A program made the position numbers and the translations under genes. A stretch of 56,132 nt of DNA from a virus (Duplodnaviria > Caudoviricetes), in the IMG/VR virus record IMGVR_UViG_3300049491_000181, positions 1 to 56,132 of that record. One strand, 5' to 3'. The notes under the pieces are model-generated. The model did no database searches. It saw only the letters and a program-made list of their open reading frames with translations, and was not told the DNA's origin. Shown here in pieces: positions 1 through 56,132 of this stretch (positions within the stretch are counted from its first letter, which is position 1; every line of letters starts with the position of its first letter).

Positions 1-6
1 CGCGCC

Positions 7-132
7 GCGCGTTCCTGAAGACTGGTGGACTCCTCACTGACGAATTCTTGCCGAAGTTTGCCGACCAAATCAACAAGACGTTTGGTGACACGAAGCAGGT
101 GTCCGGCTACGTTGCCGAAATGGCGAAGTTGA
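7..132. repeat. Terminal overlap, copy 1 (126 bp, identical to 56007-56132)
   Basis: Exact match to the end of the window at offset 56,000; it lies inside the tape measure ORF, consistent with a circular assembly overlap. Confidence 0.95.
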
Positions 133-1325
133 AAAACGCCTTTGCCGAAGTGCTTGTGGCCCTCGGGGATGCCGGGGCGTTCAACGCGCTTACACAGGGG
201 TTGGCCGGCGTTACTGAAGTCATCAAGAGTGTGGCAATTGAGTTTGGGCTTTGGGGTAAGGTTGTCGGCCTGACGTATGACGCGATCAAAAGCGGCAACT
301 TCAGCGGCTTGGGCGACAAGATAAGCACGGAGATTGATAAGGCCGATCTTGCGTTCAAGGCGTTGGCCGCTAGTTCGGCGTCGGCCGGCACGGGCGTCAA
401 AAACTTCTCCTCCGGCGTCGCCGATGAATTCGGCGGCACTATCCAGATCACAGAGCAAACGACCAAGGTTATCACTCAGCTTTCGGAGGAGTCGAAGGCG
501 GCAAGCAAGATTCTGAGCGAGATGGGGCTGAACCCTGGCAAGCTGAAGGATCAAGTTTCAGACTTCCAACTTGCCCTTATCAATCTTGTCGAGTTGAGCG
601 GCGTTGCGGCCAATCAGATTCTCAACGCCTTCGATAAGGCGCTAAACACATCGAAGAATATCGAGGACATCAACCTAGTCGGTGATGCCCTGGCCACGGC
701 ATTCACCAACGGCGATATCTCCGCCTCACAGTTCACTGACAAGGTCGGCGACCTCGCGAAGAAGCAAACGGAGTTGATGAAGGCCATCGACCCGACCATC
801 AAGACGATGGCGCAGCAGAAGGCGGAGATGGACAAGGCCGCAGATGCCGCGTCCAAACTCGAACTTGAATACGCCAAGCTCAAGTCTGCCGAATTCATCA
901 AGGGCCTGGAGTTCAAAGCCCAGATCGACGTTGCCCAGATTCAGGCCGATGTGGAGAAGGTGAAGGCCGCTTTCGAGTCGATCAACAACACGATCACCGT
1001 CACCACCGAAGCGACATCGGACCTGTTCAAGCTATTCGCAGAGAATGCGAACACATTGACTTTTTCGCAGCTGGCCGATATCAAGCAACAAATCGAATTC
1101 GAGAACAAGATCAAGCAAGAGGCTTTCGAGCTTCAGAAACAACTAGTGCAGGCGCAGATTGCCGCGATGACGGCGACCACTGCGAAGCTCTTAGCAGGCG
1201 ACGCGCTCATCAAGATCGACGGCGCCGGCTTGCAGCCGCAGCTGGAGGCGTTCATGTGGGAAGTGCTCAAGGCCATTCAAATCAAGGTGAATCAGGACGG
1301 GCTGAAACTCCTGCTGGGCGTCTGA
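7..1325 (+). CDS. Tape measure protein, C-terminal part (gene starts at 55268 and wraps; ~685 aa)
   Basis: In frame with the 55268 ATG across the overlap; Ala/Leu/Lys-rich helical sequence. Confidence 0.9.
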
Positions 1326-1326
1326 A

Positions 1327-1680
1327 ATGCTTAATACCCTTTCCACCATCGCCTACGATCCTGGCGGCTATGTCGAGCTTCAGGTCACGGAGGAAACCAC
1401 GCCCGGCGAAACGCGGCGCCGCGTGAACCGGGTTGCGACCCTGGACGGCAGCGCCGCGGTGAATGACGGCGGGTTCTCCGAAGCGGATCGGACGATTGAC
1501 CTCGCATGGATCAACAACGCGACGATCGACGCGCTGGTTGACCGCATGACGCAGTTCTACACACGCATCAACGTCTCCACTCGCGCAGGGGTCTTCCGCG
1601 CTGTCCCTGAAGTGTTTACGCCGGGCGGCACTGGTGAGTCACGGTTGCGCCTGCTTGTCATCTCCAAACTTTCCGTATGA
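1327..1680 (+). CDS. Putative distal tail protein (117 aa)
   Basis: Immediately follows the tape measure gene; RRVNRVATLDG motif typical of small Dit-like proteins. Confidence 0.6.
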   Translation: MLNTLSTIAYDPGGYVELQVTEETTPGETRRRVNRVATLDGSAAVNDGGFSEADRTIDLAWINNATIDALVDRMTQFYTRINVSTRAGVFRAVPEVFTPGGTGESRLRLLVISKLSV

Positions 1681-1687
1681 GGCGCAC

Positions 1688-2074
1688 ATGACCGTCCCAC
1701 TTGTTCCAACTTGGCACGCCCAGGTGCTGATTGACGCCCACACGGCGCTCCTCGCGCTGGTTGATGCCGGCACCGCCGGATCAGTCAAGGTGCGCGACGC
1801 TGCCGATGTGCTTTTGGCGACCATCGTGCTAACCGATCCTGCCGGAACCGTTCACGGAACTACCGGACAACTGACGATCACCGACGCGGGGCCTGTAAAC
1901 GCCGTGGCCAGCGGGACTGCTGCATATGCTGAACTTTGTAGTTCGGCAGGCACGGTCTATCTGGCGTTGCCGGCGCAACAGGGCGTCGCGGCAGTCTCTG
2001 GCTACGCGGTTTTGAATACGTTGGTCATCGTGTCTGGCCTCCCCGTCGAGCTTATCAGCTTCACGATTGGATAA
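1688..2074 (+). CDS. Virion/tail structural protein (128 aa)
   Basis: ATG 1688 after GAGG; Ala/Gly/Thr-rich beta protein in the tail module. Confidence 0.6.
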   Translation: MTVPLVPTWHAQVLIDAHTALLALVDAGTAGSVKVRDAADVLLATIVLTDPAGTVHGTTGQLTITDAGPVNAVASGTAAYAELCSSAGTVYLALPAQQGVAAVSGYAVLNTLVIVSGLPVELISFTIG

Positions 2075-2080
2075 TGCGCC

Positions 2081-3019
2081 ATGGCAACTCCAACTGAATA
2101 CCGATCCACAGACGCCTCCGCGCCGGTCCTGACCGGCGAGGTCGGGAAGCTGAATGCGCTGCTGAAGGCCATCTTGGTCGATGGGTACGGCGCGAAATCC
2201 GCGGCGGGCTGGACGATGCCGTACAACTCCGGTACTGATTACGCGATGTTCCGCCAAGGCGCCGGCCTCCAGCACTACCTCTGGTGCAACGACACTAACG
2301 CGCAAATGTCGCGGCTCGTTGGCTACGTCACCGCCAGCAGCCACACGGCGGGAACAAACCCGTTCCCCACGGAGACGCAATTTTCGGCAGGGCTGTACGC
2401 CCGTAAGTCGATCACCGCCAGCGCCACGGCTCGCCCGTGGATTTGTTGGGCGACGGACAAGCACTTTGCCCTGTTCATCCTGGGCGGGTCCACCGTGCTC
2501 ACGACTCCGGGCGGCGGTGATAGCCATGTATTCTTCGGGCAGATGTACGCCCCGGCGTTAAGCGGGGATGTTTTTCATTCGTTGTTGATCGCGGCGTCCG
2601 ATACTTCCACCACCTCCACGGCCGGCGCCATCACTCGGCAAGTATTGACTCCTCTTGGACTCACGCTGGCCGGGCACTACATGCCGCAGAGTTACACGCA
2701 GTCGGGTGGGGCGATCAACGTTGGCAAGAGGGCGAACCAGATTTATGCTCAGAGCCAGTCGGGCGGCTCGGGCGGGTCGGCTTACCCGGAGCCGTGCAGC
2801 GGCGGACTGCATCTCAGCCGGATGTCGATCCTGGAGACGGCGTTGCCGAATCGCGGTTATCTGCCGGGCATCTGGAGCGTTGGTCACTCCTACTCGAATT
2901 TCACGCACCTCGATACGCTGACCGGGAACAGCACGTTGTCCGGCAAAAGCTTCACGCTTGTCGGCAATTCCGCTGGCGCGGCGAGTTGTGTCGCTATCGA
3001 AACGAATGGAGGCTGGTAA
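2081..3019 (+). CDS. Tail fibre/tail-associated protein (312 aa)
   Basis: N-terminal STDASAPVLTG...LKAILVDGYG...AGW motif common to proteobacterial phage tail proteins. Confidence 0.7.
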   Translation: MATPTEYRSTDASAPVLTGEVGKLNALLKAILVDGYGAKSAAGWTMPYNSGTDYAMFRQGAGLQHYLWCNDTNAQMSRLVGYVTASSHTAGTNPFPTETQFSAGLYARKSITASATARPWICWATDKHFALFILGGSTVLTTPGGGDSHVFFGQMYAPALSGDVFHSLLIAASDTSTTSTAGAITRQVLTPLGLTLAGHYMPQSYTQSGGAINVGKRANQIYAQSQSGGSGGSAYPEPCSGGLHLSRMSILETALPNRGYLPGIWSVGHSYSNFTHLDTLTGNSTLSGKSFTLVGNSAGAASCVAIETNGGW

Positions 3020-3337
3020 ATGGCTGCGCTTGGCGCCGTAGGCCAGCAAGGATCGCCGGACGATCTGAGCATGAGCATGTTCACGATCACCGTCGCGTTG
3101 CCGGCTGCAACATTATCGATCAGCGGCGTTATCTACGATGACACCGCAACCGTGGCGGAGCGCGTTGTACGGGCCTATCGACGTTCGGATGGGGTCTTGC
3201 TTGGCGAAGACACGAGCAACGCCGGGACGGGCGCCTACAGCATCGCGCTCCCACCGGGGGAGGTGTACCGGGTGGTCCTGGACGATTCGGCAGGGACGCT
3301 TTACAATGACCTGATAGACCGGGTCATTCCGGCTTGA
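3020..3337 (+). CDS. Tail-associated protein (105 aa)
   Basis: Coupled to the previous gene; RVVRAYRRSDG..LG...S motif seen in tail accessory proteins. Confidence 0.6.
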   Translation: MAALGAVGQQGSPDDLSMSMFTITVALPAATLSISGVIYDDTATVAERVVRAYRRSDGVLLGEDTSNAGTGAYSIALPPGEVYRVVLDDSAGTLYNDLIDRVIPA

Positions 3338-3341
3338 CGCC

Positions 3342-4196
3342 ATGCCGTATACGCGGCCAGACTTCGACGCTGCCGACGCGACTTTCGATGGCCCCGCGGC
3401 GTACACGTTGCCCGACTTCGACGCGGCGGACGCGACGTTTTTCACCGGGACACCGGAACTCTACGTTTCTGTGCCGAGTCCGCTTGGCGCCGTGCTGTTG
3501 CTCGCCTCGATTACCACCGGCGTTCGTGTCGCGGTTGCGTCACCACTAGGCGCAGCGCGCGCCCTGTTCACAATCCCGACTGCCGCGCGCATCTCCGTCG
3601 CCAGCCCACTCGGGTCTCCGGCCGTATTCGGGTTCACCGACTTTACGCCGGCACTTGACGATGCGGCAACGACACGTTACGTCATGGACCTTGAGACGCC
3701 TGACGGGGCTGTTCGCGTTCCGATAAGTTCCTGGCAAGCAACATTACAAGTCACGAACCTTTCATATGTTGGCGCGACGATCCCGGCTTGTGCTGATTGG
3801 ATCGAAACGATTAACGCCGCAACGGAGTTCGTCATCTACCGTTGCACGACCCTTATTACCGGGCAGCAGATAGAGCAAGAGTTAGCCCGCGCGCCATTGG
3901 ATACCGTGCAATTCGATCAGGGGCCGACGAACCACACCGCCAGCATTTCCGGTTATGGCCCGGCGTTCGAGGCGCAGACCGACCCTGACCCGTTGTATGA
4001 CCGCACGCTACAGCACGTTCGGAGTCTGAGCGTGTATGTGTCGGGCGTCCGGGCGCGTTGCGCAATCGATTGGATGCTGCGGCCGGGGCAGCGCGCCTTC
4101 TACGGCGAGGCGGCTTCCATGATCGTTACGTACATGAATCTGTACGCCACGAACGGAGGCGATCAATACATGGATGTTGGCGAGCGCATCTCATGA
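3342..4196 (+). CDS. Tail tip/hub-like protein (284 aa)
   Basis: Tail module position; N-terminal duplicated YTxPDFDAADATF and three VxSPLG repeats. Confidence 0.55.
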   Translation: MPYTRPDFDAADATFDGPAAYTLPDFDAADATFFTGTPELYVSVPSPLGAVLLLASITTGVRVAVASPLGAARALFTIPTAARISVASPLGSPAVFGFTDFTPALDDAATTRYVMDLETPDGAVRVPISSWQATLQVTNLSYVGATIPACADWIETINAATEFVIYRCTTLITGQQIEQELARAPLDTVQFDQGPTNHTASISGYGPAFEAQTDPDPLYDRTLQHVRSLSVYVSGVRARCAIDWMLRPGQRAFYGEAASMIVTYMNLYATNGGDQYMDVGERIS

Positions 4197-5641
4197 GCTA
4201 CGCGCTGGTCACTGGCGGCGGGACGGATGGCCTTTACACCATCGAGCTTGATTGGGGCGCGGCGCAAAAGGCGGCGCTCCTCGCCGCGCTCAGCACGATC
4301 CAAGTGGCCAACGAGACGAAGATCGAACTTCAGCAGATCGTGGTCGATCAACACGACGCTAACGAAGCTGCCGCGGCGCAGCAGTTGGCGGAGGTAGTGG
4401 ACTTTTTCATGTCACAAACGCCGGAGGAGCAGGCCGCGGGCGGCACGGCGTTTTTCAAGCTGTACACGTTTCTGTATCAGAAAGCACTTAAGCTTCAACA
4501 GGCTTCGATCCCTGCCCGGCTTGCACTCCAGACGCTGAAGCAGAAACAAACCCAAGTCTATAAGCAGATTGCCTATTGGAACAACTTTGTCGCCATCGAG
4601 TCACGCAGCGCGTGGTGCGTCGATTTCACGGAAGACGCAACCGGCTTTGTCGGCATCGTTTCGATCAACGGCGAGTCGGAAACGTTGCTCATCTTTCCTG
4701 GCGGTGACACGCCGGTCTTGGCGGTTGACGGGTTGCTATCGGCGCGGGAACTGATGTCCCCAGAGCAAGCATACTTCAACGCCGCGATCCTGCCAGGATG
4801 GCAAAAGGACAAGCCCACCTATAGAACCGGCACGATCACGAGCTTGGACTACAACGCATCGACTGCGACGATTGAACTTGACGACGCGACTTCAAGCGCG
4901 CAAGGCCTCAACATCAACTGGGAAACCACGTTTACCAATGTGCCGGTTGAATATATGACGTGCCACGCCGTGGCCTTCAACAACGGCGATAAGGCCGTGG
5001 TCGATTTCAACCTTTCACAGACAACAGGAGGCGGCTACCCGAAGATCATCGGTTTTGTTGATCACCCAAAGCAGTGCGGGCTTTACCTTGCGGGGTCTGC
5101 AAGCATCGGCGAAGGGCTTATTGCGGGAGAGTCGAGTGTAGGCCAAAATTTATTCTTCTTCATTCCATCGGCAGCGGCAGCGGCAAACTTTACGTTGATT
5201 CTTGCAAATGCTTCAGCTGTTGTTGTAGAGGGGCGCATTAATAAGGGCGCATGGCAGTCATACGAGCGCACAACTCCTCCAGCCGTTGGCGAAGCATGGC
5301 GGCTGGGTGGCGTATCGTCCAACATGCTTATCGACTTTAGCACCGGCTCGATTGTTTTTCCATTTAATAGAAGCATTCGCGTTCTGATACACGACCGCTA
5401 TCAGGCTTTTGCGGTCGGCGATGTTTGGGAAGTACGAATGACGTTGTTCGGCAATGTTGAATTCAACGTAGCGTATGAATGGCACGGCATACCGCCAGGC
5501 GGCACCCCGGATGGTGGCGGTTTTTACTATGGCGAGACAGTCCGCATGCGCAGTCGAGGTGGCGTGAACCTCACATACGATAGTGATCCACCTAACACCT
5601 ACATTGAGCAACTCAATTACGTTCTTTTCTCGGAGGAGTGA
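4193..5641 (+). CDS. Tail tip/central spike-like protein (482 aa)
   Basis: ATGA overlap; coiled coil, then AWCVDFTED...NAAILPGWQK..PTYRTG conserved-looking core and an AT-richer C-terminal domain. Confidence 0.6.
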   Translation: MSYALVTGGGTDGLYTIELDWGAAQKAALLAALSTIQVANETKIELQQIVVDQHDANEAAAAQQLAEVVDFFMSQTPEEQAAGGTAFFKLYTFLYQKALKLQQASIPARLALQTLKQKQTQVYKQIAYWNNFVAIESRSAWCVDFTEDATGFVGIVSINGESETLLIFPGGDTPVLAVDGLLSARELMSPEQAYFNAAILPGWQKDKPTYRTGTITSLDYNASTATIELDDATSSAQGLNINWETTFTNVPVEYMTCHAVAFNNGDKAVVDFNLSQTTGGGYPKIIGFVDHPKQCGLYLAGSASIGEGLIAGESSVGQNLFFFIPSAAAAANFTLILANASAVVVEGRINKGAWQSYERTTPPAVGEAWRLGGVSSNMLIDFSTGSIVFPFNRSIRVLIHDRYQAFAVGDVWEVRMTLFGNVEFNVAYEWHGIPPGGTPDGGGFYYGETVRMRSRGGVNLTYDSDPPNTYIEQLNYVLFSEE

Positions 5642-5647
5642 ACCATA

Positions 5648-6094
5648 ATGATCGTCACCACCGAAATCACCGGCATCCCCGCGGCGCAGAAGTTGTTGTT
5701 GTGGCTGGTGCCGAATATCCGCGAGCAGTCGGTCACGGACCTCGCCGAAGTCGCGCTGGGCGTCATCAAATCCGGCGCCGCGAAGCACACGAAAACCGGC
5801 ACGTTGCAAAGCTCCGTCTTCAACAAGGAGGTCTCCCCATTCTCGCGACTGGTCGGGCATGACCTGCTGATTGCACCGCACGCGCCGTTCCCGATCCACG
5901 GCACGAAGCCACACAAAATCTTCCCGAAGAAGGCGGGCGGCGTGCTAGCGTGGCAGGTCGGCGGCACCACCATCTTCGCCAAGTACGTCAACCACCCCGG
6001 CAACAAACCCGACGATTACATTCAAGGTGCCATCGACACCGCTGCGGCACAATTGCCGAAGATCATCGGCGACATCATCAAGGGAGCACCGTAA
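5648..6094 (+). CDS. HK97 gp10-like neck/tail completion protein (148 aa)
   Basis: KTGTLQSS, HAPFPIHGTKPH, KYVNHPG motifs of this family. Confidence 0.7.
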   Translation: MIVTTEITGIPAAQKLLLWLVPNIREQSVTDLAEVALGVIKSGAAKHTKTGTLQSSVFNKEVSPFSRLVGHDLLIAPHAPFPIHGTKPHKIFPKKAGGVLAWQVGGTTIFAKYVNHPGNKPDDYIQGAIDTAAAQLPKIIGDIIKGAP

Positions 6095-6423
6095 TGGCCA
6101 CGCTATATACATACCCCGACACCTACCTCGCCCCATTCTGCAACGAGGACCGCGAAGGCCGGGCCACGGAGGAGGTCGAAATTCTGGAGGCTGTCGGCGG
6201 GCGCACTTTCGATGCTGATTGGACCGAAAAGCTCATCATCCTTCAGACCTACATCATTGTCTGCATCGAGTGCCAAGCGCAGCTTGATGACCTCTTTGAT
6301 GTGAAGTTGAAAAAGTACCGGGAGGAGTTCGATATCCAGTTGGCGCGCGCCCGAGACGCCGCCGACATCACAGCTGACACGGTTGGCCCGGGCGTCTATT
6401 CAATCCCTGTCGTGAGGTTGTAA
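6094..6423 (+). CDS. Putative head-tail adaptor (109 aa)
   Basis: TAATG coupling with a GGAG RBS; size and helical character; lies between neck-like genes. Confidence 0.5.
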   Translation: MATLYTYPDTYLAPFCNEDREGRATEEVEILEAVGGRTFDADWTEKLIILQTYIIVCIECQAQLDDLFDVKLKKYREEFDIQLARARDAADITADTVGPGVYSIPVVRL

Positions 6424-6427
6424 GACC

Positions 6428-7225
6428 ATGATGACCGCCCTGCTGAACGCCCGCGACGCTTTCCGAAGCATCGCCCGGGTGGTGACCTGCGAGATTGGTG
6501 ACGAGGCGAACATGTCCCCGGAGAATTACCCGATGATCCGGCTGGTGCCGGTCAGGGTCACCCCTGGGTTGCCGATGAATGGGCGCGCCATCGACACCAA
6601 CATCATTTTCGGCATGGCCCTGGCCAACCCGCTCGGGCTTACTGCCGTGTATCAGGGGCTGTCCGACTTTGAAGCTGAAATCCTGGCCGTGTTGCGCACT
6701 CTGAATGGCCGGTACGTCGAAACGGTCACCGACCAGGACACATTACCGATGTATAAGCGCATGGCGATCAGGTGCCAGATCGATGAGCCGGTGTTGCCAC
6801 ACGTCAAAGCGGCTATCCACGCCACGAGCGTCACACTGACCCAGGAGGCGGCGGTTGCGGCACCACTTGTTCCGTTCGCCCGCACCCTGCACATCTCCGA
6901 TGCCGCAGACTGGACGGTTGACCTCGCTGCCGGGGAAGTCGAGCGGTTGCTGAATGGCGCCACCACGATCCGATCAAGGTTAACCCTGACAGGGTTTGTT
7001 ACCGGCCCCGATGGTGCAACCGTTGAGATTGGGATTCTGGCCGAAGGCACACCCGTGGGGAACCGTCAAATCTGTGATATTTCCACCCTAGACGGCCCTC
7101 GTAGCTTTGAGGTGGTGGTACCCCACACGGACACCCTTGCGACGGCCTACAGCGCCCAGGTTACAGGGTCGGAGGGCGGTGATTACACCTTCACCGACCT
7201 CAAGCTCGTGGGCGAGGGGATTTGA
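6428..7225 (+). CDS. Putative tail terminator-like domain (N-terminal ~120 aa) with a C-terminal beta-rich extension (265 aa)
   Basis: YPMIRLVP motif and position next to the neck genes. Confidence 0.45.
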   Translation: MMTALLNARDAFRSIARVVTCEIGDEANMSPENYPMIRLVPVRVTPGLPMNGRAIDTNIIFGMALANPLGLTAVYQGLSDFEAEILAVLRTLNGRYVETVTDQDTLPMYKRMAIRCQIDEPVLPHVKAAIHATSVTLTQEAAVAAPLVPFARTLHISDAADWTVDLAAGEVERLLNGATTIRSRLTLTGFVTGPDGATVEIGILAEGTPVGNRQICDISTLDGPRSFEVVVPHTDTLATAYSAQVTGSEGGDYTFTDLKLVGEGI

Positions 7226-7228
7226 GCC

Positions 7229-7375
7229 GTGTGGTCTAAGAAGCGTCACGACCCCTACACCAGTGCCGGGGTGCGCCGGTTGAAGTGTGTTCGGTGTTCC
7301 GCCCAGGCCACCGATCAATGGCAGGTGTGCAGTGATGGGAATAATTACCGGCCATTGTGCGCATCGTCACCATAA
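7229..7375 (+). CDS. Small Cys-rich ORF (48 aa), possibly truncated
   Basis: MWSKKRHDPYTSAGVRRLKCVRC...WQVCSDG..YRPLC; the second CxxC is incomplete. Confidence 0.35.
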   Translation: MWSKKRHDPYTSAGVRRLKCVRCSAQATDQWQVCSDGNNYRPLCASSP

Positions 7376-7476
7376 CCACGGGTGCCGAAATGGATCGCCC
7401 GGGATCGAAGGACGAAGTCCAGGACGAGCGGCTAGACGCCCTTGAGCGGGTGCCCGTGCGCCACGGTGACCGGGCC

Positions 7477-7839
7477 ATGTCTCGATCCGAAGGTCAGGGG
7501 CACGCCGACCTCCAGGATGCGCAAACACGGGTGCTGGTTCAGGGTCAACACCAGATCGCCCAGCAGATCGCGGAGCTTACGATCAGCCAGCAGAATGCCA
7601 TCGCGTGGCGCGCTGCGAGCGATGCGCGGCTGAAGGCACTGGAGCTGGCACTGGCAGACAACACGCAGGTCACGATGGATGTGCGCGACCTGTTGGACGC
7701 TTTCAAGGGCGGGTTTAAGGTCTTGGGGTGGTTGGGCACGGCGACGAAGTGGCTCGGCGCAATCGCCGCGGCGGGGATGGCGTTGTACACGGCTTTATAC
7801 ATGGTGACGCACGGTGGCAATCTACCGGGAGGCAAGTGA
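7477..7839 (+). CDS. Holin-like membrane protein (coiled coil plus C-terminal TM); start may be 7390
   Basis: FKVLGWLGTATKWLGAIAAAGMALYTALY hydrophobic C-terminus at the end of the late operon. Confidence 0.5.
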   Translation: MSRSEGQGHADLQDAQTRVLVQGQHQIAQQIAELTISQQNAIAWRAASDARLKALELALADNTQVTMDVRDLLDAFKGGFKVLGWLGTATKWLGAIAAAGMALYTALYMVTHGGNLPGGK

Positions 7840-8312
7840 TGGGGGCGCTGATAGAAAAATGGACAGCCATTCTGCACAAGCCGTTGTCGCTCATTACTGC
7901 GGCGTCGGTCGGCGCGCTGATCGTTCTTTGGCACCCCATTCTGTTCGGGTGGTTGACGCGGGCGTTCGACGATGCGTTTCCTGTCTTGGTCATGGAGGGC
8001 GAGCTAGTGGGGCGCGAAGGGGACTCCGTACAGGTCCACATCGTCGGTGAGAAGTACCGTGGCACGGAGTGCGTCCTGATTCGTATTTATGGTTACGCCG
8101 TGTCGAAAGACGGCACGATGCACAACGCGGTGACCACGCGCATTGACGTTCCAGCGAGCGGCATTATCCGACCAGCCGGCAAATATGACATCGGGATTTG
8201 GAGTGTGCGGCCGGTCCATGAAGGCGCCGCCCGGGTCCGGGTCTACACCGATCATGACTGCGTCGGGCGCGTCATCAGGACGATGATTGTCGATGTTCCG
8301 CTGACGCCATGA
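7839..8312 (+). CDS. Membrane-anchored protein, possible lysis accessory (157 aa)
   Basis: TGATG coupling; N-terminal TM helix followed by a beta domain with two Cys. Confidence 0.5.
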   Translation: MGALIEKWTAILHKPLSLITAASVGALIVLWHPILFGWLTRAFDDAFPVLVMEGELVGREGDSVQVHIVGEKYRGTECVLIRIYGYAVSKDGTMHNAVTTRIDVPASGIIRPAGKYDIGIWSVRPVHEGAARVRVYTDHDCVGRVIRTMIVDVPLTP

Positions 8313-8500
8313 ACAGGGAGCCCGGCGAAACCGACCCTGGCACGGTCGAGGTGATCGTCGGTTATCTGGTGACCCTGGCGGACGGGTATGAGGTACGTTT
8401 CGGGCCAACGCACAATCTAGCCGTAAACTACGCCATACGCCAGAGGGTGAAGCCGCCAGAGACCATGTTTGTCAAGCGAAAGGCAGAAGATGCGCGATGA
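8309..8500 (+). CDS. Hypothetical protein (63 aa)
   Basis: ATGA overlap with the previous gene. Confidence 0.45.
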   Translation: MNREPGETDPGTVEVIVGYLVTLADGYEVRFGPTHNLAVNYAIRQRVKPPETMFVKRKAEDAR

Positions 8501-8638
8501 CAAGGAACCCCAACAACCACTGCGGCGCCGGGGCCAACGAATGACTAGTGGTACCCGATCCCGGGCAAGCCCGGCTTCGAGCGGAACGACGCCGGGCAGT
8601 TGCGGACCTCAACGCCCGTGCCCCCGAAGGGGCCGTGG

Positions 8639-9091
8639 TCATCTTGCCAGTACGCGCGGCAGATGGCGCCAGTGATCCTCAATGCTATTCCAGGCCGAAG
8701 CCCCGGCGAGAGTTTCGGCGCTCATCATCTCTAGATGCTTCAGCCCCAGCGGTGTCATCCCCACGGTGTCGATCACCCAGGTCGCAGCCGGTGACCCGAT
8801 GGCCACGAACACCCGACCGCCTGCCTGTTGACGTTTGGCAATCCAGATGATCTGCGACCGGCGCAACCCGTTGTCACGACCTAGCACGGGCGTCGCAGCC
8901 CTGACCGGGTGGTGGTCGGTGTACTTCAGTTCGAGCTTGCCGGCCACGGCGTCAATGCAGTAGTCCACGTCCGGTGTCCCGGTTCCAACGGCGTTCTCGA
9001 TCCGCTCGAAGTGGCCGTGCATCCCCAACTGGCGGCACGCGGCCACGAGTTTCGGCTGTAACCGCTTACCCCAGAATGATGCCTCGATCAT
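8639..9091 (-). CDS. VRR-NUC/Holliday-junction-resolvase-like PD-(D/E)xK nuclease (150 aa)
   Basis: ERIEN..GTGTPDV...LELK...LRRSQIIW....GGRVFV motifs; downstream of the polymerase. Confidence 0.75.
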   Translation of the reverse strand: MIEASFWGKRLQPKLVAACRQLGMHGHFERIENAVGTGTPDVDYCIDAVAGKLELKYTDHHPVRAATPVLGRDNGLRRSQIIWIAKRQQAGGRVFVAIGSPAATWVIDTVGMTPLGLKHLEMMSAETLAGASAWNSIEDHWRHLPRVLAR

Positions 9092-9095
9092 CGCA

Positions 9096-9329
9096 CTACC
9101 AACGGTGATAGCCGGCAGGATGCCCGCACTTGCGGCAGAAGTCACTCATCGTGCCTTTGCGTGTTTCATATCGCCCTGTTGGGCGGTAGTGGAAGCACAC
9201 TCCGACCTTGAGGTTGTAATAAACGGTCCGTGCCAGACCGTAGGCCCGTGGGGCGTACCAACCGGCTAGACCGCCGATGATCAACCCGGCACTGAACCAC
9301 AGCAACCCATCTAGCAGCGTGATGTTCAC
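9096..9329 (-). CDS. Small membrane protein with C-terminal CxxC (77 aa)
   Basis: GTGA coupling; TM segment plus CRKCG. Confidence 0.5.
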   Translation of the reverse strand: MNITLLDGLLWFSAGLIIGGLAGWYAPRAYGLARTVYYNLKVGVCFHYRPTGRYETRKGTMSDFCRKCGHPAGYHRW

Positions 9330-9814
9330 AGTTGAATACTCCCTCTGAACTCGAACACACTTGGCACACGGGCGCGCATCCGCTGCTTGTATTCCTTTTG
9401 CCGCACACGCGCCGATTTCATCTTTACCGGTTTGGTCGGCGGTTCCAGCCCCATGACCGACCCGCCACGACGACCAGGGAACGAGCTGCGATGATCAACC
9501 CGGAACAGGAACCCGTTTTGCTTGAGGCGCGTCAACACCGCGCGCACAGCTTCAACGCCGGGGAAGTCCTCCACGAATTCGGCGTGTGTCATCGGCCCGT
9601 GGTCGCGGGTGTGGAGAAGCAACGTGTGAGCCAGCGTGCCGAATTTCAGGAACCCGGATTCAAGGCCTAACCTGATGTCGCCGGTTTTCCTCGGGGGTCG
9701 CTTGGCGGCCATTGAACAGGCCACGCACTTGCGGTTGGACACGTACCGCACAACGCTCCCACATCGCCGGCACTCAAGGCCGTTTTTGCGTTCACCCTCG
9801 CCTCGCTTGGTCAT
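9326..9814 (-). CDS. Zn-finger plus winged-HTH-like DNA-binding protein (162 aa)
   Basis: CRRC..RYVSNRKCVAC; VRAVLTRLKQNGFL; ATGA overlap with the polA stop. Confidence 0.55.
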   Translation of the reverse strand: MTKRGEGERKNGLECRRCGSVVRYVSNRKCVACSMAAKRPPRKTGDIRLGLESGFLKFGTLAHTLLLHTRDHGPMTHAEFVEDFPGVEAVRAVLTRLKQNGFLFRVDHRSSFPGRRGGSVMGLEPPTKPVKMKSARVRQKEYKQRMRARVPSVFEFRGSIQL

Positions 9815-11832
9815 ACGCACGCCCCCCAATTAATCCCGGTTGATTGTTCTGCGATGACCGGCACACGCAGTTTCAAGCATGTGTCCATGATGTGCTTGAC
9901 CTCGTTCAACGCTTCGGCGCCTTCGGCCGTCTGGGGTGTGCTGTGACCGGTTTCGTCGTGGCAGGTCAGCAGCATGTGCCCGAGTGTGCGGTGAATCCCC
10001 GTCTTCCACATGGCCGACATCGCAACCTTCATCAAATCGGCGGCGCTGCCTTGCAGTAGTCGATTCAGTGCCTTGTGTGTGAATGCACGCACGACCCTGC
10101 CGTTGTAAGCATCAATGGCCCGGTCATACGGGAGCGCCTTGTTTTTCTTTTCGTCGTCGCTCTTGAAGCGGGGTTCCCACAGTTCAAACCTGGCACGGCG
10201 ACCTAGCACGGTCTTGATCCATCCCCGGTCTCGCGCCATCTCGCTGACGCTGTCATAGGTCTTTTTCACGAACGGCACCGCAGTGTGATACGTGCGGAAT
10301 AGTTCAGAGCCATCATCCTTGCTCAAACCAAGATCATTGGCGAGCTTGGTCTGGCCCATACCGTAGGTTAAACCGAAGTTGATGTTTTTGATCGGCTTGC
10401 GGTGTTGCTTGTGAAGCTCGGGCGTGCTGATGTCCCAACCGGCCACCGGTGCGACCATTCCAAGCGTCATCTCATGGAAGTCCGTGTTGGGGTCTTCGTT
10501 GTACTGCTGGCGCACGATGTTCCCAGACGGCCCGCGCGCGTAGTGTGCCAGAAACCGGTATTCAATCTGCGACCAATCATGGCGGCCCCAAAGTTCCCCA
10601 TCTTCAGGCAGGAACAACGCCCGCAGCTTCGGCCCCCATACCGGGTCCCGTACCGGGATATTCTGGAGGTTGGGGAGCGACGAGGAGAACCGGCCGGAGA
10701 CCGTGCCGTTGTCGTCGCCCTTGAGCGGGTGAAACAGGGCATGCAAACGGCCATTGACATGCAGGTCCAAGACGTAGCCCCGCACGAACGTGTCGCGGTA
10801 CTTTGCCAGCTTGCGGCGTTCAACGATCAGCTGCGCCACTGGATGACTGCACCGTTCGAGGAATTCTTTTGCGAATGATGGTTGGCCGGTCGGGGTCCGT
10901 GGGAACTCCACACCGGCTGCTTTGAACAGGCGTTCGAGGTCACCTTTGGCGGTGGTTGAGATTGGGCGCCCGGCCACACCGGCAATGCGGGCGTCGATCA
11001 GGTCAATTGCTGCCGTAAGCTCATCGTCCAACCGCTTCGCATATTCCACATCGACACGCACACCGCGTTGGCGCATGTGAACTAGCGGTTCAATCAAACT
11101 CGTTTCCAGATCGAACAGGCTCGAAAGGTCTTGCTCTGCAAGCAATGCTTTTTGCTTCTCCCACACAAGCAGAGGGCCGTCAACGTCCCCCTGCGCATAT
11201 GGCCCAACCAAACACGGCGGAGCGCGCCAGATGTTTGCGCGGTACGTATCAACGTCACCATATGCCCGGATCAGCCATTCCTGCAAAGCGTCCTTCACTT
11301 TGCCGGTACCCATGTAGTCGCGCATCAGGGCTTGCAGGTTGTACGTGAAGCGGTTTTCATCGAGCAACGCTTCGGCAAACTGTACGTCGATGAATGGCCC
11401 CGTGACCGGCACGCCCTCCGACCAAAGCGCATCTACGTCATACATCAGGTTGGCGCCTACTTTGGTCTGCCCGGGCGTGCAGAGATTGTCGCGCGCCCAG
11501 GCAAGAACATGGCCCGGGTCGAGGTTCTGCTCTGGGGCAATCGTGTGGCGCATCGGGAAGTACCACCGATCACCCTCGGGTGTACCTACGGCAATGCCGA
11601 CGATGTGCGCCCCATCATCGCCGTCGCGCCGGAACCCTGGCCCTTTGGTGGTTAGCGCCGTGTCCTTGGTCTCGGTATCGAGGCCAAGGACACGGCACTC
11701 AGCAAGTCTAGGGAATTCCGTAGGTGCAACCCATCCGTTCTCAGGAATGGGCGGAATGGGTCGAGCATAGACAGACCGCCCCGCCCGCGTCTGGAGGTCT
11801 TCCCAAAAGAAGCCGAGTGCGTCATCGCGCAT
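9811..11832 (-). CDS. polA: Family A DNA polymerase with 3'-5' exonuclease domain (673 aa)
   Basis: ExoI LDTET; GRFSSSLPNLQNIP; motif A DWSQIEYR; motif B KNINFGLTYG; motif C HDE. Confidence 0.95.
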   Translation of the reverse strand: MRDDALGFFWEDLQTRAGRSVYARPIPPIPENGWVAPTEFPRLAECRVLGLDTETKDTALTTKGPGFRRDGDDGAHIVGIAVGTPEGDRWYFPMRHTIAPEQNLDPGHVLAWARDNLCTPGQTKVGANLMYDVDALWSEGVPVTGPFIDVQFAEALLDENRFTYNLQALMRDYMGTGKVKDALQEWLIRAYGDVDTYRANIWRAPPCLVGPYAQGDVDGPLLVWEKQKALLAEQDLSSLFDLETSLIEPLVHMRQRGVRVDVEYAKRLDDELTAAIDLIDARIAGVAGRPISTTAKGDLERLFKAAGVEFPRTPTGQPSFAKEFLERCSHPVAQLIVERRKLAKYRDTFVRGYVLDLHVNGRLHALFHPLKGDDNGTVSGRFSSSLPNLQNIPVRDPVWGPKLRALFLPEDGELWGRHDWSQIEYRFLAHYARGPSGNIVRQQYNEDPNTDFHEMTLGMVAPVAGWDISTPELHKQHRKPIKNINFGLTYGMGQTKLANDLGLSKDDGSELFRTYHTAVPFVKKTYDSVSEMARDRGWIKTVLGRRARFELWEPRFKSDDEKKNKALPYDRAIDAYNGRVVRAFTHKALNRLLQGSAADLMKVAMSAMWKTGIHRTLGHMLLTCHDETGHSTPQTAEGAEALNEVKHIMDTCLKLRVPVIAEQSTGINWGACV

Positions 11833-12053
11833 TTCACGAGCCGCAGCCGATCAACGCGTCGATGTAGTCAATGGCGTTTGGCCACCCCATTCTGCGATCA
11901 TCGCTCATGATTTCCCTCCTACAAAAGCTGCAAAAGCTGCTAACACACTAAACACGGCGCTGATGGCCGCCCCAACTGCGAAAAATAGCGCCATTGTTTC
12001 AGTGCTGCTGCCAACTGAGCATGCCAAGCAACCCCATGTCGCTACATCAAAAC

Positions 12054-12077
12054 GGCTATGCGGATTAACTTGTGGAA
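12054..12077. repeat. ISL3 terminal inverted repeat (transposase 3' end; contains its stop codon)
   Basis: GGCT-start ISL3-type end next to the TSD. Confidence 0.9.
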
Positions 12078-13489
12078 CGGCCATGCGTGTGAGTGAGTGC
12101 GCTCGTGTGGAATCGCTCGTGGCAGGGACGGCATACGACCATGACCTTTCTGTGCTCCCCGGCCACCAAGGGCAGGGTCTGGTGTATCTGCAGCTCGGCG
12201 GGCTCGAAGACACCGCCACAGGACTGGCAACGGTTTCCGGCCGCTGCGATGGCGTGCCGCCGCTCCATCTGGCTGATGCGTCTGGTCGGGTCCATCTTCA
12301 GAGGCTCCGGGGTTGGGGCCTGCTGGGGCGGCAACCCCTTGCCGAACAGCAGGCGGGCGCGCAGCACGTCGAAGCTGTAGCCCCGGCCGGCACGGTTGAT
12401 GGTCTTGGCGACCCCGTTCAGTGCTTCGGTGTAGGCGTTGCTGATGGGGTGGTCGAAGTACGCCAGAATTTCCCGGCGCCAGTTCTTCATGCTGGTGGTC
12501 AGCACCTTGAAGTCGGCCTTCAGGTCGGCCGGGATGGTGGCGGCGAAGCCGTCATAGGCGGCGACGGCCTGGGCCTTGGGCATGTCGTAGATGCCGTAGA
12601 ACGCTTCCTTCAGCCCGTGGGCGGCCTTCAGGGTCGGCTCGTTGTCCAGCCACATGTCCACGTTGAACCGCTGCTTCTCGGTCAGCTTGCCGTAGCGCAT
12701 GTTCAGCAGGGCCTTGGAGCGCAGCCAGTCCCGGCGCTCGCCCGACTTCTTGACCTTCTGCAGCCGGATGCGGACCCGCTCCATGCAGTAGCTGGCCGTC
12801 CTGACGACGTGGAACTTGTCGATGACCACGGGCACGCCGGGCAGCATGTGCCGGGCCACGTCGCGGTAAGGGCGCCACATGTCGATGGCGACGCCCTGGA
12901 CGTGGCTGCGGTCCCGGTAGTGGTTCAACCAGGTGGTCAGCGTGCCTTTGTCACGCTCGGCCAGCATCTCGATGGGGCGGTGCGCGCCGATGTCGGTGAT
13001 GACGCAGCGCATCTTCCCGTCAATCTGCGTCTCGTCGATGCCCAGCCAGGCCGGCAGGGCGGGCCGGTAGCCAGCCCCGATGGCGGCGATGTGGTCGCCA
13101 GCCAGGCTCCGCACGGTCTTGTCGTCGCAGCCGATGTTGTCGGCGATGCGGACGAAGGTGTCCCGCAGGCACTGCTGCTTGATGAAGGCGGCGCAGCGCT
13201 CAGTCATGCGCATGTCCTCTTGGATGCCACCCATCGGCTGCAGGAACGTCTCCCCGCACTCCCGGCACTTGTACCGCCGCACCCTGGCAAGGATGCGGGT
13301 GGCGTGCCCACGGATGGGGCTGTCGCGGAACGTGGTGAGCTTGGTGCCGTGCTTGTACAGACGGTCCAGCACGCCGCACTTCTGGCAGGCGGCCGGCTGA
13401 ACGGTGTACTCGGCTTCCAGTTCGTACTCCGCGCCGTCGAGGCGCTTCCCCAGGACGGTCCAGCCTGGCAGGTCGAGGATGTCGGTCAT
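12065..13489 (-). CDS. ISL3-family DDE transposase with C-terminal degenerate HNH/Zn-finger domain (474 aa)
   Basis: N-terminal zinc finger CQKC...CREC; LGIDET, VAIDMWRPY, IDKFHV and SNAYTEALN motifs; tail CQSCG..LQIHQTLP...VCRPCH. Confidence 0.92.
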   Translation of the reverse strand: MTDILDLPGWTVLGKRLDGAEYELEAEYTVQPAACQKCGVLDRLYKHGTKLTTFRDSPIRGHATRILARVRRYKCRECGETFLQPMGGIQEDMRMTERCAAFIKQQCLRDTFVRIADNIGCDDKTVRSLAGDHIAAIGAGYRPALPAWLGIDETQIDGKMRCVITDIGAHRPIEMLAERDKGTLTTWLNHYRDRSHVQGVAIDMWRPYRDVARHMLPGVPVVIDKFHVVRTASYCMERVRIRLQKVKKSGERRDWLRSKALLNMRYGKLTEKQRFNVDMWLDNEPTLKAAHGLKEAFYGIYDMPKAQAVAAYDGFAATIPADLKADFKVLTTSMKNWRREILAYFDHPISNAYTEALNGVAKTINRAGRGYSFDVLRARLLFGKGLPPQQAPTPEPLKMDPTRRISQMERRHAIAAAGNRCQSCGGVFEPAELQIHQTLPLVAGEHRKVMVVCRPCHERFHTSALTHTHGRSTS

Positions 13490-13852
13490 TCACGAATTGT
13501 CCGGCGCCACAAGCGCCTGCCTGATGGCATCCTTCCAGCTCTCCCTGACGTGCGTCGCTGGAGCTTCCAGCATGCGGCGCAGAAGCTGATGCAGGCGGTC
13601 AATCTCCACCGAGGAGTTGATTGAATGCCGACGCAGGTCTTCGTACCCGGCATGCTTCGCGTCCAGCGCTGCTCGGAGCAGCTTGGACTCGACCTCGGCC
13701 GCGATTGCCCGCCGATAGAGTTCAGGGTCCATCGTCATATTCACCTTTATGGCGTACAGCTCGGGCTCGTCATCCGGCAGCCGCACAGACTCTGGGCAAT
13801 CGCATGTGTCACACATGCCGTCGCACTTTCGGGTGTGTTGGTGGTAGCTCAT
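13490..13852 (-). CDS. Transposon passenger protein (120 aa)
   Basis: CDGMCDTCDC N-terminus and coiled coil; its stop abuts the transposase ATG. Confidence 0.6.
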   Translation of the reverse strand: MSYHQHTRKCDGMCDTCDCPESVRLPDDEPELYAIKVNMTMDPELYRRAIAAEVESKLLRAALDAKHAGYEDLRRHSINSSVEIDRLHQLLRRMLEAPATHVRESWKDAIRQALVAPDNS

Positions 13853-14085
13853 GCTTCGTAGTCTGTGCAGTCATCGCAGCCGTTGCAGCCGTCAGCGCAG
13901 CGCCACAGGTCGCCCAGGCGCCCACCAGCCTTCACCACGCATGCGCGACCAGGACCGCGCCCGGCGCCATCGCATGTGCAAGGCTTGCGCGTATCAGCCG
14001 GCCCGACGCTCTGGTCAGGGTCGCCAGCTTCAGCCTCGCGCGCCGCATCAGCGCGAGCTTGTGATTCGGTGTGGCTCACCTTCAT
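13849..14085 (-). CDS. Transposon passenger protein, Cys-rich (78 aa)
   Basis: ATGA overlaps on both sides; CTC...C...CADGCNGCDDC. Confidence 0.55.
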   Translation of the reverse strand: MKVSHTESQARADAAREAEAGDPDQSVGPADTRKPCTCDGAGRGPGRACVVKAGGRLGDLWRCADGCNGCDDCTDYEA

Positions 14086-14504
14086 GCCGCGTCGCGCACT
14101 TCGCGGAACTCATCGCTCGGCGCCTGCTGCCGCAGTTGGCGGCCGAAGTCCAGCAGCCGCGCGTGCAGGTCGGGGCGGAAGGTGGCGAACACGTCACTGC
14201 AGTGCAGCACGTCCTTCAGCAGCGAAACCAGTTCGCGCTCGGGCTGCCCGGCGTCTTGCGGGGCGTTCGAGTGTGCTTGCCGCATGGCGCACCACATCTC
14301 TTTGGTTTCGTCCAGCGTGAGGCGGCGGCGCGTTGAGACCGAGTTTTCCCACAGCCACGTCTCAATGGTGCGCAGGGCTTGCGCGCCATGCTCTGACCGC
14401 ACGTTCAGGGTCTTTGCCGCTGGCGTTGCGGCGCGGCGCGGCAGCGGCTGAATCTCGACGGGCACTCGGCCAGCGCTGCGCGGGAATGGGGAATTGGTTC
14501 GCAT
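14082..14504 (-). CDS. Transposon passenger protein (140 aa)
   Basis: GGAG RBS; ATGA coupling downstream. Confidence 0.55.
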   Translation of the reverse strand: MRTNSPFPRSAGRVPVEIQPLPRRAATPAAKTLNVRSEHGAQALRTIETWLWENSVSTRRRLTLDETKEMWCAMRQAHSNAPQDAGQPERELVSLLKDVLHCSDVFATFRPDLHARLLDFGRQLRQQAPSDEFREVRDAA

Positions 14505-14516
14505 GTCGTTCTCCGT

Positions 14517-14747
14517 TTAGGTTGCCTTGCGTGCCCAGACCGCTGGGCAATGCACGTTGTGCGTCATGTCGGCGGCATCGTCTAAGCGCGCCCAACCACT
14601 CCACCGCATGCTCATCCAGTTACCGCAGGCCGGGCACACGACACGGCCGGGGCCGTTTTCTTCGTGCTCGTCCACGGGCTCAATCTTTGCCAGCATCTCA
14701 AGTACGGCGCGCGGCATCGCCACTGCAGCCCAGTCTTGTTTTTCCAT
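14517..14747 (-). CDS. Transposon passenger protein, putative Zn-binding (76 aa)
   Basis: TGATG coupling; CPACG...HNVHCP motif common in small phage proteins. Confidence 0.6.
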   Translation of the reverse strand: MEKQDWAAVAMPRAVLEMLAKIEPVDEHEENGPGRVVCPACGNWMSMRWSGWARLDDAADMTHNVHCPAVWARKAT

Positions 14748-14920
14748 CACTGCTGCCCCGCTGCCATCGCAATCATGCGGTCTTGCCACGCCCGCTCAGC
14801 GGCGCGGTCGGCGGCCGGGTCGCGGGCCTTCGCCTGCTGCCCCACGTACTCGGTTTGCTGGAACGGGGTGCGCTGCTGCTTGTTGGCAATCAGGCGGTCA
14901 ATGGCTTGGGCTTGGTTCAT
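14747..14920 (-). CDS. Transposon passenger protein (57 aa)
   Basis: GGAAAG RBS; first gene inside the TIR. Confidence 0.55.
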   Translation of the reverse strand: MNQAQAIDRLIANKQQRTPFQQTEYVGQQAKARDPAADRAAERAWQDRMIAMAAGQQ

Positions 14921-14974
14921 GGTGTCGCTTTCCACACGTTATTCCGTTCTTTGACTATAGAGCAACCTCATGGA

Positions 14975-14998
14975 TTCCACAAGTTATTCCGGAGAGCC
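14975..14998. repeat. ISL3 terminal inverted repeat (upstream end)
   Basis: TTCCACAAGTTATTCCGGAGAGCC followed by the TSD; subterminal 16/17 copy at 14930-14946. Confidence 0.9.
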
Positions 14999-15021
14999 AT
15001 CAAAACGTGTTGCCGTGTTGT

Positions 15022-15993
15022 TCACCGCAGACCCCCAAACACGCCGACAAGATCACCCGACCGAAATGCGTGTGTATCTCGCCGGGGTGTATGCCACTGT
15101 ATATCCGAAGCGTTTGCGAACACAAGCGAGGCGGTGCGCGCGTTGACCTTGCCGGATTCAGGGAGCGGCGCGAGGTCCGATGCCACGAGTGAATCATCTT
15201 CCAGGCACAGGCTGTTGTCTTTGAAGATGACCGCGGGGTGGCGGAGGTCGGCCAGTTTTGCCGCAACATCAAGCATTGATCGCAGATCAGTGTTTGCTGT
15301 CTCCCACAAATCAGGTAGCCCATCAACCAACCCGTCCACGGTATCGGTCGGCCACTTCCCAGCAACCAACTGGCACCGCACCCAGATGTCACCCTCCAGA
15401 AAGAACGTTGCCGATTGGTCATCGACGGCGATGCTATCAATGGCCCCGCAACTCAGGATCGCTTCAACCGAAGCACCGGGCAGGTTTATGGATTGCTCGA
15501 TCAGCGTGTGAACCGTCACCCGGGCCACGATCACGTTATTGGTGGCGTAAACATGGTGCGCGTTGACACAGATGGCGGTCGCCCACGGGCGGCTGGCGTC
15601 GGTCGCCACAAACGGCAGCAGCTGGAGTAGTGCGTTGGCGAGTCCAGCGGCGCCGTGGGGCGTTTTCTCAGTGGGCCCGGTACGTGGGTACTGCCCCGGG
15701 TCCAGCAACGCGATTTTGGCGCGTATCCGCCCGGCGTTGACGACCAATCGCTGCCCGTCATCGCCCACCTTGACGGTAGGCGCCACCGGGCAGGCGTTCC
15801 ACACCGCCAACAGTCGATCAGCATTCACCAGGCAAGGCGGGAGGTCAGTTGGCGCATCGACCGTGTATCGGCCATTCTGCGCCTGTATCCGGCGCCGCCC
15901 GGCAGTGTCATCGTACACAAGCAGGTTCGACAACACCGGGTTAAGGTTGCTCCCGGCGTGATCGACCAGGAACCGGATGGCTGCGGCTTCCAT
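15022..15993 (-). CDS. DNA polymerase beta-clamp-like processivity factor (323 aa)
   Basis: PVLSNLL, FVATDASRPWATAI, YATNNV and LVAGKWP resemble DnaN-like phage clamps; lies between dpdA and polA. Confidence 0.7.
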   Translation of the reverse strand: MEAAAIRFLVDHAGSNLNPVLSNLLVYDDTAGRRRIQAQNGRYTVDAPTDLPPCLVNADRLLAVWNACPVAPTVKVGDDGQRLVVNAGRIRAKIALLDPGQYPRTGPTEKTPHGAAGLANALLQLLPFVATDASRPWATAICVNAHHVYATNNVIVARVTVHTLIEQSINLPGASVEAILSCGAIDSIAVDDQSATFFLEGDIWVRCQLVAGKWPTDTVDGLVDGLPDLWETANTDLRSMLDVAAKLADLRHPAVIFKDNSLCLEDDSLVASDLAPLPESGKVNARTASLVFANASDIQWHTPRRDTHAFRSGDLVGVFGGLR

Positions 15994-15994
15994 A

Positions 15995-16918
15995 TCAAAA
16001 GAACGTCACAGCAGACCGCTTGAACACGGGCCGCAGCCCCTTGGCGTACTCTTTGAAGAATCGGATATTCCACTTGTCGCGCATGCCGTGCATCGTGCCG
16101 AGTAGTTCAGGATCGAAACCCTGTGCCCGGATGATCCCATCATAGTGTAATTGCGTGTGCGGGTCGAGGCTCCAATAAGACTGGTCCTCGTCGTGAACGC
16201 TTGATGACCGACGACTGATGGCGAATGATTTTGGCCGGCCGTCTGGCCGCCTTAGCAGGATGTTCCCGAAACGCCCGACCATTAGCCACGATGTTGAGTC
16301 AACACTGAACCACGGGTAACGCTCCATCAGTTCAAACGTGGTCAGGCCGAAGCCGTGAACCTTGACGCGGGCGCTACCGTCAGGCAGTGCGAGATACTTG
16401 TCCCAAATGTGGTCGAGCCAGTCAACGAGATAACCCGTGGTTTCGGGAACCATGCCGCCAAGAAAGATGTAGTCATAACCCTCGTCCAGATACTTGACGA
16501 GCCATGAGTCGTGATCCCGGGCGTGGTGTACCGGACACACACGCACCGGCAGCTTCAGTGACTCGAGGTACTTCTGATTATCGTAGCTGCCCTGTTCCTG
16601 ATTGCGCCCGATCACATCGACATTTGACGCAATCTCGAGGATGTCAGGGCGTTCGCAGATATACTCCGCGTAGGCGTCAAGGTCAACTTCGGCGCCGAGG
16701 GTGAACATCGAGAACGCGCCGGAGTCGAGAAAGATTTGGCACCTGGCTTTGCGTATTACATCATCGAGGTTCTGCTTGCGAATGTAGTGATATGACTCGA
16801 GGTGATACGGGTAGACCTCGGACGCCGTAGCGGCCACATTGGGGTTTACCGCGTCGGGGTCGCCCCAGCCGCTATGGAACTTGGCTGCGATGTAAATACG
16901 GAGGTCTTGCGGTTCCAT
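15995..16918 (-). CDS. dpdA: DpdA-like DNA 7-deazaguanine transglycosylase, TGT fold (307 aa)
   Basis: LESYHY, IFLDSGAFS, PVHH, LGGMV, VHGFG, YPWFSVDSTSW motifs; clustered with folE/queCDE. Confidence 0.8.
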   Translation of the reverse strand: MEPQDLRIYIAAKFHSGWGDPDAVNPNVAATASEVYPYHLESYHYIRKQNLDDVIRKARCQIFLDSGAFSMFTLGAEVDLDAYAEYICERPDILEIASNVDVIGRNQEQGSYDNQKYLESLKLPVRVCPVHHARDHDSWLVKYLDEGYDYIFLGGMVPETTGYLVDWLDHIWDKYLALPDGSARVKVHGFGLTTFELMERYPWFSVDSTSWLMVGRFGNILLRRPDGRPKSFAISRRSSSVHDEDQSYWSLDPHTQLHYDGIIRAQGFDPELLGTMHGMRDKWNIRFFKEYAKGLRPVFKRSAVTFF

Positions 16919-16990
16919 TTCACCCCCGCCCCCAACGATACGCAACGATCATCAACCACACGAAACAAGCAACCGCCCAGGTGATCGGGT

Positions 16991-17173
16991 TCACGGCTTG
17001 ACCTTTCGCTTCACGTACTTCGCACCCTTGGCCGTCAGTTCAAGGCTGAAGATCGCCTTGACCTTGGCAGACGGTTCCTGCACCCGGTTGGGATATCGCG
17101 GGTTAGCGTACTCCGCGGCAATCTTGCCTTGATAGTCCGGGTGGAACGGGTGGCGCACATCGTAGTCGCTCAC
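16991..17173 (-). CDS. Hypothetical protein (60 aa)
   Basis: GTGA coupling. Confidence 0.45.
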   Translation of the reverse strand: MSDYDVRHPFHPDYQGKIAAEYANPRYPNRVQEPSAKVKAIFSLELTAKGAKYVKRKVKP

Positions 17174-17379
17174 ACCATACCCTTTTCAATGGCCAACCAT
17201 TCAGGAATGAACACGCTAGTCGTTCCGTAACCGGGGCTGTCGTCCGGCCCGTCGCACCAATCGCTTATCTGCGATTTCGGCAGCCACACCTCATCCTTAA
17301 CGCCGAAGTTGACCAGGATGGCCCGATCAGTGACACGCCGCACAACTACGGCAATTTCAATCTCCGCTGCTTGTTTCAT
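17170..17379 (-). CDS. Conserved small phage protein (69 aa)
   Basis: TDRAILV...VWLPKSQI...IPEWLAIEKG pattern. Confidence 0.7.
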   Translation of the reverse strand: MKQAAEIEIAVVVRRVTDRAILVNFGVKDEVWLPKSQISDWCDGPDDSPGYGTTSVFIPEWLAIEKGMV

Positions 17380-17400
17380 ACCAACCGCCCCAGCGACGCA

Positions 17401-17778
17401 TCACCGACCAGGATCGACGGCGGGGCGGATCAGTTCGACACCGACCGGGCGCCACATGTGGAGGCAATAGTTGTGGTTGTTCACCCATTCGCTGCGGGGC
17501 GGGTGAAACTGGACGACGGTGTCATCGTCATCCCAGAAATGCGCTTTGATAAAGCACATCTCCTTCCATTCCGGTACGCGATGCGGCAAGCTTACACTAA
17601 CGTGCTCCCACTTCTGCGTATTGTCGGGCATTCCATCGCCATCACTGGCGATGACCTTGAACGGTGGCCCAGAGCCCGGGCGTCCAGGAATGAAAAAAGC
17701 ACCGTTGTTGCCATAGGTTGCATCACTCCCCATAGGCCCACTACGATGCCGGTATTGCTCTGGAACCCTGAACATCAC
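17401..17778 (-). CDS. Conserved phage protein (125 aa; probable 1-nt frameshift near the C-terminus)
   Basis: WEHVSVS...PEWKEMC.IK..FW...QFHP...VNNH.YCLHMWRP family motif. Confidence 0.75.
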   Translation of the reverse strand: MMFRVPEQYRHRSGPMGSDATYGNNGAFFIPGRPGSGPPFKVIASDGDGMPDNTQKWEHVSVSLPHRVPEWKEMCFIKAHFWDDDDTVVQFHPPRSEWVNNHNYCLHMWRPVGVELIRPAVDPGR

Positions 17779-18509
17779 GCCTCCCGAATCAGACTGAAGA
17801 ATTCTGCCCGTGCCGCAGCGTCATCCTTGATGGCGCCTCGAACAACGCTAGTCGTCATGACCGAATCACCCGGCTCTTTGACGCCGCGCCATGTCATGCA
17901 CATGTGCGACGCCTTGACGACCACGGCCAGCCCTTTCGGGTTGGCGCGTTCCATGATGATGTCGGCGAGCTGGATGGTGGCCTCCTCTTGAATCTGCGGC
18001 CGGCTAAACACCCAGTCTACCAAACGGGCAAACTTCGACAAACCGATAACGCTGTCTTCGCCCGGTATCACACCAATCCAGGCACGACCGATGACTGGTG
18101 CCAGGTGGTGCGAACACAAGCTGCGGACCGTCAGCGGGCCGACCGTGTAAAGCTCATCCAGGCGCATCGCGTTGGGGAATGCGGTGATGTCCGGCTGCGG
18201 TTGAAACCGGCCCTTCATTACCTCCGTCACGTACATCTTTGCCACGCGCCGCGCAGTCCCGACCGTGTTGTGATCGTTGGGAACGTCAATGTAAAGCTCT
18301 TTCAGCAACCGCTGCACCGCCAGCGCGACACGCTGAATGTGTGCGTCGGTACCGATTCCGGTGTGATCGGGTAAGCCGTCCATCAGGTTGGAGTTGGCAC
18401 GCATGTCAACGCCGGCTTTTTTGAGCGTATCGAAGTGATACACCCAAGCAGTGTCGAAGGCCTCGGCACGTTCGAGACTATCGCGATCAACGATGTCATG
18501 ATCCATCAT
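17775..18509 (-). CDS. folE: GTP cyclohydrolase I (244 aa)
   Basis: TARRVAKMY, SLCSHHL, IGLSKFAR, RPQIQE, HMCMTWRGV. Confidence 0.95.
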   Translation of the reverse strand: MMDHDIVDRDSLERAEAFDTAWVYHFDTLKKAGVDMRANSNLMDGLPDHTGIGTDAHIQRVALAVQRLLKELYIDVPNDHNTVGTARRVAKMYVTEVMKGRFQPQPDITAFPNAMRLDELYTVGPLTVRSLCSHHLAPVIGRAWIGVIPGEDSVIGLSKFARLVDWVFSRPQIQEEATIQLADIIMERANPKGLAVVVKASHMCMTWRGVKEPGDSVMTTSVVRGAIKDDAAARAEFFSLIREA

Positions 18510-19324
18510 TCAACTCCAGCAAAGAGGTGTGTCTGTAGTGACAGCCAGTACAGCCCGGGGTGATCCATCACGATGCGGGCTGCGTGGTTGTAATTCGAGC
18601 GCGTTCGCACGGGGTCGATGAGGGTGTCGTCCCAGATGTTCGCCACCTCACCGGGGCGCAGTTGGCGCCGGTAGACCGCCATGCCTGAAACGTAGGTGTC
18701 GAGGGCCGGCAGGTGTTCGTGCGCCCTGACCGGGCCGGGTTGGTGGTAGTTGCTGTGCGGGTTGTCTTCGACCACGTATTTCAAGCACAGCACCTCGGCC
18801 AGTTCGTGCCAATGGGCCGGAATCGCCCGGTACTTACCTAGCGTCGCCGGCACCTTGGGGCTGACGACAACCCGAATGGCCTTGTTCGGATGGGTCAGGA
18901 TATCGCGCGTAACGCCGTCTTTGAGCAGAAGTCCGTTTGTCTCGAATTGCCAAGCGAGGTCGGTGGCGTCGGCCATCATCGCACTCATGACCTCCCATTG
19001 CAGCAACGGCTCGCCGCCCGTGACAACGACCAGCACGCTGCCGTTCAACTTCTCACGTATCTCCGCCAGCACAACCTCGACACGCATCACCCGGCCGCCG
19101 TCGAAATCGAAATAGGTGTCGCACCACGGGCAATCCTCTTTGGCCCCGATGTTGCACCCGGCCAGCCGCAGGAACACGCAGCCCCCACCGGCAAGCGGTC
19201 CTTCGCCCTGAATTGTGGCGAAGATGGAGGTCACCAGCAGCTGACCGTTGCCGGCCAGTTCCCGATAATTGGCCACGCTGATGTTGCGGTCACGGTTTAG
19301 AACAATGGGGATCACGGCAACCAC
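18506..19324 (-). CDS. queE: 7-carboxy-7-deazaguanine synthase, radical SAM (272 aa)
   Basis: IFATIQGEG, FLRLAGCN...CPWCDT, VVTGGEPLLQ, FETNG, VVSPK, LSLQTH. Confidence 0.92.
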   Translation of the reverse strand: MVAVIPIVLNRDRNISVANYRELAGNGQLLVTSIFATIQGEGPLAGGGCVFLRLAGCNIGAKEDCPWCDTYFDFDGGRVMRVEVVLAEIREKLNGSVLVVVTGGEPLLQWEVMSAMMADATDLAWQFETNGLLLKDGVTRDILTHPNKAIRVVVSPKVPATLGKYRAIPAHWHELAEVLCLKYVVEDNPHSNYHQPGPVRAHEHLPALDTYVSGMAVYRRQLRPGEVANIWDDTLIDPVRTRSNYNHAARIVMDHPGLYWLSLQTHLFAGVE

Positions 19325-19800
19325 CCATGAAACCCGGCGTCAGGGTTGGTGTAGATCGCTGAATTCTTGTCATTCTCCCGGGCTTCGACCGACACCACCC
19401 AGCACCGGCCTTTCGTGCGCTGGCGCAATTCTGCGTCAGTGTACGAACAGACAGTAAGCGCAGTCCCCTCCATCCCGACACCGTTCGGCATCAACCGAAT
19501 TGCACAGGCGCCTCCCGCCTGAAGCTGCTCGAATAGGTGGAGCTTCGGGTCGTCCGGCATCAGCAGCAGAGTATGGTCAAACATGTACGCCAACCAGTCC
19601 TTCAACCAACCCAGCTGCCCGAAGTCCACGGCGAAGCCGCAGGCATCCAGGGTCTGCGCCCCGAAAATGAAGTGAAAGCTGCGAGAGTACCCATGCACCA
19701 GGGCGCAATTGCCCGTGTGCCGGTGCTGGCGATGGGCGCACGGGTAGTTGCTGAACGTCTTGGTGCTGTGAAATGGCGCACCGGGGGCTTCGTTTGTCAT
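19312..19800 (-). CDS. queD: 6-carboxy-5,6,7,8-tetrahydropterin synthase (162 aa)
   Basis: CAHRQ, CALVHGYS, VDFG, FDHTLL, EN..NSA. Confidence 0.9.
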   Translation of the reverse strand: MTNEAPGAPFHSTKTFSNYPCAHRQHRHTGNCALVHGYSRSFHFIFGAQTLDACGFAVDFGQLGWLKDWLAYMFDHTLLLMPDDPKLHLFEQLQAGGACAIRLMPNGVGMEGTALTVCSYTDAELRQRTKGRCWVVSVEARENDKNSAIYTNPDAGFHGWLP

Positions 19801-19850
19801 GGCGTGTAGGGTAGTGAGGGTGGCAGGCCGTTTGCGGCCTGTGGCGCGAT

Positions 19851-20045
19851 CTAGACCCGTTCCCGCGGTATCCAGACGCCGTAGCGGTAATAACCGGTTT
19901 CACCCCGGGCGGTGAAGATCAGCGTTTGACCACCGGAACCGGACTCAAGCCGGATCATCTTGCCGGCATACGGGCCACCGGACGCCTTCCAGGTTTCAAA
20001 CTTCACCGGGTCGCGGGACTTGCTGAAAAGGTGTTGCGTGTTCAT
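19851..20045 (-). CDS. Hypothetical protein (64 aa)
   Basis: ATGA coupling to queC. Confidence 0.5.
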   Translation of the reverse strand: MNTQHLFSKSRDPVKFETWKASGGPYAGKMIRLESGSGGQTLIFTARGETGYYRYGVWIPRERV

Positions 20046-20758
20046 GACCGCCCCCGGACCACCAACGGGTCATCCTGACCGGCCACCTTGAAACCCTCGG
20101 CCCGTAGCACGCACGCGTGACACTTGCCGCACGGCGGGAATTCCCCGGCGTAGCAGGTGTGCGTGTGGGCCATCGCCTCGGCGCCTTTGGGGTATGACAT
20201 GGCCGTCGATACCGTCTGCGCCTTTGTCAGTTGCAGTAGCGGCGTGATGATCTTCACTGCATCATCGCCGTAACGTTGGAGGCCCAACGCAACGTTAATC
20301 ATGTCCTGCATGGCGTCGATGAAGTCCGGCGTGCAGTCTGGATAATTGGCGTTATCCATCGCACAAACCCCAGTGATGATGTTGCGTGTGCCCCGGTGAA
20401 GGGCGTAGTTCGCAGCGATGGTCAGAAAGAACGGGTTGCGCAGAGGTACAAAGGTCAGTTCAACCCTTGCGCCGATTACCGCCTCCATAGAAGCGTGATC
20501 GGTGTAAGTCTCCAGCGGTGTGGCCGGATCGGTCAGCGGTGAGGTGCTGCGAAGCAGTCCAGCACATTCGACAATCTCATGGGAATCGACACCAACGATC
20601 CCGGCCACCGCAATGGCGGCATTCAACTCCGCCCGATGTCGCTGCCCGTAATCGAACGTGACCGCATGAACGGTCTTGTAAAGTTCCCGTGCCATGAGGA
20701 GGCAGGTTGTCGAGTCCTGCCCGCCCGATAGGACGACCATACAACTGTCAGTGTTCAT
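20042..20758 (-). CDS. queC: 7-cyano-7-deazaguanine (preQ0) synthase (238 aa)
   Basis: SGGQDSTT, FDYGQRH, FVPLRN, YPDC, TCY...CGKCHACVLR. Confidence 0.95.
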   Translation of the reverse strand: MNTDSCMVVLSGGQDSTTCLLMARELYKTVHAVTFDYGQRHRAELNAAIAVAGIVGVDSHEIVECAGLLRSTSPLTDPATPLETYTDHASMEAVIGARVELTFVPLRNPFFLTIAANYALHRGTRNIITGVCAMDNANYPDCTPDFIDAMQDMINVALGLQRYGDDAVKIITPLLQLTKAQTVSTAMSYPKGAEAMAHTHTCYAGEFPPCGKCHACVLRAEGFKVAGQDDPLVVRGRS

Positions 20759-20789
20759 TCTTAGCCCTTTCCAGTGGTGGCCGGGTCAA

Positions 20790-20980
20790 TTGGGGGTGAT
20801 ATGCCCCCGCGGAATTAGTCCCCGCTACTCTCTCGGGGTGGTCAAGCCGTTCCATTGCCTTTTGGCTCCAGGCTTTCTCGTGCCGCAATTACCGCCATAC
20901 AACTTGCGCCGGCGTCCTCCAGGGGTGTGGGCTTGTGCCGGAATCGTGCCGGATTAAGGGGCGGTTTGACCACCCCAAAC
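20790..20980 (-). ncRNA. Candidate structured RNA in the queC leader
   Basis: Gene-free ~240-nt gap; 15-bp arms at 20835-20849 and 20962-20976 (14/15) plus further hairpins. Confidence 0.35.
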
Positions 20981-20998
20981 CCCAACGATGAATGCCGA

Positions 20999-21649
20999 TC
21001 AGTTCGCCGCCTTGGCCTTCGAGCCCTTGGCACGGCTCGCCTTGGCCGCCGCTTTCTTCGCCACCGCAGCCTGCGCCGGGCGGGTGAAGGTCACGCCGTT
21101 GAGCTTCGCCCAATGACCGGCTTGGGTGGTCACGGTCGCCTCGCTCAGACCCTTGGCGACCATGGCCTCGATCAGTTCCTTGCGGCTGACCTTGCCGGCC
21201 TTGATCTGCTCCAGTTTCTTGTCCAGGAAAACATGAACTTGCGCCACCGGGCCGTCAGGCTTGCGGAACGTGGCTTGTGCGGTCGTCGTTGCCATGATGA
21301 GATTCTCCACTGGTTGAGGTTGCGCAGCTCCGTCTGCCGGGGCATTTGGATACTGTGCCCGGAGTATAGCCGCAAGCACGACTTTTGCCCTGCCTGAAAT
21401 CGGAATCATTCTCATAGCAGCCAGCGTGCGGGTGTACCGCTTGGCGAAGTCGAATTGCGAGAGTGTTGACTTCACCCGGTAGTATTCCCGGTCGAATTCC
21501 GCATTGGTCATGTGCAGGCACGCCAACTCACCGCCTTGGACGCCCAGAAAGTGCGTGACCTTGGGGCCGAGCGAGTAAATGCAAATGATGTTGCTATTGT
21601 AGTTTGCCCGGATCGGGTAAACGATGTCAGCAGCTGCGGCGTTGGTCAT
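20999..21649 (-). CDS. Putative DNA-binding protein with Lys/Ala-rich tail (~216 aa; probable internal start at 21295 giving 98 aa)
   Basis: RKELIEAMVAKGLSEATVTTQ helix motif; AKKAAAKAS tail; GGAGAA RBS before the internal ATG. Confidence 0.6.
   Translation of the reverse strand: MTNAAAADIVYPIRANYNSNIICIYSLGPKVTHFLGVQGGELACLHMTNAEFDREYYRVKSTLSQFDFAKRYTRTLAAMRMIPISGRAKVVLAAILRAQYPNAPADGAAQPQPVENLIMATTTAQATFRKPDGPVAQVHVFLDKKLEQIKAGKVSRKELIEAMVAKGLSEATVTTQAGHWAKLNGVTFTRPAQAAVAKKAAAKASRAKGSKAKAAN
21363..21400 (-). promoter_or_regulatory. Candidate phage-activated promoter ATTTCAGGCA-N9-TCGTGC-N7-TATACT
   Basis: Same architecture recurs at 32096-32134. Confidence 0.45.
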
Positions 21650-21651
21650 GA

Positions 21652-21984
21652 TCACGACTCCAGGTCAGCGAACAGGTATGGTTCCCACTTGTCAACGTGG
21701 GCGCGGGCTTCAGGGTTGAGGGATGAACGTTTGGCGGCAAACACGAACACGCCCCGGCGCTCGAAGTAGTCCTCGCCCATGTTGATTTGCACGGTGCGGG
21801 CCAGCGTGTTGCAGGCGTGTTCAACGCAGCCGGCGCCGTGCCAGGCGGTCTGCCCATCACGATCCAGCGTTGCGTTGAAGATGAACCGGTCACCTTGAAT
21901 GTGCAGGTCGCCCCAGGCGTAGTCGCTTGAGTGCTCCAACCGGATGGCGCAGCCGGTGATGATGCATTTGGTGCGGGTGTTCAT
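21652..21984 (-). CDS. Hypothetical protein (110 aa)
   Basis: TGATG coupling; GAGGGG RBS. Confidence 0.6.
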   Translation of the reverse strand: MNTRTKCIITGCAIRLEHSSDYAWGDLHIQGDRFIFNATLDRDGQTAWHGAGCVEHACNTLARTVQINMGEDYFERRGVFVFAAKRSSLNPEARAHVDKWEPYLFADLES

Positions 21985-22199
21985 CAGTCGCCCCTCAAAG
22001 CCATCTTGAGGGCTGCGATTTCGGCCCGCTCGGCCTTGACGATAGACCGGCCCAGGTCACCGGCCCCGCCGATCTTGCGGTGGTGTTCAAGTTGGGCCTT
22101 GAGCGCGAATTGTGAACATTCCAGGCGCCGGGCCAGTTCGGCGGGCATGAATTGCGTTTTGTAGAACTCTGACCGGACGTAGGTCGAAACGGTTTTCAT
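21984..22199 (-). CDS. Early hypothetical protein (71 aa)
   Basis: CCAGAAAG leader, downstream of a promoter. Confidence 0.6.
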   Translation of the reverse strand: MKTVSTYVRSEFYKTQFMPAELARRLECSQFALKAQLEHHRKIGGAGDLGRSIVKAERAEIAALKMALRGD

Positions 22200-22233
22200 G
22201 ATCTGTCTTTCTGGGGTTGGTTACTGTGAACAC

Positions 22234-22297
22234 AGTGTAAGGGCAAAGTGCGTAGCAGGTCAAGCGTTTGCTACGCACTTCAAACCCGCATAGGGTT
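22234..22297 (-). promoter_or_regulatory. sigma70-like early promoter (TTGACC-18-TACACT), -35 inside a 12-bp inverted repeat, with upstream operator-like site
   Basis: Arms 22246-22257 and 22269-22280; AAACCCGCATAGGGTT at 22282-22297. Confidence 0.7.
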
Positions 22298-22509
22298 CAG
22301 TCCTCCAGTTGTTCCTTCAAATCGGCGATGGCCGCCGCGGCCGTTGGCCCCCAACCGGTCGGCGGGGATTCTTCGTACATGTCAGCAACCAGGGTCGCCC
22401 GGTAATCGTACTTGCGGCACGGGACGGGCGGATAGACGAAATCGACATCGAACGACGCCGGATCGTTCAGGTCGATATCGGCGGTGTAGGTGACATTGAC
22501 TGCATTCAT
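22297..22509 (-). CDS. Early hypothetical protein (70 aa)
   Basis: AGAAAG leader; G(W)GPT...AIADL motif. Confidence 0.6.
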   Translation of the reverse strand: MNAVNVTYTADIDLNDPASFDVDFVYPPVPCRKYDYRATLVADMYEESPPTGWGPTAAAAIADLKEQLED

Positions 22510-22521
22510 GATCTTGCTTTC

Positions 22522-22716
22522 TCAGTTGATGGAATGCGCCCAGGCAAAAGCGCGTTGCTTGGCGTTCTCCCCGGCGAAAGTCATTTCGGTCACGGCCACT
22601 TCGTCGCCGGTGTCGTCATGGTCTTCCATGTCCAGCTGAAGGACGGTCCAGCGGTAGCCGTTGAAGTTGACCAAGACCCGAAAATTGCTCGGGGTGATGA
22701 TGTGTGCGATTGCCAT
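22522..22716 (-). CDS. Early hypothetical protein (64 aa)
   Basis: CAGAAAGGCAGAACATC leader. Confidence 0.6.
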   Translation of the reverse strand: MAIAHIITPSNFRVLVNFNGYRWTVLQLDMEDHDDTGDEVAVTEMTFAGENAKQRAFAWAHSIN

Positions 22717-22746
22717 GATGTTCTGCCTTTCTGTTGGTGTGCCACC

Positions 22747-22875
22747 AGTGTACTGCGTTGCTACGCAGCACACAAGCGCGCAATTGCTACTCAAAACCCG
22801 CATGCGGGTTTGGTGCGGCGCCTAGAACTTGCCGGCGCAGATCGGGCCCGCATGCGGGTTTGGCGCGGCGCCTAG
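22747..22875 (-). promoter_or_regulatory. Early promoter (-10 TACACT) with the 18-bp palindrome AAACCCGCATGCGGGTTT and a 29-bp direct repeat
   Basis: Palindrome 22794-22811; repeat copies 22797-22825 and 22847-22875 (1 mismatch). Confidence 0.65.
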
Positions 22876-23165
22876 GTCTCGTACATCCTGAACTTGATGG
22901 TGTGCCCCGGGATCGTTGCCGTGGCGATCACAATGGTCGGCGTCCCGTCTTCGTGCGGTGGTGCCTGTTCCGACAACTCCCCCAGGGGGTTCGGGATGCT
23001 CCATGTGATTTCCCACGGTGCCACGATCCTGCCGACGATCACCGACACCACCCGGGCGGTCAACGGGTGCGGGCGTTCGATGGGGGCTCCGTCTTCGTCA
23101 GACGGAAAGATCACATCCGCCTCGAAACAGGTGAGCGGAGTTGCGTTGTAATGCACGGCGGTCAT
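22872..23165 (-). CDS. Hypothetical protein (97 aa)
   Basis: ATGA coupling. Confidence 0.45.
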   Translation of the reverse strand: MTAVHYNATPLTCFEADVIFPSDEDGAPIERPHPLTARVVSVIVGRIVAPWEITWSIPNPLGELSEQAPPHEDGTPTIVIATATIPGHTIKFRMYET

Positions 23166-23335
23166 TGTGCCGCCTTTGCAACTTCGTAGGCTTCTTCGGC
23201 CGCGTCGCGTTCGGCGCACAGTGCGTCGAATTCGGTGAGCGACACGGACGGGTCGCACTTCCCGTCGCGGACGGCGTAATTGGCCTCTTTGTAGCGGTCA
23301 AATGCGATGGCGAGGGTTAGTTCGGACTGGGTCAT
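23162..23335 (-). CDS. Early hypothetical protein (57 aa)
   Basis: CAGAAAGGCAGAACATC leader. Confidence 0.6.
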   Translation of the reverse strand: MTQSELTLAIAFDRYKEANYAVRDGKCDPSVSLTEFDALCAERDAAEEAYEVAKAAQ

Positions 23336-23365
23336 GATGTTCTGCCTTTCTGTTGGTGTGACACC

Positions 23366-23429
23366 AGTGTAAACGCAAAGTGCGTAGGACCGCAAGCAAT
23401 TCCTACGCACTTCAAACCCGCATAGGGTT
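23366..23429 (-). promoter_or_regulatory. Early promoter (TTGCGG-18-TACACT), -35 inside a 12-bp inverted repeat
   Basis: Near-duplicate of the 22234-22297 unit; arms 23378-23389 and 23401-23412. Confidence 0.7.
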
Positions 23430-23430
23430 C

Positions 23431-23447
23431 AGGGGCCGAAGCCCCTT
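23431..23447 (-). terminator. UUCG-loop hairpin after DUF932 (weak terminator or stabiliser)
   Basis: AGGGGCTTCGGCCCCT on the minus strand; no U tract. Confidence 0.45.
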
Positions 23448-23451
23448 GCGG

Positions 23452-24279
23452 TTACGCCAGTTCGAGAACCTTGGCGCCTAGCGTCCAGAGGTTCAGGTTG
23501 AAGTCGATGTCCTTCGCAATCGAGTTCAGCGGGCGAGCCTTGACGTTCCGACCGGCTGCGTCCTTCGCTTCGTACCCGCCACGCACCGCGTTCTCTTGGA
23601 TGCGGTTCAGCACGACCCAGAGAGAGTCGCCCTCATCTTCGGCACGACGAGCGGCCAGCAGCGGGGCAACGTGGTCTTCACGCTCCTCGCCCCACTTCAG
23701 CACGGTAACAGCCTTGGCGAAGTCGCGTTGCATGGCCTTGGACAGAATCTTTGCGGTCATGGCCTCGATCTGCGGGGTGACTACGGTTTCGGTCACTTCG
23801 CGGATGTACTGGACACCTTCGAGAATGTGGTCGTGGATGTTGGCGTCTGAGTGCAGGACACGCAGCCCGGACAACGCGGCGACCGACACCGCCATGCCGT
23901 TGGAACAGACCAGACGCTCAAGGCCGGCGCCCAGGTGGAAGGCCGATGTGCGATTATGGGCATTCTGGATGATCACTTGCGGGACCACATCACCCACGTT
24001 GCGACGCGACGAGTCGAGGTAGTCCGTGTGCATCATGCGGACCACATGGCGGGTGTACGAACCATCAGAGGTCCGTGCCACGGCTTGCCCGGCCTTCACG
24101 GCTTCGTAGCCGGCGAGCCGCATCGTCTTCAGCACTTCGTGCGTGTTCACGAATTGGTAGCGGTCCGACATGCCGGGGGCGGCGTGCGTGGCAAACAGGG
24201 AGGGGGCTGCGCGGCGCAGGTCGGCGTCGGTCATGTAGCCTGCCAGGGAACCAACTGTGCGAATGTTTCCGGTGTTCAT
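23452..24279 (-). CDS. DUF932 family protein (275 aa)
   Basis: APSLFA, SDRYQFVNT, YTRHVVR, NAHNRTSAF.L.AGL.RLVCSNG, RRAED...LW..LNRIQEN. Confidence 0.85.
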   Translation of the reverse strand: MNTGNIRTVGSLAGYMTDADLRRAAPSLFATHAAPGMSDRYQFVNTHEVLKTMRLAGYEAVKAGQAVARTSDGSYTRHVVRMMHTDYLDSSRRNVGDVVPQVIIQNAHNRTSAFHLGAGLERLVCSNGMAVSVAALSGLRVLHSDANIHDHILEGVQYIREVTETVVTPQIEAMTAKILSKAMQRDFAKAVTVLKWGEEREDHVAPLLAARRAEDEGDSLWVVLNRIQENAVRGGYEAKDAAGRNVKARPLNSIAKDIDFNLNLWTLGAKVLELA

Positions 24280-24334
24280 GATCTACCTTTCTGGGGTGGT
24301 TGAGGTTGCGTCGGTTTTGCTAACCGACAGAGTC

Positions 24335-24378
24335 ATTGTGTCGCGTGTTGCTACGCGAGTCAAGCGATATGCGGGTTT
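24335..24378 (-). promoter_or_regulatory. Early promoter TTGACT-17-CACAAT with an operator half-site
   Basis: Near-consensus hexamers; AAACCCGCAT just upstream of -35. Confidence 0.7.
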
Positions 24379-24388
24379 TTAGTTCAAG

Positions 24389-24667
24389 TTACGCAACAAC
24401 CTCCAGCAGTTCAGCGTCGGCAAACATCATCTCCGCCGTGCTGAAGCTGGCGCCTACGAATCGGGCGCAGCGGAGGTCGGCATTCAGCCGGTGTGTCGCT
24501 GCCTGCGGCCCCTCGGCCCATTCTTCCACCCGGACCGGTTGCCCGTCTTCGGTGAATGTGCATGTGTGGCGTGTCCGACCATCAAAGGTCAGCTGCGCTT
24601 CACGGGTGCCCTCGGCTACGGTCAGCGTGTAGGAGCCGTCCGGGTGTGTGCTTACGTTGATGTTCAT
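24389..24667 (-). CDS. Hypothetical protein (92 aa)
   Basis: GAGG RBS. Confidence 0.55.
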   Translation of the reverse strand: MNINVSTHPDGSYTLTVAEGTREAQLTFDGRTRHTCTFTEDGQPVRVEEWAEGPQAATHRLNADLRCARFVGASFSTAEMMFADAELLEVVA

Positions 24668-24879
24668 GGTTGCCTCGGCAAGTGCGATGCCGGATATATA
24701 ACACGATTGGCGGCCACCGACATGCGTAATTTGTGGTTGAGGCACTTGACTTCATTGATCGCCGCCCACCATCGAGCGGCGTTGACTGCGGTGCCATCAC
24801 TGGTGACCCGCCAACGCCCTTTCTTGAAGTAGAAGCGGATCATCTTAAACCTCCACCATCGAACCGTCAGCATTCAGGA

Positions 24880-25095
24880 TCACGCCACCATCGGCGGGTG
24901 GAGGCAGCTGCCGTTGACCCCGCCACGCACCACCAGCAGCGTGTGCCCGGCAATGTGGGCAAAGGCGGCTTGGTTCAGTTCGACAACATCGCCGGCATGC
25001 AACACCAGGATGGCGATGACGGTGCGCAGAAAGTCAACATCGTTTTCCATCGACGCGACCGGATCGACGTGTGTGCGTTCAATGTCCATGCTCAT
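24880..25095 (-). CDS. Hypothetical protein (71 aa)
   Basis: ATGA coupling. Confidence 0.45.
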   Translation of the reverse strand: MSMDIERTHVDPVASMENDVDFLRTVIAILVLHAGDVVELNQAAFAHIAGHTLLVVRGGVNGSCLHPPMVA

Positions 25096-25277
25096 TCTTC
25101 AGGGTGAACGCCACCATTGGCGACGAACAAATCGTAATCCTCGAACAGCTCGGCAAGGGTGTCGAACATCGACCAGCACCCGACCCCCTCCATGTGCTCG
25201 AATTCGCTGATGTACGTCGCCACGGCCTCGTGGCCGTGCTTCGCTATCAGGTGTTGGTGTGCGGTTTCCCTATCCAT
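25092..25277 (-). CDS. Small acidic protein (61 aa)
   Basis: Operon position; Asp/Glu-rich. Confidence 0.55.
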   Translation of the reverse strand: MDRETAHQHLIAKHGHEAVATYISEFEHMEGVGCWSMFDTLAELFEDYDLFVANGGVHPEE

Positions 25278-25279
25278 GA

Positions 25280-25813
25280 TCAGTCAAGGGTGATCGTGCC
25301 GCTGCGAATCTTCTGAAATTGCGTGCTGATTGTCGCGTCGGAGATTTCCACGTTCAGGGCGTGGAACACGACGAACATGTCACGGCGTTGCAGTTGCGCA
25401 CCGGTCGAAGACTCCCAGGCGGTTGCGATGCGGACCAAACGCACCTTGGCCTCGGTCATGTTCGCCTTCACGAACGCCGTCGCTTCGGTGATGGTTTCCG
25501 GGGCAGTGATCACGCGCTTCGTGAACTTCTCTTTCTTGCCCAGAGTCACCCGGTTGCGGTTCGTCGCCTTGATTTCCTTGGCGATGTCGGACAGGGTCTT
25601 GGCGGGCATGAACGACACCAGAGCGGCGTACCCTGGCAGGATGGTCGAGACATCGAGCTTACCATCGGTGGCCAGCTTGACAACGTCAGCTTCGGTGCGG
25701 ACGGTACCGCCGCGGCGGGCGGCTTCGGCCCGTGCTTCGGTGCGGTTGGTGTTCGTGCCGAAGATGCGAACCAGTTCGCCGGCGGCGGTCTTGGAGGTGA
25801 TGAAGTGTGCCAT
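25280..25813 (-). CDS. Early protein with C-terminal putative DNA-binding helix motif (177 aa)
   Basis: Biased codon use; RRDMF......ISDATISTQF resembles the 20999 gene product. Confidence 0.7.
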   Translation of the reverse strand: MAHFITSKTAAGELVRIFGTNTNRTEARAEAARRGGTVRTEADVVKLATDGKLDVSTILPGYAALVSFMPAKTLSDIAKEIKATNRNRVTLGKKEKFTKRVITAPETITEATAFVKANMTEAKVRLVRIATAWESSTGAQLQRRDMFVVFHALNVEISDATISTQFQKIRSGTITLD

Positions 25814-25861
25814 GTGATTTCTCGCTTTCTGGGTTGTCGGTCACCACTGACCGATGCGTTC

Positions 25862-25925
25862 ATTGTGTTGCAGTTCTGCTTAGGAGTCAACAACTTTTCG
25901 CAACTCAAAACCCGCATGCGGGTTT
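25862..25925 (-). promoter_or_regulatory. Early promoter TTGACT-17-CACAAT with upstream palindrome AAACCCGCATGCGGGTTT
   Basis: Palindrome at 25908-25925. Confidence 0.7.
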
Positions 25926-25927
25926 GG

Positions 25928-26125
25928 TCACGCCACCATCACGAACACGGCGCCTAGTTCGGGCGCATCATCGTTGTCCGGGGTCCGTCCCCGGACAACG
26001 ATCTTGGCGAGGTGGCATTCATCGAACTCGTGATTCAAAGCACCGACCTCGATGTCACCGTGAACGGCCAGGATCGTTGCCAGGCACTTCATTACTTCGG
26101 TGATGGTCACGATCACCCCCGCCAC
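25928..26125 (-). CDS. Hypothetical protein (65 aa)
   Basis: Operon position. Confidence 0.45.
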   Translation of the reverse strand: MAGVIVTITEVMKCLATILAVHGDIEVGALNHEFDECHLAKIVVRGRTPDNDDAPELGAVFVMVA

Positions 26126-26298
26126 GCGAGCATCACGCCCAGGCTCGCCACAACGCCCAGGAACAGCGCCCAGGACAACGCCCTATGCAAACCATGCCGG
26201 TCGCGCCAGCTGCGCCTGTAGGGGCCGAATAACGCCGAGAAACGCTCCACGCTGAAGGCTTCCCGGGTGCTGCGATACGAACCGTCATAGTGCCTCAC
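26113..26298 (-). CDS. Small membrane protein (61 aa)
   Basis: RSTREAF motif and C-terminal TM helix. Confidence 0.55.
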   Translation of the reverse strand: MRHYDGSYRSTREAFSVERFSALFGPYRRSWRDRHGLHRALSWALFLGVVASLGVMLAWRG

Positions 26299-26528
26299 AG
26301 TACCTTCTCCCAGATTGCCACGCGACCCGGCGCGTACTTCGCTTGATAAATCTGCGGCCCGTCATCACCGGTATTTACGCAGCGCCATGTGGTGCTGAAG
26401 TGGTTACTTTTGCCTTGTCGGCCGGCCGCAGCCTTCGCCTTCGTCAATGTTTCGTAGCCCTCGGCATACGTTTCAAAGCGGCCGTTTATGGTCCGTTCGA
26501 TGTACCAATCGCCTGTCTTGCGCATCAT
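26295..26528 (-). CDS. Hypothetical protein (77 aa)
   Basis: GGAG RBS; TLTKAKAAA motif. Confidence 0.6.
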   Translation of the reverse strand: MMRKTGDWYIERTINGRFETYAEGYETLTKAKAAAGRQGKSNHFSTTWRCVNTGDDGPQIYQAKYAPGRVAIWEKVL

Positions 26529-26541
26529 ATTCTCCGATTCT

Positions 26542-26564
26542 AAAAACCGGGGCCGAAGCCCCGG
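26542..26564 (-). terminator. Intrinsic terminator
   Basis: CCGGGGCTTCGGCCCCGG followed by TTTTT on the minus strand. Confidence 0.8.
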
Positions 26565-26570
26565 GGTGTT

Positions 26571-26765
26571 TCACTTGCGGCGTCTTTGACCGACTACCAT
26601 GCCGGCCGAGAATGCCGCCTCTAGTGCCGCCTTGATCGACCAGACCGGCTTCGTGTGGAAGTCCAGACGGTCGGAGCGGCGAGACTCCAGGGTTGAAAGG
26701 TCAAGGTATCGGGCGGCGATTATCTCAATCGCACTTTCCATTTCCTTGGCCTCTGGTTCAGTCAT
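26571..26765 (-). CDS. DUF6900-like early protein (64 aa)
   Basis: IAARYL.LSTLESRRSDRLDFH...VWSIKAALEAAF.AG. Confidence 0.75.
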   Translation of the reverse strand: MTEPEAKEMESAIEIIAARYLDLSTLESRRSDRLDFHTKPVWSIKAALEAAFSAGMVVGQRRRK

Positions 26766-26803
26766 GGTCTGCCTTTCTGTGAGTACCGGAAACCGGTGTT
26801 GCC

Positions 26804-26832
26804 AGTGTACGGCGTACCAACGGACTACGCAA
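26804..26832 (-). promoter_or_regulatory. Early promoter TTGCGT-17-TACACT
   Basis: Same -10 and CAGAAAGGCAGA leader as the other early units. Confidence 0.6.
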
Positions 26833-26972
26833 TTAATTTCGCCATCAACAGGTCGGCCAGTCGCACGGCGAGGCCGGGGCAACAATCGTGGTATTCGTGC
26901 GGCGCCATCAACGGAGGCGGACCGGCCGCCAATAGTCCGTTCATGGCCAGCATGGCCGCAGCTGCCCGTAGG

Positions 26973-27380
26973 TCATTCTGCGGGGGTGCCGGTGCCGGGG
27001 TCGTCTTCAGCGGGTGTCGGGTGATCATGTGGTGCCCAAATGTGGAATATGGAGGTCGGACCCGTGGGCCGAAGCGGCGGGGCGGTCAGGGCGTTGTGCC
27101 TGATGACCACCGCACCGGTGATACTGTTGGGCGATGGGGAATCTTTGCCGGTCAACGCCCTGTCAACCCAGAGCTGCGCCGTGTGCCGGTGTTGTGTGGT
27201 CGCCCATCGGGAAACGATGGAGCTGCCGACGCTGACAACGTAACCCAGGCGCCGCAGCCGGCGTAGGTGTGTCAGCGCCGACGATTTGGTAATACCCATG
27301 AACTTCGCAACCTGAAGGCTTGTAAGCCCATCGGGCCACTCATCCATGAACATCACCACTAACCGCAGATCACGTGCCAC
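26973..27380 (-). CDS. Winged-HTH DNA-binding protein (~135 aa)
   Basis: LTSLQVAKFMGITKSSALTHLRRLRRLGYV. Confidence 0.65.
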   Translation of the reverse strand: MARDLRLVVMFMDEWPDGLTSLQVAKFMGITKSSALTHLRRLRRLGYVVSVGSSIVSRWATTQHRHTAQLWVDRALTGKDSPSPNSITGAVVIRHNALTAPPLRPTGPTSIFHIWAPHDHPTPAEDDPGTGTPAE

Positions 27381-27386
27381 GACGCA

Positions 27387-28244
27387 TCAATACTCGATGT
27401 CGTCATCCTCACCCGGCTGGCGGTCAGGTGGCTCCCCATTGGGGGCCGGTTGGCCTGCCGCATCCGGCGCCTTGCTCATGTCCGCCTTCACCGCCCCGGA
27501 CATGATCGAGTTCTTGAATTCCTTGGCCGCCACGTAGACCGGGTCTGCGTTGCCGCCCAGATATCCAGCGTGCTCGAACTTCCATCCCATCCAACTGCCC
27601 TTGTCGTTGGATTCCGGCACCGTGGTCACGTGCCACTTGCTTGCGAACATGGCCGGCGTGATCAGCGTGCCGTCGCTCTTCTTGAGCTTCAACAGGTTCT
27701 GCTGCATCAACCACTGCTTGCCCTTCTTGATCTGGGTCGAGGTCATCGTCAGCACGGCCGGCGTCGGTGTCCCATCGGCGTCGAGCGTCATCACGTAGAA
27801 CGTGCGGGTGTCGTTCAGTTGGTTGCCGTTCGGGAGAATGCTCCGGTTCTTGTCATCGAGCATCGTCGTTTCCATCAGGCCCGGCTCGGGCTTGTGTTCA
27901 CGGACGAAACCGCCGCCGTTCTCGCGCAGCCGCCATTCGATGAACGACCGGGTGTACGCGCAAGGCACCACAATCAGCGGTGTCTTCTGCGTATCGATGA
28001 CCGTGCCGGTGACGGTGTTAAACAGCATCCCCTCCGCCGCCCCCTCCACATAGGCCCCCTCGCTGCGTTTGCACTGAGGACTGCCAGATTGAAGGATGGC
28101 AATGAATGGGATCGCCATGTCATCACGGTCGAGCCCCTCGAAACCAACGCCCGCGTCTGCGGCGAAGTCGTCACCGGCCGGTGCGGTCTGCAAGACCGTG
28201 TTGGTCGGTGTGGTGATTTCAGACTTATTCTGCTTGTTGCTCAT
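27387..28244 (-). CDS. Putative ssDNA-binding/annealing protein (285 aa)
   Basis: DMAIPFIAILQSGSPQ, MTSTQIKKGKQW, NDKGSW motifs; acidic C-tail EDDDIEY. Confidence 0.65.
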   Translation of the reverse strand: MSNKQNKSEITTPTNTVLQTAPAGDDFAADAGVGFEGLDRDDMAIPFIAILQSGSPQCKRSEGAYVEGAAEGMLFNTVTGTVIDTQKTPLIVVPCAYTRSFIEWRLRENGGGFVREHKPEPGLMETTMLDDKNRSILPNGNQLNDTRTFYVMTLDADGTPTPAVLTMTSTQIKKGKQWLMQQNLLKLKKSDGTLITPAMFASKWHVTTVPESNDKGSWMGWKFEHAGYLGGNADPVYVAAKEFKNSIMSGAVKADMSKAPDAAGQPAPNGEPPDRQPGEDDDIEY

Positions 28245-28605
28245 TTTCTGACCTTTCGATTTGCCCTGCCTCGGGAGTGGCGGCAGGGCTTGCCACTGGA
28301 ACTACCAACACCGCACGGATGGCCGCAATGGTGTCGTCTGTCTGTTGAATCGGGCGTGTTTGCTCCCGGTGGTATTCCAGAGCATCAAGTGCCCGTTGAA
28401 GCAGCGCCATCGCGGTGTCGTGGTCAGCCTTGAGCTTGGCGATGTCCTCCACCAACCCCAAGCGCGGGCCGTGACCGTGTACGCCCAGCGCGGCCGCATG
28501 CATGTGTGTGATTAGCACGCAGGCCATCTCATAGTCGCTGCGCCGTCCTGTAGGATCGAGCCGCGCTTTACCGCGATTGAATTGGTTGCGCTTAGCTTCG
28601 CCCAT
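28225..28605 (-). CDS. Hypothetical protein (~126 aa)
   Basis: MGEAKR start; LLQRALDALE...TIAAIRAVL. Confidence 0.5.
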   Translation of the reverse strand: MGEAKRNQFNRGKARLDPTGRRSDYEMACVLITHMHAAALGVHGHGPRLGLVEDIAKLKADHDTAMALLQRALDALEYHREQTRPIQQTDDTIAAIRAVLVVPVASPAATPEAGQIERSENEQQAE

Positions 28606-28607
28606 GA

Positions 28608-29168
28608 TCACTTCGGCGCCTTGACGGTGGCTTTCTTGAATTGGAACACCGTGACGCACTCTGGCACCTTGTGGCCCGCTTCCAAGGCGTGCGACACGAT
28701 GGACTTCAGCGTTGAGTGATGTACGGTTTCACTCATCACCGCTTCGGCGTGGCGGGCCTCCAGGGCTTCGACCAGCTGCGTTTTTTCCTTGGGGGTCAGC
28801 GGTCGCATATCGACTTCCAGCGTCTGACGCACGGCCATTTCGTTGCCTGTACTTCGCAGCCAATCATAGGCCGCAGGGCGATTAGCCACGGAGACACTGA
28901 CCTTGATATCCGACTTCACCACCAACCGCGAACCATCCTCCAGGCCCAGGTCGGTCAGCCCTGCCTCTGCCATCGCCTCGGGTACCTGCTCCAGTTCGAG
29001 TCGGGCGAGCTTACCCTGTTCGATGGTCAACTCGGCCTCCAGCCTGGCCACCAAGACCGATTGCGCCCGCAGCCGCTCGGCCCATTGGGCCACGGTGTTG
29101 AGGACCGTGGCCGGGGTTTCCTGTTCGACATCGGCGGCGAGGTCGTCAGCGAGCGTTGCCGTATTCAT
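28608..29168 (-). CDS. Conserved replication-cluster coiled-coil protein (186 aa)
   Basis: VPEAMAEAG..L.LEDG, AYDWLRS.G, VHHSTLKS motifs, upstream of the SSB-like gene. Confidence 0.7.
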   Translation of the reverse strand: MNTATLADDLAADVEQETPATVLNTVAQWAERLRAQSVLVARLEAELTIEQGKLARLELEQVPEAMAEAGLTDLGLEDGSRLVVKSDIKVSVSVANRPAAYDWLRSTGNEMAVRQTLEVDMRPLTPKEKTQLVEALEARHAEAVMSETVHHSTLKSIVSHALEAGHKVPECVTVFQFKKATVKAPK

Positions 29169-29550
29169 GTTTTCTGTGTCCTGTTGGTGTGTGGGTGTCA
29201 ATGTGGGCGGATTCAAACTCAATGAGGGCACGGCGCACGGCCTCCGTGGCCTGATTGACTGCGGTTGCAGTCGATGACGCGCTCTGCTTGACCAGTTCCA
29301 GCCGGGCCGTGGCGGCGTCATACTTCGCCGCCGCCACGGCGTACCGGTCGGTCCGACTCGGGCGGTAGTCGGAGACCCGGCGCAGGCTTGTGGCGAATTC
29401 GCGGATTGTGTTGCGCAGCGCCCGGGCCGATGCTTCGTCGTCACAATCGAAGGTGGCGTGCTGGTGCCCGTCGTCACTGTGAACCGTGACCGTGAACCCG
29501 TTACGGTCGTTCGCCGGGTCCATGTAGCACTGCTGTGTTGACTTCAACAT
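29146..29550 (-). CDS. Hypothetical protein (134 aa)
   Basis: AGAAAGG RBS. Confidence 0.55.
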   Translation of the reverse strand: MLKSTQQCYMDPANDRNGFTVTVHSDDGHQHATFDCDDEASARALRNTIREFATSLRRVSDYRPSRTDRYAVAAAKYDAATARLELVKQSASSTATAVNQATEAVRRALIEFESAHIDTHTPTGHRKHEYGNAR

Positions 29551-29552
29551 TT

Positions 29553-29765
29553 CTAACCTTTCTCTGCCGGGAAGATCGCGTCCCAATCCTCTTGCGTATA
29601 ACCGGTCTTGATGAACTCGCGCTGCGTCGCGTTGAGGTCGGGAAAGATTTGTTGAATGGTCCGGGAGGTCGTGCGGCCGTAGAACTCGTCCAGCTGCGCC
29701 TGCGTGATCGGCAAGTCCATCGTGTTGATGCGCCCATTCAGCGGTGACATGCGGGTGATGTTCAT
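29553..29765 (-). CDS. Conserved small phage protein (70 aa)
   Basis: SPLNG.INTMDLPIT...IQ.IFP.L...QREFIKTG.T..DW. Confidence 0.7.
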   Translation of the reverse strand: MNITRMSPLNGRINTMDLPITQAQLDEFYGRTTSRTIQQIFPDLNATQREFIKTGYTQEDWDAIFPAEKG

Positions 29766-29768
29766 GGG

Positions 29769-30131
29769 TCAAACAGTTGCGGTCAGCCGCCCGTGAATGT
29801 CGATGGTCACCGCGTTGTATGCCCTCACCTTGCGGTCCCACACCAGCAGCGGGACGACCCCGTCATTGACCTCGCTGACCATCGCGGCGGCCATGGCGAT
29901 CACGGCCGGGTCGCCCAGGCACAGCAAGTGGTCGCGGTCGGTGAAGCCCCGGAGTTTGTTGCGGAGTTGTTCCAGCGCCGGACCGGTGGTGATCAGCTGC
30001 GGACCACTCGGCAACAGCACGTGCAGTTCGCCGTATTGGCGGGCACTGGTCAGGTCGAAGGTGTGGACCAGTTGGCCGCTGTCGTGGTCTCGACGCATCG
30101 GGTTCTGCGTCACGTAAACAATGGAGTTCAT
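29769..30131 (-). CDS. Conserved phage protein (120 aa)
   Basis: A.QYGEL..LLP...DHLLCLGDP...LLVWDR...Y family motif. Confidence 0.7.
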   Translation of the reverse strand: MNSIVYVTQNPMRRDHDSGQLVHTFDLTSARQYGELHVLLPSGPQLITTGPALEQLRNKLRGFTDRDHLLCLGDPAVIAMAAAMVSEVNDGVVPLLVWDRKVRAYNAVTIDIHGRLTATV

Positions 30132-30211
30132 GTTTTGCTTTCTCAGTTGGTGGATTGTGGATTATCGGGCGGGGTTTGTGTTGCTGAATTTGGGAGGCGC
30201 TGGTGTATCGC

Positions 30212-30535
30212 TCATGGTTGCGCGCCCCTAGCGGCGTCGAGCGCGCGCAGTTCTGGCACGGCTCGCTCGCATTCATCCACCAACACAGCGGCCGTCAGCA
30301 CATCGAACGGGCGATCAGCCTGCGTGCATCTGCGGTGGATTGATCCAAGCGCAGCCCGCAGCCGCGCCACTAGGTCCGACAGCGCCGTCAAAAGCTCCCG
30401 CTCTGCGGCTAGTGCTGCCTGCCATGCGACCCAGCACCAATCCGTACCAAGTTCGTCGGACGTGACATTGAGCCACCACACATTGAACGATTTACGGTCT
30501 GCGTCGTCAGGCGTTTCTTCGGTCATGGCGGTCAT
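30212..30535 (-). CDS. Hypothetical protein (107 aa)
   Basis: ATGA coupling to the helicase; F..WW...AWQAA motif. Confidence 0.55.
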   Translation of the reverse strand: MTAMTEETPDDADRKSFNVWWLNVTSDELGTDWCWVAWQAALAAERELLTALSDLVARLRAALGSIHRRCTQADRPFDVLTAAVLVDECERAVPELRALDAARGAQP

Positions 30536-32067
30536 ATCCATTGCCTTGTGATGTTGCGACGCAGAACCTGCTCGTGTACGTCTTCGGCGGTCTGCATACA
30601 CCGGACGATGTCTGCGTCGATGGTGTTCGTTGCCATCAGGTCGATTGTGTTGATGACCGGACTGCCACCGGTGCGAGCGGCTCGTGCTATGGCTTGCTCG
30701 CGATCCAAGTAAGAATAATCGTTGCTGTAAAAGATCATGTATCGGCAGACCGCCTGAAGACCATCGAGGCCCGTGCCGCCTGACTTCTGCTGACCTACAA
30801 AGTAGCGGCAACTCGGGTCGGTGATGAATGTGGCCTTGGATTCGGCGCGTTGCTTCGCCTTGATGTCGCCGTGATATTCGACAGTTGATGTTGCGCCGTA
30901 TTGCTCCCGCATGGCTGCGGCAATGCCGCGCAACTCCGCTTTGTACTTTGCCCAGATGATGACCTTATCCCCCTGGCCAATTTCATCCAGCACGTTTAGT
31001 AGCTCTGCCAATTTCGGGTTTACACCCGCAATCGGCACAGCCCTCGGATCATCATCACTCGGGCAATAGCCGCCTGTTACCTGCGCAAGACGGGTGGCGA
31101 GGGCCAGCGTTCCTTCAGCGGTCAACATACCACCCGGCGCCTCTGTAATCCCGACCTCTTTCAGCTCATCATACAAACGCTGTTGGTCCGGCGTGAGGTG
31201 TACGAATCGGGTGCTGGCCATGATGACCGGCTCAGTACCGCTGACATCCTCCAAGGTCATGAACGATGACCAGGGCTCCAGCTGCTTGCGTAGGTGGCCC
31301 AGATTCTTGTAAATCGGCGCGCCGGTGTCTTCGTAGCGGGCCTGTATCTGCGGATTCACACGCTTCTTTGTACGCTCGAAAAAGTCACGGGCAACTTTCT
31401 TCACGAGGCCGTTTGTCGGTGGGAGCATTTCGGCATACATGCTTTTGAATGTTGGGAACGTGCCTGCGCCTAGCAGGTTCGTTCCCAACAACTCAAACTG
31501 CCCGTATGCCGAGAACGGGTTTTGCCGGACCAGGGTACCGGTGGCGATGCGCCGATAGGTCGCCATGCGGATCAGCTTGAACGTCGCTTTGTACCCGGCA
31601 CTGCGGATGTTGCTGACCCGGTGCGACTCATCGACGGCGACCATGGCGGTTCCTGGGTGGGCCTTGATGAACGCCCAGGCCATGTCGCTGCCGCGCTTGG
31701 TTTGTAGGCCCTCGAAACTGATGGTCAGGATTCGCAGGCACTTGTCCTTCGTGCGCAACTGCCGCTCGAGTTGTTCGTAAGCACGTTTTCCCATCCCGGT
31801 CGTGTAGGCGCCGCCCGTCCAGGGAACATCGAGGCTGATGTGATCGGGGATGGCGGGCTGCGCCCATTGTTCGTGTACGCCGTTCGGTGCAACGACGATC
31901 AAGCAGCTGATTTTGCCGTGGGCGTACAGCAACCCGGCGTGATCAATGATCATCTTCGACTTGCCCGTGCCCGGTCGGCACAACAGGGCGTGAACCGGCC
32001 GGTGCCAGTTGTCCGCGATGACCGTGGCCTGTTTGCCTAGCGGGGGCATTCTGTAGCGGTACTCCAT
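30532..32067 (-). CDS. SNF2-family (SF2) DNA helicase (511 aa)
   Basis: PGTGKS, VDESH, ATGT, NPKL, KVIIW, GGTGL, QAIARAARTG; CCCAGAAAG leader before ATG 32067. Confidence 0.9.
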   Translation of the reverse strand: MEYRYRMPPLGKQATVIADNWHRPVHALLCRPGTGKSKMIIDHAGLLYAHGKISCLIVVAPNGVHEQWAQPAIPDHISLDVPWTGGAYTTGMGKRAYEQLERQLRTKDKCLRILTISFEGLQTKRGSDMAWAFIKAHPGTAMVAVDESHRVSNIRSAGYKATFKLIRMATYRRIATGTLVRQNPFSAYGQFELLGTNLLGAGTFPTFKSMYAEMLPPTNGLVKKVARDFFERTKKRVNPQIQARYEDTGAPIYKNLGHLRKQLEPWSSFMTLEDVSGTEPVIMASTRFVHLTPDQQRLYDELKEVGITEAPGGMLTAEGTLALATRLAQVTGGYCPSDDDPRAVPIAGVNPKLAELLNVLDEIGQGDKVIIWAKYKAELRGIAAAMREQYGATSTVEYHGDIKAKQRAESKATFITDPSCRYFVGQQKSGGTGLDGLQAVCRYMIFYSNDYSYLDREQAIARAARTGGSPVINTIDLMATNTIDADIVRCMQTAEDVHEQVLRRNITRQWI

Positions 32068-32095
32068 GTCTCTGCTTTCTGGGTGTTCGGGTTCC

Positions 32096-32134
32096 ACTTT
32101 ACACCAACGCACGAGCGTGCTTGTTGCCTGAAAT
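32096..32134 (-). promoter_or_regulatory. Candidate promoter ATTTCAGGCA-N10-TCGTGC-N7-TAAAGT in the divergent helicase/primase gap
   Basis: Matches the 21363-21400 motif. Confidence 0.5.
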
Positions 32135-32218
32135 AGTTGTAAACCCCAATCGGACCACACTTTCGGGGATGGTTGGTGTAACCTACACGCCCGACCCCCA
32201 ACCCCAGAAAGAAAGACC

Positions 32219-33169
32219 ATGCCCGACCTCTCGGCGATATCAAACGCTGATGTGTTAGAGGCCCTGTTCGTGGGCATGCCGCCCGATCAACGGGCCGTGA
32301 TGTGCTCACTGAAGGATGACCCAGGAACCGCCCCCGGCTACGCTTGGGGTGGTTATCCGTGGGCGCGTGGGACGCCGTGCGCGTTACCACCATCCCGCAA
32401 CAACTACGTAGCCGTTTCAGCCTTTGGTGCTGCTGAAGACGGGAAGTATCGCCGGCGCAAAGATCAGTTTCGGGCGCTGTATGTGGTCATGGTCGATGAC
32501 ATCGGGACCAAGCTTGAACGTTCGGCTTTGCCGGACGCTTCAAGACTTGCGCCCTCCATGGCGGTGGAGACAAGTCCCGGCAACTATCAGGTCACGTACT
32601 TTCTTGAGCGGCCTGTGCCTGACCAGGACTATGCTGAGGACGCAATCAGGCAAATGATTCACCGCTTGACCGGGGGCGGTCTTGATCCGGGGATGGCTGG
32701 GGTCACACGGGTACTTCGCTTGCCCATTGGCATCAATGGGAAAGTGAAGTACATGCGTGACGGCCAAGTGTGGAACACGAGGTTGGTTTACTGGAGACCG
32801 GACATTAGAGCACCGTGGGAGCTACTGTGCGACCTCTTTGGTGTTGTTCGCCGCGGCCGGGTCAAGCGGGAAGCTGCTGACGGGGTACAGGTTGAACGCA
32901 AGCGGTGCTTTGACCTTGTGATGCAGGGGCTGGAGTCGCTGCGGGCGATTCGCGGGCGTGCCCGTGGCTGGTGTGATATCAGGTGCCCTTGGATACGTGA
33001 CCACACTGACCGGAACGACACCGGGGCTGCGGTGGCCTATCCTGCCGACGCTAATGGGTGGTATGGCGGGTTCCGGTGCCACCACGGGCACTGCGCCGGT
33101 CACGGGTGGGGTGATCTTGAGGATTGGGTCTTTGATCAGGTAATCAAACAAGGACGGGCGATGCGATGA
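32219..33169 (+). CDS. RepB-type DNA primase (316 aa)
   Basis: VMVDDIGTK, ETSPGNYQ, R.LRLPIG.NGK, C-terminal CPW..H...FRCHHGHC. Confidence 0.85.
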   Translation: MPDLSAISNADVLEALFVGMPPDQRAVMCSLKDDPGTAPGYAWGGYPWARGTPCALPPSRNNYVAVSAFGAAEDGKYRRRKDQFRALYVVMVDDIGTKLERSALPDASRLAPSMAVETSPGNYQVTYFLERPVPDQDYAEDAIRQMIHRLTGGGLDPGMAGVTRVLRLPIGINGKVKYMRDGQVWNTRLVYWRPDIRAPWELLCDLFGVVRRGRVKREAADGVQVERKRCFDLVMQGLESLRAIRGRARGWCDIRCPWIRDHTDRNDTGAAVAYPADANGWYGGFRCHHGHCAGHGWGDLEDWVFDQVIKQGRAMR

Positions 33170-34944
33170 CAACTACACCGTTTGATGGGATGGGTGAAGC
33201 GTATGACGAGCAACGGCGACACGCCCCTATAGGGGACGTGCCACCGTTGGACGCCCCCAACATAGAACGCGGCTACGAGATTCAAGGCGCCGGGATCACC
33301 GACCGAATGGTCGTACATCGACTGTACGCCCGATATGCTGACAACTTTGTTTGTGCCGATGGGACGTTGTACCTCATCAACCCCCATACCCGGCACTGGA
33401 TGACCAGCAACCTTGATAAGCACTTCAAAGCCTACGCCATGGCGGCGTCGAATATGTATCACGAGGAATATGCGGGAACGGTTGCCGCCCTGGCACTTCT
33501 ACAGGATGGGGCACCGGGGGCTGACGTTCGGCGAGAGCAACTAACAGCACAACGGGGTGCGGCACTCGGGATGATCAAGCTCTTGGAGAAGGGCTCTGTC
33601 ATGAAGACCGTGGCGCAATTCCTTGAGGCGTTGGTGATGGCGAACAAGGCACGCACGCCGGTGACGATGGACCCGGTGCGGTCGGTGCTTTCTTGTGCGA
33701 ATGGGGTTGTTGACCTCAACTCTGGAGAATTGAGGTACGCCACACCTGAAGATCGGCTTACAAGATGCACCGGCATCACTTACAAAAGTGATGCCGACAC
33801 ATCTTGGTGGCAAGACGTGATCCTCACCATATGCAACGGCAATGAACGCCTTGCCGAGTTCCTGCAAGTCTGGTTTGGCTACTGCGCCACCGGTGAAGTG
33901 CGTGAGCATTCAATGGTGATCCTGTACGGCGAGGGGCGCAACGGCAAGAACATCATGGTCGATGCCGTGGCGTCGGCGTTGGGTTCTTACGCGAAGGCAT
34001 TACCGCACGGATCACTTGAGGCGGGCGGGGTCGGGGCTGGCGGGATGGACAACAACAAAGCGTATATGACCGCCCAGCTGCGGGGGTCACGGATGGCGTA
34101 CACCGGGGAGACGGAGCAGGGGAGTGCGCTTAAAGAGTCGTGGATTAAAAGCCAACTCGGAGACGCGGTCCTGTCGGGCCGCGCTCCGCGTGGCGACTTT
34201 TTCGAGTTTGCTCCAACCCATAAGATCACCCTATCCACCAACAATAAGCCGAATATCCGCGGTGGTGAGCACGCCATCTGGAAGCGGTTGCACTTCGTAG
34301 AAATGCCTTTGATCTTCGGTGATGAGGCGGCGCTGCGTGATGGGATTGCACACAAACTGGCCAATGAGAAACTGCTTGAACAGGCCACGAGTTCACACGG
34401 TCGGGAGATTGTGCTTAAGTGGTTGGTCGATGGTGCCGTGAAGTATTACCGGCGCGGTCTGAAGCATTACGTACCGCCTGAAGTCAACGCGGCGACCTCG
34501 GCGGCCCGGGAGGAGCAGAACATCATCGGCATGTTTCTGCAAGAGTGTACGGTCCATGTCCCGGCGTCCGAAGTGGCCAAGATACAGGCCTTGGAGGGTG
34601 GCGGGGCGAACGCAAAAGCCTTCGCCAAGTTGACTAACCGGGAGCGTTTGCGGGTCGAGAAACGGTTGTTCTTTCGCATGTTTCAGCAGTGGTGCAACAC
34701 CCATAGTTACCCGCCCATCAAGTCCCCTGTTACCTTCATTTCCAGGTTGAAAAACACCGATAGGTCATGGCGGGCGGAGGCTGGGGAAGACCCTAAGAGG
34801 ATGCCCCGGATCGGGGATGTTTACATCTCCAGCACGAGCTTCTACCGGTACATAAAGCTGTCCGACGAGGGTTTACGCTTACAGGAAGAGGTGGTCCAAA
34901 TTGATGCCAGGGTCGCCCATCGCGGGAATTACGACGATGAATGA
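33166..34944 (+). CDS. P4/D5-family SF3 helicase (592 aa)
   Basis: CANGVVDL, LQVWFGYC.TG, GEGRNGKN Walker A, PTHKI.LSTN.KP, AIWKRL. Confidence 0.9.
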   Translation: MTTTPFDGMGEAYDEQRRHAPIGDVPPLDAPNIERGYEIQGAGITDRMVVHRLYARYADNFVCADGTLYLINPHTRHWMTSNLDKHFKAYAMAASNMYHEEYAGTVAALALLQDGAPGADVRREQLTAQRGAALGMIKLLEKGSVMKTVAQFLEALVMANKARTPVTMDPVRSVLSCANGVVDLNSGELRYATPEDRLTRCTGITYKSDADTSWWQDVILTICNGNERLAEFLQVWFGYCATGEVREHSMVILYGEGRNGKNIMVDAVASALGSYAKALPHGSLEAGGVGAGGMDNNKAYMTAQLRGSRMAYTGETEQGSALKESWIKSQLGDAVLSGRAPRGDFFEFAPTHKITLSTNNKPNIRGGEHAIWKRLHFVEMPLIFGDEAALRDGIAHKLANEKLLEQATSSHGREIVLKWLVDGAVKYYRRGLKHYVPPEVNAATSAAREEQNIIGMFLQECTVHVPASEVAKIQALEGGGANAKAFAKLTNRERLRVEKRLFFRMFQQWCNTHSYPPIKSPVTFISRLKNTDRSWRAEAGEDPKRMPRIGDVYISSTSFYRYIKLSDEGLRLQEEVVQIDARVAHRGNYDDE

Positions 34945-35123
34945 GCAAGGGTTAACCCTTCAGTGGGTACTTACTAACCGCGGGTTTACCCAGGTCTATC
35001 GGTGTACGGTGTACGGTCTAGACCCACCCCACTCTATCCGCCATATACGGGTGTGTATATGGGAAGAATGGGGAATAGGGGGTATTTGGGTACACCGTAC
35101 ACCGATGCGGTTTTACCCTTGCT
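34944..35123. other. Nested inverted-repeat region; candidate replication origin or packaging site
   Basis: Perfect 17-bp arms 34998-35014 and 35090-35106, concentric with the hairpin at 35041-35062. Confidence 0.55.
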
Positions 35124-35289
35124 ATGGAGTTCAGGCGGTTTCTGCCCTGTTTTCGTGGGCACGTAATTGCGCAGACCGCAAAAGAAAACCGATCCGGTGC
35201 GGTTTACGGCAGAAAGCCCCCGGTGTTACCCTCCGGCCCACGCTCAGGGTCGAACGTCATCGGCCCCGCAACTTGAGGCGGTGTCCCCG

Positions 35290-35775
35290 ATGTCCAAACG
35301 CAAGGCAGAAGTCCCGAGCCGGGAGCCCGGTGCGCCGTCGCTCTACGATCCGGCGATTTGCGCGCTTGTCACCGACTACTGCCTGCTTGGCGCCAAGAAT
35401 GAGGAAATCTCCCGGCTGCTGTCCATCAGCGAAGCGACGTTTGCGGACTGGTTCCGCGACAAGCCCGACTTCAGGGAGGCGGTCCAGGCCGGTCGGGCGG
35501 TGGCTGACGCCGCGGTGGCAAAAAGCCTGTACCACCGTGCCAAGGGCTACAGCTGCCCGAAGACAGTCGTCCACGTCATTGGCGGGCAGATCGTGCGCAC
35601 GGAAATCATCGAGCACTACCCGCCCGACACGGCTGCGGCATTCATCTGGCTCCAGAATCGGCGCAGGGACGATTGGAAGCAGCGTCAGGCCGATGGTGCG
35701 GAAGCGCAACCCGATGAGATTGCGGCACTGGCGCAGGATGCCATACGCCGCGCCATGGCGACGACCGAAGGCTAG
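35290..35775 (+). CDS. terS: Terminase small subunit (161 aa)
   Basis: HTH (YCLLGA..EEIS..L.ISEATF..W); SLYHRAKGY; HYPPDTAAAFIWLQNR. Confidence 0.85.
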   Translation: MSKRKAEVPSREPGAPSLYDPAICALVTDYCLLGAKNEEISRLLSISEATFADWFRDKPDFREAVQAGRAVADAAVAKSLYHRAKGYSCPKTVVHVIGGQIVRTEIIEHYPPDTAAAFIWLQNRRRDDWKQRQADGAEAQPDEIAALAQDAIRRAMATTEG

Positions 35776-35778
35776 CCG

Positions 35779-37167
35779 GTGTCACTCGCAGCCCCGGACA
35801 TCGCCGACCTTGCGCCAGTCAAGGCGAGGCAGCGCCTGTACCCGCTGCGTCAGCACGACGAACAGGATCGACTGCGGTACTCACCCAAGCGGTTTGCGGT
35901 GGTTCCTGCTGGGCGACGTTCGGGGAAGACCGAGCTAGCGAAGCGCAAGATCATCGTTTCGGCGTTGAATTCGTTCGGCTGGTCTGACGCCCGCTTTTTT
36001 GCTGCTGCGCCGACCAGGGATCAGGCAAAAACGATTTACTGGAACGACCTGAAGGCAATGCTGCCGAAGCGGCTCGTTGCGGACAAATCAGAGTCTGAGT
36101 TGAAGATCAGGTTGCGTAATGGACCTGAAATCTGCATTGTTGGGATGGATCGGCCGGAGCGCATGGAGGGTGCCCCGTGGAACGGCGGTGTGCTGGATGA
36201 ATTTGCGAACATGAAGCCTGGCGCGTGGGGCGAGAACGTGCGCCCGGCGTTGTCCGACCGCAAGGGCTGGTGCTGGTTGATCGGCGTGCCTGAAGGCCGC
36301 AATCATTACTACGATCTCTGGAAGTACGCGCGTAGCGGCACCGACCCGGACTGGGACGGGTTCACATGGCCAAGTGCTGACATCCTTGATCCTGCTGAAG
36401 TCGAGGCCGCGCGCCGCCAGCTTGACCCGTTGGTGTTCGAGCAGGAATATGAGGCCAGCTTTGTCAACTTTGAAGGCCGCACGTATTACCCGTTTCTGGA
36501 GCATACGCACGCCGTCAAGTCGCTGACGTACAACCGCAGCGCCGCACTTCACTTGTGCTTCGACTTCAACGTTGACCCCGGCGTGTGCGCCATCATCCAG
36601 GAACAGAATCTGCCGGGCCAGTACGAACGCGACGCCCGTGGATTGCTGAACGTGCAGCGCCCGCTGATCGGGTCGGCGGTCATCGGCGAGGTCTACATCC
36701 CTCGCAACTCCAACACGCCCGCAGTGTGCCGCAAGATCATCCAGGATTGGGGTGATCACCTCGGCCCTGTTCGTTGCTACGGTGACGCAACGGGAGGGGC
36801 ACGTGGCACAGCCAAGGTCGCCGGCAGCGATTGGGCACTCATCAAGGCGGCTTTGAAGCCGCATTTTCATGACCGCTTCTCCATTCGTGTGCCACGGGCC
36901 AACCCCGCAGAACGTGCCCGCATCAACGCCGTCAATACCCGATTGCTGACCGGCGACGGGTCGGTTCACCTGATGGTGGACCCCGCAAAGGCGCCGCACG
37001 TGGTCAAGGATTTCGAGGGCGTTCGCAACCTGAAGGGCGGCAGCGGCGAAATCGACAAGAAAGCCACACCAGAGCTGACGCACATCAGTGACGCCATTGG
37101 CTACTACATCGAACGCGAGTTTCCAGTGGTGAAACGCACAGGCACAATCGAGGACTTGATCGTATGA
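35779..37167 (+). CDS. terL: Terminase large subunit (462 aa)
   Basis: AGRRSGKT, APTRDQAK, VLDEF, F.QEYEASF, FDFNVDP, HISDAIGY. Confidence 0.95.
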   Translation: MSLAAPDIADLAPVKARQRLYPLRQHDEQDRLRYSPKRFAVVPAGRRSGKTELAKRKIIVSALNSFGWSDARFFAAAPTRDQAKTIYWNDLKAMLPKRLVADKSESELKIRLRNGPEICIVGMDRPERMEGAPWNGGVLDEFANMKPGAWGENVRPALSDRKGWCWLIGVPEGRNHYYDLWKYARSGTDPDWDGFTWPSADILDPAEVEAARRQLDPLVFEQEYEASFVNFEGRTYYPFLEHTHAVKSLTYNRSAALHLCFDFNVDPGVCAIIQEQNLPGQYERDARGLLNVQRPLIGSAVIGEVYIPRNSNTPAVCRKIIQDWGDHLGPVRCYGDATGGARGTAKVAGSDWALIKAALKPHFHDRFSIRVPRANPAERARINAVNTRLLTGDGSVHLMVDPAKAPHVVKDFEGVRNLKGGSGEIDKKATPELTHISDAIGYYIEREFPVVKRTGTIEDLIV

Positions 37168-39089
37168 GCACAGTTGCCGACAAGTCCGCAGCCGTCAAGG
37201 CGATGTGCCAGGATTGGGACTTGGCCGAAGCGCTGCTCGGCGGAACTAAGACCATGCGCCTTGCGGCAGAGTTGTATTTGCCGAAGTGGCCGAAGGAAAC
37301 GCAAGAGGCTTACAACATCCGCTTGTCGGTGGCGGTTCTGTTCCCGGCGTATCTGCGCACGGTCGGCACACTGGCCGCCAAACCGTTCAGCAAGCCGCTG
37401 ACGGTGAACAAGGATGTGCCTGCCTCAATTCAGACTTGGCTGAAGGACATCGACCTTCAGGGGCGGGATGTCAACGCGTTCAGCTCTGATGTGCTTGAGA
37501 AGGCACTAGGCTACGGCCTGGCAGGCATCCTCATTGAATACCCGGTGAAGGGCGCGGCCGTGCGCACGCAGGCGCAGGAACAGGCGGCCGGCCTCCGACC
37601 CTATTGGGTCGAAATCAATGCCAAGCAGCTGTTGGGCTGGCGTGCTGAGCGTGTTGGTGGCGTCTGGCAAGTCATGCAGCTGCGCTTCATGGAATGTGTG
37701 GAGGAGGCTGATGGTCCTTATGGATCGAAGACGGTCGATCAGGTGCGCGTGCTGGAGCCGGGGAAGTGGGAGATTCACCGCAAGGGTGACAAGGGCGATT
37801 GGGTGCTCCACGATCAAGGCATCACCACACTCAAGCAGGTGCCGTTTGTCCCGATCTATGCCGGGCGCTACGGGTACATGGTCGCTCGGCCTCCACTGCT
37901 TGAGGTGGCGCACCTGAACGTGGCCCATTGGCAGTGCGCCAGTGACCAGCAAACCATTCTCCACGTCGCCCGTGTTCCGATCCTGTGCGCTACGGGCGTC
38001 GAGGACGACAAATTCAGCCTCGAAATCGGTGCCGGTGCGGCAGTCAAGTTGCCAGAAGGCGCAGATTTGAAGTTTGTCGAGCATTCGGGTGCGGCCATTG
38101 GCGCCGGTGTCGTGGAACTTGACAAGCTGGAAGAGCGGATGCGCCAAGCCGGTGCCGAATTGTTGGTGCTGGCGCCTGGGAGGATCACGGCGACGCAAGT
38201 CATGACCGAAAATGCGGTCGGCCTGTCCCTACTCCAGCGAATCACACTAACATTCCAGGACGCGCTGAATCAGTGTTTGGCGATCACCGCCAAATGGGTC
38301 GGTGAAGCGAACGGCGGCACGGTCACCCTGTTCAACGACTACGGCGTGGCGACACTTCAAGAGGCCAGTGCGCAACTCCTGCTCGAAACCAACCGTGCCG
38401 GTAAGTTGTCCGACGAAACGCTGCACAGTGAGTTCCAACGCCGCGGAATCCTGGCCGCAGAGGTGTCATGGGAGGTCGAGAAAGATCGACTTGAGGTTCA
38501 GGGCCCAGACCTTGCGACGATGGTACCGCAGCAAGGCGGTTTGCCGGCTCGTGGGGCGCCGCAAATCGCTGGCACGCCCACTGACCCTGCCCAGCCTCCG
38601 GCGACGCCCCCAGCGCCCGCATTTCCGGTTGCCCTGGCACCGTCGCCGTCGCCGTTCACACCCATTACGCCGATTGCGCCGCAACCCGGATCACCGGTTG
38701 ACGATCCCGCCCCGGCGTTCGACGTTGAAGCCTTTGCCGCCGCCATGTCAGCCGCGCTCAGCCAGTTGGTTATTCCTGCACCAATCGTGAACGTCGCCGC
38801 ACCAACGATGCCCGATGTCGTGGTGAACGTGGCCCCGGCAGCTGTTACCGTCAACGTTCCCGAGCAGCCCCCGGCGCAAGTCACGGTCCACACCGCCCCG
38901 ATCACGGTCGAGGGTGCGCAGATCACGGTCGAGGGCGCATTGCCCGCTGCCGCCCCGGTCGTGAACGTGGCCCCGGCCGCGATCACCGTCAACACCCCTC
39001 CCGTCTCCGTCACCATTGAGAAGGGGCCGACTGGCGCCAATTTCATCGAAAACGACGATGGGGACATCACCGGAATCAAACTCAACTGA
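37164..39089 (+). CDS. Portal protein (DUF4055-like) with Pro/Ala/Val-rich C-terminal extension (641 aa)
   Basis: LLGGTKTMR...YLPKWPKE, PPLL.VAHLN.AHW, LHVARVP; follows terL. Confidence 0.9.
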   Translation: MSTVADKSAAVKAMCQDWDLAEALLGGTKTMRLAAELYLPKWPKETQEAYNIRLSVAVLFPAYLRTVGTLAAKPFSKPLTVNKDVPASIQTWLKDIDLQGRDVNAFSSDVLEKALGYGLAGILIEYPVKGAAVRTQAQEQAAGLRPYWVEINAKQLLGWRAERVGGVWQVMQLRFMECVEEADGPYGSKTVDQVRVLEPGKWEIHRKGDKGDWVLHDQGITTLKQVPFVPIYAGRYGYMVARPPLLEVAHLNVAHWQCASDQQTILHVARVPILCATGVEDDKFSLEIGAGAAVKLPEGADLKFVEHSGAAIGAGVVELDKLEERMRQAGAELLVLAPGRITATQVMTENAVGLSLLQRITLTFQDALNQCLAITAKWVGEANGGTVTLFNDYGVATLQEASAQLLLETNRAGKLSDETLHSEFQRRGILAAEVSWEVEKDRLEVQGPDLATMVPQQGGLPARGAPQIAGTPTDPAQPPATPPAPAFPVALAPSPSPFTPITPIAPQPGSPVDDPAPAFDVEAFAAAMSAALSQLVIPAPIVNVAAPTMPDVVVNVAPAAVTVNVPEQPPAQVTVHTAPITVEGAQITVEGALPAAAPVVNVAPAAITVNTPPVSVTIEKGPTGANFIENDDGDITGIKLN

Positions 39090-39100
39090 AAGGACGAAAG

Positions 39101-39355
39101 ATGAACAACTCTCAAATCGAAAGCACACTGACCCGGATTGACGCTGCTGTCGTCAAGATCGGCGTTCAACAGGATGGCCTCATCGCAAAAGCCGCATCGC
39201 AGGACGCCAAGATCGCATCGCAGGATTCACGAATCACCGTGCTGGAGGGGCAAGTACTGAGCGCCAACGCGACCTCGCCGGAGAATGACGCGCTTTTGAT
39301 GGCCTTGGTCGCGAAGGTCGAGTCCATCGCCGCGAAAGTGCCGCCCGCGGCCTGA
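39101..39355 (+). CDS. Coiled-coil protein (84 aa)
   Basis: AAGGA RBS; IASQD heptads. Confidence 0.65.
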   Translation: MNNSQIESTLTRIDAAVVKIGVQQDGLIAKAASQDAKIASQDSRITVLEGQVLSANATSPENDALLMALVAKVESIAAKVPPAA

Positions 39356-39357
39356 AC

Positions 39358-41100
39358 GTGGATAAGGTCGCATTCTGGGAGGGGTGCTTGAGGGCGATGG
39401 TCGCCCTTGAAGACATTGACCGTGATCGCGACTTGTTGCTGGCGAAGCTCGGGGCTGGCGAAGCGTTCACGTGGATCGGCCCGGACGTGATTGCGACTTC
39501 TCCAGGATCGGCGGTCACGCTGGCCACCGGCTTGCCTGCTGGGGCCTTGTGCTCCGCGACTCCAACACTGCTGCCTGGGCAGGCGCTGCAGGTCAGTGGA
39601 ACCACGCTACAACTGGTCAGCGGCTCAACAACGCCTCTTGTGGACGGGTCCACGCCAGGCAGTTACCTCGACACCGTCAGCGCCCGCGACATCGTCATTG
39701 AGGTAATGGATTCGGTGGTGTCGCCGATGATTCGGCGCGTCACGGCTGGCCGGTATAAGGAATACCCATCAGACGGCGATTATTCACACTACGCCTACCC
39801 CGGACGCTGGAACACGCTATTGCGTGAAGCCATAGCGGGCGATGAGTTTGAAGTAGCGCCCGGTTGCATTCATGCCATCGCGCAAGACTTCCAGAATCAG
39901 ACGATGAACAGCGTCAATGATGGCGGACTGTTGACGATTGACACACCCATAGGGGCCATTCGCAACATGCCAGGGCGAGGTCGGTGGTCGCTTTACCCAG
40001 GAACTGAAGTCAACACCGATGTAACCCGCAGCGCCAGCGGTATTCTGCTGATTGAGCCAGAAATTATTGGTGGTCGGGCCAATTTGACTATCGAAGGGTT
40101 CGAGTTCGATAACTGGTCACAAAGCGGGTTCGGCGTGCGGGTCAGGGAGAACTACACCTCTACCAGTTCATGGACGGACTATCACCAGAGTCTGACGCTG
40201 CGCAATTTCAAGATCGGCAAGGCCCCTTGGTATCGGTCGGCCAGCGGCCTGAGCGGCAAGGTCGAGACTTGGAATGTCGAGAACGGGCACGTCTACGACA
40301 CCGGCGCCGTCTACAGCGGTGGATCGTCGGGCCACAACGCCTACATCGAGGGGCGCGTGTTGAATATGTTCGGCATGCTCATGGAGCGCACACGCAGGCG
40401 CACCCCTGACGGCACCAAGAAAATAGACGGGCACATTCTGAAGTTGACCTTCAATCACATGCTCGTCGAGGGCAACGCGATAGTAGGCACGCCAGCAGCC
40501 GACAACACCTGCAACATCCAGTGCAAGGGCGGCGGCAATCTAGTCGTTCGCGGCAACCTGATCATCCACCCGCCGAAATATTACGATGTGGATTCCGGCC
40601 CAAATCAGGGCAGCGGGTTAATTAGGTATGTGCGGGAAACGCCAGGGGTAAACGATGGCGGTTGGAAATATGGGCTTGCTGGCCACTCTCTGCTGGTGGA
40701 GAAAAACCTTTTCATCAGCCACTACCCGTATGAGGCCGGCAATAACGAAGAGCCGCTGGTGAGCTTCATTCAAGAGGGGCACCCCTTGGATGCCGATACA
40801 CACCCGGTGCTGGGCATGACTTCCTGCGTCATCCGCGACAACATCGGTATGGCGCAGTACCCGTCCGCTGGGTGGGTCCGCACCCCACCAGCAGTGTTCG
40901 GCGGCGGGACGTGGGCGAGCAACGGAAATATCGTGCTGCCCTATGACGCGAACGAAGCGGCGTTTGAAGATCGTTTGCTGCGCCACTACACCACGGCCAC
41001 GAAATACGGCGACGCTGTGGGCGGTTCAATCGCCACCAAGCGATTTGTCTGGCCGCACGGCCACATGAGCCGCACAGACGCCTTGCGAGGTCTCGGGTGA
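39358..41100 (+). CDS. Putative right-handed beta-helix (pectin-lyase-like) protein (580 aa)
   Basis: Stacked strands NLTIEGFEF, LTLRNFKI, GHNAYIEG, MLVEGNAI, LVVRGNLI, LLVEKNLF. Confidence 0.6.
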   Translation: MDKVAFWEGCLRAMVALEDIDRDRDLLLAKLGAGEAFTWIGPDVIATSPGSAVTLATGLPAGALCSATPTLLPGQALQVSGTTLQLVSGSTTPLVDGSTPGSYLDTVSARDIVIEVMDSVVSPMIRRVTAGRYKEYPSDGDYSHYAYPGRWNTLLREAIAGDEFEVAPGCIHAIAQDFQNQTMNSVNDGGLLTIDTPIGAIRNMPGRGRWSLYPGTEVNTDVTRSASGILLIEPEIIGGRANLTIEGFEFDNWSQSGFGVRVRENYTSTSSWTDYHQSLTLRNFKIGKAPWYRSASGLSGKVETWNVENGHVYDTGAVYSGGSSGHNAYIEGRVLNMFGMLMERTRRRTPDGTKKIDGHILKLTFNHMLVEGNAIVGTPAADNTCNIQCKGGGNLVVRGNLIIHPPKYYDVDSGPNQGSGLIRYVRETPGVNDGGWKYGLAGHSLLVEKNLFISHYPYEAGNNEEPLVSFIQEGHPLDADTHPVLGMTSCVIRDNIGMAQYPSAGWVRTPPAVFGGGTWASNGNIVLPYDANEAAFEDRLLRHYTTATKYGDAVGGSIATKRFVWPHGHMSRTDALRGLG

Positions 41101-42263
41101 CGCAGCACACACGCACGATCACGCGCCAAGTCGTTCGCGCGCCTGCTGCTGCCCTGCCGGCGTGGCTGAGTGCGGTTCCTTTGCATACGTGGCATATCGT
41201 GCCGAACTCGTCACTCGCTACGTACAAGCACCCCAGCGGGGAGGTCTGCCACGAAGGGATTCTGGAGTATTCGGGATTCCACATAAAGCCCGGCACAAGC
41301 GTTGCCGTATTTCATGGTGGCGGGCACACAAGTTCTTCAGACAATTCGCTCATCGGCATTGATCTGGCGGCAGACGTGCCCAACCTGTTCACCATTGTCG
41401 AGCCTACCCCGACACCACAAAGAACCGTGGGCGCCGGAGAAGCGATTATGTGGTGGGGCACCCCGCCAAATCAAAAGCCAAACAGCCCGCATTCATACGA
41501 CACTGGCCTTTTCTCGGTAGCGTTGAATCGCCATATATGGTTTGGGCATCCTTCGCCGTGGCCGTATGGCGGCGGATTATCGGGGCCGGAAGATGATCGC
41601 TTGTTCTCGGTGAACGCCGCGACAGGTGCGTGGGATCAACCCGGTGCAGACCTGGGGGCGTTACCCGTTGGAGGTAGGGGCAGGGGATGCACGCAAGATG
41701 CAGCCGGCAACCTCTACGTCAATGGCAATGCGGGAAAGATCTTCAAGTACACACCCGGTAGTGGGTTTGGATCGACGCACTTCGCATATGACCCCGGCAT
41801 GACTAATGACGGATACGACATTCTTTGCTATGACTCACTCCGAAACAGAATCATCAGCGTCGGGGACCGTGCCACAGCTAATAAGTGGTGGACGATTTCT
41901 TGCGCCACAGGGGCAACCGCTAACGTAACGTCATTGCTAAACGGCAACAACACAGTTCTGGCGAATTTGGATGCGGCCATCGTCTACACGCTGCCGGCCA
42001 GCCTTACCTACGACTCGGTGAACGACTGCTATTCAATTTCGCGAGGCAATGGACCGGGATATTTCAATATCAACCCGACAACTTGGGCAGTTACCTATAT
42101 GTCGCCTTCGACAACTTCAGGAACCCTTCCCGGTTCCGTTTATGCGGAGATGGACGGCCGGTTCAAGTACGTGCCGGCGCTGAAGGGCATTTTGTGCGTG
42201 CCCAACACGGCATTCGGTGGCGCGGGCGAAAAGCGGATGTGGTTCATTCGGACGGCGGCATGA
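41097..42263 (+). CDS. Putative beta-propeller protein, paralog A (388 aa)
   Basis: GGGH, HSYD, YDSLRNR, INPTTW, GRFKYVPAL motifs. Confidence 0.65.
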   Translation: MTQHTRTITRQVVRAPAAALPAWLSAVPLHTWHIVPNSSLATYKHPSGEVCHEGILEYSGFHIKPGTSVAVFHGGGHTSSSDNSLIGIDLAADVPNLFTIVEPTPTPQRTVGAGEAIMWWGTPPNQKPNSPHSYDTGLFSVALNRHIWFGHPSPWPYGGGLSGPEDDRLFSVNAATGAWDQPGADLGALPVGGRGRGCTQDAAGNLYVNGNAGKIFKYTPGSGFGSTHFAYDPGMTNDGYDILCYDSLRNRIISVGDRATANKWWTISCATGATANVTSLLNGNNTVLANLDAAIVYTLPASLTYDSVNDCYSISRGNGPGYFNINPTTWAVTYMSPSTTSGTLPGSVYAEMDGRFKYVPALKGILCVPNTAFGGAGEKRMWFIRTAA

Positions 42264-42264
42264 A

Positions 42265-43395
42265 ATGACTCAGTACACACGCACCATCACGCGCCAAGTC
42301 GTTGGTGCGTCTGCATCGCTTCCTGCATGGCTGAGTGGAGTTCCCCTGAATACGTGGACGCCGGTTCCTAATTCCAAGCTTCAAGAGTTTGTGCATCCTG
42401 ATGGGGTTCCGTGTGCTGCCTCCCTGATTTACTCGGGCATGCACATAAAAACAGGCACAAGCATTTTTGCATTCCGCGGCGGCGGGCACTTCGGCGGCTC
42501 AGACAACAGCGTCGTGGGCATTGACCTTGCAGCAGACGTGCCGAGGTTTTTCGACATTTCTGAGCCTAGCCCGTTGGTAGAAAGACTGAACACACACCCG
42601 GCCACGTTGTGGTGGGGCACTCCACCGAATCAAAAACCAAACACCGCTCACACCTATGACAGCGCGCTTTTCTCTGCCGCGTTGAATAGCCATATCTGGT
42701 TTGGACTGTCGTCTCCGCATGCGGAGGGCGCAAGCCAGGCGGGTAGCCATTACATTTTCTCTCTGAACGCCGCAACTGGTAAATGGGTTCAACCAGGATC
42801 GCAGATAGCTTTGCCGGATCAAAACTGCGGCAAGGCGTGCGCGCAAGATACGGCGGGGAATATGTATATCATTGGCGTAGACATGATATACAAATACACC
42901 CTAGGCGTAGGGTGGTCACAGCTAGTGCGTAACCCGGCGCTGGCCCATGACGGCTTCAGTCAATTGGTGTATGACTCGCTCAGAAACAGACTGATCAGGA
43001 TCGGTGACAGCGCCACCGCTACAAAGTGGTGGACGATTGATTGCGTCACCGGGGAACTCAATAATGTATCGTCACAGTTGAATGGTGACAGCACAGTTCT
43101 GGCGAATCTGGATGCCGCAGTGGTATATACGTTGATGATCGGCGCGACCTATGATCCGTTGAACGACCGTTATTCAATGTCTAGAGGCACTGGCGGCGGG
43201 TATTTCAACATCAACCCGACAACGTGGGCAGTGACCTATACGGAGCCCCCGACAACGTCCGGCGTCGTTGCTCCGGCGCATTATGGCGAGGTAGACGGTC
43301 GATTCAAGTATGTGCCGGCGCTGCGTGGGATTTTGCTGGCACCTAATAGCGGCTGGCCAAACTTCCCAAGTATGTGGTTCATTCGGACGGCATAA
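42265..43395 (+). CDS. Putative beta-propeller protein, paralog B (376 aa)
   Basis: Collinear with paralog A from MTQxTRTITRQVV to MWFIRTA. Confidence 0.65.
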   Translation: MTQYTRTITRQVVGASASLPAWLSGVPLNTWTPVPNSKLQEFVHPDGVPCAASLIYSGMHIKTGTSIFAFRGGGHFGGSDNSVVGIDLAADVPRFFDISEPSPLVERLNTHPATLWWGTPPNQKPNTAHTYDSALFSAALNSHIWFGLSSPHAEGASQAGSHYIFSLNAATGKWVQPGSQIALPDQNCGKACAQDTAGNMYIIGVDMIYKYTLGVGWSQLVRNPALAHDGFSQLVYDSLRNRLIRIGDSATATKWWTIDCVTGELNNVSSQLNGDSTVLANLDAAVVYTLMIGATYDPLNDRYSMSRGTGGGYFNINPTTWAVTYTEPPTTSGVVAPAHYGEVDGRFKYVPALRGILLAPNSGWPNFPSMWFIRTA

Positions 43396-43427
43396 AGCAG
43401 TTTACGCAACTCGAAGGAGATATTATT

Positions 43428-43925
43428 TTGAGCCTATCACCCGCCCAACTACAAACACTGAAGGCCGCAATCGCTGCCGAAACGGACCCCGCCTTCGTCG
43501 GCTACCGCACGAACGGTCAGACCACGCTGATGGCGAGCTTCTACAACACGGCGCATCCATCGTTTGTGGTCTTCAAGTCCAGCGAGACGGTGGCCAATGT
43601 TGGGCTGGCCGTGAACTACGTTGCTTTCGAGGCATTGACCACGGCGAACCTCGAAAAGATCAACACGTTCACCCGTCTCAATATGGTCGCGTTCGATCCG
43701 TCGAAGTCCGACATTCGCAGCTTCTGGGCAAACGTCTTCAGTGGTGCCCTCGGCGGCTTTGGCCAGGCAACGCGCGATGCCTTCGACGCTCTGTGGCGCC
43801 GCTTCGCAACGCGCGGCGAACGTCTCTACGCCACTGGCACGGGCACGACCGTGGCGCCTGGGGTGCTGGTGTTTCAAGGCGCCATAACCGACACCGACAT
43901 CAGCCAGGCCATCAACCTGCCGTAA
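43428..43925 (+). CDS. Putative virion protein (165 aa, TTG start)
   Basis: AAGGAG RBS; LSPAQLQTLKAAI.A...RFATRGERLYATGTGT. Confidence 0.65.
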   Translation: MSLSPAQLQTLKAAIAAETDPAFVGYRTNGQTTLMASFYNTAHPSFVVFKSSETVANVGLAVNYVAFEALTTANLEKINTFTRLNMVAFDPSKSDIRSFWANVFSGALGGFGQATRDAFDALWRRFATRGERLYATGTGTTVAPGVLVFQGAITDTDISQAINLP

Positions 43926-43931
43926 CGCATC

Positions 43932-44405
43932 ATGACTACGCTCAAACTATCAGGCTATTTGGCGTCGGCCGTTGCTGTCGTCTTCAGTGGCACACAGCAG
44001 CTGACATCGTTGACGGATAACGAATGGACGAATCTGTCGGATGAGATCGACAACTCTACCAACAAATACGCCTTCGCCGACTTGGACCTGATTCTTGGGT
44101 CTGCTGCGTTTACTGGAACTGACGCAGGCATCGAGGTCTACATCATCCCCACTGTGGACGGCAGCACGTACCCAGATTGGACCGGCAACACGACCAGCGA
44201 CGCGCCTGAGCAGGGTCACTACTTCGTGGCCTTCTTGCCGTTGACGGCATCGACCGCCGCGCGGCGTGTCGTGTCGAGTAGTCAGGCTGCGATTGAGCTG
44301 CCCAGCGGCAAGTTCAAGTTTGGTGTGCGCTCGCGCGCCAATGTGACGCTGGCAAGCAGCGGTAACACGCTGTACTACCGGCCGCATAGCTATGACGCAG
44401 TTTAG
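43932..44405 (+). CDS. Putative virion beta-sandwich protein (157 aa)
   Basis: IDNSTNKY.FADL, DGSTYPD, TLASSGNTL. Confidence 0.65.
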   Translation: MTTLKLSGYLASAVAVVFSGTQQLTSLTDNEWTNLSDEIDNSTNKYAFADLDLILGSAAFTGTDAGIEVYIIPTVDGSTYPDWTGNTTSDAPEQGHYFVAFLPLTASTAARRVVSSSQAAIELPSGKFKFGVRSRANVTLASSGNTLYYRPHSYDAV

Positions 44406-45162
44406 GCGTCCGTGGACGCGCCAGCCGCCCCGGCTGTGCCCGGCTCCAGGATGGGACATCGCATGGCTCGGCAGCGACCCAACCGCGCAGGGGTGGGTGC
44501 GTTCGGAATCCCCAACCACTCGCGCCGACCCGCACGGGACCAGTTCTCAATTCACCGGCTCGACATCGCAAGCCTACTCGCGTGGCGGGGTCCCCACCGC
44601 GGCAAAAACTGAGATAACCTTTCTTGCCGTCCTCAACTGGAACGGTGACACCAGCGGCACCAACGGCGTAATAGCGACATCCAGCATCAACAGCGGATTC
44701 ATTTTCTACATAAGCAACGGAATAACGCAGTTGACGAAGGGCGGGATCGCCAATCTGCTTGGCTACCAAACGCTCACTGCCGGCATCCCCTATGTTTTGC
44801 TGGTGACGCACAGCCAAGTAACCGGGCTTGTGCGGTATTACACAAAGCCCATTTGGTACGGTGCGCCTGTAGTGTCTGGCGCTGGTTGGGACGATTCCAG
44901 CGCGAGCACTGGTGGCGACGGCATCGGGATGGTTGGGCATTTCCGCCCTGTCGATTTGGTGCGCTCGTTCGGTGGGTCGATCTACATGGCCGCTGCCGCG
45001 TTCCGGTACACGGAGCCGACCGACGCCATGCGGCTCCTCTACAACCCGTGGCAGATTTTCGAACCACGCACGATCATGGTTCCAGACGCTGCTGCTGGCG
45101 CCGCATTCAAAGCCGCTTGGGCGCGTCAGCGCAGTTCAGTAATCGGAGCCGGTCGCCGGTAA
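44392..45162 (+). CDS. Concanavalin A/LamG-like lectin-fold protein (256 aa)
   Basis: ITFLAVL, FGGSIYMAA, LLYNPWQIF; C-terminal FKAAWARQRS. Confidence 0.55.
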   Translation: MTQFRRPWTRQPPRLCPAPGWDIAWLGSDPTAQGWVRSESPTTRADPHGTSSQFTGSTSQAYSRGGVPTAAKTEITFLAVLNWNGDTSGTNGVIATSSINSGFIFYISNGITQLTKGGIANLLGYQTLTAGIPYVLLVTHSQVTGLVRYYTKPIWYGAPVVSGAGWDDSSASTGGDGIGMVGHFRPVDLVRSFGGSIYMAAAAFRYTEPTDAMRLLYNPWQIFEPRTIMVPDAAAGAAFKAAWARQRSSVIGAGRR

Positions 45163-45168
45163 ACCACC

Positions 45169-47700
45169 ATGTACCCAAAAAACGCAGCCAGCCCGGAACG
45201 CATCGCCATCGGGGCTGTCGTCCAGATCAGCGACGGCGCCGTCCAGACCTCGGGCGTCAGTATTTCCGTCAAACCACAAGGCAACGCCGCGAGTGCGGGC
45301 GGCGGCACGACAACCTATGAACAGGGCATCGTCGAATACGTACCGACGCAGGCCGAAACCAACTACACGAGCTTCACGGTCATCGCGTACAAGACCGGCT
45401 GCATTCCCGTTTCGCAGACGATCATCACCAGTTCAAGCTCGGTGGCCGGAACGGTGATGCTGGCGAACCTGGCCCAGACGATCCTCTCGCTGGCGATCAC
45501 GGATGGCCTCGCTGTCTCGCGCAGCACCTCCAACACCTCGGCCATCACGGCGACGGGCAACGGCACCGGGCACGGCATCAGCGCTGTCTCTGGCAGCGGC
45601 GCGACGGGTAACGGCATCAACGCCTCTGCCGCGTCTACGAATGGCAACGGCATCAGCGCCGCAGGCTCCGGCACTGGGGCAGGCGAATTGATGACGGGCG
45701 GCGCGACAGGCAACGGGCTGAAGGTGGTCGGCGGCGGAACCTCGGGCGACGGTGTGGCGATCACGGCCACCTCTGGCCACGGCATCAACACGGCCGGCAC
45801 CGGCACCACGAAACACGGCGTCCACGCAGCGGGCGGCGCCACGACAAGCCACGGCATCAACGCGGTCGGCGGCGGCGTCGGGCACGGCATCCTTGCCACC
45901 TCGGGCGGTGGTTCTACAGGCGACGGCATCAAGGCGGTCGCAGCGAGCACGAACGGCAACGGGTTGAACGTTGCCGGAGTTGGTACAGGAGCAGGCACGT
46001 TGACCACTGGCGGCGCAACGGGCATCGGCCTGTCGGCGGTGGGTGGCGCAACGTCTGGCGATGGCATCAAGTCGGTGACCACATCGGGCCACGGCCTGAA
46101 CCTCGCGCCAGTCGGTACGAACATGCACGGCCTGCTGGCGACGGGCGGCAACGGCGGCACCAGCGACGGCATCAAGGCCGCGGCCGGCACGGGTGGTGTC
46201 GATCTCCGCGCGGCGATCACCGGCAACATCACGGGCAACCTCTCTGGAAGTGTCGGCAGCTTGACCGGCCATACGGTTCAGACCGGCGACGCCTACGCCC
46301 GGCTCGGCGCTCCTGCTGGCGCCTCGGTGTCGGCGGATATCGCAGCGGTGAAGACGCAAACGGCGGCCATCGAGGTGGACACCGGCACCGACCTCCCGGC
46401 GACCCTCGTGACTATCGGCGGCTACATCGACACCGAAGTGGCTGCGATCTACAGCCGCATCGGCGCCCCGGTCGGCGCGTCTATTTCGGCGGACATCGCA
46501 GCGGTTAAGGCGGAGACGGCGACCGTCCTGTCAGATACGAACGATATTCAAACGCGCCTCCCGGCCGCACTTGTCTCGGGCCGCATGGATTCGAGCGTTG
46601 GAGCGATGGCTGCTGATGTGGTGACCGCAGCCGCGATTGCCGCTGGCGCGATTGACCGGGCAACCTTCGCCGACGACACTGGGCTGAAGTCGATCCGCAG
46701 CAACACGGCGCAGGCCGGCGCTTCGACCTCGATCACGCTCGATGCTTCGGCATCGTCTGTCACAGACTTCTACAAGAATGCGTTGATCGTTCTTACGGGC
46801 GGCACAGGCGCAGGGCAGGGGCGTTATTGCACGGCGTACAACGGCACCACGAAGGTCGCCACCGTCTCGGCATGGGCCACGAACCCGGACAACACCTCAA
46901 CCTTTGCAGTCATCGCAGCCGACGCCATCGTGGGCGCCACCGCTCCAACCGCCGCGCAGGTGGCTGACGAAGTGCAGACCCGGACGATTGCCGCCGTGAC
47001 GCTGGTGAACGGTCTTGCGGCCAACACCGTTAACGCTTCGGCACTCGCTTCGGATGCGGTCACAGAGATTCAATCTGGCCTCGCCACTGCCGCAAACCTC
47101 GCCACGGTGGCCGGCTACATCGACACCGAAGTTGCCGCGATTCTTGTTGACACCGCTGCGATCAAGGCCAAGACCGACAACCTCCCATCCGACCCAGCGG
47201 ACGCGAGCGACGTTGCCGGTGCGTTCACCACGGTCAACACGAAGCTCGATACGATTGATGACTTCTTGGACACCGAAGTTGCCGCAATCAAGGCCAAGAC
47301 CGACAACCTGCCGAGTGATCCCGCTGACGCTTCAGTGGTCGCTGGACTTATTGCCGCGGTGGAGACGAAGGTGGACGATCTGCCGACGAATGCGGAACTC
47401 GCAACGGCTTTGGGCACGGCGGATGATGCGGTGCTTGCGGCCATCGCCGACAAGACCGGCTACCGGCTGTCGAGCACAGGGGTCAACGATATTCTCCGCA
47501 CCGCGCTCACCGAAGGCTACGCCGCAGACGGCGCAACGTTCACGCTGGAACAGGCCCTGTATATGCTCTGGGCGCTGGCCGCGGAGCGGGCGATTGTGTC
47601 CACTACGCTGACGGCGCGGAAGCTCGATGGCTCCACTTCTGCGATGACGTTCACGTTGGACGACGATGTCGCGCCGACAACGCAAACTCGGGCAAGCTAA
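45169..47700 (+). CDS. Large repetitive fibre-like protein (843 aa)
   Basis: About 18 G(H/N/D)G-hydrophobic Gly/Thr repeats, then GASxSADIAAVK and DTEVAAI/KAKTDNLPSDPADAS repeats. Confidence 0.75.
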   Translation: MYPKNAASPERIAIGAVVQISDGAVQTSGVSISVKPQGNAASAGGGTTTYEQGIVEYVPTQAETNYTSFTVIAYKTGCIPVSQTIITSSSSVAGTVMLANLAQTILSLAITDGLAVSRSTSNTSAITATGNGTGHGISAVSGSGATGNGINASAASTNGNGISAAGSGTGAGELMTGGATGNGLKVVGGGTSGDGVAITATSGHGINTAGTGTTKHGVHAAGGATTSHGINAVGGGVGHGILATSGGGSTGDGIKAVAASTNGNGLNVAGVGTGAGTLTTGGATGIGLSAVGGATSGDGIKSVTTSGHGLNLAPVGTNMHGLLATGGNGGTSDGIKAAAGTGGVDLRAAITGNITGNLSGSVGSLTGHTVQTGDAYARLGAPAGASVSADIAAVKTQTAAIEVDTGTDLPATLVTIGGYIDTEVAAIYSRIGAPVGASISADIAAVKAETATVLSDTNDIQTRLPAALVSGRMDSSVGAMAADVVTAAAIAAGAIDRATFADDTGLKSIRSNTAQAGASTSITLDASASSVTDFYKNALIVLTGGTGAGQGRYCTAYNGTTKVATVSAWATNPDNTSTFAVIAADAIVGATAPTAAQVADEVQTRTIAAVTLVNGLAANTVNASALASDAVTEIQSGLATAANLATVAGYIDTEVAAILVDTAAIKAKTDNLPSDPADASDVAGAFTTVNTKLDTIDDFLDTEVAAIKAKTDNLPSDPADASVVAGLIAAVETKVDDLPTNAELATALGTADDAVLAAIADKTGYRLSSTGVNDILRTALTEGYAADGATFTLEQALYMLWALAAERAIVSTTLTARKLDGSTSAMTFTLDDDVAPTTQTRAS

Positions 47701-48003
47701 ATGGCTCGCTTAGTCGTTCACGGCCTTGGTGGCACGGTCGCCGACCTCCTCCGCTTCGGATTCGGGGCAGGGGAGTTCAGCGCCGATCCGGCAGCGGTTT
47801 GGAATTACCTGCTGCCCAATGGCGTCACCACCGGCAACGCGCTGATGGCCGTTTACAACTGGGTGAACGAATTGCACCGGATTCACGGCCTGAATGCGAC
47901 TGTGCCGCTAGTGGTGACAGAGACGAACCGCGGCGCGGGCGTGGCCATCCAGCAAACCCTTGTCGATGACGGCAACGGGAACATAACCGTCACGAGGCAA
48001 TAG
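47701..48003 (+). CDS. Putative virion protein (100 aa)
   Basis: DPAAVW, ELHRIHGL...PLVVT motifs; coupled. Confidence 0.6.
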   Translation: MARLVVHGLGGTVADLLRFGFGAGEFSADPAAVWNYLLPNGVTTGNALMAVYNWVNELHRIHGLNATVPLVVTETNRGAGVAIQQTLVDDGNGNITVTRQ

Positions 48004-48004
48004 C

Positions 48005-48358
48005 ATGGGATGGCTCGATGAATTATTGGGCCCCTCCAAGGCCGATAAGCAATACGCACAACTCCGTGCGGACAGTGCGCAAATTCGCGCGGATATCTCT
48101 GACTTGAAAGGTCAAATCATGGCAACGAACGAACAAACGGCAGCGGACCTCCGGGCGCTGAACGAGCAACTGCTGAAGGTGCGCGCGGAGCAAACCGGAC
48201 GCTTCGAGGAGCAGAAGGCGAAGATTCAGGCGCTACAGGACGCTCTGGACAACCTGCCGGGCGGCACCTCGCCGGAGGTTGATGAAGCGATGGCAGCGGT
48301 GAAGGGCACCGTCCAGGGCTTCGATGACGAAATCACTGACACCCCGCCCGACGCTTGA
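48005..48358 (+). CDS. Coiled-coil protein (117 aa; alternative start 48119)
   Basis: Heptad pattern; AAAGG before MATNEQ. Confidence 0.55.
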   Translation: MGWLDELLGPSKADKQYAQLRADSAQIRADISDLKGQIMATNEQTAADLRALNEQLLKVRAEQTGRFEEQKAKIQALQDALDNLPGGTSPEVDEAMAAVKGTVQGFDDEITDTPPDA

Positions 48359-48397
48359 CAACCACGGGGCCACGGCCCCGGCAACCGGAGACTCATC

Positions 48398-48583
48398 ATG
48401 GGCCTCGTTGAACTGATTATCTTGATCGTGCTTATCGGCGTGGGGCTTTGGGCACTGAACAAGTATGTCCCGATGGACCCCAAGATCAAGGGCATCTTGA
48501 ATGTCGTCGTGGTCGTGGTGCTTGTCCTGTTCATCCTTTCGCTGTTCGTGCCGGGGCTGACAAACATTCGAGTCGGCAGGTAG
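48398..48583 (+). CDS. Small two-TM membrane protein, Thivi_2564-like (61 aa)
   Basis: GGAG RBS; two TM helices around YVPMDPKIKGIL. Confidence 0.7.
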   Translation: MGLVELIILIVLIGVGLWALNKYVPMDPKIKGILNVVVVVVLVLFILSLFVPGLTNIRVGR

Positions 48584-48584
48584 C

Positions 48585-48989
48585 GTGCTCAGTCCGCGCG
48601 CCATCGCCGTGCAGGGAATCGGCTACACGCCCCGACTTGTGGCCGTTCAGGGCTTGTGGCCGTTCAGTGCCGGGGACACCGACACGGGCGGTGGGGGCCG
48701 GTGGCGGGGCCGTACACGGCGTGCGCGCGGGTTTGGGTTCCGGCCGGAGGAGGTCACCACCCGGAAAGCGGCCAAGAAAGCGGCCGTATCGGTCATCCAG
48801 GCACTGCGACGCAACGAACCGCTGGAGTTCACCACGGACGCCGAGCGTGCCTGGCTCGATATGATGGCGCGTGTGGCGCCTGAAATCCGGTCCCCTCACA
48901 TTCCCCTGCCCGGCGACGAAAAACGTGCCAAACGGTCTAAAAACCGCCTTCGTGCCATCCTCCTGCTTTGCTTCTTGCTGCTGCAATGA
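48585..48989 (+). CDS. Hypothetical basic protein (134 aa)
   Basis: Duplicated AVQG N-terminus; ATGA coupling to the head gene. Confidence 0.5.
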   Translation: MLSPRAIAVQGIGYTPRLVAVQGLWPFSAGDTDTGGGGRWRGRTRRARGFGFRPEEVTTRKAAKKAAVSVIQALRRNEPLEFTTDAERAWLDMMARVAPEIRSPHIPLPGDEKRAKRSKNRLRAILLLCFLLLQ

Positions 48990-49978
48990 CCAATCAGGAC
49001 ATCATCGACACCACTATCGGCCATCAAGTCGATTTGGAGTTCTACGCCAACGGCGTAGTTCAGGAAAGCGTGGGCCAGTTGAACGCCGCCGATCAAGCCA
49101 TCCTTGCCATGATCGCGGCGTGGTTGCTCAGCCTGACACAGAAACCAACACCGGCGCAAGTTGACTCGGCCCTGGCCCCGGTCTTGGACGCCAACCAAGT
49201 CACGTATCTGGCCATTGAGCAGGGCCTGAACGCCGAGCTTCTAGGCGCCGTTGACGCTGAAGCGGAGTTTCAGAATGAACTGTTGGAGGCTGCTGAACTT
49301 GACCCGGTTAGCGTTGGCACTACCGGCCTGTTCCTGGCCATGCTTGCCGTTCCGATGATGGGGCAGACGTTCTCGCAGACGATGGATAGTCTGGCGCTCA
49401 CCAGGGCAACAGGTATCAGTAAGGCGGTTCAGGCCGGGATAAACGCCAACGAACCAGTCAGCACCATTCTGAACGCCGTAAAGGATGCGATGGAAGTATC
49501 GCGCCGCAATATGGAAACTGTTGTGCGTACAGTTGTCACGCACGCTGTCGAATTCGTGGCGGCTGCGATGTACGCTCTGATTCCATCACCGAAGATTTTT
49601 TCGATCATGTGGCTGTCGGTACTGGATAGCCGGACCACTGAGCTGTGCAAGGTACGCAACGGCAAAAGATACACCCCCGACACACATGCGCCCATCGGGC
49701 ACAGTCACTCATGGGGTGCCGGCCCGGGTATGTTGCATTACAACTGCCGGTCATCGTCGGCGCCGTTGTTCTTTTCCGGTGTCCCGAAGCAACAGAGTTA
49801 TGACGACTGGCTGCGCAAGCAGTCCGTTCAAACGCAGAATGAAATACTCGGGTTGAAGCGTGCGCAAGAATATCGTGACGACACGACCATCGTTGCCGAT
49901 ACCTTTGTAAACAACAAAGGCAAGACCTTGACGCTTGAGCAATTGCGCGCCCGCACTATTTTGTTAAAAAGCACGTAA
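48986..49978 (+). CDS. Head morphogenesis protein, SPP1 gp7/Mu F-like (330 aa)
   Basis: WLSVLDSRTTELC, HYNCRS, Y.DWL.KQ...Q.EILG..RA, G..LTLEQL. Confidence 0.9.
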   Translation: MTNQDIIDTTIGHQVDLEFYANGVVQESVGQLNAADQAILAMIAAWLLSLTQKPTPAQVDSALAPVLDANQVTYLAIEQGLNAELLGAVDAEAEFQNELLEAAELDPVSVGTTGLFLAMLAVPMMGQTFSQTMDSLALTRATGISKAVQAGINANEPVSTILNAVKDAMEVSRRNMETVVRTVVTHAVEFVAAAMYALIPSPKIFSIMWLSVLDSRTTELCKVRNGKRYTPDTHAPIGHSHSWGAGPGMLHYNCRSSSAPLFFSGVPKQQSYDDWLRKQSVQTQNEILGLKRAQEYRDDTTIVADTFVNNKGKTLTLEQLRARTILLKST

Positions 49979-50041
49979 ATATCCCCACACTATCGTTTAC
50001 CCTGAAGGGTTTTGTACCTAAAATCCGCACTAAATTACCTG

Positions 50042-50112
50042 CCTAATTCTTGGATGAGGGTTAGGTGTCCCGGGCTGGATGGCCCCCGCGCCGATTGGTG
50101 GATGCCAAGCGG
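50042..50112 (+). promoter_or_regulatory. Three tandem hairpins sharing a UGGAUG loop in the scaffold leader
   Basis: Stems at 50042-50065, 50072-50085 and 50091-50112. Confidence 0.6.
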
Positions 50113-50132
50113 TTAACACGTTGACCCCACAC

Positions 50133-50894
50133 ATGAAACTGAAATTGACCGCCGATGGCTCTGCCGCCGTGATTCAGGACGGCAAACCTGTTTATGTGCA
50201 TGATGACGGCAAGGATATTGCCTTTGACGCTGTCGGTACTGTGGCGACCATCACCCGGCTCAACGCCGAGGCGAAAGGTCACCGTGAACGGGCCGAAGCG
50301 GCGGAGGCGAAAGCCCGGCTGTATGACGGCATCGAAGACCCAGCCGCCGCGAAAAAGGCGCTGGACTTGGTTGCCAACCTTGATCAGAAAAAGCTGGTGG
50401 ATGCCGGCGAACGTGACAAGGCAATCGCACAGGCTATCAAGGCGGTCGAGGACAAGTTTGCACCAGTCGTGAAAGAAGCCGATACGCTGAAGACCCAGCT
50501 ACACACCTTCATGGTGGGCGGCGCGTTCCAGCGGTCGAAGTTCATCGCAGAAAAGTTCGCCACTGAAGGACCGGCCGGCGTGGAAATCGCGCAGGCACTG
50601 TTTGGCAGGGCGTTCAAGGTCGAAGACGGCAAGGTGTTGGCATATGACGCAAACGGCGGCAAGGTCTATTCCCGGAGCAAGCCGGGTGAACTTGCCGACC
50701 CTGACGAAGCCATCGAGCTGTTGGTGGAAGCGCACCCTTACAAGGCGCATCTGCTCAAGGGCACGGGAGCGTCAGGCGGGGGTGCGTTGCCAGGCGGTGG
50801 GGGTGGCGGCGGAGCACTGAAGGGCAAGCTGGATGGCTCGCCTACGGAGCGGACTGAGTATTTCGCAAGCAAGTTTCCGGCCCTGAAATCGTAA
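50133..50894 (+). CDS. Capsid scaffolding protein, DUF6651-like (253 aa)
   Basis: MKLKL...DGKPVYVHDDG, LNAEAKGHRE, FKVEDGK, YSRSKPGELA; precedes the capsid gene. Confidence 0.85.
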   Translation: MKLKLTADGSAAVIQDGKPVYVHDDGKDIAFDAVGTVATITRLNAEAKGHRERAEAAEAKARLYDGIEDPAAAKKALDLVANLDQKKLVDAGERDKAIAQAIKAVEDKFAPVVKEADTLKTQLHTFMVGGAFQRSKFIAEKFATEGPAGVEIAQALFGRAFKVEDGKVLAYDANGGKVYSRSKPGELADPDEAIELLVEAHPYKAHLLKGTGASGGGALPGGGGGGGALKGKLDGSPTERTEYFASKFPALKS

Positions 50895-50931
50895 CCCATG
50901 CCCTAAACCATCCGGGCGAAAAGGAAAGCAA

Positions 50932-51894
50932 ATGGCACTGTCTGACATGAAGGTCTTCAACGAATACGTTCGTGAAGCAACCATCGAAACCGTCGCCCAG
51001 ATGATCGACAAGTTCAACGGCGCATCGGCTGGCGCAATCCAGCTGTCCGCTCAAGGCTTCGACGGCGATTATATGATGCGTTCGTCGTTCTCCAGCCTGC
51101 ACGCAGCGCAGCGCCGGGTGGATCGCTACGCCACGAACACCTCCGCCGCTTCGACGGCGCTGGCCCAAATCCAGCACAACACCGTCAAGGTGGCAGGTGG
51201 ATTCGGACCGATTGCGTGGGAACCGGCGCAGCTGCGTTGGGTCGGGGACAACCCCGCCGCCGCGGTCGAGGTCATCAGCCGGAACATGGCCGAAGCCATC
51301 ATGAAGGACATGCTGAACTCGGCGATTGCGGCGGCTGTCGCGGCCATCGAGAATGTGGGTGCCACCGCCTACTATGACACTGGCACCGGCCCGATCACGT
51401 TGGCGGACATCAACTCCGCGCACGCGAAGTTCGGTGACATGAGTCAGCTGCTTGTGTGTGATGTCATGGACGGCACCACGTATCACGCGTTGATCGGTCT
51501 GAACCTGGCGAACGCCGCGACCCTGTTCCAAGCGGGCAACGTGACGGTGGTTTCTATCCTCGGCAAAACCGTGGTGGTGACCGACGCACCGGCGCTACGC
51601 GAGACTGGTACCGGCGCCGACCAGAAAGTGCTGTCTCTGGCCAGTGGCGGTGTGATCGTCCACGATGCGAGTGACTTGGTCACGAACATCGAGACCAACA
51701 ACGGCTCACAGCGCATCTCCACGACCATGCAGGCGGACTACACGTTCGGGCTGGGCCTGAAGGGCTACGCGTGGGACACCACGAACGGCGGCAAGTCTCC
51801 GACCGATGCCGAGATTGCCACCGGCTCGAATTGGGACAAGATCGCCACGAGCCTGAAGCACACGGCAGGCGTGCTGACTCTGGCGAACATCTAA
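50932..51894 (+). CDS. Major capsid protein (320 aa)
   Basis: MALSDMKVFN, FNGASAGAI, GLKGYAWD...KSPTDA..ATG.NW......K.TAGV. Confidence 0.9.
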   Translation: MALSDMKVFNEYVREATIETVAQMIDKFNGASAGAIQLSAQGFDGDYMMRSSFSSLHAAQRRVDRYATNTSAASTALAQIQHNTVKVAGGFGPIAWEPAQLRWVGDNPAAAVEVISRNMAEAIMKDMLNSAIAAAVAAIENVGATAYYDTGTGPITLADINSAHAKFGDMSQLLVCDVMDGTTYHALIGLNLANAATLFQAGNVTVVSILGKTVVVTDAPALRETGTGADQKVLSLASGGVIVHDASDLVTNIETNNGSQRISTTMQADYTFGLGLKGYAWDTTNGGKSPTDAEIATGSNWDKIATSLKHTAGVLTLANI

Positions 51895-51922
51895 CCGGAC
51901 GGCCCCCACAAGGGGCTGCACG

Positions 51923-52483
51923 ATGATGGATGCATTGGTAGTCAGCGAGCGGGAAAAGTACCGCGCCGTCTGGGGTGACACGCAGTATCGCGTGATATCC
52001 CCGGGCGCGCGGCACTTGGACTCCGCCGTTGCGTGGATGGCGCCGGAACCCGGTGCCAGTTTCACCGACTGGGGCTGCGGCACCGGCCGCGCGGCAGACA
52101 TGTTGTTTGCGATGGGCCACACGGTCCGCCTCGTGGACCATGCTGGCAACGCCTACGTTGGCGCACTCCCGTTCGTCGAAGCCTGTTTGTGGGATTTGCC
52201 CTCGGACCTACCACCAACGCAGTATGGGTTTTGCGCCGATGTCATGGAACATATCCCGACCACCCATGTCGATGACGTTCTCGCAGCGATTGCGCTGCGT
52301 ACCGTGAAAAAGTGTTATTTTCAGATCGCGCTTTTTCACGATACGCATTTCACAAAGAACGGCCCGCTACACCTCACTGTGCGCCTGGCCGAATGGTGGA
52401 TGGAAACGATTGAACAGCACTTTGCTAAGGCGGAGTATCGGAAAGTGAAGTTGAAGCACCTCTTGGTTGTTGCACACAAATGA
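51923..52483 (+). CDS. Class I SAM-dependent methyltransferase (186 aa)
   Basis: DWGCGTG, CADVMEHIP, HLTV...WW. Confidence 0.85.
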   Translation: MMDALVVSEREKYRAVWGDTQYRVISPGARHLDSAVAWMAPEPGASFTDWGCGTGRAADMLFAMGHTVRLVDHAGNAYVGALPFVEACLWDLPSDLPPTQYGFCADVMEHIPTTHVDDVLAAIALRTVKKCYFQIALFHDTHFTKNGPLHLTVRLAEWWMETIEQHFAKAEYRKVKLKHLLVVAHK

Positions 52484-53256
52484 TCGCGCTGAAAGCATTC
52501 GGAGAATTGGTCATGCGCCACAAGGGCGCCAGCATCTGCGTGATGGGTGGAGGGGCGAATCTCGCCCGCGACATCGACGGGTTGAAAGCCGATGTTTGGA
52601 TCAGCACAAATGCCCATGGCGCGAAGCTGCGGAGTGTTGACTACGTCGTAGCGATGGATAACCTGCACACGGTCACCAAGGAACAAATGGAGGGGCTGAT
52701 TCGCCCCCACACCGATGCACCGATCATCGGCCCGTGGCACTGGTGCGACTACGGTGTCACGAACTACCCACTAGCGCCGCGGCTCATCTTTTCAGGCGTG
52801 ATCGCCCAATGGGTCGCATGCATGCTTGGGGCGCACCCGCTCATCATGGCCGGCTTCGATTGCTACGGGTACGGTAGGGACAGCACCTTGCCGGAGGGGC
52901 GCCGGTCGCTGAACCAGCACAAGGACATCGTGCCGCACCTGTCGTGTGCCGTTCGTGTGGTCAGTGGCCCGCTGACTGCGTTGTGGCCCGCCTACGATCC
53001 TGCCGAAACGTTTGGCGCCTACACCCCGCCCGGCCTGTTGGCGATGACCGCCGCTGATGAGCATGGCGTGTTCGTCAAGGTCATCAAACCAATCGAGATT
53101 CGTGGCAGGCAGTACCCGATTGGCACCACGCTGCACGCCCCGCACGCCGAAGTGTGGCGACAGATCAAGCACCGCTCGCTGATGGAAGTTCCAGCCCCCA
53201 AACCCGCACCAATCAAGAGGAGTGCAAAATGGCAACAGCCAAATATGTCTACGTGA
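52480..53256 (+). CDS. DUF115/Maf-like (GT-like) transferase with a C-terminal duplicated module (258 aa)
   Basis: ICVMGGGANL, ISTN, YVVAMD, FSG..A...A..LGA.PLIMAGFDC. Confidence 0.65.
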   Translation: MIALKAFGELVMRHKGASICVMGGGANLARDIDGLKADVWISTNAHGAKLRSVDYVVAMDNLHTVTKEQMEGLIRPHTDAPIIGPWHWCDYGVTNYPLAPRLIFSGVIAQWVACMLGAHPLIMAGFDCYGYGRDSTLPEGRRSLNQHKDIVPHLSCAVRVVSGPLTALWPAYDPAETFGAYTPPGLLAMTAADEHGVFVKVIKPIEIRGRQYPIGTTLHAPHAEVWRQIKHRSLMEVPAPKPAPIKRSAKWQQPNMST

Positions 53257-53429
53257 AGGTTATGAAGCCGGTCGAAGTCTCGGGCGTGCTTCATGTTGTC
53301 GGCTCCGTCTTTCGCGCGCCTTTCGAGGAGGTGCGCCGCCAGATCAAGCACCGCTCGCTGGTCGAAGTGCCGAAGGGTACCAAGGCCGATGAGTCGGACG
53401 ACACCGCACCACCGCCAGCCGATTCCTGA
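53229..53429 (+). CDS. Small putative head-associated protein (66 aa)
   Basis: GAGGAG RBS; paralogous to the C-terminus of the preceding gene. Confidence 0.65.
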   Translation: MATAKYVYVKVMKPVEVSGVLHVVGSVFRAPFEEVRRQIKHRSLVEVPKGTKADESDDTAPPPADS

Positions 53430-53462
53430 TTTCTTTAACCCCGCCCCTATAGGAGCATCCTC

Positions 53463-54479
53463 ATGACCACTGCCGCCCAAGGCAAACTTCAATACGAGGC
53501 GGGGCAGAACTCCGTCGCCATGTCGGCGCTGACGAACAGCGGCGATGAAACCACCTTTACCTCGGCCGCGTCGCTGTGGTCCGGGAAGTCGGGCTACGCT
53601 CCCGTTGTGCGGCCGAATGGCCTGCTGACGGGCGGCGCCGCGATCCCGGACAACTCGGCAGCAAACAACGTGGTGGATATTGCCGCGCTGACTTGCTGGC
53701 TCGCTGGCGTCGCCACTTCGGTCGCGGCAGGGAGTCTGACCTCCACGCGCCCGGCCACCGCCGTCGCCAAGATCAACTCCCTGACCGTGAACAGCAGCGG
53801 CGCCCTCGCGCTGGTAGCTGGCACGGACGGCGCCGACACCACGTTCAGCGAAACGCGCGGCGCCGCGGGTGGACCACCGCTCATTCCGGTCGGCTCCATC
53901 GAAATCGGACAGACGCGCGTCACCTCCAACACCGCCGCGCCAATTGCCTCCACGGAGATTTTTCAGGTGGTCGGCCTGCACCAAGAGCGCGCAGACTTCC
54001 CGTTGTACGAAGTCAACTATGGCCCGACCATCGTGGACAACGTGCAGACGAAGGCGGGCGGCTCGGTGTCGTTCATCTCTGCGCTGCCGGAGATTCACAC
54101 GGGCACGTTGCCGAAGGGGGTTTATGCGTCCTACGCATCGCCAATCTTCGCCGATGTGTCGCTGGCGTCGGATTTTGTGCCGCCCGAAACCACCAACGCA
54201 CAATCGTCGGTGCAGGTGTACGGCACGACCATCGGGTCATCGTCCGCCACGCTCGCGCAGGGTTCGTTCACCGCGTACCTGTCGAACGGCGTGACCGATC
54301 CGCTGGTGATCCTGAAGAATGCAAACTTGTGGTTCAAGTTCTTCCCGGATCGCTACGCTTCGCCCTACGTCTTGGCGCAAGGAATCTTGGGCATCAACCG
54401 CACTTTCCCGGTCGCGGCCGACATCCAAGCAGAATGCACGATCAGTGCGCCGCGCGCCTCCATCGAACAGGCGTCGTAG
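53463..54479 (+). CDS. Major tail protein (338 aa)
   Basis: AGGAG RBS; position before chaperone and tape measure; DFVPPETT..SS.QVYG, WFKFFPDRY. Confidence 0.75.
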   Translation: MTTAAQGKLQYEAGQNSVAMSALTNSGDETTFTSAASLWSGKSGYAPVVRPNGLLTGGAAIPDNSAANNVVDIAALTCWLAGVATSVAAGSLTSTRPATAVAKINSLTVNSSGALALVAGTDGADTTFSETRGAAGGPPLIPVGSIEIGQTRVTSNTAAPIASTEIFQVVGLHQERADFPLYEVNYGPTIVDNVQTKAGGSVSFISALPEIHTGTLPKGVYASYASPIFADVSLASDFVPPETTNAQSSVQVYGTTIGSSSATLAQGSFTAYLSNGVTDPLVILKNANLWFKFFPDRYASPYVLAQGILGINRTFPVAADIQAECTISAPRASIEQAS

Positions 54480-54525
54480 CGCGCAGCAAAGTTGTCTCCT
54501 AGGCAGTGACTCGATGCTGCCTTTG

Positions 54526-54573
54526 AAGCGGTCGCGGATGGGTGCGGAATTCCAGCCGCGACCGCTTTGTTTT
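54526..54573 (+). terminator. Hairpin/attenuator between major tail and chaperone genes
   Basis: AAGCGGTCGCGG...CCGCGACCGCTT followed by TGTTTT. Confidence 0.55.
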
Positions 54574-54589
54574 GTACGATGAGGAAATA

Positions 54590-55114
54590 ATGGGTTTCAA
54601 CGCAGACAAGTTTCAAAACACGAAGATGGCGGCGCGCACAGAGAAGGTCGAGTGCCGGGCGCTGCGCGATTTCTTCGATGAAGTGCCGGCTATCGACGCG
54701 GCGTTGGCGGCAGGGACGATCACGCCGGAGGAGCACCGGAAGCAGCTGGATGCGGTCTTGGTGTGGGAGGTCCGCGGCCTGACCACGAGCGAGATGGCCC
54801 GGTGTGCCGATGCGGAATCGCGCAACAAGACCGTCACTTCAATGCTCGAAATGGTGGGCGACGTTGCCGGACAGGTCGCCGCGCTTCGCGAGGCCATCGG
54901 GCTGACGAAGGGCACGCCCGGCGAGGTCGCGAAGCGGATCGAGATGTTGGTGGCGGGGTCGGTCAATCCCAAGTGCGACTTGCAGACTGCTGTGCTGGTG
55001 GCGGAGCGGTTCGCCATCGACTTCACCTACATCACCAACCGCATCACGATCCTCACCGGCCAAGGCTTCGACATTGTAAAGCCCGCAGCCGCCTCGCAAG
55101 CGATCACGGTCTAG
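54590..55114 (+). CDS. Tail assembly chaperone, G-like (174 aa)
   Basis: GAGG RBS; between major tail and tape measure genes. Confidence 0.7.
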   Translation: MGFNADKFQNTKMAARTEKVECRALRDFFDEVPAIDAALAAGTITPEEHRKQLDAVLVWEVRGLTTSEMARCADAESRNKTVTSMLEMVGDVAGQVAALREAIGLTKGTPGEVAKRIEMLVAGSVNPKCDLQTAVLVAERFAIDFTYITNRITILTGQGFDIVKPAAASQAITV

Positions 55115-55275
55115 AGGCCACGATGATCATGCTTGAGCAACGGGGCGGCTTTCTTTGGGAGCACCGGCCGGACATCATTCCGCAGGGGATGGTGACGAAC
55201 GAAGAATTGTCACTGTGGTCGGCGTATTACGAGCGCCAAGCCGCGGCACGCAAGGCCGGAGCAAAGAATGGCTGA
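55075..55275 (+). CDS. Tail chaperone GT extension, probable -1 frameshift product
   Basis: Open -1 frame ...FLWEHRPD...EELSLWSAYY overlapping the G stop and the tape measure start. Confidence 0.55.
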   Translation, partial: CKARSRLASDHGLEATMIMLEQRGGFLWEHRPDIIPQGMVTNEELSLWSAYYERQAAARKAGAKNG

Positions 55276-56132
55276 CGTAAGCAAGGCCGTCGCGATCCTC
55301 CTGGAAGGGAAGGACAACGGCGCGTCTGCCGTTCTCGATAAGGTCAACGCCGCGATGGCCAACATGGCCATTCAACAGGCGAAGGGCGCCGCAGAAGCCG
55401 CTGCCGCAAATGAGAAGTGGAAGACCTCCGCGATCAACTTGGACCTCCAGGCGAAGGCCGCGGCCGAAGCTGCCGCCGCGCTGAAGAAACAGGGCGAGGC
55501 CGCTGGCGAGGCGGGCGACGCCACTGACAAAACCAGCGGCAAGACCTTCAACCTTGTCTCGGCCATGAAGCTGCTGGCCGGGTCGATTGTGGTCAAAGAG
55601 TTTATCGACGCCAACGTGGCGGCGGAGCAGTTTAACAAGGCGATGACGATCATCACCGGCTCCAGCGCGGAGGCGGCCAAAGAGTTCGAGTTCATCAAGA
55701 ATCTTGCCAACACACTCGGCGTCGAGATTGGAATTCTGTCGAAGTCGTACATCTCCCTGAGTGCCGCGAGCCAGGGCACGGCGCTGGAGGGGCAGGCGAC
55801 CAAGGACATTTTTGAGGCCATCGTCAAAGCGATGACATCGCTTGGCAAGACCGGGCCGCAGGTCGAAAGCGCGCTGAAGGCCGTCGAGCAGATGATGTCG
55901 AAGGGCACGGTGTCCGCCGAAGAATTGCGCGGGCAGCTGTCGGAGCACTTGCCGGGCGCTTTTCAACTTGCTGCTGCCGCGACCGGCAAGACGACGCAAG
56001 AGCTTGGCGCGTTCCTGAAGACTGGTGGACTCCTCACTGACGAATTCTTGCCGAAGTTTGCCGACCAAATCAACAAGACGTTTGGTGACACGAAGCAGGT
56101 GTCCGGCTACGTTGCCGAAATGGCGAAGTTGA
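55268..56132 (+). CDS. Tape measure protein, N-terminal part (continues to 1325)
   Basis: QMMSKGTVSAEELRGQLSEHLPGAF tape-measure domain motif; open to the window end. Confidence 0.9.
   Translation, partial: MADVSKAVAILLEGKDNGASAVLDKVNAAMANMAIQQAKGAAEAAAANEKWKTSAINLDLQAKAAAEAAAALKKQGEAAGEAGDATDKTSGKTFNLVSAMKLLAGSIVVKEFIDANVAAEQFNKAMTIITGSSAEAAKEFEFIKNLANTLGVEIGILSKSYISLSAASQGTALEGQATKDIFEAIVKAMTSLGKTGPQVESALKAVEQMMSKGTVSAEELRGQLSEHLPGAFQLAAAATGKTTQELGAFLKTGGLLTDEFLPKFADQINKTFGDTKQVSGYVAEMAKL
56007..56132. repeat. Terminal overlap, copy 2
   Basis: Identical to 7-132. Confidence 0.95.

Follow-up and report, generated by a model that had tools for sequence, protein, structure and literature searches.

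How does a phage come to carry, between two of its own genes, a transposable element with room for five small genes besides its transposase, and what are those genes doing there? Insertion sequences (ISs) are reportedly rare in wild-type phage genomes (PMC3091744). In the window, by which we mean the whole 56,132-bp stretch of viral DNA analysed here, such an element has defined ends, a target-site duplication and a transposase of the ISL3 family, and it belongs to a clade in which a slot of common architecture holds rapidly changing cargo. We consider it likely that the element is an ISL3 transposon whose passengers, derived from phages, co-expressed and exchangeable, occupy this clade-wide slot.

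An ISL3 element between the clamp and polymerase genes

The carrier is a phage of ~56 kb with terminase, portal, primase, helicase, PolA and clamp genes, which bears out the view of the initial annotation that the element is inserted in a phage. The insertion is intergenic, between the clamp and polymerase genes, and the element is co-oriented with both (Table 1). In the nearest known phages (~50% amino-acid identity) polA and the clamp gene fall under one match and are therefore adjacent. The element spans 2,945 bp (12054-14998, minus strand) against a transposase gene of 1,425 bp; the terminal inverted repeats, the perfect 8-bp duplication and the length of about twice the transposase gene that had first been claimed for it can all be read directly in the sequence. 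With up to three mismatches allowed, the 24-nt end pattern occurs twice in the 56,132-bp window, versus 0.00 times expected from 100 shuffles.

The ISL3 assignment, likewise proposed at the outset, stands on GGCT-type inverted repeats of ~24 bp, an AT-rich 8-bp duplication (ATCAAAAC on both sides) and a DDE_Tnp_ISL3 match of 183 bits against a Pfam cut-off of 23, while the HTH_Tnp_ISL3 model reached 18.4 bits in the transposase, under its Pfam cut-off of 27.4. Published ISL3 ends are described in the same form (PMC6305408). The RFHT motif at the C-terminus of the transposase, whose codons contain the subterminal repeat core, is conserved, and a CGTGTGGAA-type motif lies at equal distance in most of 28 related right ends.

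Table 1. Features of the element and its surroundings, in window coordinates
Feature	Position	Strand	Remarks
Phage DNA polymerase A	9811-11832	-	Pfam DNA_pol_A 1e-62
29-aa hydrophobic ORF downstream of insertion	11905-11994	-	Intact despite insertion (empty-site reconstruction)
Target-site duplication, transposase-end copy	12046-12053	.	ATCAAAAC, identical to 14999-15006
Terminal inverted repeat IRR, transposase-proximal	12054-12077	+	Overlaps last transposase codons
ISL3-family DDE transposase	12065-13489	-	474 aa; Pfam DDE_Tnp_ISL3 1e-53, Zn_ribbon_ISL3 4.2e-9
Subterminal repeat core	12104-12112	+	CGTGTGGAA; 51 nt inward from end, within codons of C-terminal RFHT motif
orf5	13490-13852	-	120 aa; ATGA overlap; stop abuts transposase ATG
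orf4	13849-14085	-	78 aa, 7 Cys; ATGA overlap
orf3	14082-14504	-	140 aa, three-module mosaic; after 12-nt gap with GGAGA
orf2	14517-14747	-	76 aa, CxxC...HC; start overlaps orf1 stop by 1 nt
orf1	14747-14920	-	57 aa, first slot gene; 13 full-length homologue clusters, 70-93% identity
Subterminal copy of inner part of terminal repeat	14930-14946	-	Kept in 28/28 left ends
-10-like hexamer TATAGT	14954-14959	-	Between terminal and subterminal repeats; candidate promoter
Terminal inverted repeat IRL, cargo end	14975-14998	-	21/24 matches to IRR
Target-site duplication, second copy	14999-15006	.	Perfect 8 bp, ATCAAAAC
Clamp, DNA polymerase processivity factor	15022-15993	-	phrog_947 1.4e-34; stop 16 nt from duplication

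Contigs from other assemblies bear on the same boundaries. Both junctions are bridged by Logan contigs of run X1, which is possibly the source sample; none bridged them in X2 or X3, and no joint skipping the element was seen. In a contig of X4, from another study, homology to the transposase ends exactly at 12054 and unrelated sequence follows, which provides independent support for the termini. The element is present in a single copy in the window phage, and neither an empty site (in the contig sets and related phages) nor a second copy of the exact element at another site was seen. Searches found no related phage able to show the locus without the element, and none with the five open reading frames (ORFs) outside terminal repeats there, an arrangement that would have spoken against a cargo-carrying unit; plasmid and phage collections returned no match above 72% nucleotide identity. 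GC content is 0.63-0.68 within the element and 0.56-0.61 outside, and GC3 reaches 0.91 in the transposase, compared with 0.66-0.83 for the cargo and ~0.70 for genes of the phage, a contrast that counts in favour of a foreign origin of the element in this phage.

A common frame around a changing slot

In all, 28 elements of this kind were delimited, including those of Burkholderia phage Bcep22, a Ralstonia plasmid, 10 viral contigs and 15 from bacterial genomes. Ends of the window type were present at 10/10 IMG/VR loci found by their transposase, as well as in Bcep22 and the Ralstonia plasmid, and GGCT-type end pairs at 21 of the 36 bacterial-genome loci examined. All 28 begin with the same left-end architecture: terminal repeat, -10-like hexamer, subterminal repeat and then an AGG resembling a Shine-Dalgarno site. 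Next comes a variable slot of ~0.4-1.5 kb. In the frame of the clade this slot gives way, over a short conserved junction, to the transposase, and the right end has a subterminal repeat too. The cargo space measures 410-1,437 nt in the 21 elements whose transposase start was located by script. Had relatives existed only as short ISs, the idea of a cargo-carrying lineage would have suffered; cargo is instead present in all 28 delimited elements (15 of the 36 genome loci lay beyond the script's delimiting and could include close relatives with no cargo).

Flanking duplications were compared across the clade. Identical 8-bp duplications flank 9 of the 13 elements of the first set, with no match in the other 4, and among 18 bacterial-genome loci with both flanks perfect duplications were found in 13 and no match in 5. 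One Xenophilus genome holds three copies with three different duplications, and in X4 a copy of the 96% type lies beside a flank other than that of the window element; from these differing sites the relatives would appear to be mobile.

The contents of the slot change abruptly while its surroundings persist. When the window element was compared with 12 relatives by blastn, similarity was limited to two parts, element positions 1-~82 and a second stretch that begins ~12 nt ahead of the transposase ATG; nothing matched between the two. One of these relatives, L004, has a transposase 96% identical to that of the window and a transposase-side stretch 93.9% identical over 1,451 nt, and its cargo is unrelated. 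In a transposase tree of 27 sequences, L005, L006, L007 and L010 have branch lengths of 0.004-0.012 and carry four unrelated cargos, and a like pattern is seen in Bcep22, the plasmid and L030. Comparing cargo among homologous elements, as had been suggested, thus sets unrelated contents beside near-identical transposases. In contigs of another study, agreement with the window breaks off at 13500 and 13507, at the slot border, and one contig has an identical orf1-orf2 piece with different sequence below 14478.

The frame may also serve expression. An AGG follows the subterminal repeat 8-9 nt before the ATG of orf1; across the clade the first cargo gene starts 8-12 nt past this AGG, as it does here with an ATG at 14920. 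A simple sigma-70 scan of 11900-15200 returned no promoter, and within the terminal repeat the candidate -35 (TTGTGG) agrees with the consensus at 3 of 6 positions, so that it is conservation that argues for a promoter: in 28/28 aligned left ends the hexamer at this place has A as its second and T as its sixth base. On the minus strand no terminator-like site was found within the element. We infer that a left-end promoter drives cargo and transposase as one operon, and that translation of the transposase is coupled to that of the last cargo gene. Such an operon would not be universal, since a recognisable cargo gene of L008 lies on the opposite strand.

The five cargo genes, their source and their possible roles

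The initial annotation had five small ORFs leading into the transposase, and this layout stands; two starts needed correction, among them that of orf1, which moves from the GTG at 14935 to an ATG. All five have a GC3 (0.66-0.83) above their GC2 (0.41-0.62), a pattern that fits coding sequence. Three are Cys-rich, as first described: orf2 has three Cys and a His, orf4 has its seven Cys, and orf5 has four Cys in its first 19 residues. The last of these opens with a 26-residue Cys4 module and continues in a long predicted helix; an AF2 model (mean pLDDT 72) gives a single helix at 43-96. Structure prediction, proposed as a check on the cargo, yielded nothing informative in either Atlas or AF2 models. 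None of the five matched a Pfam, PHROG or PADLOC family, and none of 10 cargo proteins (five from the window, five from relatives) matched PADLOC, which covers defence systems only; nor does any have a paralogue elsewhere in the window phage.

Their homologues are few and often partial. The three homologue clusters of orf2 are 81-93% identical to it, each with 19 extra residues. A search of 1.84 billion representatives gave 13 matches to orf3, only one of them full-length and the remainder limited to residues 1-38, 24-79 or 78-135. The C-terminal half of orf4 recurs in P0009 and P0010, fused to an N-terminal module of the orf5 type, and the 11 homologue clusters of orf5 have only that N-terminal module in common.

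Several of these homologues lie outside any IS. At locus L063, orf1, orf2 and an orf5-like gene stand together with no IS end, similarity to the window starting 4 nt before the ATG of orf1; orf2 is 92.5% identical to positions 364-564 there, outside any IS. In 4 metagenome loci orf1 is preceded by a different promoter-like region and again no IS end. The C-terminal module of orf3 is 80% identical to positions 3182-3316 of the phage contig L015, and the C-terminal part of orf5 resembles positions 4689-4991 of that contig and 552-998 of L063; in L014 and L015 the orf3 and orf5 modules sit amid phage early genes, with neither ends nor transposase. Because homologues occur away from ISs, both in early regions of phages and in a metagenome operon that has a promoter-like region of its own, the window cargo consists of captured genes, and its non-IS origin is shown. 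The suggestion that the cargo resembles phage early or accessory genes is thereby borne out for orf1, orf2, orf3 and orf5. The five small genes would have been captured from the mosaic early and accessory gene pool of phages, and turnover of cargo outpaces divergence of the transposase by far, with recombination, both within the mosaic genes and where the slot meets its conserved borders, as the probable means.

Since transposases that barely differ are found beside unrelated cargo, the cargo is dispensable for transposition. Most likely it serves the carrier replicon or the cell, where, with a benefit that we presume, it would act as an accessory gene set. Across the clade, cargo is of phage type where its sequence is recognisable: 13 of 20 bacterial-genome cargo proteins have a PHROG match, and a DUF5131 cargo was detected at 1.4e-90. 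It is possible, though we would not put it at even chances, that the cargo is more specifically counter-defence or host-takeover equipment, that the clade is a shuttle among phages, prophages and plasmids, and that the window ORFs inhibit host immunity as proteins not described before. In 4 of the first 13 elements the slot is occupied by orphan DNA methyltransferases (C5 and N6/N4 types), long known as a means of escaping restriction, and in the Ralstonia plasmid element a methyltransferase gene abuts the transposase; such enzymes have other roles too, however. PAPS reductase-like cargo (phrog_424, of the category 'moron, auxiliary metabolic gene and host takeover') occurs in 5 elements and an anti-repressor Ant (4.8e-50) in one. 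At the viral loci the carriers are genuine phages, with flanking proteins matching PHROGs in 10/10 (terminase, tail and integrase included), but several elements lie in bacterial contigs and may have no phage context. The window ORFs are small, rare, fast-evolving mosaics of promoter-proximal early clusters, which is the usual profile of anti-defence genes; against this, none matches a known family (PADLOC being confined to defence systems), and many cargo proteins of the clade have no assigned function.

The initial annotation had imagined a lineage that shuttles cargo between phages, and the differing cargo of its members agrees with this; a traffic among phages only does not, for the plasmid and bacterial genome contigs carry elements too. 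A bolder proposal, which we regard as speculative and rather improbable, is that ISL3 elements of the Bcep22 type form a clade dedicated to shuttling phage accessory genes. With its promoter-equipped slot it would take up the leading genes of early operons exactly at the start codon and distribute them over unrelated phages, prophages and plasmids, and the slot contents, the five window ORFs among them, would largely be devoted to counter-defence and host takeover. Were it true, the slot could be mined as a marker of new genes of both kinds.

Cargo might also be neutral baggage, picked up by accident and kept by linkage to a selfish transposase, which we think quite unlikely. Turnover is very fast, none of the cargo families extends over most of the clade, the proteins they encode have a mosaic make-up, the window orf2 is 19 residues shorter than its three homologues (a loss), and L012 and L013 retain cargo beside an internally deleted transposase. 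Yet nearly all elements have intact, closely spaced cargo ORFs that keep register with the Shine-Dalgarno-like site of the left end, and start codons at a fixed distance from a repeat are not expected of random capture. The excess of GC3 over GC2 in all five ORFs, the full-length conservation of orf1 and a PAPS-reductase-like gene kept across three species in a Pseudomonas subclade argue in the same direction.

An accessory or regulatory role of the ORFs in transposition itself (to inhibit it, select targets or bend DNA) is very unlikely: their putative transcriptional and translational linkage to the transposase would suit such a role, as would the Cys clusters of several, through which zinc and DNA might be bound, but the transposases of L004 and of the L005, L006, L007 and L010 group occur beside unrelated cargo, some elements carry a methyltransferase only, and homologues of the ORFs exist with no transposase at all. 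The notion that a lone terminal repeat and a short IS happen to enclose ordinary genes of this phage, or that the locus is an assembly chimera, could draw on the missing empty site and on the homologues outside IS ends, but is largely refuted and barely credible given a duplication that flanks the entire 2,945-bp unit, no end-like sequence between cargo and transposase, the same frame with other cargo in 28 elements, a phage with no cargo paralogue and a GC content below that of the cargo, two independent contig sets that bridge or contain parts of the element, and the adjacency of polA and clamp in the nearest known phages.

Known relatives and what the slot may mean

Passenger-carrying ISs are known chiefly for resistance, metal or metabolic genes. 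A cargo-carrying element of the present kind is not unprecedented, for the record of phage Bcep22 (NC_005262) already marks one with two passenger ORFs, through 'putative insertion sequence boundary' features and gp32-34. That element (gp32 transposase, gp33 and gp34; 18217-20374), 69% identical in nucleotides over the transposase, has the same 24-bp ends, subterminal repeat, -10-like hexamer and 8-bp duplication, is likewise phage-borne and holds its passengers between left end and transposase. It differs in its length of 2,158 bp, in the type of phage and the site, and in two passenger ORFs unrelated to the five here.

Ordinary ISL3 elements such as ISArsp7 (1,451 bp) have GGCT-type ends and an 8-bp duplication (PMC6305408, Table 3), and those of the ISArsp7 type have no passengers and only a short leader, in contrast to the cargo space of at least ~410 nt in all 28 members of the window clade. 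ISPst2 (2,985 bp) resembles the window element in combining an ISL3 transposase with passengers inside its ends, here an ArsR regulator and a permease, and elements of its type have 24-bp ends and 8-bp AT-rich duplications (PMC6305408). Its ends differ from those of the window clade (GGGTATCCGG... vs GGCTCTCCGG...), and its passengers are a fixed regulator and transporter, with no hypervariable slot for phage genes.

By analogy, the slot may be likened to the cassette platform of an integron, where fixed expression signals and variable promoterless genes share a fixed place; unlike it, the window element has no tyrosine recombinase, attI or attC, and the whole unit would be moved by a DDE transposase. 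An integron was rejected as an identification, the DDE transposase being the only recombinase in the element and no repeated site lying between the cargo ORFs.

A whole ISL3 clade thus has a putative expression slot in common, and its contents, drawn from the phage accessory pool, are replaced at a much higher pace than the transposase changes. If the cargo pays for the stay of the element, accessory genes could cross between unrelated phages with no need of homologous recombination, and the left end together with the transposase would be a genomic marker for candidate accessory or counter-defence genes. Exact capture at a start codon would pose a mechanistic question of how ISL3 elements acquire their passengers. 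L047, a distant outgroup in the transposase tree, has ISPst2-like ends and a cargo space of 2.35 kb.

Ends, layout and relatives of the element

Two arms of terminal inverted repeat bound the element (table below), and the 8-bp target duplication ATCAAAAC, read directly in the sequence, lies immediately outside both. Allowing up to 3 mismatches, the end pattern is found at these 2 sites only across all 56,132 bp of the window; shuffled sequence gives an expectation of 0.00. With the Pfam matches of the transposase, these features bear out the initial annotation, which had proposed an ISL3 unit enclosed by inverted repeats and a perfect 8-bp duplication. Its description of five small, mostly coupled ORFs leading into the transposase also holds, given the overlaps, the abutting stop and start codons, and the lack of any minus-strand terminator-like site within the element. 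Each of the five has a higher GC3 than GC2. In X4, an unrelated study, one transposase contig resembles the window exactly as far as 12054 and continues into other DNA. No Rfam family was matched in 11500-15500, and the window contains no tRNA genes.

Coordinates of the features discussed in the text; cargo ORFs (orf1-orf5) are given after two start corrections, and L-numbers denote compared loci or contigs
Sequence	Feature	Position	Strand	Length	Remarks
Window	Right (transposase-side) terminal repeat arm	12054-12077		24 nt	21/24 positions match between arms; direct reading and repeat search
Window	Transposase	12065-13489	minus	474 aa	Pfam DDE_Tnp_ISL3 1e-53; ISL3 zinc ribbon 4.2e-9
Window	orf5	13490-13852	minus	120 aa	stop abuts transposase ATG
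Window	Cys4 module copy	13775-13852	minus
Window	orf4	13849-14085	minus	78 aa	ATGA overlap with orf5
Window	orf3	14082-14504	minus	140 aa	ATGA overlap with orf4
Window	orf2	14517-14747	minus	76 aa	followed by a 12-nt gap containing GGAGA, then orf3
Window	orf1	14747-14920	minus	57 aa	one base shared with orf2
Window	Left (cargo-side) terminal repeat arm	14975-14998		24 nt	as for right arm
Window	Gene beside clamp	15995-16945	minus		phrog_887 at 7.1e-51
L012	Shortened element	4475-5395		921 bp
L013	Shortened element	4145-5278		1,134 bp
L014	Cys4 module copy	5001-5078
L015	Cys4 module copy	3788-3865
L016	Cys4 module copy	1903-1962
L017	DUF5131-like flank	1577-1780			directly before left end
L018	DUF5131-like flank	5522-5656
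L019	DUF5131-like flank	7323-7457
L063	Region upstream of orf1 homologue	1-112
L066	Two convergent ORFs	489-1722	minus		adjoin orf1 homologue

The only match in a distant DNA search was Burkholderia phage Bcep22, whose record carries two 'putative insertion sequence boundary' features enclosing transposase gp32 and the hypothetical proteins gp33 and gp34. This IS resembles the window element in its kind of ends, its 8-bp duplication and its subterminal repeat; PMC3091744 counts Bcep22 as one of the few phages that carry an IS. The same frame occurs on a Ralstonia insidiosa plasmid, where a DNA methyltransferase gene overlaps the transposase start. A transposase search of IMG/VR returned 10 loci, all 10 with end pairs, giving with the window, Bcep22 and the plasmid 13 elements of 921-3,040 bp, 9 of them between identical 8-bp duplications. 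L012 and L013 keep both ends, the duplication and cargo. Internal deletion has left each with an in-frame transposase remnant (129 or 88 aa), and both elements are probably non-autonomous carriers of cargo. Flanking proteins at the viral loci matched PHROGs in 10/10, including terminase, tail, RecT, helicase and integrase, and on these matches the flanks are phage DNA. No protein is shared between the window phage and the flanks or backbones of the other viral loci.

A transposase profile search of bacterial genome contigs yielded 46 loci, of which 36 were examined (L041, L053-L056 and L058-L062 were omitted as short, duplicate, partial or with ≤38% identity over a partial match). GGCT-type end pairs delimit elements at 21 of the 36, the remaining 15 not being delimited, and duplications are perfect in 13 of the 18 elements with both flanks present. 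One Xenophilus genome holds three copies with three different duplications. An element of uniform length (2,406 bp) and ends (L021-L029) recurs in contigs assigned to Xenophilus, Sphingobium, Acidovorax, Gemmatimonas, Chloroflexota and Cryosericum bins; judged from length and ends, this spread may reflect either broad transfer or noise in the binning.

When all cargo was compared with the masked loci by tblastx, many short, low-scoring GC-rich matches were set aside and high-identity ones alone kept. DUF5131-like sequence in the flanks of three loci is 61-76% identical to the cargo of L043, and methyltransferase-like flanks occur at L010, L036 and L037. Since cargo-type sequences, if scattered, recur in the flanks, the bacterial-genome copies may sit in prophage-like DNA.

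A fast-turnover slot within a conserved frame

DNA similarity between the window element and the 12 others is restricted to the first 70-85 nt and to a stretch that begins ~12 nt ahead of the transposase ATG and runs to the right end; against L004 this second stretch reaches 93.9% identity across 1,451 nt. What lies between the two is unrelated in every pair. In the 28 aligned left ends the order is terminal repeat, ~15 nt spacer, hexamer, ~8 nt spacer, subterminal copy of the inner repeat and, usually, AGG, with the first cargo ATG 8-12 nt after the AGG. In 28/28 the hexamer has A as its second and T as its sixth base (TATAGT in the window); it would be a -10 element flanked by two putative transposase-binding repeats. 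A simple promoter scan of the element region called none, and the candidate -35 matches consensus at 3/6 positions only. At the right end, too, a subterminal CGTGTGGAA lies ~50 nt inside. At the cargo-transposase junction about half of the elements have GACAATyCGTGA, directly followed by the ATG. The 20 nt before this ATG in L009, L020 and L021 (TTCCACACGACAATCCGrGG) reproduce the left subterminal repeat in inverted form, so that the cargo there is bracketed by inverted repeat copies; at the window junction just GACAATTCG remains of this inverted copy. The cargo space measures 410-1,437 nt in elements whose transposase start was located by script.

Comparison of cargo among homologous elements, as the initial annotation had advised, found near-identical transposases with unrelated cargo in three groups of a tree of 27 transposases, from which L012 and L013 (truncated) and L022-L029 (treated as repeats of the L021-type element on equal length and ends) were left out. 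L005, L006, L007 and L010, on branches of length 0.004-0.012, carry four unrelated cargos. The equally close transposases of Bcep22, the plasmid and L030 accompany two small ORFs, a methyltransferase and a phrog_8970 protein, respectively, and the window and L004, with transposases 96% identical, have no common cargo. A single cargo type is kept only in a Pseudomonas subclade (L036, L038, L039). Within X4, two contigs part from the window sequence at 13500 and 13507, and another is identical over 14478-14971 (orf1 and orf2) and different afterwards. The slot is a fast-turnover cargo site and, because cargo differs between near-identical transposases, cargo is not required for transposition.

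Identity and origin of the cargo

Where recognisable, the cargo of the clade is phage-type, as judged by database matches: C5 DNA methylases (L009, L013), N6/N4 DNA methylases (L011, the Ralstonia plasmid), a DUF5131/phrog_2045 protein (L043), PAPS-reductase-like proteins of phrog_424 in five elements, the anti-repressor Ant on the opposite strand in L008, and weak MazG-like and DUF551 matches in L019 and L034. PHROG matches were obtained for 13 of 20 cargo proteins of bacterial-genome elements and for 0 of 10 small cargo proteins from viral contigs. By analogy, the methyltransferases, PAPS-reductase-like proteins and anti-repressor of these sister elements suggest that the window cargo may have a specific counter-defence role.

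None of orf1-orf5 matched Pfam, PHROGs or PADLOC, and no close relatives of orf1, orf3 or orf5 were found in viral contigs. The five are rare: orf1 has homologues in 13 clusters (full length, 70-93% identity), orf2 in 3 clusters whose sequences all have 19 additional residues, orf3 in 13 representatives among 1.84 billion, and orf5 in 11 clusters; for orf4, the C-terminal half recurs in two proteins, P0009 and P0010. Shared modules indicate that orf3 and orf5 are also mosaic. Three modules of orf3 (residues 1-38, about 24-79 and 78-135) are each matched by a different protein set, and orf5 shares with its matches only a 26-residue N-terminal Cys4 module, which P0009 and P0010 fuse to an orf4-like tail. 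This four-cysteine module (YH.HT.KCDGMCD.C.CP) is the nearly invariant head of small proteins with otherwise unrelated sequence; its copies differ chiefly in third codon positions, and it is therefore conserved as protein. Structure prediction gave poor models (AF2 mean pLDDT 57 for orf3 and 72 for orf5, a single long helix), and the ESM Atlas offered no usable match for orf3 and unnamed clusters only, at 0.90, for orf5.

Homologues do occur outside IS elements. Amid small early-type genes, the phage contigs L014 and L015 contain both the N-terminal module and the C-terminal part of orf5, the C-terminal module of orf3 (80% identity) and a gene homologous to L012 cargo; no ISL3 ends or transposase were found within the stretches examined. 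The earlier impression that the cargo looks like phage early or accessory genes is thereby upheld. Four metagenome contigs likewise contain orf1 homologues and no ISL3 end. L063 carries orf1, orf2 (92.5% identity) and an orf5-like gene in that order, with a homologue of the last L006 cargo gene further on, and similarity to the window begins 4 nt before the orf1 ATG; the capture border of the window cargo is, on this alignment, a start codon. Since such clusters exist and the window phage has no paralogues of the cargo elsewhere, the five ORFs are genes captured from clusters of this type.

Upstream of the orf1 homologues in L063 and L064-L066 are a conserved TTGCGT, the palindrome CGTGAG..CTCACG, a -10-like hexamer and GGAGA. 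Read by eye, this region looks like a repressor-controlled early promoter, and it differs from the left end of the element. The two convergent ORFs in L066 look like Cas2 and Cas1, as judged by eye alone.

Proposed working and the carrier phage

The element combines an ISL3 frame, whose duplication encloses the passengers, with a conserved left end of expression type and with cargo from the phage accessory pool. We propose that transcription would start at the left end and run through the cargo into the transposase, whose translation would be coupled to the last cargo gene, and that transposase bound at the two left repeats could repress it. Recombination at the conserved slot borders, and within mosaic genes, might exchange the cargo, which would presumably benefit its carrier in some way.

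ISL3 elements with passengers are already known: in PMC6305408, ISPst2 has an ArsR regulator and a permease as passengers, and ISArsp7 has none. No paper was found, in a search largely confined to openly available journals, on an ISL3 clade whose slot holds varying phage genes, nor on ISL3 with PAPS reductase or ISL3 passengers in bacteriophage genomes. In a Ralstonia transposable-element survey, ISL3 appears in a table only. An ISPst9/ISRme5 lead was rejected, ISRme5 being an IS481 element.

The window is a whole IMG/VR virus record (completeness rated 99%) encoding a large terminase, portal, primase, helicase, DNA polymerase A, clamp and a queuine-tRNA-ribosyltransferase-like protein. Neither a megablast search of phages with 11000-16000 nor a search of viral contigs with the clamp protein returned a match, and a PolA search found relatives no closer than ~50% identity. 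No joint skipping the element was seen among matching contigs; X2 and X3, runs from a second sample, contain identical pieces of the phage and of the element with neither junction bridged, and hence speak neither for nor against an empty site. Removing the element and one duplication copy in silico restores an intergenic stretch from the clamp stop to an intact 29-aa hydrophobic ORF before polA, and the closest phages known (PolA ~50% identical) have polA next to the clamp gene. GC is 0.63-0.68 within the element vs 0.56-0.61 alongside. The gene beside clamp matches phage queuine tRNA-ribosyltransferase families, which we take as a hint of 7-deazaguanine DNA modification by the window phage.
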